Source of the DNA: an uncultured Candidatus Saccharibacteria bacterium | GTDB taxonomy: Bacteria > Patescibacteriota > Minisyncoccia > Phycocordibacterales > PALSA-1337 | Assembly: GCA_964412585.1 (NCBI GenBank) | Contig: CAYPPJ010000001.1 | Location: 149,334 to 213,333, forward strand | DNA length: 64,000 nucleotides | Direction of reading: 5' to 3' | Shown here: positions 1 to 64,000 of the stretch, one piece after another | Position numbering within the stretch: position 1 is the stretch's first letter | How the letters are laid out: the number at the start of each line of letters is the position of its first letter | Program-made: the position numbers and the translations under genes | Notes under the pieces: generated by a model | What the model was told of the DNA's origin: nothing | The model's database searches: none | Seen by the model: only the letters and a program-made list of their open reading frames with translations

Positions 1-653
1 CAGCTGCTGATCATATCGTGGGCAATCCAAATGCGGCCATACGCATTGTTGAATTTTCGGATCCGTCATGCCCATTTTGCAAGACATTTCATCCGACAAT
101 GAAAAAGATCATCGATGAATACGGCCCGACTGGAAAGGTTGCATGGGTCTATCGCTCTTTTCCTCTCGATAAACCTGATGCACAGGGACGTATTCTTCAT
201 CCAAATGCAGGACATGAGTCACAGGCATTTGAATGTGCAGCATCACTTGGGGGCAATGAGGTATTTTGGAAGTTTGCTAACCGTCTCTACGAGATCACCC
301 CTTCAGACAAAGGGCAGAGTCTCGACCAAAAAGAACTTCCCGTTATTGCAAAATTTGCTGGGCTTGATCCAGTTTCATTCAACGAATGTTTGACAAGCGG
401 ACGATTCGCAGAAAAAGTTGAGAAGCAATATCTTGATGGTGTAAACGCGGGCGTAGCCGGAACTCCAACAAATATTTTTGTTCTCTCAAATCCAGCTTCT
501 AAAAATATGGATGTGGTAATATCTGATTTGGCGGTTCAGCTTCAAGTACCGATTGCTATTTCCACTGACCGTATGCGCATCTTGATGAGTGGAGCGTTGC
601 CTGAAACGGCTATAAAGGCAGTGTTGGAGCCGTTGCTGATGGAAGTGAAGTAG
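1..653 (+). CDS. DsbA-like thiol:disulfide oxidoreductase (thioredoxin fold, CPFC active site); 5' end outside window
   Basis: The frame is open from nt 3 (AADHIVGNPNAAIRIVEFSDPSCPFC...). The CxxC motif in DsbA-type context is seen in the translation. The ORF track's GTG start at 18 is probably internal. Confidence 0.7.
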   Translation, partial: AADHIVGNPNAAIRIVEFSDPSCPFCKTFHPTMKKIIDEYGPTGKVAWVYRSFPLDKPDAQGRILHPNAGHESQAFECAASLGGNEVFWKFANRLYEITPSDKGQSLDQKELPVIAKFAGLDPVSFNECLTSGRFAEKVEKQYLDGVNAGVAGTPTNIFVLSNPASKNMDVVISDLAVQLQVPIAISTDRMRILMSGALPETAIKAVLEPLLMEVK

Positions 654-666
654 GATGTTTGACTCT

Positions 667-3597
667 CTACACTCCCCTCACCCCACACCACTCACACTTC
701 ATATCATCACATTTCGTACGCGCAATTTCTCCACTCCAAACTGAGTCAACAAGTGATTGAATCTCTTTTTTAACACGATCAATGTCAGTTTGCTCAATTG
801 GTAACGTGACAGTCGGACACCTTCCCTTGTCATCAGGAGACACGAAGACGAGTGCTGGAATGATTGACTTCGAACGCCAACGAACATCTGCACTCAACAG
901 CATCTTATAAAAAATAAGCTGACGGAAATAGTTGCCGCTGGAATCACTCTTGGTCTCCCCTTTTATAGCATTCACTGACATGGCCTGCTTTGTTTTGTAG
1001 TCAAACACATAGACCGTTGTTCCTGTATCTACAATCGCATCCAACTTTCCATGAAGTGGAATACGAATGGATTGTCCATTAAAGATTCCCGCGAATTCTG
1101 TTTCGACCCATGTCTCGGTATATACCTGCGCTTTTTCTCCTTGAATGAAATGAGACTCAAGTGCTGTAGCAACTGCAGGTGCGTCAGCAAGTAACTCTTT
1201 CAACGCTGAAACTTTCTCAGTGCTAGGCAAGAATGATGTTTCGAAATATTCTTTAATTTTTTCGATGAGAAGGTTTTCAATTTCCATGGCAGTTCGAGCT
1301 TTCGCATTCCAGATAGCATCAAAAGCCACGTGCATAGCTGTTCCCTTTTCCGCTGCAACAGAAGGAGCTTGTGGCAGTTTCAATATACTTTGATACAGAA
1401 ACGTGTTTGGGCATTCGAGGAAGTGATTGAGTGCTGTTACCGATAGTCCTTTTTTAAGAAGTGTGTTTTTGGTGATATCGATCAGCTTCGCGCCAATCAT
1501 ATCAGCCTCCGAGTGTTTGGAATTAGTACCACTTTGCACATGCACCTGATCTACCCCGACACGCGGTAATTCAACTCGTGTTACATGCTTCTCCTCCAAT
1601 TCATCAATGAATCGAAGTGGCTCCAACATTTTCCCATCTGACTCTTCCTTGGCAGTGAGGACTGTGACATGCTTTCGTCCACGAGTAAGGGCGACATAAA
1701 AGAGTCGGCGCACATCACGAATATCACTATCAGCCGTTCTCTTTTTTGGTAAGACAAATGATGCTCCTTTTGGACGACCTACCCATGATTCTTCGGTTGC
1801 ATACGGGATAAATACATAATCAAATTCTAACCCCTTACTTCCATGTGCCGTCATAGCTTGGATAGGAACATCTGGGGCGCCCACTGAAACCTTCACCGTA
1901 CGAGTTTCCGCAGATGTCCTATATGCCAACATATTCTTGATGAGTTCAGCTGGGTCTCGAAGGTCTCCTTCACGAGTAAGGGATTCTGCCAAAGAAATAA
2001 TGCCACGCCAGACATGGATATATGAGGGATTTCGTGCGATCAACGTCGTAAACCCTGATTCTTCAGCTGCATGGATAAGAAAGCCAATCGCACCATCATT
2101 GAGCATAGATCGCTGAATTTTGAGTAGGTTGCCGATCTCGACCGGCTGACCACTTCGCAACGATTTCACCACTTCTGTTCCTTTTTCAAATGGAATACTC
2201 CACATGCCAGCAATAACCGTACGTGCCAATGCGTCAGTCTTTGATGAATCAATAAGATATTCAATCAAATCAAAGAAAAGTCGACCAACGGGGTGACTGA
2301 ATATGTCCACGCTTCTTTCTGATGAAACAGGTATGTGGTGAGATTCAAGTAAGCGGATTACCCTATCCAAATCACGATTACGTCTGACGATAATAGCTAC
2401 TGTGGCCTTGGGTTCTTTTTCGATAAGCGCACGCAACTCATTCACGAGGTGTAATTCGATAGCCGACACATTTTCTCCAATAACAACCTCAACAGGACGC
2501 TGTTCGTCATCACTTCCAGATTTTAATTTTATTCGTAAATCTGTATGCTCACCTTCCTCGTAATTTTTTTCAATCATCCCAAAACTAGCATCGAGGATAC
2601 TTTGGTGCGAACGATAGTTGGTGTCCAGCGAGATAATCTTCATAGCGGGCCATTTCTTTTGCAATAAAAGGAAATTCTCCACTGATGCACCTTGGAAACG
2701 ATATATAGCCTGTTTTTCATCACCCACAATAAAAATATTTGGGGTGTCAAAGAATTCTGCGATCAATCCCACAATGAAGTTCTGGGCGTCATTGGTATCC
2801 TGATGTTCATCAACATGTAAATACAAGTAACGTTCTTGGATGAGACGCAAAAGTAATTCATCTTTACGTAAGGCCAAGAGTAATTCAATAATAAGATCAT
2901 TGAAATCCATCTTTTTGGCTTCAAGTTTCTTGGCCTCATACAATCGGTACACATCTGCAAATAACTTGGTGCGTTCACATTTCTCAATAGCTTCTTTTGC
3001 ATCCGCCTTCAACTGACCCTTTGTGGCACCGCGTGACGAAATTGAATTTTCGTCTGACTTAATTCGCGCAATTTCATCATCAGCAAACTGGCGAACCATC
3101 TCCGGCGTCAGCGCTTCTCTTTTTGAGTCATCAATACCTCGAATAATTCCCATCACATAGGCATCAGGTTTTCCCGCAGGTCTAATATCTGAAAATTTTG
3201 GATCAGAGATAATGGTACGAATAAGCGACTCCTGTTCAATATCAGTCATCTGTTTCAAATCACTCAAATGCAAGAAGTGATCCGGGTATTCAGCAATAAC
3301 CGAAGAAGCAAATCCATGGAATGTGCTGATACGAACATCGTGCGCTCGGTCGCCGATAATGCCTTGTAATTTCTGACGCATAGCTTTGACCCCTGCATCT
3401 GTGTAGGTGATTGCCAAAATACCATTTGCGGGCGTATCGGTGCGTTTGAGGATATTTGCTATGCGCAGCGTAAGGATTGTGGTTTTACCCGTTCCAGGGC
3501 CTGCAATGACCATAACAGGACCTTCGATAGCATCGACGGCCTCTTTTTGGGCCATATTGAGACGTTTGTATTGGAGATTGAAGACTGCGTCAGACAT
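667..3597 (-). CDS. UvrD/PcrA-family ATP-dependent DNA helicase fused to a C-terminal PD-(D/E)xK (Cas4/RecB-like, Cys-cluster) nuclease domain
   Basis: 976 aa. Walker A GPGTGKTT near the N-terminus with UvrD-like motifs. The C-terminus has a DYK nuclease motif plus C...CxxC cysteines (LECPNTF...CDDMKCEWCG). Confidence 0.8.
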   Translation of the reverse strand: MSDAVFNLQYKRLNMAQKEAVDAIEGPVMVIAGPGTGKTTILTLRIANILKRTDTPANGILAITYTDAGVKAMRQKLQGIIGDRAHDVRISTFHGFASSVIAEYPDHFLHLSDLKQMTDIEQESLIRTIISDPKFSDIRPAGKPDAYVMGIIRGIDDSKREALTPEMVRQFADDEIARIKSDENSISSRGATKGQLKADAKEAIEKCERTKLFADVYRLYEAKKLEAKKMDFNDLIIELLLALRKDELLLRLIQERYLYLHVDEHQDTNDAQNFIVGLIAEFFDTPNIFIVGDEKQAIYRFQGASVENFLLLQKKWPAMKIISLDTNYRSHQSILDASFGMIEKNYEEGEHTDLRIKLKSGSDDEQRPVEVVIGENVSAIELHLVNELRALIEKEPKATVAIIVRRNRDLDRVIRLLESHHIPVSSERSVDIFSHPVGRLFFDLIEYLIDSSKTDALARTVIAGMWSIPFEKGTEVVKSLRSGQPVEIGNLLKIQRSMLNDGAIGFLIHAAEESGFTTLIARNPSYIHVWRGIISLAESLTREGDLRDPAELIKNMLAYRTSAETRTVKVSVGAPDVPIQAMTAHGSKGLEFDYVFIPYATEESWVGRPKGASFVLPKKRTADSDIRDVRRLFYVALTRGRKHVTVLTAKEESDGKMLEPLRFIDELEEKHVTRVELPRVGVDQVHVQSGTNSKHSEADMIGAKLIDITKNTLLKKGLSVTALNHFLECPNTFLYQSILKLPQAPSVAAEKGTAMHVAFDAIWNAKARTAMEIENLLIEKIKEYFETSFLPSTEKVSALKELLADAPAVATALESHFIQGEKAQVYTETWVETEFAGIFNGQSIRIPLHGKLDAIVDTGTTVYVFDYKTKQAMSVNAIKGETKSDSSGNYFRQLIFYKMLLSADVRWRSKSIIPALVFVSPDDKGRCPTVTLPIEQTDIDRVKKEIQSLVDSVWSGEIARTKCDDMKCEWCGVRGV

Positions 3598-3716
3598 AAG
3601 TTGATTATACCTTACTGGGGCAATTTTTATATAAAAAAATCCCCCCTGATCCGTGCGGACCAGGAGGTACCCGATTTGTTGAGCGAAATACAGGGCGCAT
3701 CACTGCCCTGGTGACG

Positions 3717-4484
3717 TTAGGCCGTCACCGCTTGAATTTTCTTTCGAAAAACGACGAGGCCAAGCGAAGCAAGGCCGAGCGAGGCAAGGTTTGAGCCGTT
3801 GTCAGGGACGGAAGAGCTCTTCAGCCCGACGTTGATGTTATCAAATTCTTGAACGAAGCTCTCGCCCTTATTGTACGCCTGAGCGAACACTGTGCGGAAT
3901 TGGGAAGTTAAGGGTCCCAGCGTCGTGTCACTGTAAACCGAATTCCCATTCAGAACGTAGTCAACCGAGCTACCGTTGTAGCTGATATCAATGTCGTATT
4001 GCCCCGCAACTGCAGAGCCACCAAGATTGACCCAGCCAATGTCACTGTCCCAGACACGCAGCGTCGAGCCAATATAGCCGAGGATAAAATAATCAGCTCC
4101 GACTTCGGTCCCAACATTCCCAGTGCTGCCCCAAAGGTCCGAACGTTGTCCCCCGCTAATCTGGTCGGACGTCACAAAGAGTTGGCCGGTAAGTTGCCAA
4201 TTGCCGTTAACCAGCGCCTGATGTTGCCGCCCTTGAGTGTTGTAAAACGTACTATTGTACGCCGGCGGACGATTGGCCTGGCTATCCGCGCTGGAGATGG
4301 TAATCTGCAGACGCCCTCCGACAGAATTGAAGCCCGCAGGCTCATACCGATCAGTCACCCAACCAGCAGACGGTGGACCTGTGAAGGTGTCCGTAAACGG
4401 GACGGCAAAGGAGGAATTTGAAGGGTTAATAACCGCCACAGCAAGTGCCATGGCGCCGATAATACCGACGTTAACGTGTTTCAT
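3717..4484 (-). CDS. secreted protein with PEP-CTERM-like (VPDSG-type) C-terminal sorting signal
   Basis: N-terminal signal peptide. The C-terminus is ...SSSVPDNGSNLASLGLASLGLVVFRKK, i.e. a VPDxG motif, a hydrophobic helix and a basic tail. It is GC-rich relative to its neighbours. Confidence 0.6.
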   Translation of the reverse strand: MKHVNVGIIGAMALAVAVINPSNSSFAVPFTDTFTGPPSAGWVTDRYEPAGFNSVGGRLQITISSADSQANRPPAYNSTFYNTQGRQHQALVNGNWQLTGQLFVTSDQISGGQRSDLWGSTGNVGTEVGADYFILGYIGSTLRVWDSDIGWVNLGGSAVAGQYDIDISYNGSSVDYVLNGNSVYSDTTLGPLTSQFRTVFAQAYNKGESFVQEFDNINVGLKSSSVPDNGSNLASLGLASLGLVVFRKKIQAVTA

Positions 4485-4538
4485 TCAACTATTGGGTTTT
4501 GTTACTTACTGCACCTCTCTGGCGCAGATTCGCGACAA

Positions 4539-4567
4539 AATATAGCACGAAGTTATAAAATTGGCAA
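4539..4567 (-). promoter_or_regulatory. sigma70-like promoter (TTGCCA-N17-TATATT) for 3717..4484 gene
   Basis: Hexamers read on the minus strand, 55 nt upstream of the ATG. Confidence 0.35.
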
Positions 4568-4591
4568 GAATAAAGCCGCAATGGAGCGGCT
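4562..4591 (-). terminator. rho-independent terminator after rpoD
   Basis: AGCCGC-aatgga-GCGGCT hairpin followed by TTATTCTT on the minus strand, immediately downstream of the rpoD stop. Confidence 0.45.
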
Positions 4592-4626
4592 GTATTCAAT
4601 ATCTGCAACAAATGCACTAAATAACG

Positions 4627-5874
4627 TTAGTAGTTCTTGAGTCGATTGATCTTCTCGTGCTGACGAATCTTCTCATGAGCCTTGGCCTCAATCTGACGAA
4701 TACGTTCACGAGTAACACCAAACTCCTTCCCTACTTCTTCGAGCGTATGAGTAATGCCATCCATGAGCCCATGACGCATCTCAAGAATCTTGCGCTCCTT
4801 TTCTGAAAGATCATTGAGGATCATGTTGACCTGGTCACGAAGAATACGGCGTGAGGACTCCTGGTCTGGTGGAAGTATCTTGTCATCAGGGATAAAGTCC
4901 TGGAGAGTCGATTTACCATCATCACTATCATCACCAACGGGATTTTCGAGTGAGACGACATCCTGTTCGATCTTTTCAATCTGGTAAATCTTGTCGACAT
5001 CCATACCCATCTCAGTAGCGATCTCATCTGGCAATGGCTCACGTCCCAAATCATGTGAAAGACGGCGAACTACCTGTTTGTATTTTGCAATAGTTTCAAC
5101 CATGTGAACTGGAACACGAATAGTACGTGACTGATCGGCAAGCGCACGGGTAATAGCCTGACGAATCCACCACGTGGCATATGTCGAAAACTTGTATCCC
5201 TTGGTCCAGTCAAACTTATCTACGGCACGAAAAAGACCAAGGTTTCCTTCTTGGATAAGATCGAGAAGTGTGAGATCGGGACTGCGTCCAACATACTTCT
5301 TCGCAATAGAAACAACGAGACGGAGGTTGGCCTTTGCAAGAAGATTCTTTGCCTCGATATCTCCTGCCTGAATACGCTTTGCCAAATCTTTTTCGTCCGA
5401 AGCAGTAATAAGTGGGTACTGACCAATCTCTTTGAGGTACATCTGGATAGAATCGTACGCGGAGTCAGATGAGCTCGTACGAGAATAGTGGGTTGAAGGT
5501 TTCTTTGGAGTAAGATCCTCGATCTCGAGCAAACCTCCACCTTCAAGAACATCGACGTTTGCTGCGCCAAATTTGCTGTACAACTCATCGAGAAACATAA
5601 TGTCGTTCTCGATCTGTGGGAACTCCTTCATGATCTCATCATAGGTAATGAAACCGCGGTCACGACCCTTGTTGATGAGCTTATTGGCACGTACCTCAAA
5701 ATCCTTGGCCTTGTCTACTTTTGACATCGGCTTGCCTGATTTACCTACACTTTTACCTTTTGCTGCTGGTTTCGAAGTCTTGCCAGCTTTTGACTTAACA
5801 CGAAAAACCGCACGCTTTACTGGACGTCGGCTGGCTTTACCGGACTTTTTTGCCCCTTTTTTTGTTTTTCCCAT
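4627..5874 (-). CDS. rpoD: RNA polymerase sigma factor RpoD (primary sigma-70)
   Basis: Region 2 to 4 motifs are present ([51 protein letters not shown]). The N-terminus is Lys-rich. Confidence 0.9.
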
Positions 5875-5967
5875 ATGAGAGATTGGAGAAAAGGTTAATT
5901 GATACCTAATATAACCTAGAGATTGTAAGATATTTATTGATAACGCGCAAGTAGGCCGGTTTACGGT

Positions 5968-7797
5968 TTACAGCCTCTTTTTATGAGCAACCTCCGCTTT
6001 ACGTAAGGACAACACCTGGCATTTCTTTGCCAATTCAGTTACGCCCGCCATATTCCCTGCTTTCTCAGCCTGTTTAAGTTCTGACATGGTAGAAATAAGT
6101 TCGACACTAATCATGTCTTCTTCAAAATTGACAATAAGTTCCTTCATGTGCCTGTCCCATTCTTTCGCATCACTCCCAAAGACTGCTTCAGCCTCAAAAG
6201 CGAGGTCATTGATCATGGCTTCGACTTGAGCATGTAGTGCGGTATATGAATCACCGGCAATCTTTTGAATTTCGGCTCGGTAATTCTTTCCTTGATCTGG
6301 TGATGATTTTTCAATATGAAATAGAAGGCCAAAGAGACGACGTGAAATGAGGTCGAGTTGAATGGGGACTCCTCCGACAGCACTACCTCCCCCGGACACG
6401 CCGTCGACCTCTGCTGAGGTCGCGGCTGGTTCTCGGCCGCCTTCGCGGCCTCCGAAGCGTCCGGTTGAGGTAGTGCCTGCCGGAGTCGCCCCTCCAACTT
6501 GAGCCGCCTCAACTTTAACTTTCTTCAAGTCATCCCATACTGCCGCCTCAGATATATTCGTCTTGTCCGAAATCATTTTCACAAAATGTGCCTGATCCAT
6601 ACGACTATCAATGCGCGCCAAAAATGGAAATACACGCTCTCGAAGTCCACGGCCAATCTTTCGTGGATCTGGAATATCACGCATGACATTGCCAAGCTCA
6701 AATTCGATAATTGGTTTTGCCGCCCTCAACGCTTGTTTCCAATCTTCGGGATTGTGGAGCACCAAATCAGCTGGATCCTTGCCACCGACCAGGTCTGCAA
6801 TCTTCACATCCATACCCATCGAAAGCGCGATACCGGCGGCGCGCATCGCAGCTTTTCTACCCGCACTGTCGGAATCAAACGCGATAATGACATTGGGCGA
6901 CAGACGACGCACAAGACCGAGATTGCTGACTGCCCCACTTTCGCTAAAAGACTCATCGGTCAGTGCGGTACCTGAAGATGCAACAGTATTCTTGATACCC
7001 GCTTGATGTGACATGACCAAGTCCATTTGCCCTTCGACCATGATAGTGTAATTCATGCGACGAATGTCACTCTTTGCTTTATCGAGTCCATAGAGCACGA
7101 GAGATTTGTCATACAATGGAGTATCCGGGCTATTCAAGTATTTTGCTGATTTTCCGTCGTCTTTTAGTATGCGGCCTGAAAATGCAATAACACGGCCACT
7201 CGAATCTGATATGGGAAACATCACACGACCACGAAAACGATCGTAAAACTTACCATCATCTGTCTTCTTGCCCAGCCCCGCCTTTTCAATAAGCATGTCA
7301 GAGTATTTCTTGACTCTCAGATGATCAATGAGCGATTGCCACCCTTCGGGAGCCCAGCCAATGCGGAACTCTTGGCGTGTTGCATCATTAATGCCGCGTT
7401 TCTTCACATATTCTTTTACCTCCTTATTCTTCGTAAATTGATCCTCAAAAAAAAGTGCTGCGGCTTCCATGATCTCAAAAAGCCTATCTCGCTCGCCGTC
7501 CGCTTTTTTATCAAAAGTTAGTTGCACTCCCGCTCGTTCTGCCAACACTTTTAACGCTCCACGAAAATCAAGCCCCTCAAACTGCTCGACGAAAGTGAAA
7601 ATATCACCTTTCGCATTGCAGCCAAAACAGTAGTACCCACCACGATCCGGAGACACGAAAAAAGAAGGCGTCTTTTCATTATGGAAAGGACACTTGGCCT
7701 TGAAGGCATTGCCAGATTTTTCCAGCTTGAGATACTGACCAATCACTTCATTGACTGGTAGACGCTCTTTGATTTGTTCGACAATAGTCCTATTCAT
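5968..7797 (-). CDS. dnaG: DNA primase DnaG
   Basis: Zinc finger CPFHNEKTPSFFV...CFGC, TOPRIM region, and a C-terminal domain. It lies immediately upstream of rpoD in the classic operon order. Confidence 0.9.
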   Translation of the reverse strand: MNRTIVEQIKERLPVNEVIGQYLKLEKSGNAFKAKCPFHNEKTPSFFVSPDRGGYYCFGCNAKGDIFTFVEQFEGLDFRGALKVLAERAGVQLTFDKKADGERDRLFEIMEAAALFFEDQFTKNKEVKEYVKKRGINDATRQEFRIGWAPEGWQSLIDHLRVKKYSDMLIEKAGLGKKTDDGKFYDRFRGRVMFPISDSSGRVIAFSGRILKDDGKSAKYLNSPDTPLYDKSLVLYGLDKAKSDIRRMNYTIMVEGQMDLVMSHQAGIKNTVASSGTALTDESFSESGAVSNLGLVRRLSPNVIIAFDSDSAGRKAAMRAAGIALSMGMDVKIADLVGGKDPADLVLHNPEDWKQALRAAKPIIEFELGNVMRDIPDPRKIGRGLRERVFPFLARIDSRMDQAHFVKMISDKTNISEAAVWDDLKKVKVEAAQVGGATPAGTTSTGRFGGREGGREPAATSAEVDGVSGGGSAVGGVPIQLDLISRRLFGLLFHIEKSSPDQGKNYRAEIQKIAGDSYTALHAQVEAMINDLAFEAEAVFGSDAKEWDRHMKELIVNFEEDMISVELISTMSELKQAEKAGNMAGVTELAKKCQVLSLRKAEVAHKKRL

Positions 7798-7830
7798 AGG
7801 TGTATTATAGAGTATAGGCCCCTGGAAACA

Positions 7831-10524
7831 CTATTGACTCAAAAGTGAGTTTATGACTTGTATAGTTTTTGTATCCACAACACCAGTCCCCTGTGACACA
7901 CCTAACGGAACGAGTAGCTGCACTGGATGCGCCTCTTGAAAACGAATGACTGCAGCACGTGTTGCTGGACCAAAAAAATCTGTTTCATTACCAGAAGATC
8001 CGGGCCCTGAAAGGGCAACAAGAAAATTGTTACGATTCAAGAATTTTTGCAATACAAGTACATCTGGATGGCGAGAGCCTAGTGAAAGAAATGTCGAAAG
8101 TCGAACTTGTTGAATCGCGCCGGCTGGGCTTGTCGAACCTACTGTTGCACCTAAAATTGGCGTACAAATCATGTTAGCAGGACATCCTACAGCAACTACC
8201 GGTGAACGGAGCATATCAGCACGATAACGTGCAAGTGCAGCAGCTGTAATTGGCCCAAAATATCCTGTCGTATGATCAAAATCCATATACCCCTTTCCTG
8301 CAAGATACGTTTGCAATGCCAACACTTCTGAACCCCTCATGCCAACTCCTAATGCTGAATACTGATACGTAAAGCTCGTATTTAGTGATGGAACAATTGT
8401 GATTGGTATGCCTGGTACTGAGGCTGCCTTGAGAGATGTGGCAACATCAGCAGCATATTTCTTGACCGCAGCATCGGTAATAGGTCCAAAGTACCCCGTA
8501 ATACGGTCTGCACTCATGTATCCCTGTGACAGTAAAAATTTTTGAAGTCCCAGAACCGCGTCGTTCCTTGTACCAACCACCAAATGTGCATACGATGCTG
8601 GAATTTGAGGAAGTATTTTTCGAGGTTGAACAGTCGGCATTACTACTGTTGGTATCTGTACCGCTACGACTGGACTTGCCGCAGCCCCAGCACCACCACC
8701 CCCTCCGCCGCCTCCCCCGCCACCACCTCCGCCGCCAGAATTTGAAACTGAGGATGTTACCGCGTAGATAATGCTTGTCTGTGATGTGTTGCCAGCGTCG
8801 TCATAGGCAACGATCATATACCCATAGGTTGTAGCAGCTGCTAATCCCACGTGACTATAGGAAAGATCTGAAGGTGTCGTACTCAACAGATCCGACGGTA
8901 CGCATGATGCACCATTACATCCATACACTCGATATCCTGCGACACCACGTGAGTCAGTCGACGCTTCCCACGAAAGTCGTATATTACTACTTGAAAACGT
9001 ATTTGCTGAAAAGTTTTGAGGAACTGATGGCGCTGTAAGATCAAGTACCGCAACATTTGAGAGTGGAGATGAGTTTCCAGCAGCATCTCGAGAGATCAGA
9101 GCAAAATAATAAGTCTGAGTAAGCGCTGGTAAATTTATATTGTATACCTCAGGACTGCCTGAGACATACGGAACAGGTTGTAGTTGATTTGGCCCGTACC
9201 CTTCCAAAGGATTGGGCATGACCGTTATCAGCTTATCGCTCGAAAAAGTCAGGCTCGTAATTTCGGTTGATGTCGAATATCTGATTTCATATGCAGTTGA
9301 TGTCCCATAACTTCCATTATTGCCAGGTGCCGTCCATACCAGTGTCGTAGTACCTATATCTGAAAGCTGCGTCACTGACAAATCTGCAATTGTCGATGGT
9401 TTGGTGAGATCAACGAGTTCGATCGGAGTACTACTGTATGTCAGCTTGTATATCCCCGCATCTCCTACCGCGTACACTACTCCTGAATCATATGGGTCTG
9501 TCACAACTTTTTTTATTGCCACATCAGATAGATCTTTTTGGATGGGCAACCATTGGGGAATCTGTGGATCAGCATCAAGAATAGCCTCATTCGTCGTACG
9601 ATACACACCGCTTCCATAGACTGCAGCATAGGCGACATTTGAGTCAGTATAATCACTGGCAACAGTACGCACGGATCCTGATGGCAAGCCGGTACTCGAT
9701 GACGCAAAGTGTACACCACTATCATTACTCTTATATATTCCCTTGTCTGTTGCGATCCAGGCCAGGTTGCCAGACGCATGCAATACGCTGACATCATTGG
9801 TTGTAGTACCATTGGCGCTAAAAATGCGTGACCAGTTTTCATATGTACCTGAAGAAGACCTGAGCGCACTCGAGTACACATCATTGCCATTTGTTAGGGC
9901 AAAAATCTCGGCACTACCAAATGCAGTGGTGAGCTTCTTTGCGTATCCCGAAAGTCCAGTATTATCAGCTCTCCAATATGAACCAGTGGTAGTACTTATG
10001 AATACACCACTCGGTGTCGCTGCATATAGTGTGTTAAAACTGCCCTGGGTTGCTTGATATTGATCAATTGTAATGTCCAAAATAGAATTGTCACTCAAAC
10101 CGGTGCTCGTGGCAATCCATACGGGATCACTCAAGGTACTGGCGAAAATCCCGCCATCCGAAGTACCTGCAAATATATATGTCGAAGATGTGGTGGCATA
10201 CCGATCAGTGCCTGAATCATAGATCCATCCTATCGCAAGTGATGTCACATCTACATGCGGACCGAGGCCAGTGTTTACCTGGGTCCAGGATTGGCCACCA
10301 TTGATGCTTTTGAATACCCCGTGATCCGTTGCAAGATACAGAAATGAGCCGATGCCAGCAATTGTATTAAATTGATACCCTGATGCACCTGGTGGAGTGA
10401 TTGTCTCCCACTGATCGGTTGCCGCGCATACTGGCATGGCGGCTATGCACAATGCCCATAGTATGAGCATCGCAATGTAAGGGTTCGGATACCGAAAATA
10501 AGTCATGATGGATAATACAGACAC
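7831..10524 (-). CDS. large secreted surface protein: BNR/Asp-box-like repeats, FN3 domains, Gly15 linker, three C-terminal peptidoglycan-binding (PG_binding_1-like) repeats
   Basis: Signal peptide. Motifs seen in the translation: SINGGQSW, YKSNDSGVHF. FN3-like segments, then a Gly15 run, then three LxxxLxxxGY....G.FGP.T..A...YQ repeats. Confidence 0.7.
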   Translation of the reverse strand: MSVLSIMTYFRYPNPYIAMLILWALCIAAMPVCAATDQWETITPPGASGYQFNTIAGIGSFLYLATDHGVFKSINGGQSWTQVNTGLGPHVDVTSLAIGWIYDSGTDRYATTSSTYIFAGTSDGGIFASTLSDPVWIATSTGLSDNSILDITIDQYQATQGSFNTLYAATPSGVFISTTTGSYWRADNTGLSGYAKKLTTAFGSAEIFALTNGNDVYSSALRSSSGTYENWSRIFSANGTTTNDVSVLHASGNLAWIATDKGIYKSNDSGVHFASSSTGLPSGSVRTVASDYTDSNVAYAAVYGSGVYRTTNEAILDADPQIPQWLPIQKDLSDVAIKKVVTDPYDSGVVYAVGDAGIYKLTYSSTPIELVDLTKPSTIADLSVTQLSDIGTTTLVWTAPGNNGSYGTSTAYEIRYSTSTEITSLTFSSDKLITVMPNPLEGYGPNQLQPVPYVSGSPEVYNINLPALTQTYYFALISRDAAGNSSPLSNVAVLDLTAPSVPQNFSANTFSSSNIRLSWEASTDSRGVAGYRVYGCNGASCVPSDLLSTTPSDLSYSHVGLAAATTYGYMIVAYDDAGNTSQTSIIYAVTSSVSNSGGGGGGGGGGGGGGGAGAAASPVVAVQIPTVVMPTVQPRKILPQIPASYAHLVVGTRNDAVLGLQKFLLSQGYMSADRITGYFGPITDAAVKKYAADVATSLKAASVPGIPITIVPSLNTSFTYQYSALGVGMRGSEVLALQTYLAGKGYMDFDHTTGYFGPITAAALARYRADMLRSPVVAVGCPANMICTPILGATVGSTSPAGAIQQVRLSTFLSLGSRHPDVLVLQKFLNRNNFLVALSGPGSSGNETDFFGPATRAAVIRFQEAHPVQLLVPLGVSQGTGVVDTKTIQVINSLLSQ

Positions 10525-10595
10525 TATACTACAGAATAATAAAAAAGGCCCTCCTCATGCACTGGGCAGAATTGGGCCGCGAAAATGTACAGCCG

Positions 10596-11210
10596 CTATG
10601 GCCGACTGTACCGAATTTCGTTTGCGTAAACACTCTGGACGCCATTCGTAACAGCAGCCGTGGCAGTATAGTAGTACACCACCCCCCATTCAAGTCCAGC
10701 AATCGAGCAAGAAGTCGTATTGCCGACGTCAATCGAATCGCTATATGAACGCGATTCAGTGCCCTTAAATATGTAATACTTCACAACTGCCGCATCCGGA
10801 GACGGGGTCCACGCAAGGTTGACCGTGTAGGTCGAGTCACCTGTCGTTGAAAAGGTCATGCTCGACATCGTACTCCATTGACCATTCGAATCCTGCACTC
10901 GAATCGAAAAGTAGTAATTAGTGTTTGGCGCTAGGCCGGTGACGATGGCCGTTTGAGTCATCCCCGGCAAGCCGGGGTCAGTAAGCCACTCAACTCTCGA
11001 CCGATGATTCCAGCTCAATATGTTGAATGGGCTGGTGTCATACCTAATGTCAAGATTGGTTAACGTCGCCACAGAACTAGGTGCCGTCCATGTCAGAATA
11101 ACACCGCCGTTGGTTTGACGGGCCAGCAAATCGGTCACGCGCGCTGGTGCCCCCAACAGTGCCAAAGACAGTAGGCAAAATCCACAGACAAAGAGCGAAA
11201 TTTTTTTCAT
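10596..11210 (-). CDS. secreted fibronectin type III domain protein
   Basis: Signal peptide (MKKISLFVCGFCLLSLALLGA) with FN3-like beta-sandwich motifs. Directly downstream of the 897-aa surface protein gene. Confidence 0.5.
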   Translation of the reverse strand: MKKISLFVCGFCLLSLALLGAPARVTDLLARQTNGGVILTWTAPSSVATLTNLDIRYDTSPFNILSWNHRSRVEWLTDPGLPGMTQTAIVTGLAPNTNYYFSIRVQDSNGQWSTMSSMTFSTTGDSTYTVNLAWTPSPDAAVVKYYIFKGTESRSYSDSIDVGNTTSCSIAGLEWGVVYYYTATAAVTNGVQSVYANEIRYSRP

Positions 11211-11402
11211 TCAGTACACTTTCAAAAAACCGATTTGCTCACAACGTACAACGTGAGTTCGTATTAATACTAGCGCGCTCGGACCAAATATTCAACACAT
11301 GTGATCTAAAAAGACCAGCGAGTGAGAGCTAGTATTTTCATGATAAATAATGTAATAATGACAATGGATTTAGCTTGAAAAACAACGTGTGGAAAGAATC
11401 TT

Positions 11403-12296
11403 ATGAGAAAAATCTGTTTGTCTGCAGGTGCGGCCCTGTGCCTAGCACTCTGCAACTTGTGTACGGACGTGCATGGCGGTGTGCCAACGCGTATTCCCAC
11501 TCGGGATGAACTCCTTGATTGGGCGGCCACTAACACTCCCAGTTCAACAAAAATCGTACTGCAAGAAAGTGCGAATCTGGGAAGTCTCAACACCTGTGGC
11601 ATGTCGAGCAACAATATGTGTTTCAAATCCTTCGCCGACTATCAATCGTTTGTGGCCAGCCAAGGCTTGAGATTGTTCAACTTTCTCGGCTGCATCGGAA
11701 CTGCGCACGAGATACGACTTAAGGTCGTCACCACGTTCAATACCATACATGACGAAGGCGGACTGTTTGGTGTGTCCATGCGATTCATTACCGATGTCAA
11801 TCTCGGTACATGGTCACAAGTCACCCCAAACTCGTTTTATGTCATGCCCACAGTGGTTCAACCGCTTGTGATACCAGTCTCCGGATTGACTGGCGCGACT
11901 ATCAGACACGGCGACAATTCACCCGTCTCTTTGTCGACAACAAGCGATGGCAACCTTGTCTTCAATGACACTCTTTCTTCCTCGAATGGAAGAGTCCGGG
12001 TATCGCTTACTTTTACCAATGGTGAAACAGCGACATACACCCAGAGAGGCCAGCAATTGGTGCCTCCGGAATTGATGTTAATTATCAATCCACCAGACCC
12101 ATATGACCAGCCTTCGCTTACGCTCAACGTGCGAGCGACACTCGGTGCAGACACGATCATTGAGAGCGCGACGAGCCTCGACGGTACTTGGACACCAATC
12201 GGCAGCATTTCTTGGGACGCGGACACGCAAGATTTTTGGCTCTACGTTCCGACCGAGACGAGTACTATGCAGTTATTTCGCGCGCACTCGTATTGA
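11403..12296 (+). CDS. secreted hypothetical protein carrying C-terminal shared 'ESATSL..W...FR' module
   Basis: Signal peptide with a Cys-rich N-terminus. A C-terminal module is shared with four other secreted proteins in this window. Confidence 0.5.
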   Translation: MRKICLSAGAALCLALCNLCTDVHGGVPTRIPTRDELLDWAATNTPSSTKIVLQESANLGSLNTCGMSSNNMCFKSFADYQSFVASQGLRLFNFLGCIGTAHEIRLKVVTTFNTIHDEGGLFGVSMRFITDVNLGTWSQVTPNSFYVMPTVVQPLVIPVSGLTGATIRHGDNSPVSLSTTSDGNLVFNDTLSSSNGRVRVSLTFTNGETATYTQRGQQLVPPELMLIINPPDPYDQPSLTLNVRATLGADTIIESATSLDGTWTPIGSISWDADTQDFWLYVPTETSTMQLFRAHSY

Positions 12297-12389
12297 TAAT
12301 GCGCAAAACGCCGGCCCCATAGCTACACTGGTAGGGGGGCTTTTTTATTATTACAAATGCCTTTACCTATAAATGATCTACTGACTACA

Positions 12390-12465
12390 TGGTGCCAAGG
12401 ACCAGGATCGAACTGGTGACCCTTCCCTCTTCAGGGGAATGCTCTACCAACTGAGCTACCTTGGC
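12390..12465 (-). tRNA. tRNA-Phe (GAA), CCA encoded
   Basis: Hand-folded cloverleaf: acceptor GCCAAGG/CCTTGGC, D arm GCTC-AGTTGGTA-GAGC, anticodon loop CTGAAGA, T loop TTCGATC. 76 nt. Confidence 0.85.
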
Positions 12466-12470
12466 AAACC

Positions 12471-12818
12471 CTAAGGTAAATAACTTTTGAATGTATCTAT
12501 CGTGTTCTGCGCACTGTTGATCTTTTGTTCAACACCATTGATACTTCCTGAAAGCTGACTATACGCATCCATCGTTGCGTTTATATACGGCTGGATAAGA
12601 TAGTAAGCTCCAAAACTCAAACCAATGATCGCAACCCAATAAAGTATGCGCATAACCGTCGAGAACCTGTTGGCTCGGCGCATAGCACGCAATATCTCAT
12701 TGTTCTCCTCAGCGAGCTTGTATGTCCGCTCGAGCAAGGAGCGCTCTTCATCGGTCATAAAAACACTATAACAGAAAATATCATTGTCCGCAAAATATGC
12801 TATAGTTTTCTCGTTCAA
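12471..12818 (-). CDS. hypothetical small membrane protein
   Basis: 115-aa ORF with one predicted TM helix (ILYWVAIIGLSFGAYYLI). No recognisable family. Confidence 0.4.
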   Translation of the reverse strand: MNEKTIAYFADNDIFCYSVFMTDEERSLLERTYKLAEENNEILRAMRRANRFSTVMRILYWVAIIGLSFGAYYLIQPYINATMDAYSQLSGSINGVEQKINSAQNTIDTFKSYLP

Positions 12819-12834
12819 CTATATAGCGAGTCCT

Positions 12835-12909
12835 GCCCCCGTAGTTCAATGGATAGAACAGTTCCGTCCTAAGGAATAGATGTAGGTTCGATTCCTACCG
12901 AGGGCACCA
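12835..12909 (+). tRNA. tRNA-Arg (CCT), CCA encoded
   Basis: Cloverleaf: acceptor GCCCCCG/CGAGGGC with one C-A mismatch, D arm GTTC-AATGGATA-GAAC, anticodon loop GTCCTAA, T arm GTAGG-TTCGATT-CCTAC. Confidence 0.7.
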
Positions 12910-14138
12910 TGAATACTCGAAGAAATGTTTTCCTGTGGGCATTGTATGATTTTGCCAACTCGATCATCTCTATCGTCTTTTTCCTGTACTTCTCACAATG
13001 GCTGGTTGTTGAAAAGGGTTTGTCGGATACCTGGTTCAACCTAACCTTCCCTGTATCATCAGTACTCCTCCTTTTTACGGTGCCCATCACTGGATTTTTG
13101 CTAGACAAATATGCCCGCCGCATTACCGGACTCCGCTACACCAGTATCGCGACCGCCATTCTTTATACTGCATGCGCACTCTCGACGATTTCAAACTACG
13201 AAATCCTAGCATTGGTATTTTTTATCATGGGAACCTATGTGTACCTTCTGACATTCACCTTTTATACACCTCTCATCAACGATATCGCCCCTGTCGAAAA
13301 AAGAGGTCGTATCTCCGGCTGGGGTATTGCTGCCAATTATCTGGGTCAATTTACTGGTCTCTTGTTCGTACTACCTTTTTCGAGCGGAGCGTGGAGTATC
13401 TTCCACGCATCGCCACGCGCAGAGACATTATTACCTGCTGTTATCTTGTTCACGATACTAATGCTCCCCATGCTCCTCTTTTTCAAAGAACCACTCCGTC
13501 CCACACACTCGTACCATATACGCAATGACCTCAAGGAACTATTTGCTAAAAGTAAGGAAGTATTCCTTTATCCTGGCGTTGCATTGTTCATACTTGCGTA
13601 TTTCTTGTTCAACGATGCGATTCTAACTTCTTCAAACAATTTCTCAATATTCCTTCAACAAGTGTGGGGTGTTTCGGACACAATCAAAACCTACATCCTC
13701 ATGGGTATCGTCATCACATCAGCAATTGGCGGACTTGTTTCAGGGCCACTTGCAGATAAGTTTGGGCACAAGAGAACATTAGTCTGGGTTCTGACTGGAT
13801 GGGTCTTTATTCTGCCGCTTGTCGCTTTTCTCACAAACTTTACGGTATTCATTATTGTGACAGTGATCATGGGCCTGTGGTTCGGTGCAAATTGGACGGT
13901 CTCACGATCAGTGATGTCCTATCTAGCTCCTCCACATGCGCACAATCTAACTTTCGCCTACTTTGGTCTTGTTGAACGAGCGTCTTCCTTTGTTGGACCA
14001 ATTGTCTGGAGTATAGTTCTTTTTTCAACTGCGCACGCAGGTAGTGATAAGTATCGATACGCGACACTTGCGGTGAGCCTATTTATTATTATCGGACTTT
14101 TTGTGTTGAGAAAAGTAAAAAGTGATCGAAACAACTAG
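12909..14138 (+). CDS. MFS transporter (UMF1/Atg22-like family)
   Basis: About 12 TM helices. N-terminal WALYDFANS signature. The ATG overlaps the tRNA CCA by 1 nt, so the start is uncertain. Confidence 0.7.
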   Translation: MNTRRNVFLWALYDFANSIISIVFFLYFSQWLVVEKGLSDTWFNLTFPVSSVLLLFTVPITGFLLDKYARRITGLRYTSIATAILYTACALSTISNYEILALVFFIMGTYVYLLTFTFYTPLINDIAPVEKRGRISGWGIAANYLGQFTGLLFVLPFSSGAWSIFHASPRAETLLPAVILFTILMLPMLLFFKEPLRPTHSYHIRNDLKELFAKSKEVFLYPGVALFILAYFLFNDAILTSSNNFSIFLQQVWGVSDTIKTYILMGIVITSAIGGLVSGPLADKFGHKRTLVWVLTGWVFILPLVAFLTNFTVFIIVTVIMGLWFGANWTVSRSVMSYLAPPHAHNLTFAYFGLVERASSFVGPIVWSIVLFSTAHAGSDKYRYATLAVSLFIIIGLFVLRKVKSDRNN

Positions 14139-14140
14139 TA

Positions 14141-15118
14141 TTATTCCTCCTCACTATCACCCACCTTCCCTGTCTTTTCAAACTCTTTGAGCGCGTCAGT
14201 GATAGGGTCAAATTTACCCGCGAGAATAGCTGGCAGATTGTGCCATGACTCTTTGATACGATGATCCGTCACACGATCCTGAGGGAAATTGTATGTACGA
14301 ATCTTTTCTGAACGGCTTCCTGTACCAATCTGACCTTTGCGATCTGCGGCAAATTTTTGCGCAGCTTTTTCTTCTTCGAGAGCCTCAAGCTTGGCAGTAA
14401 GTATCTGCATTGCCAATTCTTTGTTCGCACCCTGAGATCGTTCAGCCGTCGAACGCACATCGATACCTGTCGGTTTATGAATGAGACGAACCGCAGATTC
14501 AACTTTATTGACGTTTTGACCCCCTTTGCCGCCAGCACGCGAAAACTCCATCTCAAGATCCGCAGGATTGATCACAAACTTGGACTTCTTGCGAATAGGC
14601 ATGATAGCCACGGTCACGGTTGATGTATGGACACGCCCCATCTTTTCAGTTTCTGGCACACGCTGGACACGATGAACGCCAGTCTCCCAACGCAGTGTTT
14701 CAAAAGCATCTTTTCCACGGAATTCGAGCGATGCTTCTTTGTAACCACCCAAATCATTTTTTGATTCATCAATAATCTTCATCGTCCACCCCTTGCTCTC
14801 GCCATAGCGCTTGTACATGTCCATGAGCTCTGCGGCAAAGAGCGCTGCCTCATCACCACCGGCTCCTGCGCGAATTTCGAGAATCATTTCCTTTGGTTTC
14901 TCTTCTTCGACAACATCGGCAGCAATAATAGCCGCCATCTCTGTTTCCAGCGACTTCTTTTGTTCCACAATGGATGCGAGTTCATGCTCGGCCATGTCCT
15001 TCATGGAAGGGTCAGCTTCGATCATGCCACGAACCTCTGCTTCGTCCTTCATGAGCTTTTCATACAACCCAGCCATAAATGCGGTCTTAGGATTTGATTT
15101 GTAGGTATCAAGATTCAT
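14141..15118 (-). CDS. prfA: peptide chain release factor 1
   Basis: [10 protein letters not shown]...RVHTS (PxT-type recognition region) and a GGQ motif ([20 protein letters not shown]). Confidence 0.9.
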
Positions 15119-15212
15119 AGAAATGAATAAAAGGGATTAGGAATTGTGAATTAAGAATAACACAAAAGGAACAGCCTTGGGTGCGGCTATTCTAATCTCT
15201 AATTACTAATCT

Positions 15213-15476
15213 CTAATCTCTATTTTTTGTAGCTTTTGCCTGGCGGTTCTTGAACTTTTCGACGCGGCCCGCAGTGTCGATGGTCTTTTCCTGATTTGTG
15301 TAGAAAGGATGAGAAGCACTTGAGATTTCGACATAGTGCACCGGATATTCCTTGCCATCAGTCCACTTGGCGTTTTCCTTGGTAGCAATAGTTGAGGCAA
15401 TCAAAAACTTCGCGCCGCTTGAGTTGTCGGCGAAAATAACAGGGCGATAGTTGGCTGGGTGAATGTCTTTTTTCAT
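15213..15476 (-). CDS. rpmE: 50S ribosomal protein L31 type B
   Basis: [15 protein letters not shown]...HPFYT. The start was moved to the internal ATG at 15476, because the ORF-track extension to 15566 has no homology. Confidence 0.85.
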
Positions 15477-15502
15477 GGGTGATAATGTAACACGTTCAGG
15501 AC

Positions 15503-16711
15503 ATGAGCGCAAGCGCGGCCGACCCATGCTATAATAACGCCGACATGAATAGCGTTCCTCGTTCACACACCATCTACACTATTGCCGTCATCGGTTTCAT
15601 CTATACCCTGCACATGGTATTGCCGATGTACTCGAACTCTAGTTTTCTTTCATTATTCGCAGACGAACAGACGGTCGGCTTCATCTACATGGCAAGTGCC
15701 GCAGTCTCGATTTTTTTCTTTCTCTTTGCCTCCTCTATTATCCGCCGCTTTGGTAATTACGCTACCTCCATCACTCTCGTCTGCATTCAGATTGTCCTTT
15801 TCTATGGACTAGTTACCGCACAATCAACAACCACAATTGCCATTTTATTCATCTTGCAATCAGCGGTTGTATCACTCATCAGCCTTACTCTTGATATTTT
15901 TCTCGAAAAATACACTGACGGAGGCCATGCGGGCACCATTCGCGGTCTCTATACGACAACACTCAACGCATCCTGGCTCATTGGTCCCATGATCGGCAGT
16001 ATGCTCATCAATGGCATGGATAATTACCGTAATACCTACATCGCAGCACTTGCGATGCTCTTTCCTTTGCTCTATCTGATTCACAAGAACTTTCCTCGTT
16101 TCAAGGATCCAAACTACATCCACCTGTCACCATGGCAGCTCATCAAACATATTTCATCAAACAAAAACTGGAGTTGTCTCTTTTTTGCCAATATCATCCT
16201 CCAAACATTCTACGCGTGGATGGTCATCTATAGCCCGATCTACCTCAACACCGTTATCGGCTTCGGCTGGAGTGATATCGCCATTATCCTGACCATCATG
16301 CTCATTCCTTTTGTGATAGTGCAGTATCCTCTCGGCAAGCTCGCCGACCGAAAATATGGAGAAAAGGAAATCATGATTATTGGCTTTGTTATCATGGCTA
16401 TTGCAACGATGGTTCTACCGTTTATTACTTCAACAAATGTAGCCATCTGGGGTATCGCTCTCTTCATGACACGCGTCGGTGCAGCAGCGGCAGAAATAAT
16501 GATGGAAACGTATTTTTTCAAAACTGTCTCTTCACGCGATACGGCCGTGCTCGGCTTATTCCGCATTACTCGACCGCTCTCAAACTTCATAGCACCTCTC
16601 GTCACTGGTTTTGGGCTGATCTTCATGTCACACAATTATCTGTTCATCCTGATTGGCATAATCTCACTTGTTGGCATTATTCCGGCGATGATGATAAAGG
16701 ATACAAAATAG
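15503..16711 (+). CDS. MFS transporter
   Basis: 402-aa ORF with 12 predicted TM helices. The start may be the ATG at 15545. Divergent from rpmE. Confidence 0.7.
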
Positions 16712-16718
16712 TCAAAAA

Positions 16719-16743
16719 GAGCCCTGAATAGAGGGCTTTTTTG
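16719..16743 (+). terminator. rho-independent terminator
   Basis: AGCCCT-gaatag-AGGGCT followed by TTTTTT. Confidence 0.6.
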
Positions 16744-16756
16744 TGGGAACCAATAT

Positions 16757-16785
16757 TTGACAACTAGTCTTATTTATGCTAAAAT
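16757..16785 (+). promoter_or_regulatory. consensus sigma70 promoter TTGACA-N17-TAAAAT
   Basis: Near-perfect hexamers 59 nt upstream of the 16844 ATG. Confidence 0.5.
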
Positions 16786-16843
16786 AGTTTCGAACCTTTA
16801 ACTTCCCCAAAACGGGGATATTCAGATACGGAAAGACAGAACT

Positions 16844-18019
16844 ATGAAAATGAAATCAATCGTTGTAGCAATCCTGGCGTTGTCGCTTTTCAGCGCAGTC
16901 GCCCAAACACCCGTCAACATTACGCTAGCCAAAAAGGCGGCGTATATTGTCAGCTTCCCAGCGGAGGCTGGGGTCGAATACACCATCCAGTCCTCGACGA
17001 ACATGTCGGATTGGATGAACGTCACCTCAATGCAAACGACAGGAGGCACAGTCTCCTACACGGATGTCGTTGACGATCATGGGCAAGGGTTTTACCGCGT
17101 GATAGCTTCGGCGACTACCGGTAGTATCCTTGTGAAACTGGATACGGCGCTTTCGCCGCCAGCTCAGATCGTGCACATATCAACCACCTCAGAAACGGAC
17201 CTGGTTCCCCTGGCGGTGTTTGATGTAAAGTCAGTTGGGAAAAATGGCACGTTAAGCACGATGAATATACAAGTCGCAACCACCGGCACGAATGTGATCA
17301 ACATGTTTACCGACATCAAGATCAAGGCCGGCGGGTCAACATATTCCGCAGACCTAATCGTCGGGAGTATTGCCCACTTTGCGAATTTGGTAATCCCCCT
17401 GCCACAAGATCAATTCCTTCCGATCACTGTGTACGGTCGAGTGGCACGAAATGTCGGCAACATGCTCGAAGGTGCGACTGCACAGGTCTCACTCGTGGCA
17501 TCCGCTGACCTCCACAATCCATATGTCATGGATGCGCAATTCAATACTATGCCGGTCAATAATTCAGTCAGTGTCGGCGCAGTAATGACCTTTGCGTCTC
17601 AAGCTGCTATTACTAGCAACTTGACGACCTCGAGCATTCCGCTCGTGAACGTGTCCAACGTGCTGTCGTACGCCGTAGGCTTCGGATATACACTGACCGC
17701 AGCAGACTCAACTCTGTACGTCAGCAAAAATCCGACTGATGCTGCAACATTCTCAGTTGGAGTCGCATCGGTGCTCGGCGGATGGTCAGGCATGGTGACG
17801 ACACCAAACGTACTTGCTGGTGACACGGTGGATTATTTCGTAGTCCCAGCTGGAAGCAGCCGATCGTTCGTGATCGCTGCCAACCTGAGTCACGTTGGCA
17901 ACGGCATAGGTTCGGCGCAAATCAACGCGCTTAACTTCGGCCTGTCATCAGGAAATCTCACTGGGTACTCCGTCACCTACGGGCTCAGCACCCTCAATGT
18001 GACCCAGGTGTTTCCGTAA
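16844..18019 (+). CDS. secreted hypothetical protein (N-terminal shared 'SSTNMSDW...FYRV' module)
   Basis: Signal peptide (MKMKSIVVAILALSLFSAVAQT). The shared module sits right after the signal peptide. Confidence 0.55.
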   Translation: MKMKSIVVAILALSLFSAVAQTPVNITLAKKAAYIVSFPAEAGVEYTIQSSTNMSDWMNVTSMQTTGGTVSYTDVVDDHGQGFYRVIASATTGSILVKLDTALSPPAQIVHISTTSETDLVPLAVFDVKSVGKNGTLSTMNIQVATTGTNVINMFTDIKIKAGGSTYSADLIVGSIAHFANLVIPLPQDQFLPITVYGRVARNVGNMLEGATAQVSLVASADLHNPYVMDAQFNTMPVNNSVSVGAVMTFASQAAITSNLTTSSIPLVNVSNVLSYAVGFGYTLTAADSTLYVSKNPTDAATFSVGVASVLGGWSGMVTTPNVLAGDTVDYFVVPAGSSRSFVIAANLSHVGNGIGSAQINALNFGLSSGNLTGYSVTYGLSTLNVTQVFP

Positions 18020-18039
18020 CAGCTCCTTCTGTTTCAACC

Positions 18040-18078
18040 AAACCCCGTGCAGTTCGCTGCCGGGGTTTGACTTTTTAT
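18040..18078 (+). terminator. rho-independent terminator (UUCG tetraloop)
   Basis: AAACCCCGtGCAG-ttcg-CTGCCGGGGTTT followed by gaCTTTTTat. Confidence 0.55.
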
Positions 18079-18530
18079 AGCTCGACTCTTTTGACGTATG
18101 TTGTCAGGTATTTATGAACATGCCCTTGAAGTTTCTGGATAGCATTATCAAGTGAGACGAATTCCGATGGAGTCATGAGTGTGTAGCCCAGCCCTTCATT
18201 ACCGAACACAATATCTTTTTCAGTCAGTGGCAGATGTCTTGTCGCAAAGAAATAACCAAAATCATTTGGCTTGGAAATACTCTCGTATTGATGAGCGTAT
18301 ACAATGTCGGCCTTTTCAATATGAATACCAATCTCCTCAAACACCTCCCTCTTGAATGTTTCAAATGGAGATTCCCCTTCCTCTCTCATGCCACCTGGCA
18401 GGTCCATCATCAGAGGAAACAGTTTTGCTTTGTCGTCTCTCTGATTCACTACCATTTTGTCGCCAATAAAAACTATACCCTTTGATCCGACAAACTGTAT
18501 ATCGTTACGAAAAATATGTTGATCAATCAT
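18075..18530 (-). CDS. NUDIX hydrolase
   Basis: Nudix box GGMREEGESPFETFKREVFEEIGI. Confidence 0.8.
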   Translation of the reverse strand: MIDQHIFRNDIQFVGSKGIVFIGDKMVVNQRDDKAKLFPLMMDLPGGMREEGESPFETFKREVFEEIGIHIEKADIVYAHQYESISKPNDFGYFFATRHLPLTEKDIVFGNEGLGYTLMTPSEFVSLDNAIQKLQGHVHKYLTTYVKRVEL

Positions 18531-18535
18531 AGTGT

Positions 18536-19324
18536 TTATTTTTTTGCTTCAACACACAAAAACATCGGAATCTCTTTCCTCATCCTATCTTCTTCCTCGG
18601 CACGCGGCCCAGGCTGACTTTTTTTGTGGGAAATCCATTCTTCAAGACGCACGACCGAGAGCCCTGCTTTAGTGAGTGCCTTAAAATACGACTGCAACGG
18701 GCGATGAAATGAAACTGTGAATTTTTTCTTCTTGGCATCTTTTTCTCCGGGAGTCATATCTATCTTGGTACGGTTATCTGACATATATGAATCGAGGCGA
18801 CGGGATTGGACCGATTTGTTTTCATCCCAGACCCACTCAGACCCGCCCGGAATACGAAATGCAGGGTGATTGATGACAAATATGAGGCGGCCGCCGGACT
18901 TGAGAGCACGAGATGCCTCGGCAATGGCTCCAGCGAGATTTTCTATATTTTGAAGTGCCAAGGTGATGGTTGCCACATCTACTGATCCATTTTCGATAAA
19001 TGAAAGGTTATCGGCCGGCGCAACATAATATTCAACATCTCCACCCGCCACTTTTTGTACTTGAGCTTTCTCGATGAGTTCAATGGAAATATCACAGCCT
19101 ATCACTTTTGCTCCGGCCGCTGCATACGCGCGAGAAAAATAACCCTGGCCGCAGGCTATATCAAGAATGGTCATTCCCTTCTTTGGTTCGATGAGACGAA
19201 GAATATTCGGCATGATCACATTCTTTTGATACGAATCAGCACTCTGTTCGAGGAGATTGTCGTACCATTCGGCCACACTGCCCCATGAGGTTGAAGTAGG
19301 TTTCATGCGGATAAAATAGCACAT
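18536..19324 (-). CDS. class I SAM-dependent methyltransferase (type 11)
   Basis: Motif I ILDIACGQGYFS and a post-I acidic residue (GCDIS). Confidence 0.8.
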   Translation of the reverse strand: MCYFIRMKPTSTSWGSVAEWYDNLLEQSADSYQKNVIMPNILRLIEPKKGMTILDIACGQGYFSRAYAAAGAKVIGCDISIELIEKAQVQKVAGGDVEYYVAPADNLSFIENGSVDVATITLALQNIENLAGAIAEASRALKSGGRLIFVINHPAFRIPGGSEWVWDENKSVQSRRLDSYMSDNRTKIDMTPGEKDAKKKKFTVSFHRPLQSYFKALTKAGLSVVRLEEWISHKKSQPGPRAEEEDRMRKEIPMFLCVEAKK

Positions 19325-19363
19325 ATTGCCTCGGATTCATACCTATGTTACAATCTTCTACCT

Positions 19364-19612
19364 ATGATAAATGCAGAAGTAACCCGCAATCCGAACGAAA
19401 ACGCCCTGGGCGTTATTCGACGTTTTACTAGAAAGGTCCAAGGATCAGGCATCATCCAGCGCAAGCGCAGCATCCGTTTTGCCACTCGCGTCCAATCTTC
19501 ATACAAAGTCAAGCAGCGTGCCCTCAAGCTCATGAAGCGCCGCAGCGATCTCGCAGAGCTCGTGAAGCTCGGCAAGGCTCCAGTCAAGCCAGAGCGTGGT
19601 GCCAAGAAATAA
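19364..19612 (+). CDS. rpsU: 30S ribosomal protein S21
   Basis: 82 aa, basic. GVIRRFTRKV...RKRSIRFATR pattern typical of S21. Confidence 0.8.
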   Translation: MINAEVTRNPNENALGVIRRFTRKVQGSGIIQRKRSIRFATRVQSSYKVKQRALKLMKRRSDLAELVKLGKAPVKPERGAKK

Positions 19613-19616
19613 AGCG

Positions 19617-20009
19617 GTGAAGAAAGGTTCTGCAACATTCTCTCTCATCAACGAAACCGACAGTCACATTCCGGCTGTCGATTTTGTTGCCATCAAAGAT
19701 GCCGCGCTGGGCACATCATATACGCTTAACCTTATTTTCACTGATTCAGCAAAAATAAAAAAACTCAACACTATATATAGAGATAAAGAATGTGCCACTG
19801 ATATTTTGAGTTTCCCTCTTTCAGACACTGAAGGTGAGATCTATATTTCCGAAAAAGAAGCACGAAAGGAGGCGCAAAAATTTGATCGCGAATACGATAA
19901 TTTTATCGCATTTCTATTCATCCATGGTTGTACCCATTTGAAAGGACATGACCATGGGGATATAATGGAGGGCATAGAACTCACACTTCGCACGAAGTTC
20001 GGAGTCTAG
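19617..20009 (+). CDS. ybeY: endoribonuclease YbeY (rRNA maturation)
   Basis: HGCTHLKGHDHGD metal-binding motif. The N-terminal homology starts near the GTG at 19617. The ORF-track start at 19596 overlaps rpsU. Confidence 0.8.
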   Translation: MKKGSATFSLINETDSHIPAVDFVAIKDAALGTSYTLNLIFTDSAKIKKLNTIYRDKECATDILSFPLSDTEGEIYISEKEARKEAQKFDREYDNFIAFLFIHGCTHLKGHDHGDIMEGIELTLRTKFGV

Positions 20010-20018
20010 CTTCTCTTC

Positions 20019-21200
20019 ATGGCCCGAAACATTATTACCGGAATCGACGTCGGCACATACCATGTCAAAGTGGTTATTGCGAGCACCAAAGAAAAGACGG
20101 AGCGCGGCCAACCAAAGATCATTGGCGTGGGTATCGCCGAGTCTCGTGGTATTCGCCATGGATACGTAACCAATGTGCGCGATGTAGCTGACAGTATCCG
20201 CTCTGCAGTCAGGATTGCCGAGGAAAAATCTGGTCTCAAGATTAGGAAAGCCTTCGTGGGCGTCGGTGGTATCGGACTCAGCGCCACTGCAGTCAATAGT
20301 TCTATCATTACCTCACGAGCCGATGCAGAGATTACCGAGCTCGACATTGCCAAGCTGCGTGAACAGTGCGAAAAAGACATGCCTCAAAATGCCAAGGCCA
20401 ACCGTCGTATTATCTACGAAATACCCGTCCAGTATAAGATTGACAATTTTCCTTCGCTTGGTGCACCTATCGGCATGACCGCAAACAAGATCGAACTCAA
20501 AACTCTCTATATCACCTGTCTTGAACACCATGTCGCCGATCTTATTGCTGCTGTCAATGAAGCGGGTATAGAAGTTGAGGATATTATGGCAGCACCGATC
20601 GCGGCTGCTTTTGTCACGTTGACCAAAGCACAAAAAATAGCCGGGTGTGTACTCGCAAACATTGGAGCCGAGACGGTGTCTATTGTAGTATTTGAAAACA
20701 GCATCCCTGCTTCGCTTGAAGTATTCCCTATTGGATCTACTGATATTACCAATGATATTGCCCTTGGACTCAAAGTTCCTCTCGAAGAGGCAGAGCAGAT
20801 CAAGATTGGAGCCATCACCGGTTCATCATATCCTCGCAAAAAACTTGAGGAGATAGTGAGCGCTCGCTTATATGATATTTTTGAACTGATTGAAGCTCAT
20901 CTCAAAAAAATGGGTCGTAACGGACTTCTACCAGCAGGTATCATTATCACTGGTGGTGGATCAGCACTCAACTCCATCGATGATCTAGCCAAAGCCGCAC
21001 TCAAACTACCGTCACGCATTGGTTCTATAGGCCTTATCGATGGTAAGTCTTCATTCAAGGACAATCCACTTTCCGTTGCGTATGGTCTCTGTATTTGGGG
21101 TGCACACGCTGATGATAGTTCAGAGATAGATACTTCTGGTATTATCTTGAAAAATATATGGAAACGCATCCAGCGCACCATGAAGCAGTTTTTGCCATAA
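20019..21200 (+). CDS. ftsA: cell division protein FtsA
   Basis: Actin-fold motifs GIDVGT...K, GAETVSIVVFENS, IITGGGSAL. Confidence 0.9.
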   Translation: MARNIITGIDVGTYHVKVVIASTKEKTERGQPKIIGVGIAESRGIRHGYVTNVRDVADSIRSAVRIAEEKSGLKIRKAFVGVGGIGLSATAVNSSIITSRADAEITELDIAKLREQCEKDMPQNAKANRRIIYEIPVQYKIDNFPSLGAPIGMTANKIELKTLYITCLEHHVADLIAAVNEAGIEVEDIMAAPIAAAFVTLTKAQKIAGCVLANIGAETVSIVVFENSIPASLEVFPIGSTDITNDIALGLKVPLEEAEQIKIGAITGSSYPRKKLEEIVSARLYDIFELIEAHLKKMGRNGLLPAGIIITGGGSALNSIDDLAKAALKLPSRIGSIGLIDGKSSFKDNPLSVAYGLCIWGAHADDSSEIDTSGIILKNIWKRIQRTMKQFLP

Positions 21201-21243
21201 ATTTCTACCTTCATTACAATAGAAAATAATACACCCCGCAGCG

Positions 21244-21272
21244 GCGACGCTGCGGGGTTTTTGGATCATGAG
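21244..21272. terminator. bidirectional rho-independent terminator
   Basis: CCCCGCAGC-ggcgac-GCTGCGGGG followed by TTTTT on the plus strand and A/T-rich on the minus strand. Lies between convergent ftsA and the 21279 gene. Confidence 0.6.
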
Positions 21273-21278
21273 ATCCTG

Positions 21279-22661
21279 TTACTTCTTCAACGCCTCAATG
21301 AGGAGCTTCGCAGCGTCCACCATCTCAGGCAGATTCTGCAGCTGGCCTTTGAGACTGATTCCCACACGCCCGATGACCGCGTACAACTGCTCTTCGGTCA
21401 TGTGAGTTGCCTTGGCAAGTGCGGCAGCCTTCTGCGGCGTGAAGTCATCCATGTTGGAGATCACGAAGATGGTCATGTCGCGATAGGCATTGACGATCGT
21501 GCCCATCACAGCCAACGAGGGTTTTGCTTCGGCCCGTTCAGGCTTGGGAGGTTTTTCACCTTTTGGTGTACGAGGCTTGTAGGGCCCGCGACTGGCTTTG
21601 CGGGAACCACTTTTCTCCGACGCGGTGCCAGCTTCATCCTTTGATTCGCCTGGCTTTTCCCCTGGCACGAATTCGTCCGGAATGGCCTTCGCCACAGCAT
21701 CAACCATGCGACCAAACTCGTTTTTGCCAGTGGCGTAACGAGCTTCAGCGCGCTTGAACACCGTCATGGCGTTACTTGCACTGGGCATGCCCTTTCCGAC
21801 CGCAATGTCGGCCCAAGGAACATCGAATTTCCGTGCCACGAAGACCACAGCTTCCTTGACCCGCGAATTGATGTCGCCAGATCCACGGACGCCGGTTGCA
21901 AAAACATCCGGATCCGCCTTGAGTGACTCGCAGAATGCGAGAATGAGGAACTCGATCAACGACCGAGGTTTCTTGGTTGCCATAGAATCACCGTTTCTTT
22001 CTTGGGGTTGTGCTGGGGCACTGACTGCGCCCCCAGCGTTTGTTGTTGCTTCGACAGGTTGCCGCCTCACCACCGTTTCCTCTGCCTTCTTATCGTCGGC
22101 CGGGGCTTCAGGTTTTGTTGGAGGCTTTTGGGCCACCACAGGAGGACGTAGTGGATCCGAAGGCTCCGGAGGAGCAGGCGACTCCACGAGCCGTGATGGA
22201 GGTGCTAGCCTCGGTGGAGCGATAACGCTACTGCCACCATTGAGACGAGCCTGAGACTTGTCCACAGGAAGGCAACTAAAGTGCCATTTCATGGGATGAG
22301 TCTTGCTCCGACATTCGAAGTCGAGCATTCCGTCGTCATTGACAGACTCAGGTGCGATGAAGATATCACCGTCATCAACCATGTTCATGGGTTTGTCTTC
22401 TTCGCCCATAAACCGAAAATCCCGTATCTGCCCTTTGCGATGCTGACCGAGGACGAGGAGATAGAGGTCATCTCCACTAAACGAAGCCGCTGCCCCCGCC
22501 TTATCTGTGGGGAAAAAGCTGTGGCGAATGCCGGCTTTGTGTAAAAAGTGAGCTGCCTTTGAATCCCGGCCAAGCTCAGCACCGTCGGAGACAAGGCGAA
22601 CCGTGTCTACCACCAAAACAATCTGACTAAGCGGAACCAACTCTGTCTGTTGTGAGCTCAT
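21279..22661 (-). CDS. hypothetical protein, GC-rich, with Pro-rich linker (possible degenerate metallophosphoesterase-like N-domain)
   Basis: 460 aa. N-terminus has GDDLYLLVLGQHR. The middle is PPRLAPPSRLVESPAPPEPSDPLRPPVVAQKPPTKPEAP. The C-terminus is alpha-helical. GC is clearly above flanking ftsA/ftsZ. Opposite-strand ORFs here look like antisense shadows. Confidence 0.55.
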   Translation of the reverse strand: MSSQQTELVPLSQIVLVVDTVRLVSDGAELGRDSKAAHFLHKAGIRHSFFPTDKAGAAASFSGDDLYLLVLGQHRKGQIRDFRFMGEEDKPMNMVDDGDIFIAPESVNDDGMLDFECRSKTHPMKWHFSCLPVDKSQARLNGGSSVIAPPRLAPPSRLVESPAPPEPSDPLRPPVVAQKPPTKPEAPADDKKAEETVVRRQPVEATTNAGGAVSAPAQPQERNGDSMATKKPRSLIEFLILAFCESLKADPDVFATGVRGSGDINSRVKEAVVFVARKFDVPWADIAVGKGMPSASNAMTVFKRAEARYATGKNEFGRMVDAVAKAIPDEFVPGEKPGESKDEAGTASEKSGSRKASRGPYKPRTPKGEKPPKPERAEAKPSLAVMGTIVNAYRDMTIFVISNMDDFTPQKAAALAKATHMTEEQLYAVIGRVGISLKGQLQNLPEMVDAAKLLIEALKK

Positions 22662-22812
22662 GGCTTGGGCCTTTCATTTTCATGGAGCCCCGAAATTGAG
22701 GATCCGATACGTCTGCGCAAAAACTACCACGCTCAACAACGGCTGGCAATAGTGTCAATAAATTTACAAAAAATATATCTGTGTCCTAATAACATATTCT
22801 TCCCCAGCCTCC

Positions 22813-22840
22813 TTGCACCCTTTTCATAACTTGATATGAT
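22813..22840 (+). promoter_or_regulatory. candidate ftsZ promoter TTGCAC-N16-TATGAT
   Basis: Hexamers about 130 nt upstream of ftsZ. Weak. Confidence 0.25.
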
Positions 22841-22967
22841 AGAGAACGTAATATCTATCACGACGTCACAGACGACCTCGGAGTTTGCACCCTGAATACC
22901 ACTGTCCGTAAGCAATCATCCGTCGGTCGCTTTTCTTTTCCCCTGATAATCAATTTAATTACCCATC

Positions 22968-24170
22968 ATGCCCAACATTACTCCCGATATCGAAGCATTT
23001 GCACGCATCAAAGTACTTGGCGTTGGTGGTTCTGGTGGCAATGCAGTCAACCACATGATCTCCTCGAAAGTTCGCGGCGTTGATTTTATTGCGATCAATA
23101 CCGACTCACAGGATCTCCATCGCTCTCTCGCAAAGAAACGCGTTCATATTGGAAAAAATATCACCCGCGGACTCGGTACTGGCATGAATCCAGACCTTGG
23201 ACGACGTGCCGTCGAAGAGACTCGCGACGAGATCCAAGAAGTTGTTAAAGGCGCCGACATGGTGTTCGTAACCTGCGGACTCGGAGGCGGTACAGGCAGC
23301 GGCGCAAGCCCTATGGTCGCACGTGTTGCCAAGGAGCTCGGCTGTCTCACGGTCGGCGTTGTCACCAAGCCATTCTTCTTCGAAGGTCGCCAGCGTTCGC
23401 GCATTGCAGAAGCCGCTCTTGAGGATCTTCGCAAAGAAGTAGACGCCATCATTGTTATTCCGAACGATCGACTGCTTTCAGCTATCAGCAAGGAAACCAG
23501 CGTCAAAAATGCGTTTGCTATGTGTGATGAGATTTTGCGCCAAGCAGTCGAAGGCATCTCTGACCTCATTACCACACCAGGTCTCATCAACATCGACTTT
23601 GCCGACATTCGTACTGTTATGGAAAATGCCGGCTCTGCCCTCATGGGTATCGGTAATGCTTCAGGGGAAAACCGCGCTATCGAAGCAGCAAAGGCAGCCA
23701 TTAACTCACCACTTCTCGATGTGTCTATTACAGGCTCAAAGGGCGTCCTCTTCTCTATTGCTGGTGGTGAAGATCTCACTATGTTCGAAATCCAAGATGC
23801 CGCAAAGGTTATTACCGAGTCTATTGACCCTGAGGCCAAAATCATCTTCGGTACTGTCCGCGATGACAAGCTCAAGAAAAATGAAATCAAGATCACTGTT
23901 ATTGCGACTGGTTTTCCTGAGAGCAACACCGCTTCACCACGCACATCTTCACCTGTTTCGGCTGAGCCAACGATCGCTTCGATCATGAAGAGTGCCGCCG
24001 AAAAGGGTGACCGCGGCGAACGACCAGAACGAGGCAAGATTTTCAATACCATGTCTGACGTCAAACGAGACGCGGTTCCAGAAAAAAAGGTTGAAAAAGA
24101 AGAGAAGAAAGATGACGATGATGATTGGGGTGCGATACCGGCGTTTCTCCGAAGAAGTAAGCTTAAATAG
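22968..24170 (+). CDS. ftsZ: cell division GTPase FtsZ
   Basis: Tubulin signature GGGTGSG and GVGGSGGNAVNHM. Acidic/basic C-terminal tail. Confidence 0.95.
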   Translation: MPNITPDIEAFARIKVLGVGGSGGNAVNHMISSKVRGVDFIAINTDSQDLHRSLAKKRVHIGKNITRGLGTGMNPDLGRRAVEETRDEIQEVVKGADMVFVTCGLGGGTGSGASPMVARVAKELGCLTVGVVTKPFFFEGRQRSRIAEAALEDLRKEVDAIIVIPNDRLLSAISKETSVKNAFAMCDEILRQAVEGISDLITTPGLINIDFADIRTVMENAGSALMGIGNASGENRAIEAAKAAINSPLLDVSITGSKGVLFSIAGGEDLTMFEIQDAAKVITESIDPEAKIIFGTVRDDKLKKNEIKITVIATGFPESNTASPRTSSPVSAEPTIASIMKSAAEKGDRGERPERGKIFNTMSDVKRDAVPEKKVEKEEKKDDDDDWGAIPAFLRRSKLK

Positions 24171-24176
24171 AAGAAA

Positions 24177-24200
24177 ATCTCCCCGCGCGGGAGATTTTTT
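24177..24200 (+). terminator. rho-independent terminator
   Basis: ATCTCCC-cgcgc-GGGAGAT followed by TTTTTT. Confidence 0.6.
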
Positions 24201-24227
24201 GTATAAATATGCTACAATAACCCGACT

Positions 24228-25148
24228 ATGACCTACGACCTCGCAATCATCGGTGGTGGACCAGCTGGAGCAGCTGCGGCTGTCTATGCGGCCCGAAAGC
24301 GATTACGCTCAGTTTTCATCACCAAGGACTGGCTTGGTCAGAGTAATGTATCGGAAAAAATTGAGAACTGGGTGGGCACTATTGCTATTTCTGGCCTCGA
24401 CCTTTCGGAGAGTCTAAAAAAACACGCCAAGGCTTACGCAGATGGCGTCATTGATTTCAAAGAGAATGAACTGGCCACACTCATTACCAAAAATGACAAA
24501 TTTTTCACTATTACTACAACCAAAGGAAGTTACGAGGCGAAAACTGTCCTCATCGTTTCTGGAAGCAGTCGCCGAAAATTAACTGTTCCCGGTGCAGATA
24601 CCTACGAACATAAGGGGCTCACCTACTGTGCTTCATGCGATGGACCTCTGTATGCAGACCAAGACGTTGTTGTCGTCGGTGGAGGTAATGCAGGTTTTGA
24701 GAGCGCTGCCCAACTTCTTGCTTATTGTAAGAGTGTCACTCTCCTCTCTCGTAGCGAGTTCAAAGCTGATCCAGGCACAGTCGAGAAAGTCCTTAAGAAC
24801 CCAAAAATGAAAGCTATCGAGTACGCTTCACCAAAAGAGATCAAAGGTGGTCAATTTGTTACTTCCCTTTTATATACCGAAACAAAATCAGGAAAAGACA
24901 CCGAAATTCCTGTTACCGGCATCTTCGCAGAAGTTGGATCGGTGCCAAATACGAGTTTTGTAAAAGACCTCATCAAACTCGACAAGATTAATCGTGTCGT
25001 TACTGACCCAAAGAATCAGCGTACATCAGTCGAAGGTATCTGGGCCGCTGGAGATTGTACTGACGGACTCTATCAGCAGAATAATATTGCCGCAGGTGAT
25101 GCTGTGAAAGCGGTCGAGGATATTTATTTGTTTGTGCACGCGAAATAA
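24228..25148 (+). CDS. trxB: thioredoxin-disulfide reductase
   Basis: FAD motif IIGGGPAGAAAA and redox-active CASCDG. Confidence 0.85.
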   Translation: MTYDLAIIGGGPAGAAAAVYAARKRLRSVFITKDWLGQSNVSEKIENWVGTIAISGLDLSESLKKHAKAYADGVIDFKENELATLITKNDKFFTITTTKGSYEAKTVLIVSGSSRRKLTVPGADTYEHKGLTYCASCDGPLYADQDVVVVGGGNAGFESAAQLLAYCKSVTLLSRSEFKADPGTVEKVLKNPKMKAIEYASPKEIKGGQFVTSLLYTETKSGKDTEIPVTGIFAEVGSVPNTSFVKDLIKLDKINRVVTDPKNQRTSVEGIWAAGDCTDGLYQQNNIAAGDAVKAVEDIYLFVHAK

Positions 25149-25150
25149 GG

Positions 25151-25178
25151 TTGACACGGAATAACTTTTTGTTATAAT
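25151..25178 (+). promoter_or_regulatory. consensus sigma70 promoter TTGACA-N16-TATAAT
   Basis: Perfect hexamers 3 nt after the trxB stop. No plus-strand ORF follows. Transcription would run convergent into the mazF-like 3' end. Confidence 0.55.
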
Positions 25179-25185
25179 TCAAATA

Positions 25186-25300
25186 CAAATCGCCCGTTCG
25201 TGGGCAGCGCCATTCGAAAGAAAGGAGAAAAGTACCTTCGGGCCCACTCCGTGAAAACGGAGGCACAGAGACAGAAAATCCGTCAAAGTAAATCTTTGGC
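25186..25300 (+). ncRNA. candidate small structured RNA (unclassified)
   Basis: No ATG anywhere in the segment. Contains a GCCCG-UUCG-UGGGC tetraloop hairpin, a CUCCG-ugaaaa-CGGAG hairpin and a terminal 14-bp hairpin (GAAAATCCGTCAAAG/CTTTGGCGGATTTTC). The GTGGGC/GCCCAC pairing is mutually exclusive with the first hairpin. Confidence 0.35.
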
Positions 25301-25675
25301 GGATTTTCTCACTAGCTCAAACAGACTCGTCTCTAAGTAGCATATTCTTTTAGTTAGTCTTTTCGTATCAATAACTTTCAATTGAGTAATAACCGCTGTC
25401 GCTGTTTTTCCGTTTACTATTCCTATTTGGATACGAAAATGGTGCCTGAGCTGAGAGGAAGTCAGGGGCACGACGAGACACGTCGTAGCACTTAATCCTT
25501 TTAGAATTAGAACTGGCCGTCTATATTCACTACTTTTACCGTCATACTCGTCACCAAGATTAACACCAAGAGTACACCACCAAATCTCCCTCTCGTGATA
25601 ATATCCATGAGTTTTACTGTCGTAATGAAGCCGCTTTTTTTGTGTATCCCACCCATCAAAATCTTTTACTATCAT
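25283..25675 (-). CDS. MazF/PemK-family endoribonuclease toxin
   Basis: EIWWCTLGVNLGDEYDGKSSEYRRPVLIL...LVVPLTSS and IDTKRLTKRICYL align to MazF/EndoA by eye. Confidence 0.8.
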   Translation of the reverse strand: MIVKDFDGWDTQKKRLHYDSKTHGYYHEREIWWCTLGVNLGDEYDGKSSEYRRPVLILKGLSATTCLVVPLTSSQLRHHFRIQIGIVNGKTATAVITQLKVIDTKRLTKRICYLETSLFELVRKSAKDLL

Positions 25676-26226
25676 AGAGATTTTGATGTCTTGTAATCAG
25701 GCCCCACGCACGCACCCCACAATCCTTTTTTGTTCTTTTTTGCCTCTTTCTCAATTTCTCTAAACTCTCGCTGATGCTGATATGGTGTACCAAACGTATA
25801 TTCGCGCGCATATCCTTCCTTGAGTAGTTGCTCATTCACAAACACATCTCCTAGAAATACATACGCCAAATAGCGCCCGTATTTATCCTTTTCCTCTCTA
25901 TCTGGATTTAGTTTCAGTCTGACTGATTGTTCAGTGAGTAAATGCTTGGTTTCATCTGATGCTGCTTTACCATAACACTGGATCGGTTTGCGGGGATCGA
26001 CGGTCTCAGGCGTATCTATGCCGAGCATGCGAACCGTTTCAACATGACGTCCAATTTTGACATTGAATGTATCACCATCTTTGACCTCTGTGACCTGATA
26101 AAGTTCATTCTCATCTATAGACGGACCAGTAAACGCGCGAACAATTACATACCCAGTAAACACACACGTGCACACAATAAGCACGGTAACGACGACGAGA
26201 AACGTCGTGATTTTCTTGTATTCCAT
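25672..26226 (-). CDS. membrane-anchored thermonuclease (staphylococcal nuclease/SNase-like)
   Basis: Start set at the internal ATG at 26226 (MEYKKITTFLVVV TM anchor), because the longer ORF overruns tRNA-Glu. SNase motifs GDTFNV, VRMLGIDTPE, YGRYLAYVF. Its stop overlaps the mazF-like start by 4 nt. Confidence 0.8.
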   Translation of the reverse strand: MEYKKITTFLVVVTVLIVCTCVFTGYVIVRAFTGPSIDENELYQVTEVKDGDTFNVKIGRHVETVRMLGIDTPETVDPRKPIQCYGKAASDETKHLLTEQSVRLKLNPDREEKDKYGRYLAYVFLGDVFVNEQLLKEGYAREYTFGTPYQHQREFREIEKEAKKNKKGLWGACVGPDYKTSKSL

Positions 26227-26261
26227 TTTTCGTAATGATGACGTTGCAGGCGTCTTCCCAG

Positions 26262-26333
26262 TAGCCCTACGGGGAATCGAACCCCGATTACCGCCTTGAA
26301 AAGGCGATGTCCTAACCGTTAGACGATAGGGCC
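26262..26333 (-). tRNA. tRNA-Glu (TTC), CCA not encoded
   Basis: Acceptor GGCCCTA/TAGGGCT, D arm GTCT-AACGGTTA-GGAC, anticodon loop TTTTCAA, T arm CGGGG-TTCGATT-CCCCG. 72 nt. Confidence 0.85.
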
Positions 26334-26415
26334 AAACGTGTGTCAGTATCCTACCATTTTTTGAAAAAATGGCAAAAAATGCTAAGGTATAGCGGTTCAT
26401 CACCGCAACTACCTT

Positions 26416-26502
26416 GGAGAGGTGGCAGAGTGGTCGAATGCACCGCTTTCGAAAAGCGGCAGGGGCGCAAGCTCCTCGGGAGTTCGAATCTCCCCCTCTC
26501 CG
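26416..26502 (+). tRNA. tRNA-Ser (CGA), long variable arm
   Basis: Acceptor GGAGAGG/CCTCTCC, anticodon stem CCGCT/AGCGG with loop TTCGAAA, a roughly 20-nt variable arm, T arm GGGAG-TTCGAAT-CTCCC. 87 nt. Confidence 0.85.
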
Positions 26503-26545
26503 CTTTTATTATTGACTTTACCAATACACACGACTAGACTTCACG

Positions 26546-27406
26546 GTGGTTGTGCTTAGGAATCCGTTCCGAACACAAATAACTGCCCTTAACAAAGTAA
26601 ACGAAAGTGAGCTGAAAATGGATACGTCCAGCAGCATCGTTGCAACAAACAGAAGAATCACACCGAGAGAATACCTCCTTGACCGATCAACAATCACCAC
26701 TACCGAGGTTCCTGCGAGTGAATGGGTCAGTATCATCAGGGGAATTCTCGAGAAGTGCAAACCTCAACTGAAGTACTTTGATGGCTTCAAGCCAATCAAG
26801 GATCTGTTCCCTGCGTTCCACACCTCGATTGTGTTGTGGCATCAGCAAACTATGCGCTTTATGTTTCCTGAGCACATGGACCGGATGGACTGGGATACTA
26901 AGATTTGCCACTTGAGTATTTCTGGAGACTGCACATTCTCGGGTTGGGTAAACGAATTCCCCCTACCAAGCGGGGCCATCGTCAACGGACAAAACGATCT
27001 GTGGCGATTGGGGCTCACGGGTGGACAAGTTTTTGTGAGACAAAGTCTGTATATGTCAAACAAGGGTGACCTCCTTGTAGCATCCTTTTTTCACTACGCT
27101 GCAGGCGATGAGGACAGCCTCGTAGACCTGTCAGTAGCCAGCGACAAGGTGCTCCAAGAAATGATTCTCCGATCCCATGGCACCATTATAGACATACTCA
27201 CCTCTCTCAGGAAGATGTTGTCTGAGGGTAATGAGCGTCGTGCCCGCCAGCTAGCGGACCATCGGACTTTGCTTGATTACCTTGAGAATGTCAGCACCCA
27301 CATCAATGTCCTTGTTCATTGTCAGAGGTGTGGTGGCTCAAAAGAACGCTGGCGTGATTGCCCTCACTGTGAAATACAAGGCACATTTTCGTTTATGAAA
27401 AAGTGA
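26546..27406 (+). CDS. hypothetical protein with C-terminal zinc ribbon (CxxC-x11-CxxC)
   Basis: 286-aa ORF ending ...HCQRCGGSKERWRDCPHCE. No recognisable catalytic motif. The start may be the internal MDTSSS. Confidence 0.5.
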   Translation: MVVLRNPFRTQITALNKVNESELKMDTSSSIVATNRRITPREYLLDRSTITTTEVPASEWVSIIRGILEKCKPQLKYFDGFKPIKDLFPAFHTSIVLWHQQTMRFMFPEHMDRMDWDTKICHLSISGDCTFSGWVNEFPLPSGAIVNGQNDLWRLGLTGGQVFVRQSLYMSNKGDLLVASFFHYAAGDEDSLVDLSVASDKVLQEMILRSHGTIIDILTSLRKMLSEGNERRARQLADHRTLLDYLENVSTHINVLVHCQRCGGSKERWRDCPHCEIQGTFSFMKK

Positions 27407-27418
27407 CTCCAGTCCTCG

Positions 27419-27449
27419 CGGCAAGGCTTCGGCCTTGCCGTTTTTATTT
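27419..27449 (+). terminator. rho-independent terminator (UUCG tetraloop)
   Basis: CGGCAAGGC-ttcg-GCCTTGCCG followed by TTTTTATTT. Confidence 0.7.
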
Positions 27450-27489
27450 CCCCACTTCCCTTCACAGATAAAAAGAGTATTATAGAAAT

Positions 27490-28542
27490 ATGAAAAAAAT
27501 AATTGCTGTCAGTATCATTGTAATACTCATTATTGTTGTACTCGTTTTTCGTAGTAAAGAAATCCCCAATGACACCATCGCCACAAATACCATAGGGGCC
27601 ATCATGCCTCTTTCAGGACCTGCAGGTAGCCTCGGTGAAGGTCTGAAACGTGCTCTCGATATGGCAGTTCTCAAAAACACAAAGCTTGTGTATGCAGATG
27701 ACGAATGTAATACCGCCAAAGCTATTAGTGCGTACAATAGTCTCAAAGCACAGCAAGTCAAAATCTACTTTGTCGCCTGCAGCGGCAGCGTCATGGCTTT
27801 AGCGCCTCTTGCAAAAGCTGACAATAATCTGGTCATTACCGGCTACGCAGGGTCATCAGAAATTCGTACAACAGGTGATGAAGTTATCCGTTTTGATCCG
27901 GACGCAGTTTCTATTGTAAACGCACTCGTCAAAGAGCTGACAGCACCAGAATGGACAACCAAGAAATTTGCCATTCTTCACGAAAAACAAGACTACGCGC
28001 AGTCAGCTGTCGATGCGCTCAAAAGCAGATTTGGCGATCAGATCGTCATGACAGAATCATATCAGGCGGCTGACATCTCAATGAAAACTCAGATTACCAA
28101 GATTAAAGGCAGCGGTGCTGAGGCAATTATATTTGTACCGGTAAGTGACAAGGCGTCAGATATTGTTCTCAAAGAAATGAGGGATCTTGGTATTTCGATT
28201 CCTGTTGTAGGAGAAGTAAATCTTTGCGGCTTTACCGCACAACCATCAAACTTTGGACTCCATGGCTTTTGTCTCAATCAAAAAATCGATACCGAAGGTG
28301 CGCGAACTTTTGAAGCTGATTACCTAAAAACATACGGTATCGCTAGCCAATATCCCGTCAATGACAGTGTCTCATATGATTCAGTACAGATAACGGATAA
28401 CCTCATCGGTCAAGGCATACAGACTATTTCTGGGCTTAAAAAGGCTCTTCTCAAGGGAGTCCAGGGCAATATCATGGACTACGAGTTCGAACCAAATGGC
28501 GAGGTATTGGACAGAGGATATTTCGTCAAGGAAACATACTAA
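27490..28542 (+). CDS. periplasmic substrate-binding protein (type 1, LivJ/branched-chain amino acid-binding-like), orphan
   Basis: N-terminal TM/signal. IGAIMPLSGPAGSLGEGLKRALDMAV and the downstream fold pattern fit Peripla_BP_6. No permease or ATPase genes are adjacent. Confidence 0.7.
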   Translation: MKKIIAVSIIVILIIVVLVFRSKEIPNDTIATNTIGAIMPLSGPAGSLGEGLKRALDMAVLKNTKLVYADDECNTAKAISAYNSLKAQQVKIYFVACSGSVMALAPLAKADNNLVITGYAGSSEIRTTGDEVIRFDPDAVSIVNALVKELTAPEWTTKKFAILHEKQDYAQSAVDALKSRFGDQIVMTESYQAADISMKTQITKIKGSGAEAIIFVPVSDKASDIVLKEMRDLGISIPVVGEVNLCGFTAQPSNFGLHGFCLNQKIDTEGARTFEADYLKTYGIASQYPVNDSVSYDSVQITDNLIGQGIQTISGLKKALLKGVQGNIMDYEFEPNGEVLDRGYFVKETY

Positions 28543-28587
28543 AAAGTGAAGTTTGTTTTACAGCCACAAAGGTGAAATAATGAATCC

Positions 28588-29226
28588 ATGAAAGTCACCA
28601 AACTCGGTCATTGCTGTCTCCTCATAGAAATCCGCGGTATCCGCTTCCTTACGGATCCTGGTAGTTATACGACTGAACAGAACACTGTCACCGGTATTCA
28701 TTATATCGTGATTAGCCATGAACATACTGACCACCTTCATATCGATTCACTCAAGACAGTGCTCAAGAATAATCCTGATGCAAAAGTGATTTGTAATAAC
28801 GGTGTTGGCGCGAAATTAACAGCCGAATCAATACCATTCACTCTTATTGAAGACGGCGTTGAATTGGAACTCAGTGGTGTAACTCTTACAGGGCATGGTA
28901 CAAAACACGCGCCCATTTATAAAGAGTATGAACAAGTCGAGAATACGGGCATTATGTATGATGGAAAATTATTCAATCCTGGTGACTCATTTCACAATCC
29001 TAATATTCCTGTAGATATTTTGGCGCTTCCTGTTACGGGACCTTGGTGCACCATAGCTCACGCAGTCAATTACGCCCTTGAAATAAAACCTCGCGTCGCA
29101 TTCCCTGTTCATGATGGAAATCTCAAACGTCAAAATGGTATCACTGTGCGCTTGCCGGGCATTGAGTTGCCAAAGGCAGGTATCAATTTTGTTGCCATAG
29201 AATTAGGTAAAGAAACAGAATTTTGA
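28588..29226 (+). CDS. MBL-fold metallo-hydrolase
   Basis: HxHxDH motif (ISHEHTDHLH) with downstream His/Asp ligands. Confidence 0.8.
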   Translation: MKVTKLGHCCLLIEIRGIRFLTDPGSYTTEQNTVTGIHYIVISHEHTDHLHIDSLKTVLKNNPDAKVICNNGVGAKLTAESIPFTLIEDGVELELSGVTLTGHGTKHAPIYKEYEQVENTGIMYDGKLFNPGDSFHNPNIPVDILALPVTGPWCTIAHAVNYALEIKPRVAFPVHDGNLKRQNGITVRLPGIELPKAGINFVAIELGKETEF

Positions 29227-29238
29227 TAGCGTATTCAT

Positions 29239-30330
29239 ATGAAGAAGCATAGCCCTTTGAGCATCGTCATGACCACCCTTCTAGTGGTTGCTTTTGGTTG
29301 GGGGACAACATATCTCATTGCGAGCGGTATCAAGGCACTCGGACCAAAAACTATTCTTGTTGAATCAGTGCCCCAAAAGGCTGCGATGCTGGAGGCCACG
29401 GTCGTCAATCCAACGGTCCCCGAACCAAAAAAATCGATATCTTCGATTACGATTATGATGGGAGGTGACATTATGATGGATCGAAATATTCGTGCGTTGG
29501 GTGAAAAAAATGGCTACGAGACACTCTTTGACGAGCCTGTCGCCACGTTATTCAAACAAGCAGATATCGCGGTGGCAAATCTTGAGGGACCAATCACTTC
29601 CAACCCATCAAAAAATCTTATCAACGGCAAACCAATAGAAGTTCTTCAGTTCACCTTTTCACCAAAATCACGGGCAGCTCTAACGGCTGCTGGATTCGAT
29701 ATTGTCAGTCTCGCAAATAATCATACAGACAACTTTGGCCTACTCGGATTCAAGGAAACTCAGGATTGGCTCACTGATTCGCAACTATCTTGGTTTGGAA
29801 ATCCGTGGAACAGCACCTCATCATCGATTATGCGCGACACGCCAAGTGATGATAAATCCCCTATTACCACTGTCGTAACAAAAAACGGCATTACAGTAGC
29901 CTTTATCGGGTATCATTCATTCCAAAAAGGCGTCGATAAAGTCATGAGTGAAATCAGGCGTGTTTCAGGCCCCCAAGTATTTACCATTGTGATGCCTCAC
30001 TGGGGTGAAGAGTACGTAGCAACTTCTTCGGAAAAAATGAAAGGACTTGCGACCGCATTCATCAACGCAGGAGCAGATGCAGTTATCGGTGCTCATCCCC
30101 ACGTCATCATGAACCAAGATTGGATCGATGGTGTTCCCGTCCTATATTCACTCGGAAATCTGTTGTTTGATCAATATTTCTCACCAGAGGTTTCAAAAGG
30201 TATGATTGCCGAACTTTATATCGTGAAAGATTCTTCAAGTGTTCATCTTGAGAAACTCTCCACTCACATTATTCGTCTTGTCCGCGGACAAGGCACCGTG
30301 CTTGAGGACGGTACGACGAGTATGAGATAA
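29239..30330 (+). CDS. CapA/PgsA-family metallophosphatase-like protein (poly-gamma-glutamate capsule synthesis family)
   Basis: N-terminal TM. Motifs GGDIMMDR, VANLEGPIT, SLANNHTDNFG, MPHWGEEY, GAHPHV. Confidence 0.8.
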   Translation: MKKHSPLSIVMTTLLVVAFGWGTTYLIASGIKALGPKTILVESVPQKAAMLEATVVNPTVPEPKKSISSITIMMGGDIMMDRNIRALGEKNGYETLFDEPVATLFKQADIAVANLEGPITSNPSKNLINGKPIEVLQFTFSPKSRAALTAAGFDIVSLANNHTDNFGLLGFKETQDWLTDSQLSWFGNPWNSTSSSIMRDTPSDDKSPITTVVTKNGITVAFIGYHSFQKGVDKVMSEIRRVSGPQVFTIVMPHWGEEYVATSSEKMKGLATAFINAGADAVIGAHPHVIMNQDWIDGVPVLYSLGNLLFDQYFSPEVSKGMIAELYIVKDSSSVHLEKLSTHIIRLVRGQGTVLEDGTTSMR

Positions 30331-30356
30331 TATCTTTATAATTAATCACAAGTATT

Positions 30357-30659
30357 ATGAAAGGATTTATTCAATTCATTCGAACACAAGGTGTCGTTGG
30401 CCTCGCTGTTGGTTTTATCCTCGGCAAAGCCGTCTCTGATGTTGTAGGGTCCATTGTTACCGATATTATCAACCCCATCATTGGTATCGCCCTTCACAAT
30501 TTTGGTGACCTCTCCGCACTATCACTTCATGTGCTTTCCGCCAACATTACTTACGGAAAATTCATCAGTATTTTGATTAATTTCGTGATCGTAGCACTCG
30601 TGGTCTATTACGGCGTCAAAAAACTCAAGCTTGACCGCCTTGATACGCCAAAACAATAA
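30357..30659 (+). CDS. mscL: large-conductance mechanosensitive channel MscL
   Basis: MKGFIQFIRTQGVVGLAVGFILGKA...IINPIIG. Two TM helices, about 100 aa. Confidence 0.8.
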   Translation: MKGFIQFIRTQGVVGLAVGFILGKAVSDVVGSIVTDIINPIIGIALHNFGDLSALSLHVLSANITYGKFISILINFVIVALVVYYGVKKLKLDRLDTPKQ

Positions 30660-30794
30660 GAGTGGCTGCGGAGGTTTAAAAACTGGATTTTTTCGTTATT
30701 TTTGCTATAGTTTGGGTGTTGCAGGAAATGTGATGGTTAAATGAAAATTTTGCACGAAAATTTTCCACGGCTTACGCCGTAGAAAATCTTTCGA

Positions 30795-30825
30795 CGCGAA
30801 TTTTCTTAGGAAATGAAAATTCGCG
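30795..30825 (+). promoter_or_regulatory. 11-bp perfect inverted repeat (CGCGAATTTTC-N9-GAAAATTCGCG) abutting and overlapping tRNA-Val 5' end
   Basis: Seen directly in the sequence. Palindromic GAAAATTTTC-like motifs also lie upstream (30741-30770). Confidence 0.3.
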
Positions 30826-30895
30826 CGGTTAGCTCAGTTGGTAGAGCATCCCCTTGACGTGGGGAGGGTCACAGGTTCGAATCCTGTATCGCGCA
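30823..30895 (+). tRNA. tRNA-Val (GAC), CCA not encoded
   Basis: Acceptor GCGCGGT/ATCGCGC, D arm GCTC-AGTTGGTA-GAGC, anticodon loop TTGACGT, T arm ACAGG-TTCGAAT-CCTGT. 73 nt. Confidence 0.85.
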
Positions 30896-30925
30896 CAGTC
30901 TATAGATACTTAAACTTTCATATTA

Positions 30926-31258
30926 ATGAATCAGCGAAGTGACATTTTGACCCGTATAGCTATCGCTCTTATTGTTTTAGCAATTTTTACTTTTATAAAT
31001 TACCAGTTCTTTTTTAGCAATTACCTCGACAGGGACGGGCTAACCATATACATGACACCACTCATCCTTCCTATGATGCTTTGTATTATCTACCCCAAAA
31101 AAGAACATAGGAATCTATTATTTATTGCACTTTCTATTCCGGCGATTGTGGTAACAGCAATGGCAACGCGTTTTCCAGATACTGGAGGACTTGTTCTCAT
31201 ACCATACACCTTAGTCCTATTTGTCATTTTTCTGATACTTGGACGTTTTTTAAAATAA
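30926..31258 (+). CDS. hypothetical membrane protein (3-4 TM)
   Basis: 110-aa hydrophobic ORF. No recognisable family. Confidence 0.45.
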   Translation: MNQRSDILTRIAIALIVLAIFTFINYQFFFSNYLDRDGLTIYMTPLILPMMLCIIYPKKEHRNLLFIALSIPAIVVTAMATRFPDTGGLVLIPYTLVLFVIFLILGRFLK

Positions 31259-31275
31259 TTTAATAGCTGAGCACT

Positions 31276-31890
31276 ATGACTAATGTGCGCATGAGTTTGA
31301 ATAGGGCCATCCGAACCATCGGCGTTGACTTCGACGATGTTCTACATGATTTTAACAATTCACTTCACCAATATCACAACAAAAAATATGGCACAACAGT
31401 CAAGCGTGAGGATATAGTTACGTATGACATTGAAAAAATATGGAGCTGTACTCGTGATGAAGCAGTCGAAAAGGTGCACACTTTTTACCGCACACCAGAG
31501 CATGATGAAACTATGCCGCTTGAAGGTTCGCAGGAAGTAATAGGACTTTTGGCGCAAAAATATGATTTGCATATTATTACTTCACGCATTGATGAAATAA
31601 AAGAGCTTACACTAAAATGGCTCGAGCAACATTTTCCTGGCGCATTCACTTCAGTTGAATTTATTAACCACTTCGGATCTTCGTCAGGAACTAAAAGAAC
31701 TAAAGCCGATGTCTGTACCCAATTATCAGTGGACTTGATGATTGAGGACTCACTGGAGCATGCGCACGCTATTTCTGCATGCGGTATACCAGTGATCCTC
31801 ATTGATTGCCCTTGGAATCAAGGTGTTCTACCTTCGAACGTATACCGAGTAAAATCATGGAAAGATATCAGTGAAATGTTGCTTGGCTAA
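31276..31890 (+). CDS. HAD-superfamily 5'(3')-deoxyribonucleotidase-like hydrolase
   Basis: N-terminal DxD motif in IGVDFDDVLHDF, with downstream HAD motifs. Confidence 0.6.
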   Translation: MTNVRMSLNRAIRTIGVDFDDVLHDFNNSLHQYHNKKYGTTVKREDIVTYDIEKIWSCTRDEAVEKVHTFYRTPEHDETMPLEGSQEVIGLLAQKYDLHIITSRIDEIKELTLKWLEQHFPGAFTSVEFINHFGSSSGTKRTKADVCTQLSVDLMIEDSLEHAHAISACGIPVILIDCPWNQGVLPSNVYRVKSWKDISEMLLG

Positions 31891-31912
31891 CCGAGCATGA
31901 TATAGTGGCTCC

Positions 31913-33061
31913 ATGTATATATTAGGCATCGAGACATCCTGCGATGAAACCGCCCTGGCTCTGATTGAGACGCGCGGCTCTGGTGACACTTTCGAGTGTC
32001 GTGTCCTTTCTTCGCTCATACACTCTCAAGCCGAACTCCATAGTCCGTATGGTGGTGTATTTCCTACGCTTGCAAAGCGCGAGCATGAAAAGAACTTGCC
32101 GATACTATTAAAAGAATTGATGGCCACCACCTCCAGTGTAAAAATTGACGCGATCGCCGTTACTGAAGGACCTGGCCTCGAACCGGCATTGTGGACTGGT
32201 ATCGTTTTTGCTGAACAATTGGCCAAGGAATGGAATGTACCGATTATTCCAGTCAATCATATGGAAGGACATGTGATCGGATCACTGTTGAAGTCAGATG
32301 CTCCACAAGGAGAATGGCAATCGTTACTTCCCCTCAATATGCCTGCGTTGGCATTACTCATCAGTGGTGGGCATACAGAGCTGGTAACCATTGAGCGTGG
32401 AGAGGAACGGATGGAGCACACATCCTCTCCGAGCTTGCGGGCGCTTCGCTGGTCGCATTCCTCAGCTCTTCGAGGACGTGTGCTCCACCCGTTCCGATAC
32501 ACTATTATAGGTCAAACCAAAGACGATGCTGTCGGTGAAGCATTCGATAAGACTGCGCGGCTTCTCGGTATCCCATATCCAGGTGGACCACGTCTATCTG
32601 CACTCGCGCAAGAAGCACGATCAGAAAAAATAGAATCACCGGTCAAACTCCCCCGCCCCATGATTTCTAGTAAGGATTTGGATTTTTCATTTTCAGGACT
32701 CAAAACTGCTGTCTTGTATGCTGTTCGCGATGCAGAGTCCACAGGCACCTTTACTGACACGTTCAAAAAAGGGCTGGCTCGAGAGTTTGAAGATGCGGTC
32801 GTTGAGACACTAAGCGTAAAACTGCGCAAAGCTATAGACCAGGTTGGGGCTCAAACAGTCATTATTGGGGGTGGCGTGAGCGCAAATATGGCACTACGGA
32901 CTCAATTTGAGGCTATTGCAGCAGAATATGGCATACCGCTCTATCAACCCTCCCGACACATTTCAGGTGACAATGCGCTCATGATTGCGCTTGCTGGCGC
33001 ATTCAATATACCTACAGATCGTGCACTCAAGGCACATGGGACGAAACGGCTTGGAAACTAA
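31913..33061 (+). CDS. tsaD: tRNA N6-adenosine threonylcarbamoyltransferase TsaD, with ~31-aa in-frame insertion
   Basis: MYILGIETSCDET, HMEGHV, SGGHTEL...DDAVGEAFDKTARLLG. Extra segment RGEERMEHTSSPSLRALRWSHSSALRGRVLHPF lies between GGHTEL and the conserved GxT.DDA motif. Confidence 0.85.
   Translation: MYILGIETSCDETALALIETRGSGDTFECRVLSSLIHSQAELHSPYGGVFPTLAKREHEKNLPILLKELMATTSSVKIDAIAVTEGPGLEPALWTGIVFAEQLAKEWNVPIIPVNHMEGHVIGSLLKSDAPQGEWQSLLPLNMPALALLISGGHTELVTIERGEERMEHTSSPSLRALRWSHSSALRGRVLHPFRYTIIGQTKDDAVGEAFDKTARLLGIPYPGGPRLSALAQEARSEKIESPVKLPRPMISSKDLDFSFSGLKTAVLYAVRDAESTGTFTDTFKKGLAREFEDAVVETLSVKLRKAIDQVGAQTVIIGGGVSANMALRTQFEAIAAEYGIPLYQPSRHISGDNALMIALAGAFNIPTDRALKAHGTKRLGN
32404..32495. 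repeat. 92-bp element bounded by 18-bp inverted repeats (GGAACGGATGGAGCACAC / GTGTGCTCCACCCGTTCC, 17/18) inserted in-frame in tsaD
   Basis: Inverted repeats read directly from the sequence. Coincides with the non-homologous protein insert. Confidence 0.5.
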
Positions 33062-33084
33062 ATACTCCACGTATTTCTATACGC

Positions 33085-33113
33085 AAAAATCACGCCATGG
33101 TGGCGTGATTTTT
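33085..33113. terminator. bidirectional rho-independent terminator
   Basis: AAAAATCACGCCA-tgg-TGGCGTGATTTTT. Lies between convergent tsaD and the 33137 gene. Confidence 0.65.
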
Positions 33114-33136
33114 GTGAGAGGTTCAAGTAGTGATTA

Positions 33137-34054
33137 TTACTGGAAGAGTTCTTTGATGAAATTCCAGAAGCGAGAGAGGACTGATGTTCTGCCGACTGCA
33201 GCAACGTTGTCATTGTCCTGAGTCTCAGTAGTACCAACTTCCAACGTACCCGTGGTAGAAGCGGTAGTTGAGTCGGTTTGTCCGATCTCAGTAGACTGTT
33301 CAGATGAATTATCACGGCGCTTTTTGTATGCGTCAATAATAGCTTGTTCATCAGCCGTCAATGTAAATCGTGAAGTACATGCAATCTCATTGATTACCTT
33401 GATCGTGGTGATGTAGGCGAAACCTGATGGCTGAGAAGCCTCCCAAGGTCCGAGAATCAATTCTGCATATCTCTGTTGGAAAGCCATAACTGCGGCTTCG
33501 GTCTTTTTGTCAAAAGTACCATTTACATCTACGTCAAGCTTCTCAACATTCTTGAGGAATGCCTGGAGCTTACTGACCTGAATCTGGTTGTTTGCACCGC
33601 CAAATTTGAGGTAGTCGGTAATAAGTGGGCATGAAGCAGGAGCTACTGTAGTAGCAGGCAAAGTAGTAGTCGACGCAACTGACAAAACAGTTACTGTGCT
33701 ACCATTTGAACCTGAAGGAACAAAACCTCCTCCGCCTGTTGTACCACCGGTGTTACCACCAGTATTGTCTCCGCCGCCAGTGTCTACTGGCGTCTGAGGT
33801 GTTGGAGCATCATCTTCACCATTTGATGATGAAGGTGTTGTATTTCCGCCAGTCTGCTCGTTCTGGGCTGGAGGGGTGACCGCATCATCACTACCGTTAT
33901 CGACGGTAGGATTTGTTGTCTCTGAAGGGGTGGTGATAACAGGTGTTACCGCATCATCACTGCCATTGGTCGTATCTGCTGAAACAGAAGAAACTCCTGC
34001 AACAAATACGAGGAGAAAGGCCGCAAAAGCTATTAATGTAAGGTTATTTTTCAT
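33137..34054 (-). CDS. secreted protein with NGSDDAVTP repeats, Gly/Thr-rich linker and peptidoglycan-binding-like domain
   Basis: Signal peptide. Repeated DNGSDDAVTP. GGNTGGTTGGGG linker. VSKLQAFLKNV...NGTFDKKTEAAVMAFQQRY resembles PG_binding_1. Confidence 0.6.
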   Translation of the reverse strand: MKNNLTLIAFAAFLLVFVAGVSSVSADTTNGSDDAVTPVITTPSETTNPTVDNGSDDAVTPPAQNEQTGGNTTPSSSNGEDDAPTPQTPVDTGGGDNTGGNTGGTTGGGGFVPSGSNGSTVTVLSVASTTTLPATTVAPASCPLITDYLKFGGANNQIQVSKLQAFLKNVEKLDVDVNGTFDKKTEAAVMAFQQRYAELILGPWEASQPSGFAYITTIKVINEIACTSRFTLTADEQAIIDAYKKRRDNSSEQSTEIGQTDSTTASTTGTLEVGTTETQDNDNVAAVGRTSVLSRFWNFIKELFQ

Positions 34055-34120
34055 ATGGATACGCTATCATTCTTACTACTTGGTAATGAAGAGAAGCTAT
34101 CATATATATGGTATTTTGTC

Positions 34121-34156
34121 AATGAAAAAGGCCTTCCCGCCGAAGCAAGGAAGGCC
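34121..34156 (-). terminator. rho-independent terminator
   Basis: GGCCTTCC-N11-GGAAGGCC followed by TTTTTCATT on the minus strand. Confidence 0.5.
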
Positions 34157-34175
34157 CTGAAAAAGAACGATGCGA

Positions 34176-35297
34176 TCAGAGGTCGGGAGGTGGTGCTGAC
34201 CACGTCCGACGCGCTTTGAGGCGGAAATACCGTTCCGAATTGACGCTCGGGTAGTCACGGTAGCCCTGACTCCCCAGTTGGAGCGACTCGCCAATGATTT
34301 TGAGCCATGGAGCTCCTGTAAGGTTCTCCGCCGACTCGATGTCGTAGGAGAAGCTATACTGGCCACCGATCATGACGACCCGCGCCATGGTGGGCGTATA
34401 GCGGTATGCAAGCAATGATGGCACTGCAGCAACCGCGAGCTCACTGGCGACCGTGGCGTCATTGCTGACCAGTTCAGCATGTACCCAGGGCACCGGCGTC
34501 GTCGCGAATTGATCCATCACATCAGTGAAGTCACCCGGCTGGTTTCCAGTAATATAAACGCTGGAGCCAAACCGAGTAAAGTAATCGATGTGCACCTGGT
34601 GTGCATATACAGGTGACGGCTGACTGCCGTCGTACACGGTATCATCACCGCCAGCCACCACTTTTCCGAGGGAAGAATTCCACGCACTGTCGAGTACACC
34701 ATTTGGGCCATAATCGACGCCAATATAGGTGAAACTGAACTGAAGTGGAGTGCCGTCCGCCGAATTGGTGCTGACCGAGAAATAACTGGGTGCAATATTG
34801 GTGATGGAAGTGGTGAGCCGAACGAAGAAATCATTCGGGTTACCTTTCCCCGCCACCGAAATGACCCAGCGGTGACCATGTTCGTCACTGGCAACATTGT
34901 TCGTGGGAGCCGGAGCGCCCATAAAACTTTTTGCCAGCGTGACAGTCCCATCAAACCATTGAAGCCCATAATTCGGCCCCCACGTTTGTGGAACGCGGTA
35001 CCATGCGGCCGGCGTTATCATCCGGTCCGTCGGCACATCGCCACCCCACATGCCCTTCACTGTATTGACACGACTTTGCGTCAGATGAGGAGATGAGAGG
35101 CTGCACATCGAGGCGATATAGATCGCACTCTCCCCAAGAGGAGCTCGCGGTGCAGGTTGGAGTTCAAGCCGGATAGGCTTGTTGACCGATTTGGGATAGG
35201 GGACGTTGTCATCCCCTCCGTTCACGACCACCAAGGTGGCCGCGTGAGTCGCCAAGGCGCATAAAAGCGCTAGTGTGACCAGCAGGTTTGTTTTCAT
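34176..35297 (-). CDS. secreted hypothetical protein (C-terminal shared module), GC-rich
   Basis: Start set at MKTNLLVTLALLCALATHA (signal peptide). C-terminus is ...IESAENLTGAPWLKIIG...ERYFRLKA. Confidence 0.55.
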   Translation of the reverse strand: MKTNLLVTLALLCALATHAATLVVVNGGDDNVPYPKSVNKPIRLELQPAPRAPLGESAIYIASMCSLSSPHLTQSRVNTVKGMWGGDVPTDRMITPAAWYRVPQTWGPNYGLQWFDGTVTLAKSFMGAPAPTNNVASDEHGHRWVISVAGKGNPNDFFVRLTTSITNIAPSYFSVSTNSADGTPLQFSFTYIGVDYGPNGVLDSAWNSSLGKVVAGGDDTVYDGSQPSPVYAHQVHIDYFTRFGSSVYITGNQPGDFTDVMDQFATTPVPWVHAELVSNDATVASELAVAAVPSLLAYRYTPTMARVVMIGGQYSFSYDIESAENLTGAPWLKIIGESLQLGSQGYRDYPSVNSERYFRLKARRTWSAPPPDL

Positions 35298-35497
35298 TTG
35301 TAGGTGCTCCACCTCACAGTATACGTATGCGCCCATTCGGGGCGCATCAAGCATGGTGTTCAAGCTCCGTAGACCGAAATTTGTGATGAGGTGGTTCCCT
35401 TGCTTTCTAGCAAAGAATTACCTTCTTGTCAAGGTCCTCTCATAGTGAACTGGGCTATGAACAGGCGCCTTGCAGGACGATTTGGTATAATGATTTC

Positions 35498-36187
35498 ATG
35501 TCCGCAACTGCTCTTCTGTACGCTATTCTTTCAGGTGTCCTCCCCTCTTTTATTTGGCTCTTCTTTTGGCTTCGTGAGGACCGACAACATCCTGAACCAC
35601 GGTCCTTACTCGTAGCATGTTTCTTCGGTGGTATCCTTGCCGTTGGCGCCGCCGCATTCTCAGAACAATACGTTGCTGATATATACAGCGATTCGACTAC
35701 GCGCTATATATTATGGGCAGCAATCGAAGAAATTCTAAAGTTTATCGCCATCGCAGCAATCGGTCTTCGATCATTATCAAATGACGAACCAATAGATGCC
35801 ATGATTTACTGTATCGTTGTCGCCATTGGGTTTGCGGCTCTTGAAAACACTCTCTTTATTATGGACCCCTTGGCTGGTGGAGAGATCGCACGAAGCATTG
35901 TGACTGGTAATATGCGTTTTATGGGCGCAACACTCCTTCACATCGTGAGTTCTGCCACTATCGGATTCTGTATCGGTTATTTCTTTTATCATGGCCGTAT
36001 TGCAAAGATTATTGCTGCCGTGGTCGGTATCGCAATTGCCATTACTATCCATGCCGCCTTCAACCTATCCATTGTGGAAGCAAGTGCAAGTGACACTCTG
36101 AAGACATTTTCCTGGATTTGGGGCGCAGTTGTGATTATGATCATCTTGTTTGAAGAAATAAAGGTTGTGCGCCCCAAACTGTGGTGA
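35498..36187 (+). CDS. PrsW-family intramembrane metalloprotease
   Basis: Multi-TM. Motifs EEILKF (EExxK), GFAALEN, LLHIVSS. Start set at the ATG at 35498. The ORF track starts at 35426. Confidence 0.65.
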   Translation: MSATALLYAILSGVLPSFIWLFFWLREDRQHPEPRSLLVACFFGGILAVGAAAFSEQYVADIYSDSTTRYILWAAIEEILKFIAIAAIGLRSLSNDEPIDAMIYCIVVAIGFAALENTLFIMDPLAGGEIARSIVTGNMRFMGATLLHIVSSATIGFCIGYFFYHGRIAKIIAAVVGIAIAITIHAAFNLSIVEASASDTLKTFSWIWGAVVIMIILFEEIKVVRPKLW

Positions 36188-36230
36188 TATAATTATCAGG
36201 AATTTTACTAAGTAGGAATTTACCATCATC

Positions 36231-36692
36231 ATGTCAAAAGAAAAGAGATCATTCTTCGAAAGGCTCACCGGCACTGTCCGCATGGAAGACGAGGCGGAAG
36301 TAAAAACGACCAAAAAAGCCGCGGTTCCCGAGCAAAATGCTTGGATCGAAGAAGAAGACAAGGATGCCGAACTCACTGTGGACGTCTACCAGACGCCCGA
36401 CATGATTGTGGTCAAATCTATGATTGCCGGCGTTCGTCCGGAAGATCTCGATGTATCTATTACTCGTGATCAAGTCACTATTCGTGGCACTCGTGAAGAA
36501 GAAAAGGTTGCTCGCGATGAAGACTTTTTTGCCCGCGAACTCTTTTGGGGTTCATTTTCACGTACCATTCAGCTTCCTGAGGAGGTTGATGTTGACGAGG
36601 CCGAGGCTGTAGAGAAACATGGACTTTTGATATTGAAATTGCCAAAGCTCGACAAAAGGAGGCAGTCGAAGTTGAAGGTTAAGACGGCGTAA
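36231..36692 (+). CDS. Hsp20/alpha-crystallin family small heat shock protein
   Basis: Alpha-crystallin domain: LTVDVYQTPDMIVVKSMIAGVRPEDLDVSI...GSFSRTIQLPEEVD...AVEKHGLLILKLPK. Confidence 0.85.
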   Translation: MSKEKRSFFERLTGTVRMEDEAEVKTTKKAAVPEQNAWIEEEDKDAELTVDVYQTPDMIVVKSMIAGVRPEDLDVSITRDQVTIRGTREEEKVARDEDFFARELFWGSFSRTIQLPEEVDVDEAEAVEKHGLLILKLPKLDKRRQSKLKVKTA

Positions 36693-36713
36693 CACATAGA
36701 ATTCAAATGAAAA

Positions 36714-36747
36714 AACGGCAGGGACTTCCCTGCCGTTGTGTGTTTTG
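36714..36747. terminator. bidirectional rho-independent terminator
   Basis: AACGGCAGG-gacttc-CCTGCCGTT followed by gtgtgTTTTg. Lies between convergent genes. Confidence 0.65.
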
Positions 36748-36765
36748 AAAGTGACTACTTTTTTG

Positions 36766-37422
36766 TCACTTTCTTTTCGCCTTTTGATATGCGTCCCAAT
36801 ACGGCAGCCACTGCTCCTTGAACAGACTAAGTATCACTTCATCATGATACTCCCCTTCAATGAAGCGCTGGCGAATCAGCCGGCCTTCTTCGACGTAACC
36901 GCAGTGCTTGCTGTAGGCTATGCTACGTTCGTTAAACGCATACACGTGTGATGAAAGCTTGCGCAGACCGAGTGTATTGAAGGCATAGTCGATAAGTACC
37001 ATCTTTGCATCCGTCCCATACCCTTTGCCCCAATACTGCTTTTCGCCAATGAACGCACCTGTGTTTGCTGTGCGGTCTTTCCAGTTGATCCTGTGGATTC
37101 CCATCATGCCAATGTGGGTGCCCTTCAAATCTAGTACAAGGACCACATCAGTGTCTGAGCGTTTTAGCAAACTCTGGATCCATTCCGCCTCCCCATGAAG
37201 GGTCATAGGAAATGGGCGCTTGATAAAACGTCGGAGTTCAGGATCATTGACCCATCGAGTCAACGTTGGAACATCTTCAAGCGACGGCGGGCGGAGAGTA
37301 ATTCCACGCTTGCCTTGCAAGAATACGATAGCAGATGATGCGGAGGTATTAGTCTGTTTTTTCATATGCTGTATCTTTCTACTGTTTTGTGGTTTACCAA
37401 TGTACTGAACTTCTGGAAACAC
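36766..37422 (-). CDS. GNAT-family N-acetyltransferase (RimJ/RimL-like)
   Basis: Acetyl-CoA binding region QYWGKGYGTDA. Overall RimL-like layout. The start may be the ATG at 37365. Confidence 0.75.
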   Translation of the reverse strand: MFPEVQYIGKPQNSRKIQHMKKQTNTSASSAIVFLQGKRGITLRPPSLEDVPTLTRWVNDPELRRFIKRPFPMTLHGEAEWIQSLLKRSDTDVVLVLDLKGTHIGMMGIHRINWKDRTANTGAFIGEKQYWGKGYGTDAKMVLIDYAFNTLGLRKLSSHVYAFNERSIAYSKHCGYVEEGRLIRQRFIEGEYHDEVILSLFKEQWLPYWDAYQKAKRK

Positions 37423-37444
37423 CCAGAAGGCTGAGAGAGTTCTC

Positions 37445-37479
37445 GGGAAACAAAATCCCGGCTTTCATGCAGCCGGGAT
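37445..37479 (-). terminator. hairpin plus U-tract (terminator-like) upstream of GNAT gene
   Basis: ATCCCGGCT-ttcatgc-AGCCGGGAT followed by TTTGTTTCCC on the minus strand. Confidence 0.35.
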
Positions 37480-37639
37480 ATGTCTAGAAAATAGGAGTAG
37501 ATGGACCTTAGACAACTCTGGGCTGAAGAAAAGTATGCGACTGTGCGCGCATATCAAGACCGGCAATGAAGGCATTACCGTAGTTCTTCGAGCATGAGTT
37601 GTATGTCCAATGTGACATGACATTTTTATACCACGTATA

Positions 37640-37671
37640 ATAAAAAACGCAACCCAGTCAACAGGTTGCGT
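37640..37671 (-). terminator. rho-independent terminator ending gyrB operon
   Basis: ACGCAACC-N9-GGTTGCGT followed by TTTTTTATTAT on the minus strand. Confidence 0.6.
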
Positions 37672-37724
37672 ATTGCGAATACTGACACACCAGGTGTTAA
37701 TGTGTCTATACAGAGTTGAGGTAC

Positions 37725-38066
37725 TCATCTTTCCCCCTTCGTATTATAGTGATGGTTTGCACAGCAAAATATCAGAAGGAGTAAGACTCCGCCAGCAACT
37801 ACGAGGAAACGATGTGCCGGAGAGGGTACTGCATAAGGTCCATGTCTCAGCATCTCCATGATTCCCGTGGTTGCAACAACAGCGAGGTAACCGAGGAAAA
37901 GGAGTGTGATTACGGTGTAAACTGCACTCATTTCGGTCTTCTTGGATAAACCAAGATATGGATTCTTGTGAATCCAGCGAAAGATTTTTTCCATACCTAA
38001 AGATCCTTTCTTAAGAAGAATACCTCTTATTTCTAGAATAGACCAGTAAAATCGACCCCGTGACAT
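37725..38066 (-). CDS. hypothetical small membrane protein downstream of gyrB
   Basis: 113-aa ORF with 2 TM helices. Likely start is the internal MEKIFRW. Confidence 0.4.
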   Translation of the reverse strand: MSRGRFYWSILEIRGILLKKGSLGMEKIFRWIHKNPYLGLSKKTEMSAVYTVITLLFLGYLAVVATTGIMEMLRHGPYAVPSPAHRFLVVAGGVLLLLIFCCANHHYNTKGER

Positions 38067-38069
38067 TCG

Positions 38070-40229
<2,160 letters not shown>

Positions 40230-40403
40230 CTAATGACACAAAAAATGAGTCAGATGAAAGAGTCAAAATATGGCTTAAAATATGCTTATTTTGCTCCTTT
40301 AATCTGCTTCTTTTACGCCTCTAATTATAGCAGATTTGAGGGCACAAAGAAAGCGGGTTTTTGACCCTAAAATTGAGAAATCTGGGGATAAAATAAAGCC
40401 GAT

Positions 40404-42362
40404 TTACCTCACTTCCCACCCCTTCACTTTTCGTATTTCGGTGTAGACTGACTCCATGATTGTGTTAGCTTCCTCGTCAGTCAATGTGCGATCAGGTGCT
40501 TGGAATACCAATCTGAATGCAAATGAAATTTTGCCGTCTTTTTTGAATGTATCGAATAATGCGTAGCGCACCAACAACTCAGTTCCACCAGCCTGCTGAA
40601 CCCCATTCATAATAACTGACCACAGTGATGGTGGACCTCCCGCATCAGAAATCTCGGAAGCATCGATAGTGTTATCAGGTACAAAAACAGCGATATCGCG
40701 AACAATGAACGGAAAGAGTGAGAATTTCTTGTAGACAATCGATGACGCTTTTCCAAAACCAAGATCGTCGTATGAAGTCGGATCAAGTAATGTCGCAACC
40801 AAAGCCGGCATACTGATTTCTACCACATATCCTCCTGGAATCTTTTTACTGTGTGTAGGTGAAACTACGGGTACGCCGAGCGCATCGGCAACCTTCTTCA
40901 AAACGTCATTAACTTCTTGTTCCGGCGAATACCCCTTTACCTTTTTTACTTGTTGCGCACCGATAGCCAGTGATGTATATTCTCCCTCCGCAGAAAAGAC
41001 CGTGCCCACTTCAAATATGTGTATGCGATCAAGTCCGAGAAGTGGCGCATTTTTTGCATTATAATCGAGCGCTTTAACCAAGCCATCCGAAAGGTTAGTC
41101 CTCAAATGATTTTTGTCTGCCGCCAACGGTTTTTCAATTTCCCATACACCCGAGGCAACCAAACTGTATGTATACACTTCAGAAAAACCAGCCTCCACGA
41201 GTACATTCTTCATTTTTTCCCCGTAGTAAAAGGTCTTCTCAACGCGAGACTGTGCAGATGAAATAACCGGCGTAGAGGCCTTTATATTGGCATACCCATA
41301 CAAACGACCTACTTCCTCAGGAATATCGCGCCAATCGCGAATATCGAGCCTATTAGAGGGTACGGAAATCGTTAGAGTATCCCCTTCTTGAGTGACTTTC
41401 ATATTGAGTCGCTCAAGTATCGAAACAATGTCCGACTCTGAAATTTCAATGCCAAGTACTGCCACAATGTCTGATATGTTCGCGGTAATAATCTTTGGCG
41501 ACACTGGGTGAGGATATGCATCCGCCAATGCACCATATGAAGCATTCTTATTGAGGTCGAGAATCAACTTCGTTGCATGATCGACAGCTTCTGACTGGAG
41601 TTCTATAGAAAGACCATTCTCAAAACGTTTTGATGCATCTGAACGAATGCCGATCTTGAGAGATGTCTTGCGCACACTCGAACTATTAAATACGCCTCCA
41701 ACCAATATTATGTTCTTTGTCTCTGCTGAAATTTCTGCGCGCTTTCCCCCCTTGATGCCTGCGATGGCAAGTGGCCCTTCGTCATCAGCCTCAAGAAGCA
41801 TTGTTTCATCGAGCGCGATTTCCCTACCATCCAAAATCGTAATTTTTTCACCTGCTTTGGCACGTCGAAGCACCAGTGTTCCCTTCACTTTATCGGCATC
41901 AAATGCGTGGAGTGGTTGACCTATATCAAAAAGGACGAAATTGGTGACATCCACGATGGTATTGATCGAACGTTGGCCAACCGTCTCAAGTGGTTTCTTG
42001 AGCCATTCGGGCGAATCTGATACTGCAACATTGTGTATGAGACGCGCACAGTAACGGGTACACAATGTCTCATCCTCGATACGAATCTGTGCCGTATCAA
42101 GCTGTGCTGATGATAGACTAACGTTCTCTAGTTTCTTAGGCTTCAGATTGAAAATCGCTGCAACTTCACCAGCAACACCACGGTGAGATAGCGCGTACGG
42201 CGCACGATCAGGGAGAACATTCACGTCTATGACAGAATCGTCTCCAACCTGCTCAACACCCTCAACTTCACACATGTGGAATGTAATCTTATGCGACAAA
42301 TCAGCAGTCGAAGGAAGTGTGTCAGCAATATGTGTTTGAAGCCAGTTGTAGGAAATTTTCAT
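40404..42362 (-). CDS. pheT: phenylalanine--tRNA ligase beta subunit (short form)
   Basis: MKISYNWLQTHI N-terminus, B3/B4 and B5 regions. 652 aa. Confidence 0.9.
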   Translation of the reverse strand: MKISYNWLQTHIADTLPSTADLSHKITFHMCEVEGVEQVGDDSVIDVNVLPDRAPYALSHRGVAGEVAAIFNLKPKKLENVSLSSAQLDTAQIRIEDETLCTRYCARLIHNVAVSDSPEWLKKPLETVGQRSINTIVDVTNFVLFDIGQPLHAFDADKVKGTLVLRRAKAGEKITILDGREIALDETMLLEADDEGPLAIAGIKGGKRAEISAETKNIILVGGVFNSSSVRKTSLKIGIRSDASKRFENGLSIELQSEAVDHATKLILDLNKNASYGALADAYPHPVSPKIITANISDIVAVLGIEISESDIVSILERLNMKVTQEGDTLTISVPSNRLDIRDWRDIPEEVGRLYGYANIKASTPVISSAQSRVEKTFYYGEKMKNVLVEAGFSEVYTYSLVASGVWEIEKPLAADKNHLRTNLSDGLVKALDYNAKNAPLLGLDRIHIFEVGTVFSAEGEYTSLAIGAQQVKKVKGYSPEQEVNDVLKKVADALGVPVVSPTHSKKIPGGYVVEISMPALVATLLDPTSYDDLGFGKASSIVYKKFSLFPFIVRDIAVFVPDNTIDASEISDAGGPPSLWSVIMNGVQQAGGTELLVRYALFDTFKKDGKISFAFRLVFQAPDRTLTDEEANTIMESVYTEIRKVKGWEVR

Positions 42363-42388
42363 TGTGGTTTATTGAGGGTTGAACCTGA

Positions 42389-42907
42389 TCACTTCTCCGA
42401 AGAAGGTCGTAAAATCGTAATGTATCCATCGTTTGAAGCTATATGCTCAAACATTCCTGAAATCCCAACACCAATAACATAATGATCGCTTTGATTGGCC
42501 TCTTCGGGAATACTCCAAACAAAACTGCCGTTGTTAGGTACCTGATCAATCACTTTGTAATATAATTCCCCTGCACATACAAGTGTGCCATCAGAGCACT
42601 GTTCTTGGATAAATATCTGAACGTAGTCCTCTTTCCAATCAGTCGTCTCCCAAGCTATCTTGATATTGTCGCCAACTTTATACGATTCTCCACCTTTTGG
42701 CGTAATAAGACGAATTTGAGCAATAGGTTCCTTTTCGCTATAAGGAGACGTCTCCTTTTTAATTTCTTTTGAAATATCAGTATCCGATTTATTTACATCA
42801 CCTTGCTTCCCCACACCCAAATAATGCAGCCCCGCCGCAATCGCAACTAAAATAATCAGTGTAATGATCATCATAGGCACACTCATTTTTACTTTCATAT
42901 CAGGCAT
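42389..42907 (-). CDS. hypothetical membrane-anchored protein
   Basis: N-terminal TM (MSVPMMIITLIILVAIAAG), then a soluble domain. Confidence 0.45.
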   Translation of the reverse strand: MPDMKVKMSVPMMIITLIILVAIAAGLHYLGVGKQGDVNKSDTDISKEIKKETSPYSEKEPIAQIRLITPKGGESYKVGDNIKIAWETTDWKEDYVQIFIQEQCSDGTLVCAGELYYKVIDQVPNNGSFVWSIPEEANQSDHYVIGVGISGMFEHIASNDGYITILRPSSEK

Positions 42908-42913
42908 ACTCGT

Positions 42914-43138
42914 TTAATTGTTAGTCGACATAAATACGAACCTCGGCACCTTCTTCCCCTCAACTTCAACTACATCTTCAAACATAGAAACGGGACGGAC
43001 CCATAGTTTCGAAACAGGATTTTCATACTGAGCTTCGTAGACTACCATCGGCTCCAGCGTTTCCGAATGCGCAGCAGTCCCGATGACGCGATAGAGCGTT
43101 CCTTTTTTCGAATGTTTGTAAATGCCGAGCTTGATCAT
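42914..43138 (-). CDS. DUF1653-like small protein
   Basis: GIYKHSKKGTLYRVIGTAAHSETLEPMVVYEAQYEN...LWVRPVSMFED pattern. Confidence 0.6.
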   Translation of the reverse strand: MIKLGIYKHSKKGTLYRVIGTAAHSETLEPMVVYEAQYENPVSKLWVRPVSMFEDVVEVEGKKVPRFVFMSTNN

Positions 43139-43139
43139 G

Positions 43140-43859
43140 TTAAAACTGATTGACGAACCTCAAATCCCCCGAATACAACGAGCGAATATCATCGACACCA
43201 TATTTGATCATCAACAATCGATCGAGTCCGCCACCAAAGGCAAAGCCACACCACTCATCTGGATCAACGCCAGCTTCTTTCAGCACATTTTGGTGCAACA
43301 TACCTGAGCCCATAACTTCGAGCCAGCGGTCCTTGAATTTGACCCAGACCTCAGCGGAAGGTTCGGTAAATGAAAAGTAGCTTGGGCGAAACTGAATTTC
43401 GACATCATCACCAAGAATTTTTCGATAATAATACAGCAGTGTCGACTTGAGGTCGGCGAGCGACACCTTCCCTTTTTTGTCTACATAGACACCATCGAGC
43501 TGATAAAACTGTGCTTCATGTGTTGCGTCAGTAGCTTCGTTTCGAAACACTTTCCCTGGAAATATTTTGCGAATGGGAAACTCATTTTTGCACTGTGCGA
43601 GAGCACGTGCAGTCGCTGAAGTATTGTGCGTACGCAATACCGGACGTTCTTTTGAACCCTTTTGAGGCTTTATCCAGAATGTGTCCTGCATATCACGAGC
43701 TGGGTGATCTGAGGGTATATTGAGCGCATCAAAGTTGAAATGCTCAGTCTCAAGTTCGGGGCCAGATGCAACCTCAAAACCAAGATCTTGGAAGATGGTC
43801 TGAGTCTCCCGAATGAGCTGGGTCATCGGGTGTAGGTGGCCTTTAGGGCTAGGATTCAT
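43140..43859 (-). CDS. pheS: phenylalanine--tRNA ligase alpha subunit (short form)
   Basis: Class II motifs (FNFDALNIPSDHPARDMQDTFWI, GFAFGGGLDRLLMI). 239 aa, lacking the N-terminal extension. Confidence 0.9.
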   Translation of the reverse strand: MNPSPKGHLHPMTQLIRETQTIFQDLGFEVASGPELETEHFNFDALNIPSDHPARDMQDTFWIKPQKGSKERPVLRTHNTSATARALAQCKNEFPIRKIFPGKVFRNEATDATHEAQFYQLDGVYVDKKGKVSLADLKSTLLYYYRKILGDDVEIQFRPSYFSFTEPSAEVWVKFKDRWLEVMGSGMLHQNVLKEAGVDPDEWCGFAFGGGLDRLLMIKYGVDDIRSLYSGDLRFVNQF

Positions 43860-43958
43860 GGACTATACTGTAGCAAGAAAACGTCTTTTTTTCTATTGAA
43901 AAAGCCCGGCCATTCGACCGAGCTTACCTGAATGATTGAAGTGTCAGGATTTTGTTGG

Positions 43959-44771
43959 TTAGGGCACCCACAGCTTTTTCATGCGGAAAAATGCCCGTTC
44001 GTGATATTTCTCACCAATAACACCCACCTGTTCTTTGAGGACCTCACTATCACCCGGACTATTGGCGATGCCGACTTCTTCCCAATTTAGCAGATTCGTT
44101 GATGCCTCGACGGAATATGACGTATTAGGTTCCATGAAACCGTTCAGTACCAATCCTTTGCTTGTCGAATTTGGAATGGGTTGCAGGATCAAGCGACTGA
44201 TCTGAGCGAAGTCAGCTGAAACAAGCGGCGCACGAGCAACTACGCCAGTAAATTTCTCACCTGACACATTTGGAACGGCCACGAGTGTACTGTTTACCTG
44301 ATCAACAAGTCTAACCGTGCGACTATCGCCATGCTGATACGTCACCGATATCTCTGATCCGATCTCGAAGCCACCGACGAAGTCGGCGACGACGCGAATC
44401 GTGCGAAATCCATTGGTCGGAATGACAAGATTGGTAATCGTGTCAAAGATGACTCTGCCGTTGTCACAGTCGCAGACGATCGGAGTGCTCCAGACTCGTT
44501 TTGGATCCGTCAACACCACGCCGTTTTCATCAAACAAACGAACGTTGATGACTTGGTGATAGATCCAGGACGGCACAGTGACGCCGAAAGCAATCTGGGT
44601 AAGTTGAAGTTCTTGATCCTCGTCGCCAGTGACAATAAATCGTGCCAACGTCGAGTTGGTCGTGATGCGCACATGGGCAGGAGTGGCTGCCGTTGCCTGG
44701 AGACTACCCGCCCAGACCGAGGCTTGCAATAATGTTGATACGGCAAGTGCGAGAATAACTAACAGTTTCAT
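43959..44771 (-). CDS. secreted hypothetical protein (C-terminal shared module)
   Basis: Signal peptide. C-terminus is YSVEASTNLLNWEEVGIAN...RAFFRMKKL. Confidence 0.5.
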   Translation of the reverse strand: MKLLVILALAVSTLLQASVWAGSLQATAATPAHVRITTNSTLARFIVTGDEDQELQLTQIAFGVTVPSWIYHQVINVRLFDENGVVLTDPKRVWSTPIVCDCDNGRVIFDTITNLVIPTNGFRTIRVVADFVGGFEIGSEISVTYQHGDSRTVRLVDQVNSTLVAVPNVSGEKFTGVVARAPLVSADFAQISRLILQPIPNSTSKGLVLNGFMEPNTSYSVEASTNLLNWEEVGIANSPGDSEVLKEQVGVIGEKYHERAFFRMKKLWVP

Positions 44772-44908
44772 GATGTCGATTCCATTTCTTTTTCTGTGGG
44801 TTTATATTGATTTCAAAAGATTTGTGACAGAAACACAAATCAGTACAAAACGGCCTACAGTATACCACATATATAGTGGTAATGTCAATAGGTTATTAAA
44901 CAGTCTTC

Positions 44909-45823
44909 TTACAACCTTACGTAGAACACATCCTTACCCTCTTTCACATAGAGTGCTCCGGCCCAAATACGATACTCTATTTTTGGGCCAAGAAAAATCG
45001 GGACGGCTGGCTTCCGTGGTCCAGCATCTGTCTCAAGAGCAAAAAGCCCTTTGTGCGTCAGGATAATGGCCACATCCTTGCGTCCTGGGAAAAAATCAAC
45101 AGACAAAACGGTGGTAGCAACTGGAACATGAACCTGTGTTACACAGACATTTTCTTGCTCAATAACAGAACAGAAAAATCGAGGAATGCGAGACATGCTT
45201 CCCTGCCACTCAAACACGACAATATGATTGCGCTCAGTCCACAGGGCTACCGATGAATTGATCCGCGCAGTAGATGTTGAGGTAGCAACAGGGGTTGTTG
45301 AAGCAGGATTGAATAACGCATGAATGTGCTCGTATTGATCCATCGGCACACGTGCAATCAATGCCTCAGTCGAGGTTGAAAGAGTGCTCACACTCGAAGT
45401 TGCTTCCAATTCTGGTAGAACTTTTCGAACGGGAATCGGGTCGGGCAAAATGAGTGCCGACGCAAGTGCAACGTATCGAGGTAGAACAGTAACATCCTTG
45501 TGCCACGGCGTAGTACCAGTCGCACTAATATCGACAGCATGCAACCCAGGGCTCATGCCATCAATAAATAATGTTTCAGAGAAAAAGTTTGGTGTTTCAG
45601 TGCTGTACACTCCGTCGATATATACAGACGAGCCAGGAACCAGTGTATCGAGCACAATCGCACCCGTCGAAGTAACAGAGGTCTGACCCTTGGTATCTGT
45701 GAAGGTCAAACGATATCCGTTCACATATGATACGACGAGCGGTACAAGGATGATGAATGCAACAAATGCCCCAAGGGCAAGGGCACGGCGAGAACGGACC
45801 GACATCGGTCGCATGACTTCCAT
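44909..45823 (-). CDS. membrane-anchored hypothetical protein (PEGA-like domain)
   Basis: N-terminal TM. GAIVLDTLVPGSSVYIDGVYSTETP resembles a PEGA motif. Confidence 0.45.
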   Translation of the reverse strand: MEVMRPMSVRSRRALALGAFVAFIILVPLVVSYVNGYRLTFTDTKGQTSVTSTGAIVLDTLVPGSSVYIDGVYSTETPNFFSETLFIDGMSPGLHAVDISATGTTPWHKDVTVLPRYVALASALILPDPIPVRKVLPELEATSSVSTLSTSTEALIARVPMDQYEHIHALFNPASTTPVATSTSTARINSSVALWTERNHIVVFEWQGSMSRIPRFFCSVIEQENVCVTQVHVPVATTVLSVDFFPGRKDVAIILTHKGLFALETDAGPRKPAVPIFLGPKIEYRIWAGALYVKEGKDVFYVRL

Positions 45824-45865
45824 ATGGAGGCGATTGTAGCACAGAACGACACGCCAAACACGCTC

Positions 45866-47401
45866 TCACGGGCGGTGTTTTGGAGTAACCCAAAATCCCA
45901 GGTATTTACCCACGAACAACCTCGTTTGCGCCTCAAGCGCTGGAATTGCACCAAATATCACTATAGTGAGGGGCACCAAGATCCACTGGATGACCATCCA
46001 CAATGACTGACGCGCAGGTATATGTTTTGGACGTGGTGGCAATAGTGACATGGCCATGTACGCTGACACGATGAGGCCAAACATGGTCACAAACATGATG
46101 TCACGGGTAATAATCGGCAAATTGTATGAAATAACCAACGTCGAAAAATCCCCTCTCCCAATAATAGTTGGCAACCAGCCAAGCAAAAATATCAACAAAG
46201 GGTTGGTTGCCAATGACCAAAAGCCCTCGAGTTGAACCCATGACATTTTGACTTTTTTACCTTTTGGAATTTCTTTTCGTTTCAAGAAATTGAACAGAAT
46301 ATAGGGAACATTTTCAACACCCCATGACCAGCGTCGTTGCTGTAAATATATATTTTTGAGCGTCCCCCAGAATGTTGGAGCGAGATTGGCATCCATTGAA
46401 ACAGGATATGCGATCGGTACGACTTCATAATCACTACCAAAATGCATGTAGCAATTCCAAAAGATGCGCGAGTCCTCTGAGACCATATTTGTCTGCCAAT
46501 AGCCCACGCGACGCAACGTTTCAAACAACACCGCATGCGACGAGAATGTAGCAAGCCGTTCTGGACGCTCTTGTTGAACCATTTGCCAAAAAGTCCCGGA
46601 AAAGGCCACGACGCGCGAGAGGGCTGGCGCATCCCAGATATTGTTGTTATAGAGCGGTACAGGTTGAAATGAAGCGTAGAGTGGTCGAGGGTGATTGAGC
46701 ACGTGCCATGATAAGCATGCGAAATAATCTGGATAGACTACCGTATCAATATCAAAAGCAGAAACAATAACGTGTGTGTATGCAATCCCCTTTTTGTCCA
46801 AGACTTCCGTACGTACCTGTTCGGCCGCATATGAAATGTTAGAACCTTTTCCCGGCATTTCTCCTTCAACATCTGATGGATGAAATGAAACAAAAAAAGT
46901 CCCGAACAGTGAACCATATTCGCGCTGGGCGCGTTCTGCTTTCTCCCGTGCAGATTGACCTGCACGTTCTTCGGCGGCCAACACGACAATGAGACGCTCA
47001 GGAGAAATATGGGCACCCAGAAGTGACTCCAAACTTTTCGCTATCACGCCATAATCTTCTTTATAAAAGGGCAAGATAACAAGGTGATGGAGATGTTCAT
47101 GAGAAAACTGCTTCAATAATTGTCGCCAATCGGTCGCCAACGCTTTCTTGGTACGCCTCCAATTTGTACGCAAATGAATCGAAAGAAAAATCGTTTTGAG
47201 AAACCAATAAATATCAAACGCTATAATAAATATAGCTGCGTATAACGGCACCCAGTACGATGCCGCTATTGCACCGAGAATAGTACCCCATGACAGTATC
47301 GCAGGAATCATTTCAAACAAGCGATATATCTTGCGGTCAGCACCACGAAGCTCGGTTGCCCTACCGATTTTGTAGTGAGTTGAGATGCGTGCGGTTTCCA
47401 T
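45866..47401 (-). CDS. family 2 glycosyltransferase, integral membrane processive synthase type (QxxRW)
   Basis: DxD-type region and QQRRWSWG. Multiple TM helices. Start set at the ATG at 47401 to avoid overrunning tRNA-Thr. Confidence 0.75.
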   Translation of the reverse strand: METARISTHYKIGRATELRGADRKIYRLFEMIPAILSWGTILGAIAASYWVPLYAAIFIIAFDIYWFLKTIFLSIHLRTNWRRTKKALATDWRQLLKQFSHEHLHHLVILPFYKEDYGVIAKSLESLLGAHISPERLIVVLAAEERAGQSAREKAERAQREYGSLFGTFFVSFHPSDVEGEMPGKGSNISYAAEQVRTEVLDKKGIAYTHVIVSAFDIDTVVYPDYFACLSWHVLNHPRPLYASFQPVPLYNNNIWDAPALSRVVAFSGTFWQMVQQERPERLATFSSHAVLFETLRRVGYWQTNMVSEDSRIFWNCYMHFGSDYEVVPIAYPVSMDANLAPTFWGTLKNIYLQQRRWSWGVENVPYILFNFLKRKEIPKGKKVKMSWVQLEGFWSLATNPLLIFLLGWLPTIIGRGDFSTLVISYNLPIITRDIMFVTMFGLIVSAYMAMSLLPPRPKHIPARQSLWMVIQWILVPLTIVIFGAIPALEAQTRLFVGKYLGFWVTPKHRP

Positions 47402-47425
47402 AGTGTTCGCTGTGACGCGTCGCGG

Positions 47426-47498
47426 AGCCACCTCCCAGGCTTGAACTGGGGACCTTCGCTTTACAAAAGCGTTGCTCTACCAACTGAGCTAAGGTGGC
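47426..47498 (-). tRNA. tRNA-Thr (TGT), CCA not encoded
   Basis: Acceptor GCCACCT/AGGTGGC, D arm GCTC-AGTTGGTA-GAGC, anticodon loop TTTGTAA, T arm CCCAG-TTCAAGC-CTGGG. 73 nt. Confidence 0.8.
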
Positions 47499-47568
47499 GT
47501 GCAGGAAACTGTACCAATTTTTTGACCTTTTCGCAAGAAAAAACACCTACCGGAACACCTTGCAGGTT

Positions 47569-47979
47569 TTATTTATCAGAAATCCTGCGCAGATAGAACG
47601 AGGCGCCATGATCTTTGACTTCCCCGCGACCACGCACCGCATCGAGCATTTTCTTTCCTTGGGGCATCGCAAGGAATGATGCCTTGATCTCTACATATAC
47701 TTTTCGAACACGGACAAGAATATGGAAAGCAATCCAGTGGCCGAGAGCGACAAAAGTATGCTTGTTGAGATACGAAGCTGCATTTCCTACGGCACTAAAA
47801 ATCGTATGGAAAAATTGATCACTTCCTCGTCCGAGGCGCGAAATGATGCTTGGATGACCAGACTTTACCTCTGCACGCTTGAGGAGAATCATCACAATGA
47901 TGAGTATGAGTGAGAAGTAGAATATGCCGATAGTAGTATACATAAGAAGGAGATTAGAGATTGGAACATCCCAAAACAC
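47569..47979 (-). CDS. hypothetical membrane protein
   Basis: 136-aa ORF with an N-terminal TM. No recognisable family. Confidence 0.35.
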   Translation of the reverse strand: MFWDVPISNLLLMYTTIGIFYFSLILIIVMILLKRAEVKSGHPSIISRLGRGSDQFFHTIFSAVGNAASYLNKHTFVALGHWIAFHILVRVRKVYVEIKASFLAMPQGKKMLDAVRGRGEVKDHGASFYLRRISDK

Positions 47980-47991
47980 AAACTATACCTA

Positions 47992-48585
47992 CTAGTTCTC
48001 GAGTACCTTGAAACGCTTGAATCGCGCAATCGCCGTCTTTTCACCGAACTTTTGTACTGCTGCATCAACAAGTCCCTGGATGGTGACTTCTGGATTCTTG
48101 ATGAATGGCTGATTTGAGAGAACCATCTCAGCAAAATAGGTATCAAGCTTGCCCTGAAGAATCTTGTCTTTCATAGCAGCTGGCTTGTCTTTGACTTCAG
48201 CCTCAAATACTTCACGAGCAACCTTCATGTCTGATTCCTGAATATCTTCCTTGCGAAGGAATTTCGGATTGGTAGCTGTAATATGCATAGCAATGTCACG
48301 AGCGAGAGCCTTGAACTCGTCGTTATTGGCGACGAAGTCGGTCTCACAGTTGAGTTCGACAATAGCTCCTACCGTACCTGTCGCGTGGATGTATGCCTGA
48401 ACTGTGCCAGCGCCAAAGGTACGATCTCCTTTCTTTGCGGCCAATTCGCCACTCTTTTTGCGAAGAATCACCATGGCCTTCTCCATATCACCTCCAGCTT
48501 CCTCGAGGGCTTTGCGGCACTGCATAACGGAAATGCCGGTCTGATCACGGAGTGTTTTGACTTGTTCTGTAGTGATGGATGACAT
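47992..48585 (-). CDS. tsf: elongation factor Ts
   Basis: TEQVKTLRDQTGISVMQCRKALEEAGGDMEKA UBA-like N-terminus. Start set at MSSITTEQV, because the ORF-track extension has no homology. Confidence 0.85.
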   Translation of the reverse strand: MSSITTEQVKTLRDQTGISVMQCRKALEEAGGDMEKAMVILRKKSGELAAKKGDRTFGAGTVQAYIHATGTVGAIVELNCETDFVANNDEFKALARDIAMHITATNPKFLRKEDIQESDMKVAREVFEAEVKDKPAAMKDKILQGKLDTYFAEMVLSNQPFIKNPEVTIQGLVDAAVQKFGEKTAIARFKRFKVLEN

Positions 48586-48736
48586 GGGAGTAATATTAGA
48601 CGATGCTGATACTGAAAATTGTTTTGATAAGCGTTCCTTTTGTTCCTTGAGTGAACCAGCCGGCGGAACAGACGAATCAACGGGAGTATCTTTCTTTTTT
48701 GTCCACAACAGGAATGGGCTAAGCATGGCCTACACC

Positions 48737-49435
48737 TTAGATCTTTTTGCCGGCTTGATATGCCTTGGCAACTTCATCAAGAAAATATGCAATGCTTGCT
48801 TTTGATGCATCATTGCCGAGAATTGGGTATTTGACCTCGCGAATATCACAGTCTGATCCTGCGAGTGCGATAACAGGGACATTCATACCCTGAGCTTCTT
48901 TGACCGCGATCTTTTCTCGGCGTGGGTCAATGACAAACAATGCGTCAGGAATCTTTTTGAGAGAAACAATGCCAAAAAACATCTTTTCGAGAGAGGCGAT
49001 CTCCTTGTCGATCAACATACGTTCGCGCTTGGTATACTTTGCGAGTTCGCCCTTTTCGCGATCTGAGACGAGTTTTTCAAATCGATCAATACGCTTCCTG
49101 ATCTGTCCAAAGTTACTGAGGGTTCCTCCGATCCAGCGTCCATCGACGTAGGGCATGTTGAGTGACAATGCTGCAAGCTTGACCGCAGCAGAGGCTTCTT
49201 TTTTGCCGCCAACAAAGAGGATGGTCTTCCCTTCTTTTGCATAAGCGGTGATAGCCGCTTGTGCCGCCTGAAGTGTATCAGCAGTCTTTTCGAGATCAAA
49301 TATATCTGTGGAGTTCTTGGTACCGAAGATAAATGGGGTCGTCGTTGGGTGGCGGCGTGAGCGTCCAAGGCCAAAATGCGCGCCAGCGGCGAACATTGAT
49401 TCTATACCCTTCTTGTTGCTGTTCTTGGTATCCAT
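48737..49435 (-). CDS. rpsB: 30S ribosomal protein S2
   Basis: MFAAGAHFGLGRSRRHP...FIFG...DIFDLEKT. Start trimmed to the ATG at 49435. Confidence 0.85.
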   Translation of the reverse strand: MDTKNSNKKGIESMFAAGAHFGLGRSRRHPTTTPFIFGTKNSTDIFDLEKTADTLQAAQAAITAYAKEGKTILFVGGKKEASAAVKLAALSLNMPYVDGRWIGGTLSNFGQIRKRIDRFEKLVSDREKGELAKYTKRERMLIDKEIASLEKMFFGIVSLKKIPDALFVIDPRREKIAVKEAQGMNVPVIALAGSDCDIREVKYPILGNDASKASIAYFLDEVAKAYQAGKKI

Positions 49436-49475
49436 AGTGTGTGTTAACGTATCAAAATAATTACGAAAAGTCAAT

Positions 49476-50747
49476 TTAGTACTCTCTCATCGACACCTGA
49501 GCGTCGACTTTTTTCAGCAAATCAAGGACTACTGAGACCACGATGAGAAGCGCGGTACCGCCAATAGCAAGAGATTTGTTTGCGGTAAATGCCTGCATGA
49601 CGAGCGGTAATACAGCCACTACACCGAGGAAAATCGCGCCAACCAACGTAATGCGAGTCACGATGGAAGCAAGATGATCACGGGTGTGCTCGCCTGGACG
49701 AACCCCAGGAATAAATGCGCCTGAACGCTGGAGGTTTTCAGAAATCTGTTTTGGATCGAAGGTGACGGCTGTATAGAAGTAGGTGAAAGCAACGACAAGT
49801 ATAAAGTAGAAAATGCCGTAGACCCATGGATTATTGAAGAATGACGTAAACGAGGTTGCGTAGCTTGCAATAGTCGCGTTTTTTACATGAGAGAGGAAAT
49901 TCGAAATAATCTGAGGGAATAACAAGATAGAGAGAGCAAAGATGATCGGAATAACACCTGCCTGATTGAGGCGCAATGGAAGATACGTCGAAGCTCCACC
50001 GTAGACTTTGTTTCCCCTCACCTGTTTTGCATACGTGACTGGAACTGAACGTTCAGCTTCGGTGACATATACCACGCCAGCAATGACAACAAGGGCAACA
50101 ACGAGACCAGTGATATAGATAGGCATGTCAGCGACATTGTATCCGGCAATAAACTGGGTGACGCGGTCAGGCAATACTGAGACGATACCAGCAAAGATAA
50201 TGAGAGAAACGCCGTTGCCAATACCAAACTCAGAGATAAGTTCACCGACCCACATAAGCAGAACTGAACCAGCGGTGATGACAACGATATTGACGATATA
50301 CGCATAAGTGCCGAGCGCCGGCAATACATTTTGCGACTGAAGCAATGTCATAAAACCGACAGCCGAGAGAACTGCGAGCGGAACTGACAACAGACGTGAG
50401 TAATGAGAAAGTTTGAGACGTCCAGCCTCACCCTCATCATGCATGAGCGCCTTCCATTTTGGGAACATCATAGTGAGGAGCTGAATGACGATAGACGCGG
50501 TAATGAATGGTCCAACACCAAGCATCACGATAGACAAATTTGAAAGTCCTCCACCGGAAAAAATGTTAAGGAAACCAAAAAATTGGCTCGAATTGAGGAG
50601 TGTGCTCAAGTTTGCGGCATTGACCCCCGGAATAGGAATTGTGGCCAACAGACGGAATAACACAAGTGCCAAAATGGTAAAGCCGACCCTCTTGCGGAGA
50701 ATCGGATCTTTGAGTGCCGTTGCTATCTTTTGCCAGATGTTATTCAT
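49476..50747 (-). CDS. secY: preprotein translocase subunit SecY
   Basis: 10 TM helices. Conserved ILALVLFRLLATIPIPG N-terminus. Confidence 0.9.
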   Translation of the reverse strand: MNNIWQKIATALKDPILRKRVGFTILALVLFRLLATIPIPGVNAANLSTLLNSSQFFGFLNIFSGGGLSNLSIVMLGVGPFITASIVIQLLTMMFPKWKALMHDEGEAGRLKLSHYSRLLSVPLAVLSAVGFMTLLQSQNVLPALGTYAYIVNIVVITAGSVLLMWVGELISEFGIGNGVSLIIFAGIVSVLPDRVTQFIAGYNVADMPIYITGLVVALVVIAGVVYVTEAERSVPVTYAKQVRGNKVYGGASTYLPLRLNQAGVIPIIFALSILLFPQIISNFLSHVKNATIASYATSFTSFFNNPWVYGIFYFILVVAFTYFYTAVTFDPKQISENLQRSGAFIPGVRPGEHTRDHLASIVTRITLVGAIFLGVVAVLPLVMQAFTANKSLAIGGTALLIVVSVVLDLLKKVDAQVSMREY

Positions 50748-50763
50748 GAGGTAAGTATATCAC

Positions 50764-51393
50764 TTATGACTTCTTTTCAACCTTTGCTGCCTTGGGAGCT
50801 TTTTCCTCCTTTTGTTCAGCGGTTGCCTTCTCTTTTTTCACTGGCTTTGCTTCTTTCTTTTCCTTTACTACCTTCTCCTTCTTTTCAACTGGAGCAGCCT
50901 TGTCGCTGTCATGATATGGACCCTTGTTCTTTGGGACAGCGCGTGAAGCGAGAGCTATGATGGATCCACCTGCTTTCTCAATCTTTTCTTTTGCTGAACC
51001 TGAAATAGCACATCCTGATACTTTGAATGCCTTGGTAACATCACCGTCACCAAGAATCTTTATAAATGGAATAGTGCCTGAAATCGTCGAAACAATACCC
51101 TTTTCAATAAGAGTCGTCGGGGTAACTGCTTCGTTTGCTGAAAAATGAGCCTCGAGTGCAGCGGTGTTGATGACAACTGATACATCACTGACTGGCTTGT
51201 TCTGGTTGACGCCACGGCCACGCAACTTTGGGAGCTTCTTGATGATATCTCTCCACTCTGGACGGCGCTTGTTACCGGCGCGAGCTGACTGACCCTTGCC
51301 TCCACGACCAGAAGTCTTGCCACGCTTGCCACCACGCGCAACGATCATACGCTTCGTGTTTGGGACATTTCGTTGTACTTGATGGAATTGCAT
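50764..51393 (-). CDS. rplO: 50S ribosomal protein L15 with Lys-rich C-terminal extension
   Basis: GGKRGKTSGRGGKGQ...PKLRGRG. C-terminal KEKK repeats. Confidence 0.85.
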   Translation of the reverse strand: MQFHQVQRNVPNTKRMIVARGGKRGKTSGRGGKGQSARAGNKRRPEWRDIIKKLPKLRGRGVNQNKPVSDVSVVINTAALEAHFSANEAVTPTTLIEKGIVSTISGTIPFIKILGDGDVTKAFKVSGCAISGSAKEKIEKAGGSIIALASRAVPKNKGPYHDSDKAAPVEKKEKVVKEKKEAKPVKKEKATAEQKEEKAPKAAKVEKKS

Positions 51394-51416
51394 AATAGTA
51401 AATTAAAATATTCGTA

Positions 51417-52121
51417 TTATTTCTTTGCGACCAATGAGGCGCGGCTGACTTTGCTGAGCTTCTTCAATGCCTCGATAGCTACCTTCGCATTGTTGAGACG
51501 GTTCTTGCTGCCTGAGAGGAACTTTGCACAGACGTCCTTGATACCTGCAAGCTCAATAACTGCACGTGCTGAGCTGCCAGCGACAATACCGCGTCCCCGA
51601 GCGGGGAAAATCATCACGCGTGCACTCGCATACTTTGCTTCGACGGCGTGCGGAATAGTCATCTGCGCCGACAAAGGAACTTTGATGAGGTTCTTCTTGG
51701 CGTCTCGGGTAGCCTTTTCGACTGCTGAAGCAGTATCAATACTCTTGCCCAAGCCGACTCCAACACGACCCTTGTGATCACCAGCAACGACGGCAACACT
51801 GAAGTTCATACGGCGACCTCCTGAGGTCACACGGGTAACGCGGCGAATATCGATGATCTTGCTGTCAAACTCCGGTTTGACACGCTCACGAGGCTCACCA
51901 CGATTGCCACCGCGCGGACCACCGCGGCCTTGAGGACCACTCGATCCGCCACGACGTGCAGTGTCACCACGCATCTTTCGTCCTGGAGTAATCTTGTTAG
52001 CAACTGCTGGTACACCTTCGACCGCAGTCTCAGGAGCAGCAACAAGAGAAGCATCGATACCCGTTGAAGGAATCTTTACTTCTGCTACATCTGGAGTTGT
52101 TTTGATATCTTTGGCTGTCAT
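51417..52121 (-). CDS. rpsE: 30S ribosomal protein S5 (N-terminal extension)
   Basis: IIDIRRVTRVTSGGRRMNFSVAVVAGDHKGRVGVGLGKS. Confidence 0.85.
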   Translation of the reverse strand: MTAKDIKTTPDVAEVKIPSTGIDASLVAAPETAVEGVPAVANKITPGRKMRGDTARRGGSSGPQGRGGPRGGNRGEPRERVKPEFDSKIIDIRRVTRVTSGGRRMNFSVAVVAGDHKGRVGVGLGKSIDTASAVEKATRDAKKNLIKVPLSAQMTIPHAVEAKYASARVMIFPARGRGIVAGSSARAVIELAGIKDVCAKFLSGSKNRLNNAKVAIEALKKLSKVSRASLVAKK

Positions 52122-52135
52122 GGTAGATAATAAAA

Positions 52136-52486
52136 TTAAAATTCGAGTCCGCCTGCACGCGCTGCATCAGCGACCATCTTGATCTTGCCGGTGTAGATAT
52201 ATCCTCCGCGATCAAAAACAACCTTCGTGATCTTTGCCGCCTTGGCCTTCTTTGCAATCTCTACGCCAACCTCTTGCGCTCGCTCGACCGGTGTCTTGCC
52301 TTTTGACATCTTTGAATCAAATGCGGCGAGCGTATGACCCTTGGTATCATCGATGACTTGCGCATAGATATATTTGTGTGACTTGAAAATAGCCAAACGA
52401 GGACGTTCTGCGGTACCAAAAATCTTGGCGCGGATGCGGGTCTTCCTGCGTGCGAATATTGCTTGTTTTTTCTGGAGGGTATTCAT
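52136..52486 (-). CDS. rplR: 50S ribosomal protein L18
   Basis: RLAIFKSHKYIYAQVIDD...FDRGGYIYTGKIKMVADAAR. Confidence 0.85.
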   Translation of the reverse strand: MNTLQKKQAIFARRKTRIRAKIFGTAERPRLAIFKSHKYIYAQVIDDTKGHTLAAFDSKMSKGKTPVERAQEVGVEIAKKAKAAKITKVVFDRGGYIYTGKIKMVADAARAGGLEF

Positions 52487-52500
52487 GATAGGAAATGTGA

Positions 52501-53034
52501 TTATGCTGCCTTCTTACCCTGCTTGCGGCGGATGACTTCGTCAATATAACGAATACCCTTGCCGAGATATGGTTCAGGCTTCTTTGTAGCACGGACAACT
52601 GCCGCAAACTGACCAACTGACTCGCAATCAATGCCTGACACAATCACCGTGTTCTTGTCGGTTGTAACTTTGAGATCTTTTGGAATAGGCAACGTGACAG
52701 GATGAGAAAAGCCGACAGCAAGTACGAGATTGGTCCCTTTGACGTCCGCCTTGTAACCAATACCTTCGACAATCAAACGCTTTTCGTATGCCTTGTTGAC
52801 GCCAGCAATCATGTTCTTGATATGAGAAGCGTACGTACCCCAGAGTGCACGTGCCTGAAGTGTATTGCTATTCAGGGTGAGTGTAATAGCACCATTTTCG
52901 ACTACAACATTGACGTAAGGACGAAATGTCTTGCTCAAAGAACCCAACGGGCCCTTGATGGTCATAACACCGCCAGAAAACGAAGCTTCTGTTTTCGCTG
53001 GGATCATTATTGGTTTCTTTGCAATGCGTGACAT
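52501..53034 (-). CDS. rplF: 50S ribosomal protein L6
   Basis: MSRIAKKPIMIPAKTEASF...GPLGSLS. Two L6 repeats. Confidence 0.9.
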   Translation of the reverse strand: MSRIAKKPIMIPAKTEASFSGGVMTIKGPLGSLSKTFRPYVNVVVENGAITLTLNSNTLQARALWGTYASHIKNMIAGVNKAYEKRLIVEGIGYKADVKGTNLVLAVGFSHPVTLPIPKDLKVTTDKNTVIVSGIDCESVGQFAAVVRATKKPEPYLGKGIRYIDEVIRRKQGKKAA

Positions 53035-53049
53035 GATAGTTATATGAAA

Positions 53050-53436
53050 TTACCAAATACGGAACAATACTTCCCCGCCAACCTTGAGCTTCTTTGCGTC
53101 CATATCAGCCAAAATGCCTTTTGGTGTTGAAAGGAAGGTGGTACCGAAGCCGCTGCGGAATACGCGGATATCACTGGCCTTTTGATACATGCGACGTGAT
53201 GTTTTTGAAATACGCTCAACACCATTGATACGAGCGACACCGTCAACGTAGACAATGCCGAGGAGCAGTTCACGAGTATCTTTGTTCTTTTCGACGCTGG
53301 TCAAGTAGCCACTTTTCTTGAGGGCATGAGCAATGTTTTCCACAAGCTTTGTTGCAGGAACAGCAACAGATGCCTTGCTTGCGTCGCTTGCATTCTTGAT
53401 GCGAATGATGAGGTTTGAAATAGGGTCGGTTACCAT
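53050..53436 (-). CDS. rpsH: 30S ribosomal protein S8
   Basis: DPISNLIIRIKNA...YVDGV...FLSTPKGI. Confidence 0.9.
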   Translation of the reverse strand: MVTDPISNLIIRIKNASDASKASVAVPATKLVENIAHALKKSGYLTSVEKNKDTRELLLGIVYVDGVARINGVERISKTSRRMYQKASDIRVFRSGFGTTFLSTPKGILADMDAKKLKVGGEVLFRIW

Positions 53437-53615
53437 GATGATTTCTTTATACCAGGGATAACGCCTTCGTTGGCGAATTCACGGAAACAAATACGGCAGA
53501 GATCAAAATCTCGCATATAGCCATGCTTGCGACCGCAGCGGAAACAACGTCGAACGACGCGCGACTTGAATTTCGGCTTCTTTTGGGATCGTACGATGAC
53601 TGATGTTTTTGCCAT
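53430..53615 (-). CDS. rpsZ: 30S ribosomal protein S14 type Z (zinc-binding)
   Basis: 61 aa. CFRCGRKHGYMRDFDLCRIC. Confidence 0.9.
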   Translation of the reverse strand: MAKTSVIVRSQKKPKFKSRVVRRCFRCGRKHGYMRDFDLCRICFREFANEGVIPGIKKSSW

Positions 53616-53731
53616 ATCTTGGGTGGGCGGTACTTTTTCTCAAAAAAATGAGGACTGGTTAGCTATTTCCTTACGGAATGTGCTTCCAATCGATATTTTG
53701 TATGAAAACCTCTATGAAATAAGGTAGAGCT

Positions 53732-53760
53732 ACTATAGCAAATGGCCTATAGGAAGTCAA
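53732..53760 (-). promoter_or_regulatory. sigma70-like promoter TTGACT-N17-TATAGT for rpsZ-rpsH-rplF-rplR-rpsE-rplO-secY
   Basis: Hexamers on the minus strand, about 115 nt upstream of the rpsZ ATG. Confidence 0.45.
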
Positions 53761-53770
53761 CTATACCTAA

Positions 53771-53798
53771 TTGACACAAATCCCTATAAACGTATAGT
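53771..53798 (+). promoter_or_regulatory. sigma70-like promoter TTGACA-N16-TATAGT for 53891 gene
   Basis: Hexamers on the plus strand, about 90 nt upstream of the ATG. Divergent from the preceding promoter. Confidence 0.45.
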
Positions 53799-53890
53799 AA
53801 TCCCAGCTTTTCCCTGATCCTTGATTCATACCCACCTCGAGAAATGGAACAGCTACTCTAACCCCTAACCCGACCGAAAGGAACCTGTTT

Positions 53891-54835
53891 ATGTTCGACA
53901 ACCTTCTCATACATGGTTTGGCACTTGGTGCACAACCAATGTTGGCTGACGAAATTGCTCGCATGACCGAGCGTGCCCTCAACCTCGGCGCCTGTGGCAT
54001 CGAATTGGTGTACTGGCCTGGGCCTGGCAACATTCCCGCGAAAGATGCGGCAAAGGCAATCACCAAGGCCGGCGGCACGCGCGCTTCATTGTGCGCCTTC
54101 CACCCCAAAGGTGATCAGTTTGGTGACCCATTGAGTCCTGACCCGATGACGAAAGATTTAGCCCTTGAGCACCTCAAGGCCGCCATTCGCTATGCTGACA
54201 CCATGCGTCACAACGGCCTCCGCATCTCAACAGTTGATGGTCCACTTGGTTTTGTTCTTGGTGAACAAGGCTATGGCAGTTGTGCCCAAGATCGCCTTGT
54301 GGCGTTCATGCAGGAAGCGGCGGAAACCGCATCCTTGCACGGTATCAACCTGGCGCTTGAGCGGCTGCAAAAATCTGAGGATGGCGTCATCCAAACTGCC
54401 TCAGCGCTGGCACATCTTCTCGACCGTATCAACTGCCCCCACGTCGGAGCGCACGACGACAGCTTCCACGCTGAAAAGAACGGCACCAGCGCAGACGAGT
54501 CAATCCGTACCTTGGGTAAGCACCTCAAGCATTATCATGCCAACGGACTGGGCGAAGATAAATTCAATGACGGCCGTATCCCCTGCGGCTGCCACGAATA
54601 TCGTCTTGAGGATCGGGCGGTCAACGACCGGATCAATTGGCGGAAGGTATCACTGGCATTGGCCGAGTTGCGTCAGCCGGCTGATTCGATATTGATTTGC
54701 CTTGAACCTTTCTGCGAAGCAGCCTGTGTCGCTATCCCTGATCTCCGCACTGGCGTGGTTCCCGTGACCAGTGATGAACAGATTCGTGACTCGATCCGTC
54801 ACTTGATGGAAGTTGGCATGCTCAGACGGGCATAA
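53891..54835 (+). CDS. sugar phosphate isomerase/epimerase (xylose isomerase-like TIM barrel) family protein, GC-rich
   Basis: 314 aa. The pattern of conserved His/Glu/Asp (INLALERL, HYHANGLGED, ICLEP) resembles an AP endonuclease 2/XylA-like TIM barrel. GC is about 58%. Confidence 0.55.
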   Translation: MFDNLLIHGLALGAQPMLADEIARMTERALNLGACGIELVYWPGPGNIPAKDAAKAITKAGGTRASLCAFHPKGDQFGDPLSPDPMTKDLALEHLKAAIRYADTMRHNGLRISTVDGPLGFVLGEQGYGSCAQDRLVAFMQEAAETASLHGINLALERLQKSEDGVIQTASALAHLLDRINCPHVGAHDDSFHAEKNGTSADESIRTLGKHLKHYHANGLGEDKFNDGRIPCGCHEYRLEDRAVNDRINWRKVSLALAELRQPADSILICLEPFCEAACVAIPDLRTGVVPVTSDEQIRDSIRHLMEVGMLRRA

Positions 54836-54886
54836 CCAGCGGACGGTATCGAGACAGTATGCCCGGAGAGCGATCTCCGGGCATGT

Positions 54887-56176
54887 TTATTTACGTTTAT
54901 TTATTTTTTGTATCTCCTGCGTTCGCACATCTTTATTCAAGCGTGTATTGGCCTTGATAAGGAGCGTTGCCTCCTTGGCCTGACGCTCAGAATCTACCAG
55001 TGCTGAATATGACTGATCGGCTTCACCATTTTGATCATGAGCATCTGCATCATTGAGCGAATCCTGTGCGCGTTGCAATGACATCTGTGCCTCTTCTGCA
55101 ATACTCTGCTGGATACGTGATGATGTTGCGGTATTTGTTGATGAAGCAATCACCTCATGTACTTGTTTGATGAGCGACTGCAAGCGAGCCTTTTTCTTGA
55201 GATACTCTGGGTTCACCGAAATAGTTCGCTGTCGTGATTTTGTCGAAGCCACAGGAGCCAGCACTGACTCATGGGTATCGGATTTTTGTGTGGTTTCAAC
55301 AGTGACAGTAGAAGCTGTCCATCCTGCCGGTGTTGGTGTCGCCGTGGTAAGTGACGCGCCTGCCATAACTGGTGCCGCAGGTGCTGACATCATTGTTGCA
55401 GACTGAGGTGTGGAAACCACTGGCACAGATGGTGGTTGAACTTTTGTTGCGCGTGCGACAATGACAACATCCTTCGAAGGGTTATTTTTTGCTCGCTCAC
55501 CATTTGAATCTTTTTGAGTATCCTGTTTTTTGGTAGATACGGCAAGGGTTTTTTCAGTGCGGAATTGACCACGATTGATCGCCAATACACTCAGGACACG
55601 TTCATGAGTACTAATACTTGCATCAACGGTAGTATTTATATCTTGCGCTTTGTCAGGTTGGGTTTTCTGAATCTCGGCGACATTGATAGCAAGCTGTGTC
55701 TTTTGAACTTCGACACTCTGCTCAATCTGCCGTTCCTGTGCTTCGGTCAATGTACCACGCGCTGCCAACGTCTCAGCTTCCTGCAAACGCTTTTGCACCA
55801 ACTCAGCATGAATCTCAGCTTTGGCGACCGGTGTCGAGGCAAGTGCAACGCGGACAGGCTCAACAACATTCACCTTGAGCGAATACAATGAGTCGCCCGG
55901 AAGCGCATCACTTGAGGCGCGTACTGCTGAATTCCCCGCCAAAAGTACAATGACAATCACCGCGACTACTGAAACCCAGCGATGCTGTTGAATCCAGATA
56001 TTAAATGAATACACCGTCCACGGGCTTTTTATGCGAACTTTTTTCTCGCCCTTCGTATGTATTGCTGGTGCAACCTGCGAATCCAAGACACGCTTCAGGA
56101 CCATCTGCTTTTCGGTAGATGTCATAGATATCTTTTTGATATCCTGTATTGCTTTGTTGAATCGGGTGTCTTTCAT
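54887..56176 (-). CDS. anti-sigma factor (single TM, extracytoplasmic coiled-coil/Ala-Thr-Pro-rich domain)
   Basis: 4-nt start overlap with the upstream ECF sigma gene. Short cytoplasmic N-terminus, a TM helix (WVSVVAVIVIVLLAG), then a long extracellular domain. Confidence 0.6.
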   Translation of the reverse strand: MKDTRFNKAIQDIKKISMTSTEKQMVLKRVLDSQVAPAIHTKGEKKVRIKSPWTVYSFNIWIQQHRWVSVVAVIVIVLLAGNSAVRASSDALPGDSLYSLKVNVVEPVRVALASTPVAKAEIHAELVQKRLQEAETLAARGTLTEAQERQIEQSVEVQKTQLAINVAEIQKTQPDKAQDINTTVDASISTHERVLSVLAINRGQFRTEKTLAVSTKKQDTQKDSNGERAKNNPSKDVVIVARATKVQPPSVPVVSTPQSATMMSAPAAPVMAGASLTTATPTPAGWTASTVTVETTQKSDTHESVLAPVASTKSRQRTISVNPEYLKKKARLQSLIKQVHEVIASSTNTATSSRIQQSIAEEAQMSLQRAQDSLNDADAHDQNGEADQSYSALVDSERQAKEATLLIKANTRLNKDVRTQEIQKINKRK

Positions 56177-56715
56177 TGGGTTGTATCCAGTTCGATGTCG
56201 TATCCAGTTACTTTTCGCAGTTCTTCAATTCCTCTATTTATTCTGACTGACGCTGCATTCGTTGAAATCTTGAGTATCTTGGCAATATCGGGTGGCGATA
56301 ATCCTTCGACGAACCGCAAATACACGGCATCTTTATGTCCTGGACTCAACTGGTTTATCTTGTCGACAAGAAACCGACCCTCACCTTCAAGCCTACTATC
56401 CATGACAGCGGAATCTGAAAGTGGCTCATATGGCTCACCTATCTCCTCACTTTCCATCGCCTCCAGCGAAACTGCCTTCTTTTTGCGATACCAGTCAATA
56501 ATGGCATTTCGTGCAACAGTAAAAATAAATGCGCGCGGATACTCTATGCCCGTGCCTGCCTGGTTCATGGATTGCCACAAGCGAGTAAAAACTTCCTGCG
56601 ACAAATCGAGAGCCTGCTCCCGATCACTCACCCTGAGGTAGCAAAAACGAAAGATGGCATCAGCCTCCTTTGTGTATATATCGGTAAATGTGCCTTGAAT
56701 GTCAGGTTTCGCCAT
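56173..56715 (-). CDS. ECF-family RNA polymerase sigma factor (sigma-24 type)
   Basis: Region 2 (DLSQEVFTRLWQ...ARNAIIDWYRKK) and region 4 HTH (LSPPDIAKILKISTNAASVRINRGIEEL). Confidence 0.85.
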   Translation of the reverse strand: MAKPDIQGTFTDIYTKEADAIFRFCYLRVSDREQALDLSQEVFTRLWQSMNQAGTGIEYPRAFIFTVARNAIIDWYRKKKAVSLEAMESEEIGEPYEPLSDSAVMDSRLEGEGRFLVDKINQLSPGHKDAVYLRFVEGLSPPDIAKILKISTNAASVRINRGIEELRKVTGYDIELDTTQ

Positions 56716-56895
56716 AGAGTAAGACGGAGAAATAGAGGTATTCTTTCTGAACTTCGGGATCCTCTAACATATAGAATATACAACGTATCTGATGCTCTGT
56801 CGATGTAAGCTCCGCGAGAACAGGCCGTCTATACCTAGGCAGGACCTATGAACCTGTACCATCATATCCGTTTACCATTTAATCAATTTATTACT

Positions 56896-57834
56896 ATGAA
56901 AACATCACTTAAACACATCGTTATGACAGCGCTTGCGGTGACTTTGGTCGCAAGCCCGTTTGTCAGCTTTGCCAAGGAGAACGAAAAAAGCCAAAAGAAT
57001 GAGAAAAGTAACAAAGTAGAACGTGTCAAAAAACAAGGAGATGGGAATAGAAACGAGCACAGCGACTCGTCCCGTCTAACTAAAGTAAATACTTCATGTC
57101 TCAAGGCTTACGGTCACTTGATTGCCCCAGGCTGGCTCAAGAAGAATTGGACAAATACTGTTGATGCGAACTGCTGGTTGCCATTTGGCATCGCCAAAAA
57201 GTTTTGCGGCAACAATGCCTCAACTACTCCAGATGTGACCGCACCAGTTATCAGTAATCTCGCGTTCAATCCTGCACTCAAGCAAGCTGAGGTACGCTGG
57301 AGCACTGATGAAAATTCAAACAGCGTTGTCTTCTGGAGTCTTACTTCGACTATTGATACCTCCGACGCCGCAACGAATCGCATTACCAAAGCTGATTACA
57401 CAAAGAACCATCGTGTCATCCTGAGGAATCTTACACCAGATACAACCTATTATGTTATCGTCAAATCAAAGGATGTATCTGGTAACAGTTCCCACTCAAG
57501 TGTAGGTTCATTCAAAACAAAAACACCTACAGCTGATACTCAGGTTCCCGTCATCAGCAACGTGGTTACTCTCATCGGCACCTCTACGATACAGGTAGGT
57601 TGGAAGACACATGAGAACACTACTGATCGCATCTATTATTCAACCATTCTTCCCGTCACGTTGAATGCAAGCACTACGTCGTACGTATCGAATACGACTG
57701 GAGCACAGAACCATGCGCTGACAATATCAAGTCTTTCACCTAACACAACATACTATCTTGTCATCGAATCAACTGATGGCGCAGGTAATGTGACGACATC
57801 AGCAACATTCTCTGCGACAACAGCAGGTATCTAG
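56896..57834 (+). CDS. secreted protein with two fibronectin type III domains
   Basis: Start set at MKTSLKHIVMTALAV (signal peptide). Two PAP-N/FN3-like modules (VRWSTDENSNSVVFWS...TTYYV and VGWKTHENTTDRIYYS...TTYYL). Confidence 0.6.
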   Translation: MKTSLKHIVMTALAVTLVASPFVSFAKENEKSQKNEKSNKVERVKKQGDGNRNEHSDSSRLTKVNTSCLKAYGHLIAPGWLKKNWTNTVDANCWLPFGIAKKFCGNNASTTPDVTAPVISNLAFNPALKQAEVRWSTDENSNSVVFWSLTSTIDTSDAATNRITKADYTKNHRVILRNLTPDTTYYVIVKSKDVSGNSSHSSVGSFKTKTPTADTQVPVISNVVTLIGTSTIQVGWKTHENTTDRIYYSTILPVTLNASTTSYVSNTTGAQNHALTISSLSPNTTYYLVIESTDGAGNVTTSATFSATTAGI

Positions 57835-57976
57835 TGCCAGACCGAGTACTTCTACAAAAAACGTCCTATTACGGGCGTTTTTTGTATATTGACTAAGTGC
57901 TATAATATGTGGTATAATATACAGGTAGTGATGGATTTTTTACAGTCAAATCAACAACAAACCTGGAGAGAAAACA

Positions 57977-59224
57977 ATGAAAAGAATGATCATCGTGGTA
58001 GCACTCATGTTGAGTGTTACCTCCCAAGCAGCCCAGTTGTACCAGCTCGTCGTGCTTGACGACGGCACCAACGAAAGCTGCGCCTACGGCGTAAACAACT
58101 TCGGTTTCAGCGTCGGCTACAAGAAAGTGGCTGGCGTAATGAAGCCCTGTTTGTGGACACCAGCACGTGGGTACCTGGAACTACCGAGAGCCGTGCAGGC
58201 AACAGATCCGCACGGAATTGCTTACGCAATCAATGACAAGTTCAGTGTCGTCGGTACGTACGGTGCCACCAATGTCTCATCCCACCGAATCGACGTGGGA
58301 GCAGTCGTTGGTTGGAATTGGGATGGAGAGATGGGTCAGTTCAGCACCAAAGCTCTTGCCGACGGAATGATTGGCAACTCCCGAGACATCAATTCCAACG
58401 GAGATGCCGCCTGCACAAGGTACGGATACGCGTGGTGTGCGTGTATTGATAACATGTACACCGATGCGGTCCAGTATTCGTGTGCGTTCTCTGGCTCTGC
58501 GTGCTACGGCATCAATGAGCAAGGAAATGCTGTTGGACAGCGGTATTCGTACTACGCCAATGCAAACGTTCCGATTTACTACCGGAAAAATTCCGATGGA
58601 TCCTATGCATCAACCTCGAGTGACGGAATGTTTCTAGACATAGGCAACAGCGCCTGCTATGACATCAACTCGAATAACGTTGCTGTAGGCTCATCGGATC
58701 AGGCTGGCTTCTATTGGGAACCGGACAAATACTCATTGAACATGTTCCCCATTTCTACGCGTTGTTACTCCATAAATAACGCCAGCACGATCGTCGGTAG
58801 TAGCAATGGAGTTGCTTGTATGTGGGAAAAAGGGACAAACGGCTCGTACAAGTGCACCGACTTGAACAAGTTGGCGACGAGTACTATACCAGGAATCGTG
58901 ATGCGGAAGGCGTTCCGGATCAGTGACGCTGGCCAAATCGTCGGCCAGTGCGTAAACACAAACACGGGCGTTCAAAGCGCCTTCATGCTGACGCCCGCCG
59001 TACGTGCACCACGATGCCTCAAGAAGGCCCCGAACAACCAGCTCGAATTCAATTGGCTGGTAACCGAAGGACACACTTATGCGTTTCGTTTCAGCGAAGA
59101 CCTCAAGTCGTGGGTGTCCTATCCCGACTTGTACTACGCCGACACGAGCACAGATGTAAGTGTCTTTTTCTCCATCGATGACATGCCTAAAGCGTTCATC
59201 GACATCGTGGATACGACCCCGTAA
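57977..59224 (+). CDS. secreted HAF-family extracellular repeat protein
   Basis: Signal peptide, then about 7 repeats of the A.GIN..G..VG type (YGVNNFGFSVGY, AYAINDKFSVVGTY, CYGINEQGNAVGQRY, CYDINSNNVAVGSS, CYSINNASTIVGSS, AFRISDAGQIVGQ). Confidence 0.65.
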   Translation: MKRMIIVVALMLSVTSQAAQLYQLVVLDDGTNESCAYGVNNFGFSVGYKKVAGVMKPCLWTPARGYLELPRAVQATDPHGIAYAINDKFSVVGTYGATNVSSHRIDVGAVVGWNWDGEMGQFSTKALADGMIGNSRDINSNGDAACTRYGYAWCACIDNMYTDAVQYSCAFSGSACYGINEQGNAVGQRYSYYANANVPIYYRKNSDGSYASTSSDGMFLDIGNSACYDINSNNVAVGSSDQAGFYWEPDKYSLNMFPISTRCYSINNASTIVGSSNGVACMWEKGTNGSYKCTDLNKLATSTIPGIVMRKAFRISDAGQIVGQCVNTNTGVQSAFMLTPAVRAPRCLKKAPNNQLEFNWLVTEGHTYAFRFSEDLKSWVSYPDLYYADTSTDVSVFFSIDDMPKAFIDIVDTTP

Positions 59225-59285
59225 GGTCATTCACGATAGTTCACTCACAAACCCGCCGATGGCTATCGCATCGGCGGCGTTTCTT

Positions 59286-60806
59286 TTATAACGACTTAAA
59301 TGAGCTCACAAATGAGTCATATTCAGACTGCTTGAATCCTTTTATGCTTGTATCGACAAGAAAGACAACAACATTTGATGAATCGAGCACAAAAATTTTT
59401 CCTGTCAGGCGTTCTTCGCGGTTATGTATAACATAATCAAGTGACATGTGGCCCTGGAATGTGCCATAGCCTGAACTCTGTAATACACTTTTGGTATCCG
59501 CTTCGGTCATTCCATCTAATATTGACTTCAATGCCCCTTTCGCATCTTCATCAGAAGTGATGATCGGGATAGAATATATAATTTTCATGACTGTGTATGA
59601 TGAATCAATCGTCTTTGAATCATACTGATTTGCATCCATTGTTATGGTAGAAAAACTACGTCTCTTTGTACTAAATATAGGTACTGCTGGCAGGAGCACT
59701 GAGAACCTATCCTTCTCGGACACGAACGTCTGCCAATTGGCCGCAACTGGCGGTGTCAACATGGAACTCGTTTGCGGTAAATCCACCCGCTCACAATGTG
59801 GGCCATTCGTATCACTGACTGCAACACCAGTCCCTCCGTATCCGCTCGCATCTATGCAAAATGACTCCTTGACTGAGACGAGTTGCGCGGAGACTGCATA
59901 CTCATTTTTTGAGGCAAAACATACTGGCTGATACATATTGATTGCGGATATAGATAGAGCAATCCCCGCAGTCGCAAAGACACCCTGATAGCAAGTGTTT
60001 GCCGTCGCCTTTGGTGATGTGCTATCCGCATTATACATCTCAATCATCGGACGAATAGAAGTAAGTGTGCTCCTAATTGTTGCATCCTTTCCTTTACCTC
60101 GTGCAGAATTGAGTGAGACAAGTACAACTGATGAGAGAATACCTATCACAGCTATAACTACAAGAATCGCCACGACGACAATAACTACAGTTAGGGCAGT
60201 ATTCTTTCCAGTACCCTTGAGCGATGCTGCATCAATTTTTTTCACATCCTCAGGTGTGTATGAGCTTGGCACCACCATTGTTTTAGACAGGCTATCATGC
60301 CAACCAACGGGATTGGCACCAAATAGGAATGAAAATTGATCGAAAGGTATGAGGCGAGCAAACGACCTTCCAATAATATTTTTGAGCGGTGGTTTGCTCC
60401 CATCCCGCATCACAACCTTTGTCTTGGTGATATATTTTGCGGGAGTTTTTTGAAGTATTCCTTCGAAAATCACAAAATACAGGACATTAAGTAACAAGGC
60501 AACAATACTAGATACTAGTGAATAGCCCACAGATTCGGTGTTTGCCCATCGAGCGAAAGCCGGAATAAGTAATGCGAGCAGAAAAAATAGAAGAAAAGTA
60601 ATAATCCATATGCCAATATGATCAACAATATAATTGACCAGTCTTTTCCAGATAATAGTTGGTGCAAACTCTGGCTTTATCGGTGCGGGTGCTATAGTTA
60701 TTTGAGAAGGATTGGTTGCCGTGACTGGAGCTGAAACCGGATGCGCACACGAGGCGCAAAATTTGGCATCTGACGGCAACTGGGCACCACAATGAGTACA
60801 ATTCAT
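59286..60806 (-). CDS. zinc-ribbon + RDD-domain membrane protein with large extracytoplasmic C-terminal domain
   Basis: MNCTHCGAQLPSDAKFCASCAHP zinc ribbon. RDD-like region (KRLVNYIVDHI...GWHDSLSKTMVV). A second TM follows, then a roughly 280-aa domain. Confidence 0.65.
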   Translation of the reverse strand: MNCTHCGAQLPSDAKFCASCAHPVSAPVTATNPSQITIAPAPIKPEFAPTIIWKRLVNYIVDHIGIWIITFLLFFLLALLIPAFARWANTESVGYSLVSSIVALLLNVLYFVIFEGILQKTPAKYITKTKVVMRDGSKPPLKNIIGRSFARLIPFDQFSFLFGANPVGWHDSLSKTMVVPSSYTPEDVKKIDAASLKGTGKNTALTVVIVVVAILVVIAVIGILSSVVLVSLNSARGKGKDATIRSTLTSIRPMIEMYNADSTSPKATANTCYQGVFATAGIALSISAINMYQPVCFASKNEYAVSAQLVSVKESFCIDASGYGGTGVAVSDTNGPHCERVDLPQTSSMLTPPVAANWQTFVSEKDRFSVLLPAVPIFSTKRRSFSTITMDANQYDSKTIDSSYTVMKIIYSIPIITSDEDAKGALKSILDGMTEADTKSVLQSSGYGTFQGHMSLDYVIHNREERLTGKIFVLDSSNVVVFLVDTSIKGFKQSEYDSFVSSFKSL

Positions 60807-60882
60807 AGAAATATGTTAGTTGTTTATATACACAGTGTAGGTTACATGGCCTCGAATATCAAGGTATACTATAAACACCTAC

Positions 60883-61134
60883 ATGAGCCCTGAGATTATC
60901 AATATAGGAAACGTCATCATCGAAATTATTATTGCTCTCTTGGTGTTACTCACGCCGATCGGGATCGTTGCGGGCATAATTGTCATAGTGACCGGAAATA
61001 GAAAAGAGCCGAAGAAAAAACATCTTCATACTGTTTTGGGTATTGTTGCAATAGTCGCTCCTATCGTCCTTTTGTTTGTTATCCTGAGTATTTGGGGACT
61101 TGTGAGGATACTAACAAACACAGTCGGGGCCTAA
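60883..61134 (+). CDS. hypothetical small membrane protein (2 TM)
   Basis: 83-aa hydrophobic ORF. Confidence 0.4.
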   Translation: MSPEIINIGNVIIEIIIALLVLLTPIGIVAGIIVIVTGNRKEPKKKHLHTVLGIVAIVAPIVLLFVILSIWGLVRILTNTVGA

Positions 61135-61156
61135 CCATCGATATTAGTTTGGCCCA

Positions 61157-61190
61157 TAAAAAATCACCAGATTTCTCTGGTGATTTTTTA
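61157..61190. terminator. bidirectional rho-independent terminator (A-tract/stem/T-tract)
   Basis: AAAAAATCACCAGA-tttc-TCTGGTGATTTTTT. It terminates the 60883 gene on the plus strand and rpsC...rplE on the minus strand. Confidence 0.65.
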
Positions 61191-61197
61191 TTTGAAT

Positions 61198-61776
61198 TTA
61201 TTTCTTTTTACTCTCCTCCTCTCTCTTGAGCGGCATGCCAATATGTTCGAGAAATGCGAGAGTTGCCTTTTTGTCACGAGATGTGGTGACAAGAGTGATA
61301 GCAAATCCAAATACGTCCTTCAAATCTTCATCTGATGTTTCAGGGAAAATAGTGTGCTCCTTGATACCCATGGTGTAGTTACCCATCGCATCTACTGAGG
61401 TACGTGAGAGACCACGGAAGTCCTTGGTACGAGGAAGTGCAATGTGGATGAGACGATCCATAAACTGGAACATGCGTGGACCGCGGAGAGTCACCTGGTA
61501 TCCAACAGCATCACCCTGGCGCGTCTTGAAGGTAGCAATAGCTTTCTTTGTTGCACGAACTGCTGGCTTTTGACCAGTGATCTTTGCGAGACGATCTGCA
61601 ATAAGCTCAATCTTCTTTTTGTCTTTGACTGAACCGAAACCGTTGGAAATAACAGCCTTGAGGAGTCGTGGTGCTTGCATAGGATTTTTGAGTCCAAGCT
61701 TTTCCTTGAGTGCGGCGTATGATTCTTTATTGAGTTCTGCGACTGTTTTGTATTTCATGGTAATGGAAAATATCAT
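61198..61776 (-). CDS. rplE: 50S ribosomal protein L5
   Basis: NPMQAPRLLKAVISNGFG...ITGQKPAVRATKKAIATFKTRQG. Confidence 0.9.
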   Translation of the reverse strand: MIFSITMKYKTVAELNKESYAALKEKLGLKNPMQAPRLLKAVISNGFGSVKDKKKIELIADRLAKITGQKPAVRATKKAIATFKTRQGDAVGYQVTLRGPRMFQFMDRLIHIALPRTKDFRGLSRTSVDAMGNYTMGIKEHTIFPETSDEDLKDVFGFAITLVTTSRDKKATLAFLEHIGMPLKREEESKKK

Positions 61777-61994
61777 TAGGCCTTCTTGGCAACCTTTGAC
61801 GCATGCATCGGCATAGCAACATCTACTACCTGACCCTTCTGACCCTGCTTGGTCGGACGCTGATGTTTGCGAACTGTGTTCATGCCTTCAACAACAATCT
61901 TGCCGAGAGCGGGGAAAGCTTTAACAACCTTGCCCGTCTTGCCTCGGTCATCGCCTGAAAGTATGGTTACTGTGTCTCCTTTCTTGATATGCAT
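61776..61994 (-). CDS. rplX: 50S ribosomal protein L24
   Basis: MHIKKGDTVTILSGDDRGKTGKV KOW motif. Confidence 0.85.
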   Translation of the reverse strand: MHIKKGDTVTILSGDDRGKTGKVVKAFPALGKIVVEGMNTVRKHQRPTKQGQKGQVVDVAMPMHASKVAKKA

Positions 61995-62015
61995 GGTAGT
62001 AAAGTTAATGAAAAG

Positions 62016-62387
62016 TTACACAATCTCGGGTGCTTTTGAAGCAATAGTCTTGAATCCCGCCTCACCAATCTCGCGAGGAATAGGACCAAAGATACGACCA
62101 GCAATCGGCTCTTTCTTGGTCTTTTCAATAATAACTACTGCATTCTCGTCAAAACGAATATACGAACCGTCTTTGCGACGTGTTGGCTTGATCTGGCGAA
62201 CTACCACGGCGTGGAGAACGTCCTTTTTCTTGATAGCCTTGCGTGGCTCTGCCTTCTGAACTGAGAGGACCACAACTTCGCCAAGCTCAGCATAGCGCTT
62301 GTGAGAAGCTCCGAGAACTTTGAAAATACGTCCAATCTTTGCACCGGAGTTGTCTGCTATTTTAACTATTGAACGTGGCTGTATCAT
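62016..62387 (-). CDS. rplN: 50S ribosomal protein L14
   Basis: MIQPRSIVKIADNSGAK... Confidence 0.9.
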   Translation of the reverse strand: MIQPRSIVKIADNSGAKIGRIFKVLGASHKRYAELGEVVVLSVQKAEPRKAIKKKDVLHAVVVRQIKPTRRKDGSYIRFDENAVVIIEKTKKEPIAGRIFGPIPREIGEAGFKTIASKAPEIV

Positions 62388-62401
62388 GGAAGTAAATGGG
62401 G

Positions 62402-62662
62402 TTATGCGATGACTTTGAATGACTTATTTTTTGAAATAGGACGGCATGCCTCGATAGTAGCGGTATCGCCAATCTTCTTTGTATTGCCAACATCGTGGGC
62501 CATGAGCTTGGTCTTCTTGGTCATGAATTTGTGATATTTGGCATGCTTGACGTAGCGCTCAATAACAACAACCGTCGTGTCCTTCATCTTGTCAGAAACA
62601 ACCACGCCAGTAAATATTTGGCGCTGGGTTTCCTTCTTTGGCTGTGTTGTGGTGGCTGACAT
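62402..62662 (-). CDS. rpsQ: 30S ribosomal protein S17
   Basis: FTGVVVSDKMKDTTVVVIERYVKHAKYHK. Confidence 0.85.
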   Translation of the reverse strand: MSATTTQPKKETQRQIFTGVVVSDKMKDTTVVVIERYVKHAKYHKFMTKKTKLMAHDVGNTKKIGDTATIEACRPISKNKSFKVIA

Positions 62663-62705
62663 GTGAATGGTGATATTACTTTAAAATGCTTGATTTGTCT
62701 AGCTT

Positions 62706-62894
62706 TTAGCTCTTTTTTGCACTCAAGACGGTGAGCATGCGGGCAATATCTTTGCGAATCTCCCTACCCTGTTTGACGTTCTTTGTTTTTGCGCCTGCAC
62801 CACCAAAACGAAATACGCGCAACTCTTCACGCTTTGCCGCAACGAGCTTGGCAATATCTGCTGGTGTCTTGGTTGAAATGTCTTTGATATCCAT
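62706..62894 (-). CDS. rpmC: 50S ribosomal protein L29
   Basis: 62 aa. [10 protein letters not shown] coiled pattern. Conserved position between L16 and S17. Confidence 0.8.
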
Positions 62895-62899
62895 GGTAG

Positions 62900-63325
62900 T
62901 TATATACGCGCTACGATCTTGGTTTTGACTGGAAGCTTGGTTCCTGCTTTGCGGAGAGCCTCAGCGGCAACAGTGTTCTCGACGCCGTCAATCTCAAACA
63001 TGATGCGGCCTGGACGAACCTCAGCAACGAAGCCGACTGGGTCACCCTTGCCCTTTCCCATTTTTACTTCGGCAGGCTTCTGGGTAAATGGCATATCGGG
63101 GAAAATGCGAATCCATACTTTGCCAGACTTTGTCGCATAACGAGCCATAACTTTACGAGCGGATTCGATCTGGTTTGAAGTCACGCGACCATAGGTCATA
63201 GCCTTGAGACCAAATGAACCGAACGCGACAGAGACGCCACGGGTCTCGTGTTTGGTAGCTTCCTTCGCAGCGTTCTTGCGCTTAACGAAATGCTTGCGGT
63301 GTTTTACTTTCTTCGGGAATAACAT
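62900..63325 (-). CDS. rplP: 50S ribosomal protein L16
   Basis: [11 protein letters not shown]...[23 protein letters not shown]. Confidence 0.9.
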
Positions 63326-63334
63326 GGTAGTTTA

Positions 63335-64000
63335 TTATTTCTGGTCTTTCTTGAAAATCTCACCCTTGTAAATCCAGACCTTGATACCAATGTCTCCATA
63401 GGTCATGTGCGCCTTTTCGCGGGCAAAATCAATATCTGCACGAAGTGTCTGAAGTGGTACGCGACCTTTCTTGAGCTCTTCGCTGCGTGCGATCTCAGCG
63501 CCACCAAGGCGACCCCCGAGACGGATACGAATACCCTGCACGTCCTTGTTTGCCATGACCTTTTCGATAGTCTGTTTCATGACACGGCGGAATGGCAGAC
63601 GCTTTTCGAGAGACTCGGCAATCATCATGCCAGCAATAGCGGCGTTTGATTCTGGATTGCGGACTTCTTCAATATCAACCTTGAGTTCTTGACCTTTTAC
63701 TTCTGCCTTTGCGTCACGAATAATCTTTGCAATCTTTTCGCGAAGCTTGACGACACCGTCACCCGCTTTGCCGATGAGCATGCCTGGGCGTGAGGTCTTG
63801 ATGACAACTCGAAGCACCTTTTGGTTTCGTTCGATATCAATACCGCCAATATAATTTGAACGGAGTTCTTTTTGGAGGAATTCACGGACACTCAAATCTG
63901 CCTTGAGAGCAGTGCGATATCCCTTGTCCACGCCGAACCAACGGCTCTTCCAGTCGCGGATAACTCCAAGGCGGTGTGAATACGGGTGTACGGTGTGGGA
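63335..64000 (-). CDS. rpsC: 30S ribosomal protein S3 (N-terminal few residues beyond window end)
   Basis: The frame continues past the ORF-track start: ...VHPYSHRLGVIRDWKSRWFGVDKGYR is S3 N-terminal homology. KH domain GGIDIERNQK, C-terminal GAEIARSE. Confidence 0.9.
   Translation of the reverse strand, partial: SHTVHPYSHRLGVIRDWKSRWFGVDKGYRTALKADLSVREFLQKELRSNYIGGIDIERNQKVLRVVIKTSRPGMLIGKAGDGVVKLREKIAKIIRDAKAEVKGQELKVDIEEVRNPESNAAIAGMMIAESLEKRLPFRRVMKQTIEKVMANKDVQGIRIRLGGRLGGAEIARSEELKKGRVPLQTLRADIDFAREKAHMTYGDIGIKVWIYKGEIFKKDQK

Follow-up and report, generated by a model that had tools for sequence, protein, structure and literature searches.

Descriptions of PEP-CTERM/exosortase protein sorting have so far tied it to bacteria with an outer membrane and EPS loci. 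The VPDSG-CTERM/XrtC system (TIGR03778, TIGR04151 and PF18205) was reportedly described by Haft in 2012 as specific to certain Verrucomicrobia. The PEP-CTERM bacteria known in 2006 all had an outer membrane, EPS genes and an EpsH homolog, with a median of eight PEP-CTERM copies per genome, typically encoded as single-gene units (Haft 2006, PMC1569441). ArtA, an exosortase homolog of single-membrane cells, processes PGF-CTERM (bioRxiv 10.1101/2023.06.07.544157). Patescibacteria are monoderm (PMC11665869). In the literature that we searched, we found nothing that links exosortases or PEP-CTERM to CPR bacteria. Members of the CPR/Patescibacteria live on other cells, a lifestyle that is presumably mediated by their surface proteins; how proteins are fixed to the CPR cell surface is, to our knowledge, little studied.

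Here we describe a gene for a 255-aa secreted protein in a 64,000-nucleotide stretch of DNA (the window), whose features are collected in Table 1. The C-terminus of the protein reads ...GLKSSS-VPDNG-SNLASLGLASLGLVVF-RKK-IQAVTA, with a best-window mean Kyte-Doolittle hydropathy above 2 in the transmembrane segment. The N-terminus, MKHVNVGIIGAMALAVAVINPSNSSFA followed by VPF, reads by eye as a Sec signal peptide without a lipobox Cys. This is the layout of the generic tripartite signal (Haft), in which a motif, a helix and a basic cluster, here with only six residues beyond, close a protein that begins with a signal peptide, as this one does by direct reading. An AF2 model of the protein shows a helix of low pLDDT at residues 4-17, in the signal peptide region, and a second helix over residues 230-254, in the tail; between the passenger domain and this second helix, pLDDT falls at residues 221-230 and drops below 50 at residues 226-229, in the linker and motif.

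The first-pass annotation had described a VPDxG motif, a Gly/Leu-rich transmembrane helix and a basic tail, and the 255-aa sequence bears out this architecture. Its coordinates were also right: V226 is encoded by 3807-3809, and 3717-3719 is the stop codon. It had ended the protein at RKK, after which six more residues, IQAVTA, in fact follow; the ending ..VTA is common to the four closest orthologs. A promoter-like site, together with hairpins on both sides of the gene, suggests a single-gene transcription unit that is apparently monocistronic.

Table 1. Features of the gene and its immediate surroundings (window coordinates).
Feature	Position	Strand	Description	Basis
Whole gene	3717..4484	-	255-aa secreted protein with C-terminal tripartite tail	ORF list and sequence
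Signal peptide	4404..4484	-	Residues 1-27: MKH, hydrophobic core, putative cleavage between SFA and VP	Direct reading
Passenger domain	3819..4403	-	Residues 28-222; beta-jelly-roll, ConA-like lectin/glucanase fold	
Ser-rich linker	3810..3818	-	Residues 223-225; SSS	Direct reading
Signature motif	3795..3809	-	Residues 226-230; VPDNG	
Hydrophobic transmembrane segment	3747..3794	-	Residues 231-246 (16 residues); SNLASLGLASLGLVVF	Kyte-Doolittle and AF2
Basic cluster	3738..3746	-	Residues 247-249; RKK	Direct reading
C-terminal extension	3720..3737	-	Residues 250-255; IQAVTA	Direct reading
Promoter-like site	4539..4567	-	TTGCCA-17-TATATT with extended -10 TG	Consensus scan, 10/12 matches; pattern match only
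Terminator-like hairpin	3642..3667	-	11-bp stem then T-run, 3' of the stop codon	Consensus scan
Second hairpin	4574-4591		After rpoD	Consensus scan

The only curated model touched by the window tail is Pfam PF18205 (VPDSG-CTERM). Its alignment spans the full model (1-26 of 26) at residues 225-250, but the score of 12.8 bits (E = 0.11) lies below the cutoff of 25 and is not significant taken alone. No NCBIfam model matches the 255-aa protein, even at E <= 10, and the PEP-CTERM models (TIGR02595 and PF07589) do not match its tail, whose VPDNG motif contains no Pro-Glu-Pro. Set against the V-P-D-[S/G]-G signature, the tail has the V, the P, the D and the final G, with N at position 4. The check with PEP-CTERM and VPDSG-CTERM models that the first-pass annotation had proposed thus came back negative for the window protein itself.

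A homolog search of 5.8 billion proteins identified 36 relatives, mostly of 250-290 aa, eight of which carry a precomputed Pfam PF07589 or PF18205 annotation. In an alignment of 29 family members, the window tail lies in register, column for column, with VPEP and VPDxG tails. P227 is invariant (29/29), and nearly all members have a basic cluster at the equivalent position. TIGR03778 (VPDSG_CTERM) matches 11 of the 29 members and TIGR02595 (PEP_CTERM) likewise 11, and many members match named PEP-CTERM protein families in NCBIfam. Because the curated-positive tails of these homologs align with the window tail, the resemblance goes beyond chance; to judge from the alignment, the window tail is homologous to true PEP-CTERM/VPDSG-CTERM sorting signals. 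The earlier assignment to a PEP-CTERM/VPDSG-type signal therefore stands as far as homology is concerned, but not as a model match, since the window protein falls below or outside both curated models.

We next consider the tails of the wider family. An exhaustive profile search with the passenger family found 1098 cluster representatives; among the best 150 of these, 72 of the 95 short proteins (<350 aa) end in xPEP, a transmembrane helix and basic residues. In a survey of about 120 loci from genomes and metagenomes, VPEP tails are the most frequent (61), followed by VPxP (20, some of them of a VPLP type that occurs in Gammaproteobacteria-labelled loci) and VP[DE]xG (16). A PEPxxWA-type tail is found on locus L054, a contig binned as Patescibacteria, and the passenger of a Bacteroidota locus (L055) bears what we judge by eye to be a tail like the T9SS C-terminal domain. 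These tails indicate that the passenger family consists mostly of exosortase-type substrates. Moreover, the tail appears to have been swapped to suit the sorting machinery of each host, which argues that it is functional wherever it has been kept.

On contig L008, a GTDB representative named 'Candidatus Parcubacteria bacterium', the gene order is DnaG-RpoD-ortholog-helicase, as in the window, with identities of 62% for DnaG, 82-95% for RpoD, 39% for the family member and 65% for the UvrD/PD-(D/E)XK helicase. The ortholog is also directly upstream of the UvrD/PD-(D/E)XK helicase on L056, L058, L063, L064 and L065, wherever the contig includes the downstream flank. L056 and L058 are labelled Candidatus Saccharibacteria, and L064 is a groundwater contig. 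Within the window, a gap of 23 nt that contains no L30 gene separates S5 from L15, and a diversity-generating retroelement lies just beyond the window end. Both the absence of L30 between S5 and L15 and diversity-generating retroelements are common in CPR genomes. Synteny with CPR contigs, the missing L30 gene and the retroelement together place this DNA in a CPR genome, and the first-pass annotation was right to treat the genome as reduced. The 255-aa gene is vertically inherited in a CPR clade and is not a contaminant brought in by binning.

Within this clade the motif is well conserved. Across ten syntenic CPR orthologs (39-86% identity), P, D/E and G are present in all ten and V in nine, with N, G, A or Q at position 4 of the motif. 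In these orthologs, mean column conservation reaches 0.80 in the motif and 0.74 in the folded domain, compared with 0.46 in the transmembrane segment and 0.45 in the signal peptide. VP[DE]xG is thus under constraint in CPR orthologs, being conserved like the folded core, whereas the helix sequence drifts. For the closest orthologs, VPDSG_CTERM is the best or only NCBIfam match; the alignments cover the entire model and score 13.5-21.3 bits (cutoff 22), and one ortholog (P0010) passes at 27.2 bits. The ortholog on L008 is immediately preceded by another small secreted ORF, unrelated to it, which has a VPDGG tail, ends in ...TPVPDGGSTLALAGISLLGLAALRRRFGV and scores 37.7 bits against TIGR03778 (cutoff 22). 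At least one genome of the clade therefore encodes two signal-bearing proteins, one of them textbook. In the L008 assembly, the neighbouring ORF is interrupted by frameshifts.

Among described signals, the window tail seems closest to the VPDSG-CTERM flavour of the PEP-CTERM class. With the VPDSG-CTERM/XrtC system it shares the V-P-D-x-G motif, the transmembrane helix, the basic cluster and a signal-peptide-bearing protein; it differs in its sub-cutoff score, in having N rather than S or G at position 4 and in the six residues past its basic cluster. The host here also belongs to the Patescibacteria, a phylum described as monoderm, and we found no XrtC in about 79 kb of its genome. With PEP-CTERM and exosortases A-B (EpsH) it shares the tripartite tail, the signal peptide and the single-gene unit, and most passenger-family members have canonical VPEP tails. 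In contrast to those systems, the window tail has neither Pro-Glu-Pro nor a match to the model, and the host, as a member of the Patescibacteria, would be without an outer membrane. One copy was found in about 79 kb here (and two adjacent signals on L008), compared with the median of eight per genome, and we found no exosortase and no classical EPS locus, only a weakly PgaC-like membrane protein and a CapA-like gene. The window tail would thus lie outside the described range of VPDSG-CTERM and PEP-CTERM systems, yet its alignment with their signals indicates homology to both.

Two further systems offer parallels from cells with a single membrane. The PGF-CTERM/ArtA system of Haloferax, in which a tripartite C-terminal signal has its helix removed and a lipid attached, offers the best functional parallel to a CPR cell with one membrane; it differs in its PGF motif, against VPDNG here, and in being an archaeal system with a known enzyme. 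The LPXTG/sortase system has the same kind of tripartite design and works in monoderm hosts, but its motif has an invariant Thr where the tails described here combine an acidic position 3 with a variable position 4, and no sortase came to light in the window.

Using Pfam and NCBIfam, we assigned every multi-TM ORF in the window to another family: two MFS transporters, PrsW, SecY, MscL, RDD and a PgaC-like protein. The PrsW-type glutamic intramembrane protease is encoded at 35426-36187. Among 119 passenger-family loci, only the Verrucomicrobiales locus L052 has an exosortase within 10 kb (TIGR02602, E 6.5e-27), so gene neighbourhood is of no help in finding the enzyme. Used as a seed in a search for CPR exosortases, the L052 exosortase retrieved 72 homologs, all close Verrucomicrobial proteins; the word-index prefilter of this search does not reach remote homologs. 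From 71 of the homologs we built a local exosortase HMM and ran it on every ORF of 80 aa or more, both in the window and in 130 loci. It matched only the L052 gene; since it represents one Verrucomicrobial subfamily, it could overlook a remote or minimal exosortase. The statement in the first-pass annotation that the window contains no exosortase holds by Pfam, NCBIfam and the local HMM run on window ORFs. We accordingly rejected an exosortase hidden among these multi-TM ORFs. We likewise rejected a sortase there, as no window protein contains the TLxTC motif.

The search beyond the window gave a similar picture. Precomputed Pfam annotation of the flanks of about 15 kb and of related CPR contigs contains neither PF09721 nor a sortase. 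Taken together, the window, these flanks and the related CPR contigs (about 157 kb including flanks) yielded neither an exosortase nor a sortase. Additional CPR contigs, reached via homologs of the HAF-like protein discussed below, likewise encode no sorting enzyme. The window has 586 stop-to-stop ORFs of 50 aa or more, among which a regex and hydropathy scan revealed no second tail of this kind, nor did the flanks of about 15 kb, giving a total of one in about 79 kb of genome. LPXTG-type tails are absent from the 157 kb of CPR-clade sequence, and TIGR01167 (LPXTG) does not match the window protein.

A 'HAF-repeat' protein encoded at 57977-59224 had been offered as further support for a sorting system. 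It contains repeated A.gIN..G.vvG-like units; NCBIfam has no match for it, and its only Pfam match is to DUF3466, which at 18 bits (E 1e-3) stays below the cutoff of 25. The protein ends in ...FIDIVDTTP, with neither a transmembrane nor a sorting tail, and none of its 13 homologs carries PF07589 (PEP-CTERM). One remote match (E 2e-7) bears the name 'probable HAF family extracellular repeat protein'. With no curated match, no tail and homologs that lack PEP-CTERM, the HAF-like protein contributes almost nothing to the case, and this part of the earlier argument is weak. The remark that the window has no EPS locus needs qualifying: there is indeed no classical EPS locus, but a PgaC/IcaA-like 521-aa membrane protein (45866-47431; weak, E 1e-5) adjoins a PEGA-domain protein, and a CapA-like gene lies at 29239-30330, so that to speak of no EPS-type genes would be too strong.

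Overall, we see about an even chance that the gene encodes a Sec-exported surface protein with a divergent, VPDSG-flavoured PEP-CTERM-class signal that is cleaved by an exosortase-family enzyme encoded elsewhere. Its homologs indicate that the tail is a divergent signal of the VPDSG/PEP-CTERM class, here in a phylum of monoderm bacteria; its dependence on an exosortase is plausible by analogy. In such a pathway, the signal peptide, as read from the sequence, would carry the protein across the single membrane. The C-terminal helix would then hold it there with RKK in the cytoplasm and VPDNG at the outer face, an arrangement suggested by the tail architecture and the AF2 model. By analogy with known systems, an XrtC-like membrane cysteine transpeptidase of the exosortase family, encoded elsewhere, would recognize VP[DE]xG, remove the helix and tail and attach the passenger to an acceptor at the surface. 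A single-membrane model for this last step is provided by archaeosortase A, which acts on PGF-CTERM. In favour of exosortase-family cleavage we counted the tail homology, the tails of the family and their match to their hosts, the constraint on the motif and the VPDSG_CTERM scores, as well as the second substrate-like protein on L008, the monocistronic gene and the ArtA precedent. Against it we counted the failure of the curated models, the absence of an exosortase from the sequence searched, the single tail in about 79 kb, the monoderm host and the lack of a literature link between exosortases and CPR.

Another possibility, which we find rather doubtful, is that the tail descends from a PEP-CTERM/VPDSG signal whose enzyme has been lost, leaving the helix to tether the jelly-roll uncleaved. 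Such a relic would account for the unsuccessful search for an exosortase or sortase in the window, its flanks and about 157 kb of CPR-clade sequence, for scores below curated thresholds in the window protein and most CPR orthologs, and for a solitary tail in about 79 kb. A C-terminally anchored protein in a monoderm cell is, moreover, already displayed and needs no extra step. A plain anchor has no need of VP[DE]xG, however, and the motif is conserved as strongly as the folded core across orthologs of 39-86% identity while the helix drifts, which argues against this reading. The textbook VPDSG-CTERM tail retained by the L008 neighbour (37.7 bits) also speaks against it, as does the changing of the passenger's tail with host machinery in other phyla, which argues that functionless tails are not kept. 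If the resemblance were instead coincidental, the tail would be a C-terminal TM helix that happens to follow VPDNG, with no evolutionary tie to PEP-CTERM. The sole direct model match (E = 0.11, below cutoff) and the silence of NCBIfam would fit such a coincidence, but the alignment of the tail with curated-positive tails of homologs that share the passenger, and the invariance of P227, make it highly improbable, and we regard it as effectively refuted by the family alignment.

The signal may also be real and be read by a different enzyme, namely a sortase, a PrsW/CPBP glutamic protease or a rhomboid, a reading that we consider unlikely. LPXTG signals have the same tripartite design and VPDxG resembles LPXTG; there are faint LPXTG_anchor matches in 2 of the 29 family members, and locus L030, binned as Candidatus Moraniibacteriota, has a family member together with a SipW-type signal peptidase and a sortase. 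The pattern of conservation does not match LPXTG, however, since position 3 is always acidic and position 4, where LPXTG has its essential Thr, varies among N, G, A and Q; in addition, the window lacks a TLxTC motif and the 157 kb of CPR-clade sequence lacks LPXTG tails. As to glutamic proteases, a PrsW-type enzyme is encoded in the window and CPBP-type proteases are inferred to process other tripartite signals (bioRxiv 10.1101/2023.06.07.544157). The PrsW gene is nevertheless 31 kb distant and unlinked, the PrsW family is widespread for other reasons, and the window tail lacks the invariant Cys of known CPBP-processed (myxosortase) signals.

Returning to cleavage by an exosortase-family enzyme, the conserved VP[DE]xG lectin-like protein and its VPDSG-CTERM neighbour on L008 suggest that this sorting class reaches monoderm ultrasmall bacteria. 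Should the cognate enzyme be found, it would widen the range of the exosortase/archaeosortase superfamily and give a handle on surface display in CPR bacteria. If the enzyme is truly absent, the signal would have been co-opted by another enzyme or be a relic. A bolder proposal, to which we assign a low probability, is that Patescibacteria run a PEP-CTERM-class pathway of their own, based on a VP[DE]xG signal and operating through either a reduced or divergent exosortase or an unrelated membrane protease. An unrelated protease reading VP[DE]xG would, if this proved true, make it the first PEP-CTERM-class signal without an exosortase.

Finally, we examined the passenger domain. It shares the beta-jelly-roll fold of GH16, and its sequence identity to GH16, PL7 and ConA-like lectin/glucanase folds is only 7-16%. 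No Pfam family covers the domain, and Pfam GH16 does not match the protein. By direct reading, the sequence contains no GH16 catalytic ExDxxE or ExDxE motif; a PL7-type invariant His/Tyr pair was not found in the passenger, and no Glu is among the invariant residues of the 29-member alignment. With the catalytic signatures of GH16 and PL7 absent, enzyme activity of the passenger appears unlikely. The invariant residues are W42, D45, R46, P49, F80, Y81, Q84, G85, W118 and Y132, and this set defines a separate family for which Pfam has no model. Given the missing ExDxxE motif and the lack of an invariant Glu, the passenger would more probably bind glycans or serve as an adhesin than act as a hydrolase. 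The exact 255-aa protein is present on 22 public contigs.

The jelly-roll passenger domain of the focal secreted protein carries different C-terminal tails in different family members. VPLP-type tails are found on the same domain in, for example, the contigs L020 and L115, and a PEPxxWA-type tail in L054/L127. In a Schleiferiaceae MAG of the Bacteroidota (L055), the passenger instead bears a tail resembling a T9SS C-terminal domain, as it does in a metagenome contig (L114); the T9SS-like label was assigned in both cases by eye only. The sorting signal on this passenger appears to be exchanged to suit the host. On a contig binned as Candidatus Moraniibacteriota (L030, 14039-19633), a family member ends in a canonical PEP-CTERM tail, scoring 18.4 bits against the TIGR02595 cutoff of 16. 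About 8 kb downstream, the contig also encodes a sortase together with a signal peptidase of the SipW type, so that monoderm-type sorting genes share a contig with a PEP-CTERM tail.

A second tailed protein is encoded in the syntenic CPR relative L008, where a small secreted protein (8900-9801) lies immediately upstream of the focal-gene ortholog. Its C-terminus is a textbook VPDSG-CTERM signal scoring 37.7 bits, and its gene is interrupted by frameshifts in the L008 assembly. The window has no counterpart of this protein, and the gap between rpoD and the focal gene measures just 142 bp. We also weighed a PrsW-family glutamic-type intramembrane protease encoded in the window as an alternative tail-processing enzyme, and found no evidence connecting it to the tail.

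Features in the window and on L060, a contig reaching past the window end at 64000
Feature	Location	Strand	Match or remark
CapA-like protein	window 29239-30330	+	PGA_cap capsule-synthesis domain, E 1.5e-47
PrsW-family protease	window 35426-36187	+	Pfam E 1e-24
521-aa multi-TM protein	within window 43959-47431	-	TIGR03937, E 1e-5
Secreted protein	window 43959-44771	-	part of 43959-47431 module
PEGA-domain membrane protein	window 44909-45823	-	part of 43959-47431 module
~45-residue module	window 16844-18019, residues 46-86; window 43959-44771, residues 219-264		
~45-residue module, looser matches	window 34176-35363, 11403-12296, 57977-59224		
Ribosomal protein genes S5 and L15	window 50764-52121	-	23-nt gap
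Diversity-generating retroelement	L060:1582-2984		about 7-8 kb past window end
Histidine kinase gene	L060:7653-8537, past window end	opposite to operon	HisKA + HATPase_c

The minus-strand genes at 43959-47431 form a possible surface-polymer module. Its 521-aa multi-TM protein, for which Pfam gives no match, is weakly similar to the poly-GlcNAc synthase PgaC/IcaA. Elsewhere in this reduced CPR genome we found a CapA-like gene. Several secreted proteins of the window have in common a module of about 45 residues (Y.[IV]..S..L..W ... F[FY]R[VLM]), mostly in C-terminal position, that is not detected by BLASTP between the proteins bearing it; it may represent a common domain for surface attachment or packing.

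The L30 gene is missing between S5 and L15, and this adjacency is consistent with a CPR origin. Upstream of dnaG lies a strain-variable region. In the JGI contig L004 (1-3060), different ORFs take the place of the gene for the window's 897-aa PG_binding/fn3 surface protein (window 7831-10524), and one of these ORFs gives a weak terminase-like match. Beyond the window, the retroelement on L060 consists of a bAvd accessory gene (PF22296) and a reverse transcriptase (RVT_1), and adjoins a 198-aa ORF and a PG_binding/PKD surface protein. The histidine kinase gene on the same contig sits inside the S10 ribosomal-protein operon, with L2 on one side and S19 on the other.

Follow-up and report, generated by a model that had tools for sequence, protein, structure and literature searches.

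The question raised by the p16844 gene is what kind of element lies directly behind the signal peptide of its secreted product. A preliminary description of the surrounding window (the whole 64,000-nucleotide stretch of DNA that was analyzed) had noticed here a segment that recurs in five otherwise unrelated secreted proteins, at the N-terminus in p16844, at the C-terminus in p43959, p11403 and p34176, and in a weaker form in a HAF-repeat-like protein (the HAF protein), and it had proposed a sorting, anchoring or adhesion module that it could not place in a named family from the sequence alone. The translations of the five segments match the letters that had been quoted, the module copies of the first four proteins lie at the ends described (Table 1), and a signal-peptide-like N-terminus is present in all five proteins. 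Outside the module, no BLASTP similarity is found among the five (all E > 0.4), which, together with the variable position of the module, supports the view that it is a discrete and mobile unit on otherwise unrelated secreted proteins.

The likeness between the segments is slight, with a pairwise identity of just 15-19%, and it might be put down to chance or to the composition of secreted proteins rich in beta structure, with no shared domain behind it. The strict motif expression that accompanied the original observation matches three of the proteins among 586 six-frame ORFs and misses the other two, and a looser expression finds four of the five with no other match among the same 586 ORFs of at least 50 aa. 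In leave-one-out HMMs built from three segments each, the left-out segment is always the top non-training ORF, with E values of 1.5e-4, 0.039, 0.069 and 0.14, and the weakness of three of these four values (0.04-0.14), obtained with three-sequence HMMs, is the other point in favor of chance. Against it, a foreign-only profile, consisting of 98 module copies of other organisms and zero window sequences, places the five proteins at ranks 1-5 of the 586 ORFs at E values from 7.7e-16 (p16844) through 5.1e-8 (p43959), 6.9e-6 (p34176, profile positions 14-83) and 3e-5 (p11403, positions 16-83) to 5.6e-5 (the HAF protein, 57977), in a test that is fully independent for the HAF copy only, the foreign sequences having been recruited by a seed profile that included four window segments. 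Rank 6, at E 0.039, goes to an fn3 protein verified with Pfam. When the residues of each segment are shuffled, 0/2,000 shuffles attain the real score in all five cases, a significance check that the preliminary description had itself called for. Chance resemblance is refuted by the ranking and the shuffles together with the thousands of database relatives described below, a confident AF2 fold also speaks against it, and we give it hardly any credence.

Table 1. Module-bearing genes of the window and the module copies that they encode.
Feature	Coordinates	Strand	Basis
p16844, gene for a 391-aa secreted protein	16844..18019	+	ORF list, homologues, syntenic orthologue in other Patescibacteria, alignment
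p16844 layout: signal peptide aa 1-21; module aa 22-89; ~300-aa conserved core ending ..YFVVPAGSSRSF..			
Module in p16844, N-terminal copy, predicted six-stranded FN3-like beta-sandwich	16907..17110	+	
p11403, gene for a 297-aa secreted protein	11403..12296	+	identical database protein P0025
Module in p11403, C-terminal copy aa 221-297, protein end ..QLFRAHSY	12063..12293	+	foreign-only HMM, shuffles
p34176, gene for a 373-aa secreted protein	34176..35297	-	database versions 373 and 392 aa
Module in p34176, C-terminal copy, then 14-residue tail (..RYFRLKARRTWSAPPPDL)	34179..34433	-	foreign-only HMM, shuffles
p43959, gene for a 270-aa secreted protein, unannotated N-terminal domain and C-terminal module	43959..44771	-	
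Module in p43959, C-terminal copy aa 191-270, protein end ..AFFRMKKLWVP	43962..44201	-	foreign-only HMM, shuffles
Gene for the 415-aa secreted HAF-repeat-like protein	57977..59224	+	weak HAF_rpt and DUF3466 matches only
Module in HAF protein, divergent C-terminal copy	58994..59221	+	foreign-only HMM, hhalign, shuffles

The unit proved to be longer than the approximately 45 aa first proposed. It spans 65-70 aa and opens with about 20 residues, holding two extra strands, ahead of the Y-x-[IV]-[EQ] motif, and the interval originally marked in p16844 (16964-17110) covers strands C to F of its module only. The HAF copy is indeed the weaker one: its profile match is confined to strands B-C-C' (59018-59134), that is, to the first half of the module, where hhalign gives a probability of 86% and E 5.3e-6 over 37 columns, but the [FY][FY]R motif that had been attributed to it is lost, with ..KAFIDIV in place of that strand. 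The start of p34176 was set at ATG 35297, which yields a signal peptide, whereas the ORF list starts the gene at TTG 35363. In p43959, for which a Pfam scan gives no family, the only homologues are three close orthologues, of which all three carry the module and which are uninformative about an exchange of the C-terminal domain; the module motifs are retained in orthologues at 80% and 49% identity, and this retention may be a sign of selection on the module.

The consensus of the module reads P-x-L-x-l ... G-x-f-x-L-x-f-x-G-x-p-G-x-x-Y-x-I-Q-a-S-t-d-L-x-x-W-x-x-L ... G ... f-x-D ... R-F-Y-R-v, with the signature G-x-x-Y-x-[IV]-[QE]-x-[ST]-x-[DN]-L-x-x-W ... F-x-D ... R-F-Y-R, in which the Trp is invariant, the Arg near-invariant, and Y, Q/E, D/N and D are also conserved. 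A 7-sequence module profile run against 1.84 billion representative proteins returned 3,283 clusters at E <= 1e-3, 143 of them at E <= 1e-10, many with 2-10 matched stretches per protein. Among the best proteins, 143/152 carry 2-8 copies at a median spacing of 78.5 aa and 133/152 have their last copy <=15 aa from the C-terminus, figures that are biased upward because the top-150 list favors multi-copy proteins. The C-terminus lies 4-6 residues past the [FY][FY]R motif in 110/155 module proteins, and the terminal residue is proline in 72/124. The absence of a family name holds up: Pfam and NCBIfam scans place no family on the module, either in the window proteins or in foreign proteins made almost wholly of the repeat, and when 104 single modules are compared with Pfam, fn3 is matched by 0/104 and any family at E <= 0.01 by at most 2/104. 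We found no description of the domain in the literature. Partner domains in 79 relatives include fn3, Ig, cadherin-like, MBG, DUF11, Calx-beta, cohesin, Kelch and FG-GAP, a set of domains such as makes up large adhesin-like proteins outside the cell. The names of source organisms are those of the p16844 family, not of the module family at large, and outside Patescibacteria both of the module proteins that have such names (n=2) come from Verrucomicrobiota. The module is best classed as a distinct family that has no curated model and belongs to a very common sort, the beta-sandwich modules at the ends of bacterial surface proteins.

A structure prediction, which had been suggested as a check, supports a discrete beta-sandwich. 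With p16844 residues 22-92 and a 104-sequence alignment as input, AF2 gave a model with pLDDT 89.6 and pTM 0.76, and with strands at module residues 4-8, 12-30, 37-54 and 62-68. The best structural matches to this model in a fold search are the CtXyl5A Fn3 module (PDB 5g56) and 3mpc, followed by dozens of animal and bacterial FN3 domains that align over 64-69 of 71 residues at about 2-2.7 Å; Foldseek lists FN3 domains as well, with weaker E-values. The module is thus modeled as a six-stranded FN3-like Greek-key beta-sandwich (A, B, C, C', E, F) in which the last strand bears the [FY][FY]R motif. Its G strand appears to be absent, because strand F is followed by just a few more residues before the module proteins end and because the residues behind the module in p16844 belong to the next domain, as judged from their alignment with module-less homologues. 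We read both the missing G strand and a conserved surface patch from the strand pattern and the protein ends, not from the AF2 coordinates. The preliminary description had named a known generic fold, such as the end of an FN3 domain, as the outcome that would undo its proposal, and this came out in part: the 45 aa first marked make up the C-terminal two-thirds of a generic FN3-like sandwich, but the sequence family is distinct, and the model makes the module a divergent family within a fold that is very common, rather than an element of a new kind.

The canonical FN3 fold has seven strands arranged in ABE and C'CFG sheets and is about 90 aa long, compared with six strands in the module model and about 68 aa. 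Against fn3 (PF00041), 0/104 isolated modules match at E <= 0.01, the five window proteins have no fn3 match over the module, and the fn3 matches of multi-domain relatives fall in separate regions. In hhalign, 104 modules compared with seven Pfam-verified FN3 domains give a probability of 0.3% and E 0.19, in a comparison whose sensitivity is limited by the small FN3 alignment. The module also differs from the bacterial Fn3 domains of CtXyl5A and 3mpc in having its own signature (Y-x-I-Q-x-S-x-D-L-x-x-W ... RFYR) and in being strongly terminal, not internal. A profile search of the PDB returned, as its sole significant matches, the discoidin/CBM32 domains 4zy9, 2rv9 and 4zxe (E 5.6e-5 to 8.3e-5), which are DD1/DD2 domains of a Paenibacillus glucanase/chitosanase matched over strands B to E, and only across residues 53-110 of the 137-aa discoidin chain; FN3 chains come next at E 0.007-0.4. 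Multi-copy module proteins also have sub-threshold Pfam matches to F5_F8_type_C, F5_F8_type_C_2, DUF3999 and CBM_35_2. No single module matched PF00754, F5_F8_type_C_2 was matched by 1/104 at E 0.009, and the discoidin Pfam cut-off is passed only by the summed scores of multiple copies, as in P0016 with 38.3 bits against 28.2 and 0 stretches passing. The discoidin domain is a jelly-roll of about 130-150 aa with eight strands, and a module of about 68 aa and six strands falls outside that definition, although the discoidin motif series v-L-W ... Y-x-I-Q-V-S-x-D ... W ... f ... RY-V-R parallels that of the module in our own reading. By our reasoning the module core B-C-C'-E-F shares its connectivity with jelly-roll strands D-H, and because of this the fold search cannot separate an FN3 from a discoidin origin. 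The module is FN3-like at the level of fold, carries a faint discoidin echo in its sequence, and belongs to neither family as these are defined. Discoidin, F5/8 type C and CBM32 domains, which are galactose-binding-domain-like, are carbohydrate-binding surface modules, and the weak likeness to the core strands of discoidin/CBM32 makes a glycan-binding ancestry of the module possible.

What the module might do is best approached through the homologues of p16844. These have a conserved ~300-aa core in common, and the 13 complete members all come from Patescibacteria MAGs; the genome matches of the family (11/11) are to MAGs titled Candidatus Saccharibacteria, Paceibacterota, Parcubacteria, Paceibacteria or Patescibacteria group, and one MAG holds a syntenic orthologue in the order RF, MFS transporter, p16844 gene. 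In the window itself, 23 bp separate the S5 gene from the L15 gene and no L30 intervenes, an arrangement that is typical of the candidate phyla radiation. The 13 complete members divide into five with the module and eight with PG_binding_1 (PF01471), with none carrying both and none carrying neither. In the five (the window protein, L003, which is the same as P0003, L004, L006 and P0007) the module sits directly behind the signal peptide, and the foreign copies in the family match the profile at E 8e-10 to 1.6e-5. Six of the eight (L005, L007, L009, L010, L012 and P0008) have PG_binding_1 in that post-signal-peptide slot (aa ~35-108) at E 4e-13 to 3e-10, and it is also present in two larger relatives, L008 and L013. 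The module in this family takes the exact place of PG_binding_1: P0007, with the order [module]-[X]-[core], aligns domain for domain with the [PG_binding_1]-[X]-[core] members. In a neighbor-joining tree of the core the module and PG_binding_1 types each form a clade of their own, P0007 branching at the base of the one with the module. The exchange was probably a single displacement event, maintained since then in members whose identity is now just 31-41%, and because the two types form two separate clades it counts as one observation, not many. Two further PG_binding_1 proteins are encoded in the window, at 7831-10524 and 33137-34054.

The mutual exclusion of module and PG_binding_1 from the same slot in 13 homologues gives indirect support to the anchoring or adhesion idea of the preliminary description. 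We propose, with a probability of about one half, that the module is a non-covalent, non-catalytic attachment module. The proteins are exported by the Sec pathway, and the module is placed at one end of the mature protein. From there it would attach to an envelope polymer or protein, either of the bacterium's own wall or of a host-cell surface, and the unrelated passenger part would thereby be kept or displayed at the surface; the tandem copies seen in other phyla would add avidity. Both the binding function and its target are inferred from the distribution of the module and from the exchange. The likeness to LysM, SLH and PG_binding_1 is a functional analogy only, these domains too being N- or C-terminal and often tandem, and the module shares the traits that mark this functional class, in that it is terminal, often tandem, and carried by unrelated Sec-exported proteins. 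Pfam scans found no sequence relationship between the module and PG_binding_1, LysM or SLH. PG_binding_1 is a helical bundle and LysM has a beta-alpha-alpha-beta fold. We also considered a more specific proposal, which we hold to be rather unlikely, in which the module would be a phylum-spanning retention domain, a G-strand-less sandwich, possibly derived from discoidin, that tethers proteins without sortase or membrane anchor through an envelope glycan or an edge-strand partner. On this proposal it would take over from the peptidoglycan-binding domain in Patescibacteria, and it could then be directed at the host-cell surface in these episymbionts.

FN3-like domains frequently act as passive spacers, which counts against the attachment reading, and the module could likewise be a stalk, spacer or folding aid without a ligand of its own, as in the Fn3 domain of CtXyl5A. 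Its top structural matches are that very Fn3 module, from a cellulosomal arabinoxylanase of Clostridium thermocellum, and 3mpc, and the proteins that bear it are rich in further beta-sandwich repeats. Spacers, however, are normally found between functional parts, whereas the module is nearly always last, or first behind the signal peptide, and its conserved polar and aromatic positions (W, R, Y, Q/E, D/N, D) go beyond what would be expected of a core alone. A spacer role is weakened because nothing lies beyond the module to be spaced and because its conserved positions exceed the needs of the core, and in the p16844 family the module moreover stands in for a known binding domain, so that we regard a purely structural role as somewhat unlikely. 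A self-association unit, in which the exposed edge of strand F would pair with another copy or protein to build surface arrays or fibers, is suggested by the six strands of the model, by the 4-6 residues after strand F, which leave no room for a G strand, by the assignment of the p16844 residues past the module to the next domain, and by the dimerization of T9SS C-terminal domains through swapping of their C-terminal strand (PMC4804311). This is structural reasoning alone, and tandem copies in one chain could satisfy the edge internally; we consider self-association improbable.

The sorting part of the original proposal fared less well. A hydrophobic or charged C-terminal tail is lacking, as is an LPXTG or PEP motif, the module also occurs N-terminally and in tandem, and no sortase-like partner is common to five gene neighborhoods. 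We accordingly discarded LPXTG and PEP-CTERM/VPDSG-CTERM signals, the protein ends (..FFRMKKLWVP, ..LFRAHSY, ..WSAPPPDL and ..IVDTTP) having no hydrophobic stretch and the Pfam and NCBIfam scans for such signals being negative. No sortase-like family was found among 48 of the window's largest ORFs, and the gene neighborhoods of five module proteins from other organisms have no partner in common, whether sortase, exosortase, T9SS or other genes. Patescibacteria are generally held to be without an outer membrane, and an export signal for that membrane would therefore have no target. The remaining form of the idea is a C-terminal export or sorting domain read by a dedicated secretion or attachment machine, as in the substrates of type IX secretion. 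The stereotyped C-terminal position would fit this, with 110/155 proteins ending 4-6 residues past FYR and 72/124 in proline, as would the fact that the T9SS C-terminal domain is also a small Ig-like beta-sandwich that ends many unrelated secreted proteins (PMC4804311). That domain is, however, seven-stranded, present in a single copy, strictly C-terminal and found in the Bacteroidetes phylum (PMC4804311), whereas the module is found in Patescibacteria and Verrucomicrobiota, takes an N-terminal position in the p16844 clade and reaches up to 10 tandem copies elsewhere. Membership of the T9SS C-terminal domain families (TIGR04183 / TIGR04131) was rejected on the N-terminal and tandem copies and on the lack of any NCBIfam match on the modules; Por_Secre_tail has no match on the window proteins and a 0.07 match elsewhere in P0009 only. 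The terminal proline is the first residue of the inter-repeat linker, and because of this the stereotyped ending may mark a domain boundary only. With the five gene neighborhoods also lacking a common partner gene, a dedicated export or sorting signal seems very improbable.

To a specialist the module will be one more divergent Ig/FN3-like sandwich, and as such unsurprising. Current Pfam and NCBIfam nevertheless leave at least 3,283 protein clusters blank at this domain, giant adhesin-like proteins included, and a curated model of the module would annotate them. The genomes of Patescibacteria are tiny, many of these bacteria live fixed to the cells of a host, and how they retain their surface proteins and grip their hosts is poorly known. 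As a mark of five or more secreted proteins within 64 kb that also swaps with a peptidoglycan-binding domain, the module offers a practical handle for listing the Patescibacteria surface proteome, and it is a concrete candidate for binding assays as well.

The chains of the module-bearing proteins, whose FN3-like domain carries an [FY][FY]R motif in its last strand, end in a stereotyped fashion, and among the related proteins P0009-P0155, 110 of 155 terminate 4-6 residues past this motif and 72 of 124 have proline as the last residue (e.g., ..RFYRIRSP and ..RYYRSVHP). In the window itself, the 270-aa secreted protein p43959 ends in ..FFRMKKLWVP. This stereotyped C-terminus may do nothing beyond marking a domain boundary, or else it may be a recognition feature. 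A PEP-CTERM-like sorting tail, which is not expected for a Patescibacteria genome, was found in none of the module proteins. The tail of a separate 255-aa protein gave an end-to-end match with the Pfam VPDSG-CTERM model over aa 225-250, which is sub-threshold (12.8 bits, with the cut-off at 25; E 0.11).

Features of the window, with the alternative starts of the 34176 gene
Feature	Position	Strand	Detail
255-aa protein	3717-4484	-	signal peptide; C-terminal end ..SSVPDNGSNLASLGLASLGLVVFRKKIQAVTA
34176 gene, TTG start	35363	-	395 aa
34176 gene, ATG start	35354	-	392 aa, = database entry P0160
34176 gene, ATG start	35297	-	373 aa, = P0020
Ribosomal protein L15 gene	50764-51393	-	
Ribosomal protein S5 gene	51417-52121	-	
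DUF5667 protein	54887-56176		
ECF-type sigma factor	56173-56715		
Secreted double-FN3 protein	56848-57834		
HAF/module protein	57977-59224	+	415 aa

For the 34176 gene (34176-35363, - strand) the choice of start codon is ambiguous, and of the three options only the ATG at 35297 gives the encoded module protein a clean signal peptide. Adjoining p43959 are two genes (44909-47431, - strand). The product of one, 304 aa long, is a borderline match to the PEGA domain (20.9 bits vs a cut-off of 20.8), and that of the other, 521 aa long, matches no family; the two genes and p43959 together may form an operon for surface proteins. The sigma factor and DUF5667 genes likewise adjoin those for the double-FN3 and HAF/module proteins, and this stretch (54887-59224) may be a regulated cluster of surface proteins. 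Elsewhere in the window, the gap between the S5 and L15 genes is just 23 bp, so no L30 gene lies between them; loss of L30 has been reported for the candidate phyla radiation, and the arrangement fits with it.

The JGI protein P0001, encoded on a contig of 3,807 bp, is identical to the secreted protein p16844 (16844-18019) over ~313 aa and then continues into an unrelated 21-aa tail (..YFLDNLYRETCGHSDCHIESK), which is probably an artefact of that assembly arising from a contig end or a frameshift. The p16844-type core (..YVIPAGSSRxF..), together with a related X domain, which precedes it in some members, recurs in large surface proteins that bear PG_binding_1 and reach 1,396 aa, as seen at loci L005, L007-L010, L012, and L013 of Patescibacteria MAGs. 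Some copies are paralogues inside one MAG, with three in JBAYIX010000001.1. These proteins are an expanded, unannotated surface-protein family of Patescibacteria.

Follow-up and report, generated by a model that had tools for sequence, protein, structure and literature searches.

Several described bacterial systems provide points of reference for a gene located between the cell division genes ftsA and ftsZ. ZipA possesses a long, proline-rich, disordered, and length-variable spacer between its two ends, as does the protein described here, whose gene lies beside ftsZ. SlmA, Noc, and MatP, the folds of which are TetR, ParB, and ribbon-helix-helix, respectively, would share with this protein only the concept of pairing DNA binding with another interaction module in the setting of cell division. 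Divergent helix-turn-helix (HTH) autoregulators (LysR-type and many others) and a neighboring gene are read outward from a shared region, which is likewise the layout found between the gene and ftsZ, where this region spans ~300 bp and holds two conserved promoter-like blocks. A further reference is the DNA-binding domain IV of DnaA, in which the basic-loop arginine entering the minor groove is R399 and the residues reading the DnaA box are D433, H434, T435, and H439 (E. coli numbering). To our knowledge, hardly any work exists on how the ultra-small, host-dependent Patescibacteria divide, and few of the regulators involved are known.

Here, we analyzed a stretch of 64,000 nucleotides from an uncultured Saccharibacteria bacterium (the window), for which a first-pass annotation had pointed out a 460-aa open reading frame (ORF) on the minus strand between ftsA and ftsZ.

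Gene locus, composition, and distribution

The ORF list agrees with the position of this ORF, and Pfam identifies both neighbors (Table 1). The statement that the gene interrupts the ftsA-ftsZ adjacency was likewise borne out, as the two genes are direct or nearly direct neighbors (gaps of ~40-260 nt) in most of the surveyed Saccharibacteria relatives having both ftsA and ftsZ on the contig. The minus-strand ORF is coding: homologues of its product are 25-85% identical, and dN/dS is well below 1 in three domains. Compared with the closest allele (locus L015), dN/dS amounts to 0.38 over the whole gene; by folded domain it is 0.20 (N-terminal), 0.36 (middle), and 0.037 (C-terminal), and it reaches 0.5-0.7 in the linkers. 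Same position and orientation in nine populations (the window, L001, L002, L004, L007, L009, L010, L011, and L015), this dN/dS pattern, and the kept ribosome-binding site, promoter-like blocks, and terminator hairpin show that the ORF is a genuine gene with folded domains under purifying selection. Two plus-strand ORFs of 127 and 166 aa lie antisense to it.

Table 1. Features of the ftsA-ftsZ region, in window coordinates.
Feature	Position	Strand	Details and basis
ftsA	20019..21200	+	393 aa, convergent with the gene under study; Pfam FtsA 4e-22, SHS2_FTSA 1.5e-10
GC-rich hairpin between the 3' ends of ftsA and the gene	21233..21258	.	11 bp perfect stem, 4 nt loop; terminator-like on both strands
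Coding sequence, 460-aa protein	21279..22661	-	ORF list; ATG start, stop codon included
C-terminal HTH, then long terminal helix, residues 389-460	21282..21497	-	
Basic disordered linker, residues 333-388	21498..21665	-	Net charge +5; pLDDT <50; composition
RGPYKPR motif inside second linker, residues 358-364	21570..21590	-	Alignment
Helical domain with predicted DnaA domain IV fold (TrpR-like HTH), residues 226-332	21666..21986	-	
Pro-rich disordered spacer, residues 141-225	21987..22241	-	pLDDT <50; 18 Pro in 85 residues; sequence and length hypervariable
N-terminal beta-sandwich with C-terminal helix, tentatively PH/PTB-like, residues 1-140	22242..22661	-	Structure prediction
Ribosome-binding site AAAGG	22670..22674	-	8 nt before ATG; read from sequence; GAAAG invariant in 7 loci
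Small conserved hairpin, 5' leader of the gene	22684..22705	-	Consensus of 7 pairs, mostly one-sided changes, covariation weak
Candidate promoter of the gene	22721..22749	-	-35 TTGCCA (22749..22744), 17 nt spacer, TGg + TAGTTT (22729..22721); read from sequence
AT-rich block AATTTACAAAA...TGTGTCCTAATAA, possible operator, between the divergent promoters	22757..22795	.	Conserved in 6 of 8 gene-bearing loci
Candidate ftsZ promoter	22813..22840	+	TTGCAC (22813-22818), 16 nt spacer, TGa + TATGAT (22832-22840)
Second TTGCACCCT copy, ftsZ leader	22885..22893	+	72 bp past the first; conserved in 6 loci
ftsZ	22968..24170	+	400 aa, divergent from the gene; Pfam Tubulin 2.5e-47, FtsZ_C 1.3e-33

The ORF had been described as having a GC content of about 55-57%, against about 45% in both flanking genes; the measured values are 55.2% for the ORF, 46.5% for ftsA, and 50.1% for ftsZ, the last of which departs from the stated 45%. 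With a GC3 of 0.57, the ORF lies ~1.5 standard deviations above the window mean of 0.465 (sd 0.069), and five other window genes reach at least 0.586. Its GC1 (0.63) ranks with the highest values in the gene list of the window, its GC2 exceeds that of most, and its GC-richest parts are the two linkers, so the excess is partly a matter of amino-acid composition. A recent import recognizable by foreign GC disagrees with the eight other related populations carrying the gene at the same site as well as with L002, a GC-richer relative in which the gene has a lower GC3 (0.59) than both flanking genes (0.74-0.75). The first-pass annotation had itself held that relatives having the gene at this position with native GC would speak against its proposal, and this is largely what was found. 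Taken together, the GC excess is modest and represents a weak signal.

Across relatives, FtsZ is 91-98.5% and FtsA 82-95% identical, compared with 25-49% for this protein (85% for the L015 allele). Identities per domain are incongruent between alleles, and dS toward L015 is lower in the gene (0.22) than in its flanks (ftsZ 0.72, ftsA 1.08), with the reverse being found toward L004. These sequence comparisons characterize the gene as very fast-evolving, with a mosaic history in which modules are swapped by recombination, a process that blurs gain versus loss. Its position is stable across relatives with saturated synonymous sites.

Homologue searches retrieved 6 sequences from 5.8 billion proteins and 14 representatives from 1.84 billion proteins, and second and third word-indexed searches added a single new member (P0017). 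The gene had been suspected to be lineage-specific, which is supported. All traced members of the family, which is unannotated, are Patescibacteria, and no description of this family or arrangement was found in the literature. At the ftsA-ftsZ junction the gene is found in one genus-level Saccharibacteria clade, in which it is present in some members and absent from others, showing it to be accessory. L017/L055 (FtsA 88% identical) and L018 (83%) are devoid of it and have ftsA-ftsZ spacers of 126-150 nt; they nest inside the gene-bearing clade in four out of four trees (without support values). About 20 other Saccharibacteria loci host unrelated genes at this junction, and no remote homology was found between the protein and the ftsA-ftsZ gap ORFs of other Saccharibacteria. 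In the distant relatives L091 and L092, the N-terminal domain and the HTH half are encoded by two genes lying next to each other, and in L007/L008 a frameshift comes between these modules. Family members from a Paceibacterota genome and from other contigs are located away from ftsZ, indicating an ancestral function not tied to ftsZ.

Domain architecture of the encoded protein

According to structure predictions, in which the folded domains are confident in places, the protein appears to be modular, consisting from N- to C-terminus of a PH/PTB-like sandwich, a spacer, a DnaA-IV-like domain, a basic linker, and an HTH with a long helix. A whole-protein profile had no match in the PDB, and leads came solely from domain-wise profiles.

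The N-terminal domain, modeled at low confidence (pLDDT 50-72), has PTB and PH as nearest folds; we tentatively regard it as PH/PTB-like, a fold type that binds partners or ligands. The degenerate metallophosphoesterase-like GDD...GQHR pattern previously proposed for this part dissolves upon comparison of the six closest homologues, in which the residues vary (SGDD/SGDE/GAEE/QEND and GQHR/AQQR/GQHC/GERR/NNHR). Calcineurin-like metallophosphoesterases keep their metal-binding motifs (D-x-H, G-D-x-x-D-R, and G-N-H-D/E) invariant in any one family. Metallophos was not matched by Pfam at E ≤1 or 10, and a small beta-sandwich is predicted where a metallophosphoesterase would have an alpha-beta-beta-alpha sandwich. 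With the motif unconserved, Pfam blank, and the fold wrong, this identity was rejected. Inspection of residues 1-30 by eye gave no hydrophobic stretch of at least 18 residues that could serve as membrane anchor, the N-terminus being predicted as beta-strand.

A Pro-rich linker does exist as annotated, with a length of ~85 aa rather than 50 aa. Its identity among alleles is only 10-25% (78% in the closest pair), with a dN/dS of 0.69. Similarly, the helical nature of the C-terminal half was recognized correctly, but instead of a single domain it comprises two helical domains with a second, basic linker between them. This linker harbors the motif R-[GR]-P-Y-K-[KP]-R, of which R358, Y361, K362, and R364 are invariant in the homologue alignment and which is still recognizable in the distant members P0010, P0016, and P0017. 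The C-terminal domain matches HTHs of sigma, LacI, AsnC, and DeoR proteins in profile and structure searches, and no Pfam HTH model reached threshold for this protein.

Residues 226-332 are predicted to form a TrpR-like HTH bundle, and the models show them to have the fold of the DnaA DNA-binding domain: the top six Foldseek matches of this domain are all DnaA, and in an independent sequence-profile search of the PDB, DnaA domain IV was the sole match, albeit sub-significant (T. maritima DnaA, E = 0.12). Bac_DnaA_C had no match in Pfam scans at E ≤10, nor did Pfam match an AAA+ domain, the preceding 225 residues being beta-sandwich and disordered spacer. A Pfam match to DncV_C (E 0.003-0.02, below cutoff), covering part of this domain, was taken as chance. 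In the weak sequence-level alignment to T. maritima DnaA, the invariant R259 within G-x-R-G aligns with the basic-loop arginine, and the invariant G-M-P...N (residues 291-297) coincides with the beginning of the recognition helix. Those stretches that touch DNA in DnaA would accordingly be the best conserved ones in this family. The DnaA-box-reading positions, mapped through T. maritima DnaA onto the E. coli sequence, are occupied by P293, S294, S296, and T300.

Candidate promoters, leader, and terminator

The hairpin located where ftsA and the gene converge folds at -32.5 kcal/mol (z = -6.0) and scores on both strands in a terminator scan, in agreement with the bidirectional terminator annotated after ftsA. 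An equivalent hairpin of different sequence is predicted in eight out of eight loci folded, being weaker in L011 and L007.

Upstream, the gene and ftsZ share a region of 306 bp (22662-22967), inside which two conserved promoter-like blocks are separated by ~65 bp. The gene seems to be equipped with a promoter, a ribosome-binding site, and a terminator of its own, and to stand back to back with a promoter dedicated to ftsZ. Both elements of the candidate promoter of the gene sit in conserved blocks of the intergenic alignment, and a consensus scanner did not call them. The candidate ftsZ promoter represents the most conserved block of this alignment; in L017 and L018, which are devoid of the gene, the same element comes after the ftsA stop codon. 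The AT-rich block is absent from L010 and L011, both of which carry very divergent alleles, and its TGTGTCCTAATAA motif shows no enrichment elsewhere in the window. Exact TTGCACCCT copies occur twice in 64 kb against 0.58 expected, and at least two were obtained in 12 of 100 shuffles. In L010, the promoter and leader of ftsZ have barely changed, while the HTH domains of the protein are only 22-33% identical to those of the window. This pattern argues against the sequence-specific recognition of conserved ftsZ DNA by a co-evolving regulator.

Proposed function and alternative explanations

The explanation we prefer, with somewhat more belief than doubt, is that of a cytoplasmic protein of modular build, which probably binds DNA, belongs to a rare Patescibacteria family, is encoded by an accessory gene divergent from ftsZ, and acts as adaptor or regulator. 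DNA binding is what we infer from the modeled folds. The two HTH modules together with the basic motif would hold the protein on DNA, at a target presumably other than the DnaA box, since a different motif, which the family conserves, stands where DnaA contacts the bases. Carried on the long flexible spacer, the PH-like domain might catch a second partner. As most economical target, the shared 306-bp control region can be considered; in that case, the protein would control its own gene and also modulate the transcription of ftsZ, with ftsZ control being speculative. It is the position of the gene that links it to division, and relatives equally close but devoid of it, as well as members away from division genes, weaken such a role.

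Alternatively, the gene might be cargo of horizontal exchange, i.e., a conflict-related accessory gene (defence, exclusion, mobile remnant) occupying a permissive spot, the ftsZ neighborhood being incidental. Presence and absence within one clade, hyperdivergent mosaic alleles with a history decoupled from the flanks, the unrelated inserts at other ftsA-ftsZ junctions, and the slightly raised GC are consistent with this reading. We nevertheless consider it unlikely, as it is a single gene without integrase, flanking repeats, or tRNA target; its GC3 is just slightly elevated, and even below that of the flanks in L002; and its position is stable despite saturated synonymous sites. Neither paralogues nor flanking direct or inverted repeats, the scars of mobile elements, were detected in the window. 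The phage-derived insertion raised by the first-pass annotation found no backing, with 0 PHROGs families and nothing matched by tblastn among 50,697 phage records, and phage origin was rejected on present evidence. All 14 members matched 0 PADLOC families, and identity as a defence system was discarded as well.

Rather unlikely is a division tether or spatial regulator that attaches to FtsZ, FtsA, or the membrane through its PH-like domain and to the chromosome through its HTH half, with the Z ring being coupled to or excluded from the nucleoid. Such a protein would work in the manner of Noc, SlmA, or MatP and have a flexible spacer like that of ZipA. The location between ftsA and ftsZ in nine populations and an architecture in which a fold of a type that binds peptides or lipids is joined by a long disordered spacer to DNA-binding folds speak for it; we also counted in its favor that Patescibacteria are not known to have Min and Noc systems. 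However, L017 and L018 are as close as the carriers and live without the gene, having FtsZ C-terminal tails 1-2 substitutions from that of the window. This tail (DDDDDWGAIPAFLRRSKLK) hardly differs between carriers and non-carriers of the gene and shows no covariation with its presence. Furthermore, the protein diverges down to 25-30% identity with FtsZ staying at 91-98%, which makes a fixed interaction surface unlikely, and homologues in other Patescibacteria reside away from division genes. Pfam gave no match to ZipA_C, ParB, or TetR, and no Noc/SlmA-type ParB-like or TetR-family DNA-binding domain was matched in Pfam or NCBIfam. A chromosome-divisome coupler specific to Patescibacteria, with DnaA-like and HTH modules on the nucleoid and the PH-like domain capturing FtsZ, FtsA, or the membrane, is improbable. 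If true, minimal cells thought to lack Min and Noc would gain a means of positioning or timing the Z ring, and the rapid modular evolution would represent adaptation to the chromosome or host-attached lifestyle of each lineage.

Even less credence is given to a replication-linked regulator, in which the DnaA-IV-like module acts at DnaA boxes or origin DNA, competes with or assists DnaA, and couples initiation to division. The closest fold of the middle domain fits this idea, as does a distant short-form member encoded two genes downstream of a clamp-loader-like AAA+ gene (DNA_pol3_delta2). It is opposed by the replacement of the box-reading residues by P/S/S/T in the weak DnaA alignment, the absent AAA+ domain, the unmatched Bac_DnaA_C, and the lack of origin context in the window. 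Finally, a non-coding artefact of GC-rich sequence or a degenerate metallophosphoesterase, suggested by the long antisense ORFs and the GDD...GQHR pattern, has a negligible probability, being already refuted by conservation and selection on the minus-strand product, its confidently modeled folded domains, the varying motif residues, the missing Metallophos match, and the beta-sandwich predicted for its N-terminus.

Several points emerge from this locus. The ftsA-ftsZ junction of Saccharibacteria is not fixed but a permissive spot for lineage-specific genes, and ftsZ seems to be served by a conserved promoter that does not depend on ftsA. At this junction, one clade carries an unannotated, probably DNA-binding protein, which re-uses the DnaA fold outside the replication initiator. 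Should the protein target ftsZ or the Z ring, it would offer a first way into the control of division in the phylum; if not, it is still a clean case of how a regulator-like gene that is accessory, recombining, and fast-evolving exists in a reduced genome. In either case, the protein represents a new domain family worth annotating.

Comparison with known systems

Residues 141-225 resemble the long P/Q-rich flexible linker of ZipA, the only part to which this comparison applies. In contrast to ZipA, an N-terminal transmembrane helix is not evident by eye, ZipA_C is absent according to Pfam, and the C-terminal half is predicted to consist of DNA-binding folds. SlmA, Noc, and MatP differ in that the folds found here (DnaA-IV-like and HTH) are unrelated to theirs, with no sequence match, and belong to an accessory hypervariable gene. 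Compared with PH/PTB-like domains of eukaryotic adaptors and bacterial PH-like domains, the low-confidence model of the N-terminal domain has an extra helix after the first strand and no sequence similarity. The basic linker motif is like an AT-hook in appearance only.

Divergent HTH autoregulators match the arrangement of the locus, but the protein belongs to no such family; moreover, the ftsZ promoter is unchanged in relatives without the gene and kept where the HTH domains of the protein diverged strongly. DnaA domain IV differs from the copy found here in several respects: the latter has its own motif G-M-P-S/T...N in place of the box-reading residues, lacks a preceding AAA+ domain III, fails the Pfam model, and sits between two disordered linkers alongside a PH-like domain and a second HTH. 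The fold of this domain is closest to that of DnaA domain IV, to which its profile match is weak but unique, with an invariant arginine possibly in the basic-loop position and a conserved motif starting the recognition helix.

Evidence for a translated gene between ftsA and ftsZ

Judged from sequence comparison, the minus-strand ORF of 460 aa that the first-pass annotation placed between ftsA and ftsZ is a real gene. Five homologues with 38-85% identity were retrieved from 5.8 billion proteins, and searching 1.84 billion cluster representatives exhaustively with a profile yielded 14 family members, none of them named or carrying a Pfam domain. Compared with the closest allele (relative locus L015, 85% identical), dN/dS was 0.20 in the N domain, 0.36 in the middle domain and 0.037 in the C domain, with 0.69 and 0.53 in the two linkers. 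This is what would be expected of a translated protein in which two disordered spacers separate three folded domains. Homologues and per-segment dN/dS thus speak against a non-coding minus strand, which the annotation had considered, and the plus-strand ORFs within the gene are antisense by-products.

Where ftsA and the gene converge, a hairpin with a folding z-score of -6 separates their 3' ends (table). The GC content of the ORF (55.2%) exceeds that of ftsA (46.5%) and ftsZ (50.1%), a contrast that had been overstated: GC3 (0.57) lies ~1.5 sd above the window mean (0.465, sd 0.069), and five other window genes reach at least 0.586. Among the listed genes the ORF ranks near the top for GC1 (0.63), and GC is highest in its two linkers, where Pro, Ala, Gly and Lys/Arg abound; the excess is therefore partly compositional. 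A 391-aa ORF, Thr/Ser/Val-rich with a signal-peptide-like N-terminus, shows similarly raised GC (52%, GC3 0.60) and may be a surface protein. The 5' end of the listed 243-aa SNase-like ORF runs into a tRNA gene, the true start probably being an internal Met (MEYKKITTF...) downstream of the tRNA.

Coordinates of features in the window, in the 460-aa protein and in related loci
Location	Feature	Position	Strand	Remark
Window	391-aa ORF	16844-18019	+	
Window	ftsA	20019..21200	+	Pfam
Window	Perfect 11-bp GC-rich hairpin between 3' ends	21233..21258		terminator score, both strands
Window	460-aa ORF	21279..22661	-	ORF list; ATG start
Window	AAAGG ribosome-binding site of gene		-	
Window	Small hairpin in 5' leader of gene	22684-22705	-	weak covariation
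Window	Candidate gene promoter, TTGCCA, 17 nt, TGgTAGTTT	22749-22721	-	read from sequence
Window	Candidate ftsZ promoter, TTGCAC, 16 nt, TGaTATGAT	22813-22840	+	highly conserved
Window	TTGCACCCT, two copies	22813-22821; 22885-22893		
Window	ftsZ leader, ~125 nt	22841-22967	+	strongly conserved among gene-carrying loci
Window	ftsZ	22968..24170	+	Pfam
Window	SNase-like ORF as listed	25672-26403	-	
Window	tRNA gene	26262-26333	-	
Protein	N domain	residues 1-140		PH/PTB-like, tentative
Protein	Pro-rich spacer	residues 141-225		disordered; 18 Pro in 85 residues; hypervariable in sequence and length
Protein	Middle domain	residues 226-332		DnaA domain IV fold
Protein	Basic linker	residues 333-388		disordered; net +5; invariant R358-x-x-Y361-K362-x-R364
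Protein	C domain	residues 389-460		predicted helix-turn-helix, then long terminal helix
L007; L008	Split homologue	620-2153; 559-2092		
L091; L092; L093	Adjacent N-domain and HTH-half genes	4200-5707; 2387-3551; 1378-2542		
L019; L020; L022; L066	ftsA-ftsZ gap with YdjM-like gene	7191-7750; 1520-2134; 7185-9073; 731-1426		
L001/L005	N run	~1130-1290		

An accessory gene at a variable junction

On the opposite strand between ftsA and ftsZ, the gene is found in the window, which comes from an uncultured member of the Saccharibacteria (TM7), and in the relatives L001, L002/L003, L004, L007/L008, L009, L011, and L015; in L010, too, it diverges from ftsZ, the contig stopping before ftsA. Longer loci share the order small unnamed ORF (rpsU position), ybeY, ftsA, gene, ftsZ, trxB. 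In the public MAG contig L001/L005, an N run merges ftsZ and trxB into an apparent 728-aa ORF, and the stored gene calls miss the ftsZ present there, listing a spurious 159-aa antisense ORF instead.

Scanning of JGI metagenome contigs with FtsA gave 74 loci (FtsA identity 49-90%), most with an ftsA-ftsZ gap of ~40-260 nt and none with a homologue of the 460-aa protein. Its presence in one genus-level group bears out the proposed lineage specificity. L017/L055 (FtsA 88%, FtsZ 92% identical to the window) and L018 (83% and 90%) lack the gene, yet stand no farther from the window than L001, L002, and L011, which carry it. Their ftsA-ftsZ spacers comprise just 126-150 nt, with the same ftsZ promoter-like element right behind the ftsA stop codon. 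They nest in the gene-bearing clade in four neighbour-joining trees (without support values), built from FtsA, from FtsZ, from the two combined, and from ftsA DNA; the gene is therefore accessory within this genus-level group.

In some 20 Saccharibacteria loci that are more distant, ORFs unrelated to the gene fill ftsA-ftsZ gaps of 350-1900 nt; four of these loci encode a YdjM-like membrane protein, and the fillers also include a kinase-like ORF and several ORFs of 100-300 aa on the opposite strand (further gap-filled loci: L025, L035/L088, L046, L048, L058, L062, L067, L081, L087). The junction thus looks like a recurrent insertion hot spot in Saccharibacteria. In Nanosynbacter lyticus TM7x, ftsZ is TM7x_00785 and ftsA TM7x_02800 (bioRxiv 10.1101/2022.03.25.485537); provided that the tags reflect gene order, they lie far apart and ftsA-ftsZ adjacency is not inviolate in the phylum.

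Allelic exchange and the control region

Between the window and gene-bearing relatives, identity amounts to 91-98.5% for FtsZ, 82-95% for FtsA, 81-93% for TrxB, and 70-89% for YbeY, compared with 25-49% for the 460-aa protein (85% in L015). Per-domain identities between alleles are incongruent: in the N domain, the family protein P0001 groups with P0004 and P0005 (71-73%), in the middle domain with P0003 (87%) and not P0004 (27%), while in the C domain P0003 groups with P0004 (93%), P0005 and P0006 being unrecognisable (14-22%). Adjacent genes in one genome pair differ several-fold in dS (0.22 for the gene, 0.72 for ftsZ, and 1.08 for ftsA against L015; >2.5, 0.21, and 1.16, respectively, against L004). 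Taken together, domain incongruence and dS decoupled from the flanks show that the region frequently recombines homologously among related Saccharibacteria, shuffling alleles and modules. Flanking repeats, an integrase, or a tRNA target were not found at the gene. L010 retains the conserved ftsZ promoter and leader but differs in all sequence upstream of the -35, where the gene's own promoter region lies; what varies as a unit is therefore the gene together with its control region.

Eight loci were aligned over the 306 bp that separate the gene from ftsZ. Both candidate promoters are our own reading, neither being called by a consensus promoter scanner. The ftsZ leader differs from that of the gene-less L017 and L018. 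TTGCACCCT occurs only twice in the 64-kb window, both copies lying upstream of ftsZ, 72 bp apart, one overlapping the -35 element of the candidate ftsZ promoter and the other within the leader. Six related loci conserve the two copies; the pair is suggestive without being statistically strong, since at least two matches arise in 12 of 100 shuffles.

Domain architecture and split modules

Two AlphaFold2 models (one from 6 sequences, mean pLDDT 58; one of residues 226-460 from 14 sequences, pLDDT ~90 in the middle domain) together delineate five segments (table). The arginine- and tyrosine-containing core of the basic linker is recognisable even in distant family members, and the C domain gave sub-threshold matches to sigma region 4, LacI, AsnC, and DeoR. 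In a weak profile alignment to DnaA, the invariant G-x-R259-G would fall on the basic-loop arginine and the invariant G291-M-P...N297 on G-R-D-H-T-T; by this alignment, the DNA-touching parts of DnaA are the most conserved here, but the residues reading the DnaA box are replaced. DnaA residue numbering is that of the E. coli protein, reportedly as in Fujikawa et al. 2003. The degenerate metallophosphoesterase-like pattern noted in the first-pass annotation was rejected, the motif being variable and without model or fold support.

In distant relatives, the HTH half is a separate protein of 222-263 aa (P0015, P0016, and P0017) and the N-domain is encoded by the gene immediately upstream. One such upstream protein, L092_124, matches the N-domain profile (E = 5e-5, four-sequence search); another, L091_233, shares N-terminal and terminal-strand motifs by eye. 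In L092/L093 the pair lies behind a gene for a clamp-loader-like AAA+ protein (DNA_pol3_delta2). L007/L008 show the same division of the gene: a frameshift within the Pro-rich spacer, shared by two independent assemblies, yields overlapping ORFs of 206 aa (N-domain) and, counted from its ATG, 230 aa (two HTH domains), which make up a genuine split gene or else a pseudogene. Halves fused in some genomes and adjacent in others argue that they work together.

Proposed function

We commit to an accessory, modular DNA-binding adaptor or regulator. DNA binding itself is likely, and we infer from the alignment that its specificity would be other than the DnaA box. That the protein acts on ftsZ or on the control region shared by the two genes is possible but doubtful: the gene and ftsZ are divergently arranged and the inter-promoter block is conserved, whereas the ftsZ promoter is present unchanged without the gene, it remains conserved in cases such as L010 despite divergence of the HTH domains to 22-33% identity, and family members elsewhere have other neighbours. 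Among them, the full-length P0013, annotated as a Candidatus Paceibacterota hypothetical protein, has genes for glycosyltransferases and peptidases around it; the family therefore extends beyond Saccharibacteria and has no intrinsic tie to division genes.

Exchangeable conflict-related cargo is an improbable reading of the shuffled alleles; searches of PHROGs, PADLOC, and phage genomes gave nothing for the family, which leaves the proposed phage-derived insertion unsupported. For a protein encoded beside ftsZ with a predicted DNA-binding half, a tether between nucleoid and divisome may be envisaged, quite improbably given family members that lie away from division genes. A replication-linked DnaA-box binder, recalling the DnaA domain IV fold with its replaced box-reading residues, is very improbable.

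The adaptor or regulator that we favour belongs to a family described neither in Pfam, NCBIfam, PHROGs, or PADLOC nor in the literature that could be searched. Its folds are known; their combination and genomic setting are new.

What the first reader, a model, noticed from the sequence alone, without database searches (positions are those of the whole stretch)
25151..25300. Textbook sigma70 promoter driving a structured, ATG-free RNA convergent on the mazF-like 3' end
A perfect TTGACA-N16-TATAAT sits 3 nt after the trxB stop. The roughly 110 nt downstream has no ATG and no plus-strand gene. It can form a UUCG-tetraloop hairpin (GCCCG-UUCG-UGGGC), a CUCCG/CGGAG hairpin, an alternative long-range GUGGGC/GCCCAC pairing mutually exclusive with the first hairpin, and a terminal 14-bp hairpin with a U-tract. 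It also contains an AAGGAG SD-like motif with no start codon. The transcript would overlap the 3' end of the mazF-like mRNA in antisense. Candidates are a cis-antisense regulator or RNA antitoxin-like element for the orphan MazF, or an independent sRNA.
Basis: partly seen in the sequence, partly recalled or inferred. Interest (0 to 1): 0.6.

Follow-up and report, generated by a model that had tools for sequence, protein, structure and literature searches.

The report
Small RNA partner of MazF toxin
The promoter and hairpins are a real small-RNA gene, and the same kind of RNA sits tail-to-tail with every gene of a large MazF toxin branch that has no protein antitoxin, so it is most likely that toxin's RNA antitoxin.

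Summary
A unique 12/12 sigma-70 promoter at 25151-25178 should drive a structured RNA of about 128 nt (25185-25312). The RNA ends in a terminator that overlaps the last 31 nt of the convergent mazF-like ORF.

This RNA belongs to an RNA family that is absent from Rfam. A covariance model built from 26 metagenomic relatives, without the window sequence, hits 25228-25313 at 56 bits. The same model hits the 3' end of mazF, on the opposite strand, in all 80 metagenomic mazF loci fetched.

Three helices covary: 97% of cells are paired and 20 of 23 pairs show double changes. The promoter is conserved and places the start at the leading "ACA". No neighbouring protein gene is conserved, so there is no MazE. 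Close relatives of the window organism lack both the RNA and mazF at this site.

Homologous MazF genes on Campylobacter and Helicobacter plasmids have the same layout. On C. jejuni pVir an abundant 77-nt sRNA (CJpv3) was mapped exactly where predicted.

Best reading: this is the RNA antitoxin of a two-part RNA-MazF module. Whether it acts by antisense pairing (type I-like), by binding the protein (type III-like), or both remains open. It is a new variant of a known kind.

The parts
25151..25178 (+). Sigma-70 type promoter of the small RNA: TTGACA, 16-nt spacer, TG-n-TATAAT.
   Evidence: It scores 12/12 and is the only perfect match in the window, against 0.02 expected. The same promoter is conserved in 74 related loci: mean 9.8/12, and the -10 box ends 6 nt before RNA position 1 in 62 of 74.
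25185..25312 (+). Predicted small RNA transcript of about 128 nt. The start at A25185 is inferred from the promoter geometry. The 3' end, after the terminator U-tract, is also inferred.
   Evidence: It folds at -48.4 kcal/mol, z = -5.1. No Rfam family matches. No transcript data exist for this organism.
25185..25227 (+). Extra 5' module that looks like a tandem duplicate of the family's 5' module. It has the leader ACAAAU (25185-25190), a 5-bp UUCG hairpin (25192-25205) and a weak GAAA-loop hairpin (25210-25225) that contains the 'AAGGAG'.
   Evidence: Read from the sequence and folded. It is absent in L025 and in the canonical members. L024 keeps it. L118 shows an exact tandem duplication of the same module.
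25228..25313 (+). Core of the RNA family: leader AAAAGU, H1 (25234-25243, ACC-UUCG-GGC, A·C at its base), H2 (25247-25262), A-rich linker (25263-25273) and terminator.
   Evidence: Covariance model R1, built without the window sequence, matches over its full length at 56.4 bits, E about 1e-9. This is the only strong hit in the 64-kb window. The helices are supported by covariation across 79 sequences.
25274..25308 (.). Shared bidirectional intrinsic terminator hairpin: 15 bp with a 5-nt loop. On the + strand it ends the small RNA. On the - strand it lies at the end of the mazF ORF and is followed by a U-rich tract, which is the complement of the A-rich linker.
   Evidence: Thirteen of its 15 pairs show compensatory changes in the family.
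25283..25313 (.). Antisense overlap between the small RNA and the mazF ORF: the last 9 codons, the stop codon and 1 nt.
   Evidence: The overlap between the model hit and the ORF is exactly 31 nt in 72 of 72 related loci. It is the same in the window.
25283..25675 (-). mazF/pemK-like toxin gene of 130 aa. It carries a family-specific N-terminal extension (KDFDxWNxxKK) and has no adjacent MazE-type gene. Its start codon overlaps the stop codon of the upstream SNase gene (ATGA).
   Evidence: Pfam PemK_toxin at 45.5 bits against a cut-off of 23.1. A profile hits B. subtilis EndoA at E = 2e-8. The AF2 model's best Foldseek matches are MazF structures. R53-P54 is invariant.

Best explanation
The feature is the gene for a small structured RNA that forms a two-part module with the convergent mazF-like toxin gene. 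I read it as the toxin's RNA antitoxin, with about 0.75 probability for 'RNA antitoxin' in any mode.

**Proposed working**
- A near-consensus constitutive promoter makes the RNA in large excess.
- mazF has no Shine-Dalgarno sequence. In many relatives it has only a -10 box a few nucleotides before the ATG, so it is probably expressed weakly.
- The two transcripts end in the same bidirectional terminator. Their 3' ends are therefore perfectly complementary over the hairpin and both U/A tracts, about 45-50 nt.
- In this class the complementary stretch covers the last 9 codons and the stop codon of mazF.

**Mechanism I commit to (about 0.45)**
The RNA pairs with the 3' end of the mazF mRNA, starting from the complementary terminator loops. 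The duplex removes the protective 3' hairpin and/or the stop codon, by RNase III cleavage or by non-stop decay. Little MazF is then made while the RNA is abundant. When transcription of the short-lived RNA falls, MazF accumulates and cleaves cellular RNA.

The conserved 5' part (ACA leader, 3-bp tetraloop hairpin H1, hairpin H2) is not explained by this pairing. It probably adds a second activity. Direct binding of MazF is my leading guess.

**Shown**
- The promoter, the RNA structure and its covariation.
- Strict co-occurrence and fixed geometry with mazF.
- Absence of a conserved protein partner.
- Expression of an sRNA at the homologous site on C. jejuni pVir.

**Inferred**
- That MazF is toxic here.
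- That the RNA neutralises it.
- The route of neutralisation.
For: **Family membership**
- Model R1, built without the window, hits 25228-25313 at 56.4 bits.
- It also hits the opposite strand at the mazF 3' end in all 80 metagenome loci.

**Structure**
- 97.1% of cells are paired and 20 of 23 pairs have double changes.
- The middle pair of H1 is CG in 41 sequences and GC in 38.
- All 5 pairs of H2 covary, and 0 of 500 shuffles reach the observed values.

**Promoter and geometry**
- The promoter is conserved and fixed relative to RNA position 1.
- The register with the mazF stop codon is constant: 31 nt in 72 of 72 loci.

**Linkage to mazF**
- The module appears in unrelated contexts: L061, L032, L074, L183 and L185-187.
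- Tandem mazF paralogs are followed by an RNA copy: after two of the three paralogs in L136 and in L152.
- The RNA and mazF are jointly present or absent at the trxB/SNase junction in relatives with 82-94% TrxB identity.
- No conserved flanking protein family exists; the largest real cluster covers 15 of 80 loci.
- Decay pattern: intact mazF was never seen without the RNA. An orphan RNA with a mazF remnant exists in L173, and one deletion removed parts of both genes in L024.

**The protein**
- It is a true MazF/EndoA homolog that keeps the catalytic Arg and the Thr/Ser motif.

**Precedent**
- pVir0047 of C. jejuni 81-176 is a homolog that includes the N-terminal extension.
- I predicted a convergent RNA start at pVir 31118-31120 on the minus strand.
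- Dugar et al. 2013 (PMC3656092, Tables S5 and S12) report a start at 31119 on the minus strand with step height 16164. They also report a 77-nt sRNA, CJpv3 (31119-31043), detected by Northern blot.
- An antisense sRNA antitoxin, CjrA, for a protein toxin on pVir has been shown functionally (Shen et al. 2016, as cited in PMC10470494, and PMC7826846).
Against: - There are no expression or toxicity data for this organism or for any Patescibacteria member.
- The complementarity is confined to two very stable hairpins. Many convergent genes share a terminator without any regulation.
- In the class-C, minimal and Campylobacter/Helicobacter versions, the overlap with the ORF shrinks to the stop codon or to nothing. 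Masking of the ORF end therefore cannot be the general mechanism.
- The conserved 5' module is unexplained by antisense action.
- No cognate-specific complementarity to the mazF 5' region was found.
- I could not read Shen et al. 2016. That CjpT is pVir0047 and CjrA is CJpv3 is my inference (about 0.6-0.7), not a checked fact.
- In the window copy, core hairpin H1 is weakened by an A·C pair at its base and does not appear in the minimum-free-energy fold.
Confidence: 0.45

Rival explanations
1. The RNA is an antitoxin that works on the protein, in a type III-like way. The conserved 5' module (ACA leader, H1, and H2 where present) binds the MazF dimer and blocks its RNA groove. It may act as a pseudo-substrate. 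On this view the shared terminator is only a compact gene arrangement.
For: - The 5' module is conserved in sequence and structure although it has no complement in the mazF mRNA.
- The leader plus H1 plus 'UC' is the element shared by the canonical and the minimal RNA classes: ACAAGU-GCC-UUCG-GGC-UC versus ACAAAGU-GCC-GNRA-GGC-UC.
- The module is tandemly duplicated in L118 and in the window/L024 lineage. This recalls the repeat units of type III antitoxins.
- MazF is an RNA-binding enzyme. This clade also has its own N-terminal extension of about 25 aa that is absent from EndoA.
- ORF overlap is dispensable in other classes of the family.
Against: - There is no binding evidence.
- The loops of H1 and H2 are generic stable tetraloops (UUCG, GNRA) of variable sequence, and H2 varies in length. 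This fits a structural or stabilising role as well as recognition.
- The AF2 model gives low confidence for the N-terminal extension.
- No k-mer avoidance points to a recognition motif.
- Known type III systems have a different layout: repeats upstream of the toxin on the same strand.
Confidence: 0.28
2. The RNA is functionally tied to MazF but is not an antitoxin. It could be a dedicated substrate, a cofactor or guide of a MazF-RNA particle, or a trans-acting regulatory sRNA that travels with mazF.
For: - The strict linkage and the conserved 5' module show a functional tie but do not say what kind.
- Positions 5-7 of the RNA are a start codon in 72 of 74 sequences: AUG in 31, GUG in 26, UUG in 15.
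- In about half of the loci the mazF mRNA appears leaderless or near-leaderless. This hints at some link to translation initiation that the antitoxin models do not explain.
Against: - A MazF-family RNase with intact catalytic residues and no other inhibitor nearby needs some neutraliser.
- The decay pattern fits an antitoxin: RNA survives without mazF, but intact mazF was never seen without the RNA.
- The promoter asymmetry, with a strong RNA promoter and weak mazF signals, also fits an antitoxin.
- Precedent exists for an RNA antitoxin on pVir.
Confidence: 0.12
3. The transcript is a short mRNA for a small peptide that starts at the conserved NUG near its 5' end. In the window, the candidate would be the GTG ORF at 25200-25340.
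For: NUG at positions 5-7 in 72 of 74 sequences. A 46-aa GTG ORF is present in the window.
Against: - ORF length from the NUG ranges from 2 codons to more than 25.
- The H1 covariation turns MPSG into MASA.
- Indels in H2 shift the reading frame.
- GUAA loops put a stop at codon 3 in L185 and L186.
- In class C the frames differ between L021 and L029.
- The window copy has no NUG at the equivalent position of either module.
- There is no Shine-Dalgarno sequence, and Pfam gives no hit for the window ORF.
Confidence: 0.03
4. Nothing functional beyond a bidirectional terminator for trxB/mazF, with a chance promoter-like sequence.
For: The terminal hairpin does serve as a terminator on both strands.
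Against: - The promoter is unique in the window, with 0.02 expected.
- The promoter is conserved at a fixed distance in 74 loci, against 0.2% of control positions.
- Two helices outside the terminator covary.
- The module moves as a unit between genomic contexts.
- A homologous locus yields an abundant sRNA.
Confidence: 0.02

Closest known systems
cjrA/cjpT of Campylobacter jejuni pVir (Shen et al. 2016, Mol Microbiol 101:909), together with the sRNA CJpv3 next to CJJ81176_pVir0047 (Dugar et al. 2013)
   Same: - pVir0047 is a homolog of the window MazF and includes the N-terminal extension (tblastn E = 3e-6; sequence).
- It has no protein antitoxin annotated next to it.
- A strongly expressed 77-nt sRNA with three hairpins is transcribed convergently. 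It ends 5 nt from the stop codon.
- An antisense sRNA antitoxin for a protein toxin on this plasmid has been shown to stabilise the plasmid.
   Different: - No sequence similarity between the RNAs was noticed by eye; it was not tested with the model.
- The Campylobacter RNA does not overlap the ORF.
- The host is a conjugative plasmid of Campylobacterota rather than a Patescibacteria chromosome.
- I could not read the primary paper, so the identity of CjpT with pVir0047 and of CjrA with CJpv3 is unverified.
- Circumstantial support: CJpv3-like RNA genes occur without a MazF gene on small Campylobacter plasmids. This matches a report of cjrA hits without a toxin.
Type I toxin-antitoxin systems with 3'-overlapping convergent antisense RNAs: txpA/RatA and bsrG/SR4 of Bacillus subtilis, and par (RNA I/RNA II, Fst) of Enterococcus pAD1. 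Named from my own knowledge.
   Same: - The RNA antitoxin and the toxin mRNA are transcribed convergently.
- The two transcripts are complementary at their 3' ends. In par they share a bidirectional terminator.
- The antitoxin promoter is strong.
   Different: - Those toxins are small hydrophobic membrane peptides. Here the toxin is a 130-aa MazF-family RNase.
- The overlap here is limited to the terminator.
- No second complementary region to the toxin's 5' end exists, unlike par.
Type III toxin-antitoxin systems (ToxIN, CptIN, TenpIN)
   Same: - The toxin is a protein endoribonuclease, the antitoxin is a small structured RNA, and no protein antitoxin is present.
- The RNA module is occasionally repeated in tandem (L118, window).
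- ToxN is structurally related to the Kid/MazF fold (from my own knowledge).
   Different: - In type III systems the antitoxin is an array of direct repeats upstream of the toxin, on the same strand, separated from it by a terminator.
- Those toxins belong to the ToxN/AbiQ families, not to Pfam PemK.
- Here the RNA is a single convergent gene with its own promoter.
- Processing of the RNA by the toxin is untested.
Canonical type II MazEF/PemIK
   Same: The toxin family, the fold and the catalytic residues.
   Different: - No MazE/PemI-like gene lies upstream or downstream in any of about 90 loci.
- The toxin has an extra N-terminal segment.
- The gene often has its own -10 box directly before the ATG.

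Membership tests
MazF/PemK toxin family (Pfam PF02452) | Sequence match above the curated threshold | tested here: met
   PemK_toxin scores 45.5 bits against a cut-off of 23.1. A profile of the subfamily hits B. subtilis EndoA/YdcE at E = 2e-8.
MazF/PemK toxin family (Pfam PF02452) | MazF/Kid fold | tested here: met
   The AF2 model has mean pLDDT 69.5, so it is only moderate. Its best Foldseek PDB hits are all MazF proteins, at probability 1.00 and TM 0.55-0.7.
MazF/PemK toxin family (Pfam PF02452) | Catalytic Arg and Thr/Ser, equivalent to EndoA R25 and T48 | tested here: met
   R53-P54 is invariant and aligns with EndoA R25-P26. The PLTTS motif aligns with EndoA AITAQ. Activity itself is not tested.
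Type II MazEF module | A co-transcribed MazE/PemI-type protein antitoxin gene lies next to the toxin gene | tested here: not met
   No conserved neighbouring ORF family was found in 80 loci. The upstream genes differ from locus to locus: SNase, a HAD-like gene, or none.
Type I TA (cis-antisense RNA antitoxin) | The RNA is encoded antisense to, and overlapping, the toxin transcript | tested here: met
   A shared terminator. The ORF overlap is 31 nt in the window and in 72 of 72 relatives.
Type I TA (cis-antisense RNA antitoxin) | The toxin is a small hydrophobic peptide | tested here: not met
   The toxin is a 130-aa soluble MazF-fold protein.
Type I TA (cis-antisense RNA antitoxin) | RNA-RNA pairing lowers toxin translation or mRNA stability | not testable with these tools
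   This needs in vivo or in vitro assays.
Type III TA (ToxIN-like) | The antitoxin is an array of tandem RNA repeats upstream of the toxin on the same strand | tested here: not met
   The RNA is a convergent single gene with its own promoter. Only occasional two-fold duplication of the 5' module is seen.
Type III TA (ToxIN-like) | The RNA binds and inhibits the toxin protein, and the toxin processes the RNA | not testable with these tools
   This needs biochemistry.
cjrA/cjpT-like module (C. jejuni pVir) | The toxin is homologous to the pVir toxin | tested here: inconclusive
   pVir0047 is a homolog. That pVir0047 is CjpT could not be checked, because the paper is not held.
cjrA/cjpT-like module (C. 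jejuni pVir) | A convergent, abundant small RNA lies at the toxin's 3' end | tested here: met
   CJpv3 is 77 nt, starts at 31119 on the minus strand, and was detected by Northern blot. This matches my prediction from the sequence.
Any Rfam 15 family | A covariance-model match | tested here: not met
   No relevant hit was found on the window at the gathering threshold or at E up to 10. None was found on six canonical members at E up to 1.
The RNA family defined here (model R1) | Leader, H1, H2, A-rich linker and terminator, convergent on mazF | tested here: met
   The window matches at 56.4 bits over the full length of the model. H1 has an A·C pair at its base, and an extra 5' module precedes the core.

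The most novel reading that the evidence does not exclude
A whole clade of MazF toxins has replaced the MazE protein with a small structured RNA. The clade comprises about 1,600 clusters at 50% identity and is abundant in Patescibacteria. In this reading, the RNA's conserved 5' module binds the toxin protein directly. That would be the first RNA-protein (type III-like) antitoxin for the MazF superfamily. Its convergent, non-repeat architecture also gives it a built-in antisense (type I-like) arm, making it a hybrid class.
Probability: 0.3. Interest if true: 0.85.

Novelty: new variant of a known kind. Interest (0 to 1): 0.66.

Why it matters
MazF is the textbook type II toxin, and databases name these genes 'type II toxin-antitoxin system PemK/MazF family toxin'. 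The data here show a large branch of the family (1,626 clusters at 50% identity with E up to 1e-10) in which every locus examined has a conserved small RNA as partner and no conserved protein partner.

If the RNA is the antitoxin, several things follow.
- 'Orphan' MazF genes in Patescibacteria, and on Campylobacter and Helicobacter plasmids, are complete systems.
- The type I / II / III classification cuts across a single toxin family.
- An RNA family with strong covariation can be added to RNA databases and used to annotate candidate-phyla genomes.
- These organisms have tiny genomes, yet some carry up to three tandem copies. That raises the question of what the modules do there, for example phage defence by abortive infection or stabilisation of genomic islands.

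Tried and rejected
- **Rfam 15.** I searched the window and six canonical members. Only chance hits to microRNA or sRNA models on the terminator hairpin appeared. I recalled the 'pemK RNA motif' from memory as a lead; no such match appeared, and the literature search gave nothing usable.
- **SRP, 6S, tmRNA or riboswitch identity.** Rejected: there is no Rfam hit and no downstream gene on the same strand.
- **par-like second pairing site.** I compared RNAduplex energies between the sRNA body and the mazF 5' region for cognate and non-cognate pairs. The means were -17.9 and -17.9, p = 0.48. Rejected.
- **Protein antitoxin.** Clustering of all flanking ORFs in 80 loci gave no family beyond artefacts such as antisense frames of mazF or of the RNA.
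- **Small-peptide gene.** Rejected (frames).
- **Recognition motif from k-mer avoidance in mazF ORFs.** I used synonymous shuffles. Only generic palindrome and stop-codon effects appeared.
- **AF2 model of the N-terminal extension.** Its confidence is too low to say what it does.
- **Phage association.** No relative was found in IMG/VR viral contigs. Among deposited phages, only Campylobacter CJIE4-type prophages carry homologs.
- **PADLOC and NCBIfam.** No family hits the protein.
- **Reading Shen et al. 2016.** I wanted to confirm that CjpT is pVir0047, but the paper is not held. Searches for cjpT and pVir0047 were unproductive.
- **Long-range GUGGGC/GCCCAC alternative pairing as a switch.** It is not conserved. 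It is a by-product of the duplicated module.
Full report
**1. What is in the window**

The region lies in a Patescibacteria (Paceibacteria/Parcubacteria-type) genome. The closest TrxB relatives are all metagenome-assembled genomes of that group. The gene order is as follows:
- ftsZ, 22968-24170, plus strand.
- trxB, 24228-25148, plus strand.
- The feature under study.
- A mazF/pemK-like gene, 25283-25675, minus strand.
- A membrane-anchored SNase gene, 25672-26226, minus strand. Its stop codon overlaps the mazF start codon.
- tRNA-Glu.

Two nucleotides after the trxB stop codon lies TTGACA-N16-TG-n-TATAAT (25151-25178). It scores 12/12. It is the only perfect match in the 64 kb, with 0.02 expected.

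The downstream 127 nt fold at -48.4 kcal/mol, z = -5.1.

**2. It is not a known RNA**

Rfam 15 gives nothing at the gathering thresholds over the whole window. At E up to 10 on 24900-25700, only chance matches to the terminator hairpin appear. Six canonical relatives likewise match no family at E up to 1.

**3. The RNA travels with mazF**

I fetched 80 genome loci around TrxB relatives.
- The two closest complete relatives, L022 and L023 (91-94% TrxB identity), have the SNase gene directly abutting trxB. They have neither the RNA nor mazF.
- L025 (82%) has the promoter, a shorter version of the RNA and mazF. It shows compensatory changes in the second hairpin (CUCCG/CGGAG becomes CUCCAC/GUGGAG) and in the terminator.
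- In L024 one deletion removed the 3' part of the RNA and the C-terminal two thirds of mazF.
- L021, L029, L030 and L043 have a similar promoter at the same site, followed by a different RNA of about 110 nt with three hairpins. The convergent gene there is a more distant homolog of the same mazF subfamily.
- mazF homologs at other positions (L061, L032, L074) also have a convergent promoter, small RNA and terminator abutting their stop codon.

**4. Large-scale test**

I scanned metagenome contigs with an alignment of the MazF subfamily. The scan returned 80 loci with 42-56% protein identity to the window MazF.

By eye, every one shows the same layout opposite the mazF 3' end:
- A near-consensus promoter.
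- About 80 nt of 5'-ACAAGU / [GCC-UUCG-GGC or GGC-UUCG-GCC] / UC / [G+C-rich hairpin of variable length with a GNRA or UNCG loop] / A-rich linker / terminator.

I built a covariance model (R1) from 26 of these sequences, leaving the window out.
- It matches window 25228-25313 over its full length at 56.4 bits, E about 1e-9. This is the only strong hit in the window.
- It matches the opposite strand at the mazF 3' end in all 80 loci.

On the 79-sequence alignment:
- 97.1% of cells are standard pairs, and 20 of 23 pairs show changes on both sides.
- The middle pair of H1 is CG in 41 sequences and GC in 38.
- All five pairs of H2 covary.
- No shuffle out of 500 reaches the observed values, and shifted registers collapse to 40-60% pairing.

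Single-sequence folds of canonical members reproduce the three hairpins.

**5. Promoter and geometry**

- In 74 loci the best -35/-10 pair averages 9.8 of 12 matches. TTGAC and TAnnnT are nearly invariant, and 39 of 74 have the TG extension.
- The -10 box ends exactly 6 nt before model position 1 in 62 of 74 loci, so transcription should start at the A of 'ACA'.
- Random positions in the same loci average 6.1 of 12, and only 0.2% reach 10.
- The model hit overlaps the mazF ORF by exactly 31 nt in 72 of 72 loci.
- The 3' arm and loop of the terminator encode the conserved C-terminus (...RKAxKDxL*).
- The A-rich linker is the complement of the U-rich tract that follows the hairpin on the mazF strand. 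The hairpin is therefore a bidirectional terminator, and the two RNAs must be complementary over roughly 45-50 nt.

**6. Anatomy of the window copy**

The canonical core is 25228-25313 (coordinates, fold):
- Leader AAAAGU.
- H1 at 25234-25243, with an A·C pair at its base. It is absent from the minimum-free-energy fold.
- H2 at 25247-25262.
- Linker.
- Terminator at 25274-25308.

The promoter, however, sits about 43 nt further upstream than in canonical members. At the expected start, 7 nt after the -10 box, the sequence reads ACAAAU (25185-25190). It is followed by a 5-bp UUCG hairpin (25192-25205) and a weak GAAA-loop hairpin (25210-25225). This looks like a second, partly degenerate copy of the leader-H1-H2 module.
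- L024 shares this extra module.
- L025 lacks it.
- L118 independently carries an exact tandem duplication of the module.

The 'AAGGAG' is the 3' arm of the weak hairpin. The long-range GUGGGC/GCCCAC pairing is a by-product of the duplication.

**7. The protein and its neighbours**

- The protein passes the Pfam PemK threshold.
- A family profile hits B. subtilis EndoA at E = 2e-8.
- The AF2 model (pLDDT 69.5) matches MazF structures first.
- The catalytic Arg (R53-P54, invariant) and the Thr/Ser motif are kept.
- The clade has its own N-terminal segment of about 25 residues (KDFDxWNxxKK).
- The clade is large: 1,626 representatives at 50% identity with E up to 1e-10.
- PADLOC and NCBIfam have no model for it.
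- No flanking ORF family is conserved across the 80 loci, so there is no MazE.
- Only 2 of 71 mazF genes have a Shine-Dalgarno-like sequence. About half have a good -10 box within 15 nt of the start codon, which suggests leaderless or near-leaderless mRNAs.
- In the window, mazF instead overlaps the SNase stop codon and is probably co-transcribed with it.
- Some contigs carry three mazF paralogs in a row. Model hits follow two of the three in both L136 and L152.
- L173 has an orphan RNA copy with a mazF C-terminal remnant beside a hicB-like gene.
- A minimal RNA class (leader, H1 with a GNRA loop, 'UC', terminator) accompanies the L074-type MazF in five different contexts.

**8. Experimental anchor**

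tblastn finds homologs that include the N-terminal extension on Helicobacter, Nitratiruptor and Campylobacter plasmids and in CJIE4 prophages.

On C. jejuni 81-176 pVir the gene is CJJ81176_pVir0047 (30634-31038). It has no annotated partner.

From the sequence I predicted a convergent promoter (TTGATT-N17-TATAAT) with a transcription start at 31118-31120 on the minus strand. I also predicted three hairpins, the last a terminator ending 5 nt from the stop codon. H. suis pSNTW101c_2 has the same layout.

Dugar et al. 2013 (PMC3656092) list two matching results:
- A transcription start at 31119 on the minus strand, with the very high step height of 16164.
- An sRNA, CJpv3 (31119-31043, 77 nt, between pVir0047 and pVir0048), 'Detected on Northern blot'.

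Two papers cite Shen et al. 2016 for an antisense sRNA antitoxin, CjrA, of a protein toxin on pVir, classed as type I. I could not obtain that paper. Equating CjpT with pVir0047 and CjrA with CJpv3 is therefore my inference, at about 0.6-0.7.

One circumstantial point supports it. A CJpv3-like RNA gene at 93% identity, without any MazF gene, sits on small Campylobacter plasmids such as pCJ419. This matches the report that cjrA hits occur in isolates without a toxin.

**9. Mechanism**

The data establish a conserved two-part module that moves between contexts and consists of a MazF-family RNase gene and a strongly promoted small RNA. An RNA antitoxin is the economical reading, at about 0.75.

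Two routes are possible, and they do not exclude each other.
- **Antisense route (type I-like).** The 3' complementarity is built in. In this class it covers the stop codon and the last nine codons. A duplex would remove the protective 3' hairpin or the stop codon.
- **Protein route (type III-like).** The leader, H1 and H2 have no complement in the mazF mRNA. They are nevertheless conserved, they are shared in part with the minimal class, and they are duplicated in tandem in two lineages.

I commit to the antisense route with a probable second, protein-directed function (0.45). I keep pure protein sequestration as the main rival (0.28).

Other readings have low probability:
- A different MazF-linked role.
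- A small peptide.
- A mere terminator.

**10. Novelty and score**

An RNA-antitoxin partner for a MazF-family toxin has a probable single precedent (pVir). The RNA family found here is absent from Rfam. It has strong covariation and accompanied every gene examined from a large MazF clade in candidate-phyla bacteria. As far as I could find, that link has not been described. I rate it a new variant of a known kind, with interest 0.66. The main uncertainties are the lack of any expression or toxicity data for these organisms and the unresolved mechanism.

Noticed in passing
window 25149-25710; L022, L023, L026, L027, L031 (empty site); L028 and L035, about 3919-4100: The trxB/SNase junction is an insertion hotspot. 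Close relatives have the two stop codons 3 nt apart. Others carry the RNA-mazF module there. L028 and L035 carry a different insert with ATACGAAT-like repeats and another convergent gene.
   Followed up: partly
window 25672-25710 (minus strand): The insertion rewrote the SNase C-terminus. The window has ...GLWGACVGPDYKTSKSL*, while L022 has ...GLWGACH*. In the window the mazF start codon overlaps the new SNase stop codon (ATGA).
   Followed up: partly
RNA family alignment A2, positions 5-7; e.g. L117, L104, L166: Positions 5-7 of the RNA are a start codon in 72 of 74 sequences: AUG in 31, GUG in 26, UUG in 15, and never CUG. This holds although no reading frame is conserved. The G is the first base of H1. 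Many mazF mRNAs of the family look leaderless. I have no explanation.
   Followed up: partly
L118 about 1851-1970 (minus strand); window 25185-25227: The leader-H1-H2 module is duplicated in tandem in two unrelated lineages.
   Followed up: partly
L136 974-2428; L152 235-1760: Each locus carries three mazF paralogs on one strand. A convergent RNA copy was detected after two of the three paralogs in each locus.
   Followed up: partly
L173 2007-2400: An orphan copy of the RNA, with its promoter, sits next to a mazF C-terminal remnant (...LKLQKAVRDRL) and a hicB-like 79-aa gene.
   Followed up: partly
L032 2412-2963 (minus strand): This mazF homolog has lost its stop codon. Its ORF reads through the whole small-RNA gene, promoter included, adding about 50 residues.
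   Followed up: no
L189 (pCJ419, NC_004997) 901-995; also CP084081, CP048773, OY754861, CP017864: Small cryptic Campylobacter plasmids carry a CJpv3-like RNA gene, 93% identical to the pVir copy, without any MazF gene. It is convergent on a Ser/Glu-rich ORF that follows rep. It could be an anti-addiction element or serve in copy control.
   Followed up: partly
L188 (pVir 25200-25330): A second pVir sRNA, CJpv2 (start 25268, plus strand), and an opposing start at 25295 (minus strand) lie just after pVir0033. That gene encodes a 144-aa protein with hydrophobic segments. This locus is an alternative candidate for the published cjrA/cjpT pair.
   Followed up: partly
window 25672-26403 (minus strand) and 26261-26333: The mechanical 243-aa ORF is too long, because tRNA-Glu lies inside it. 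The real SNase gene is 25672-26226 (184 aa, as called in L001).
   Followed up: yes
window 61153-61246 (minus strand): A weak hit of the RNA model (18 bits, E = 0.29). It is probably noise.
   Followed up: no
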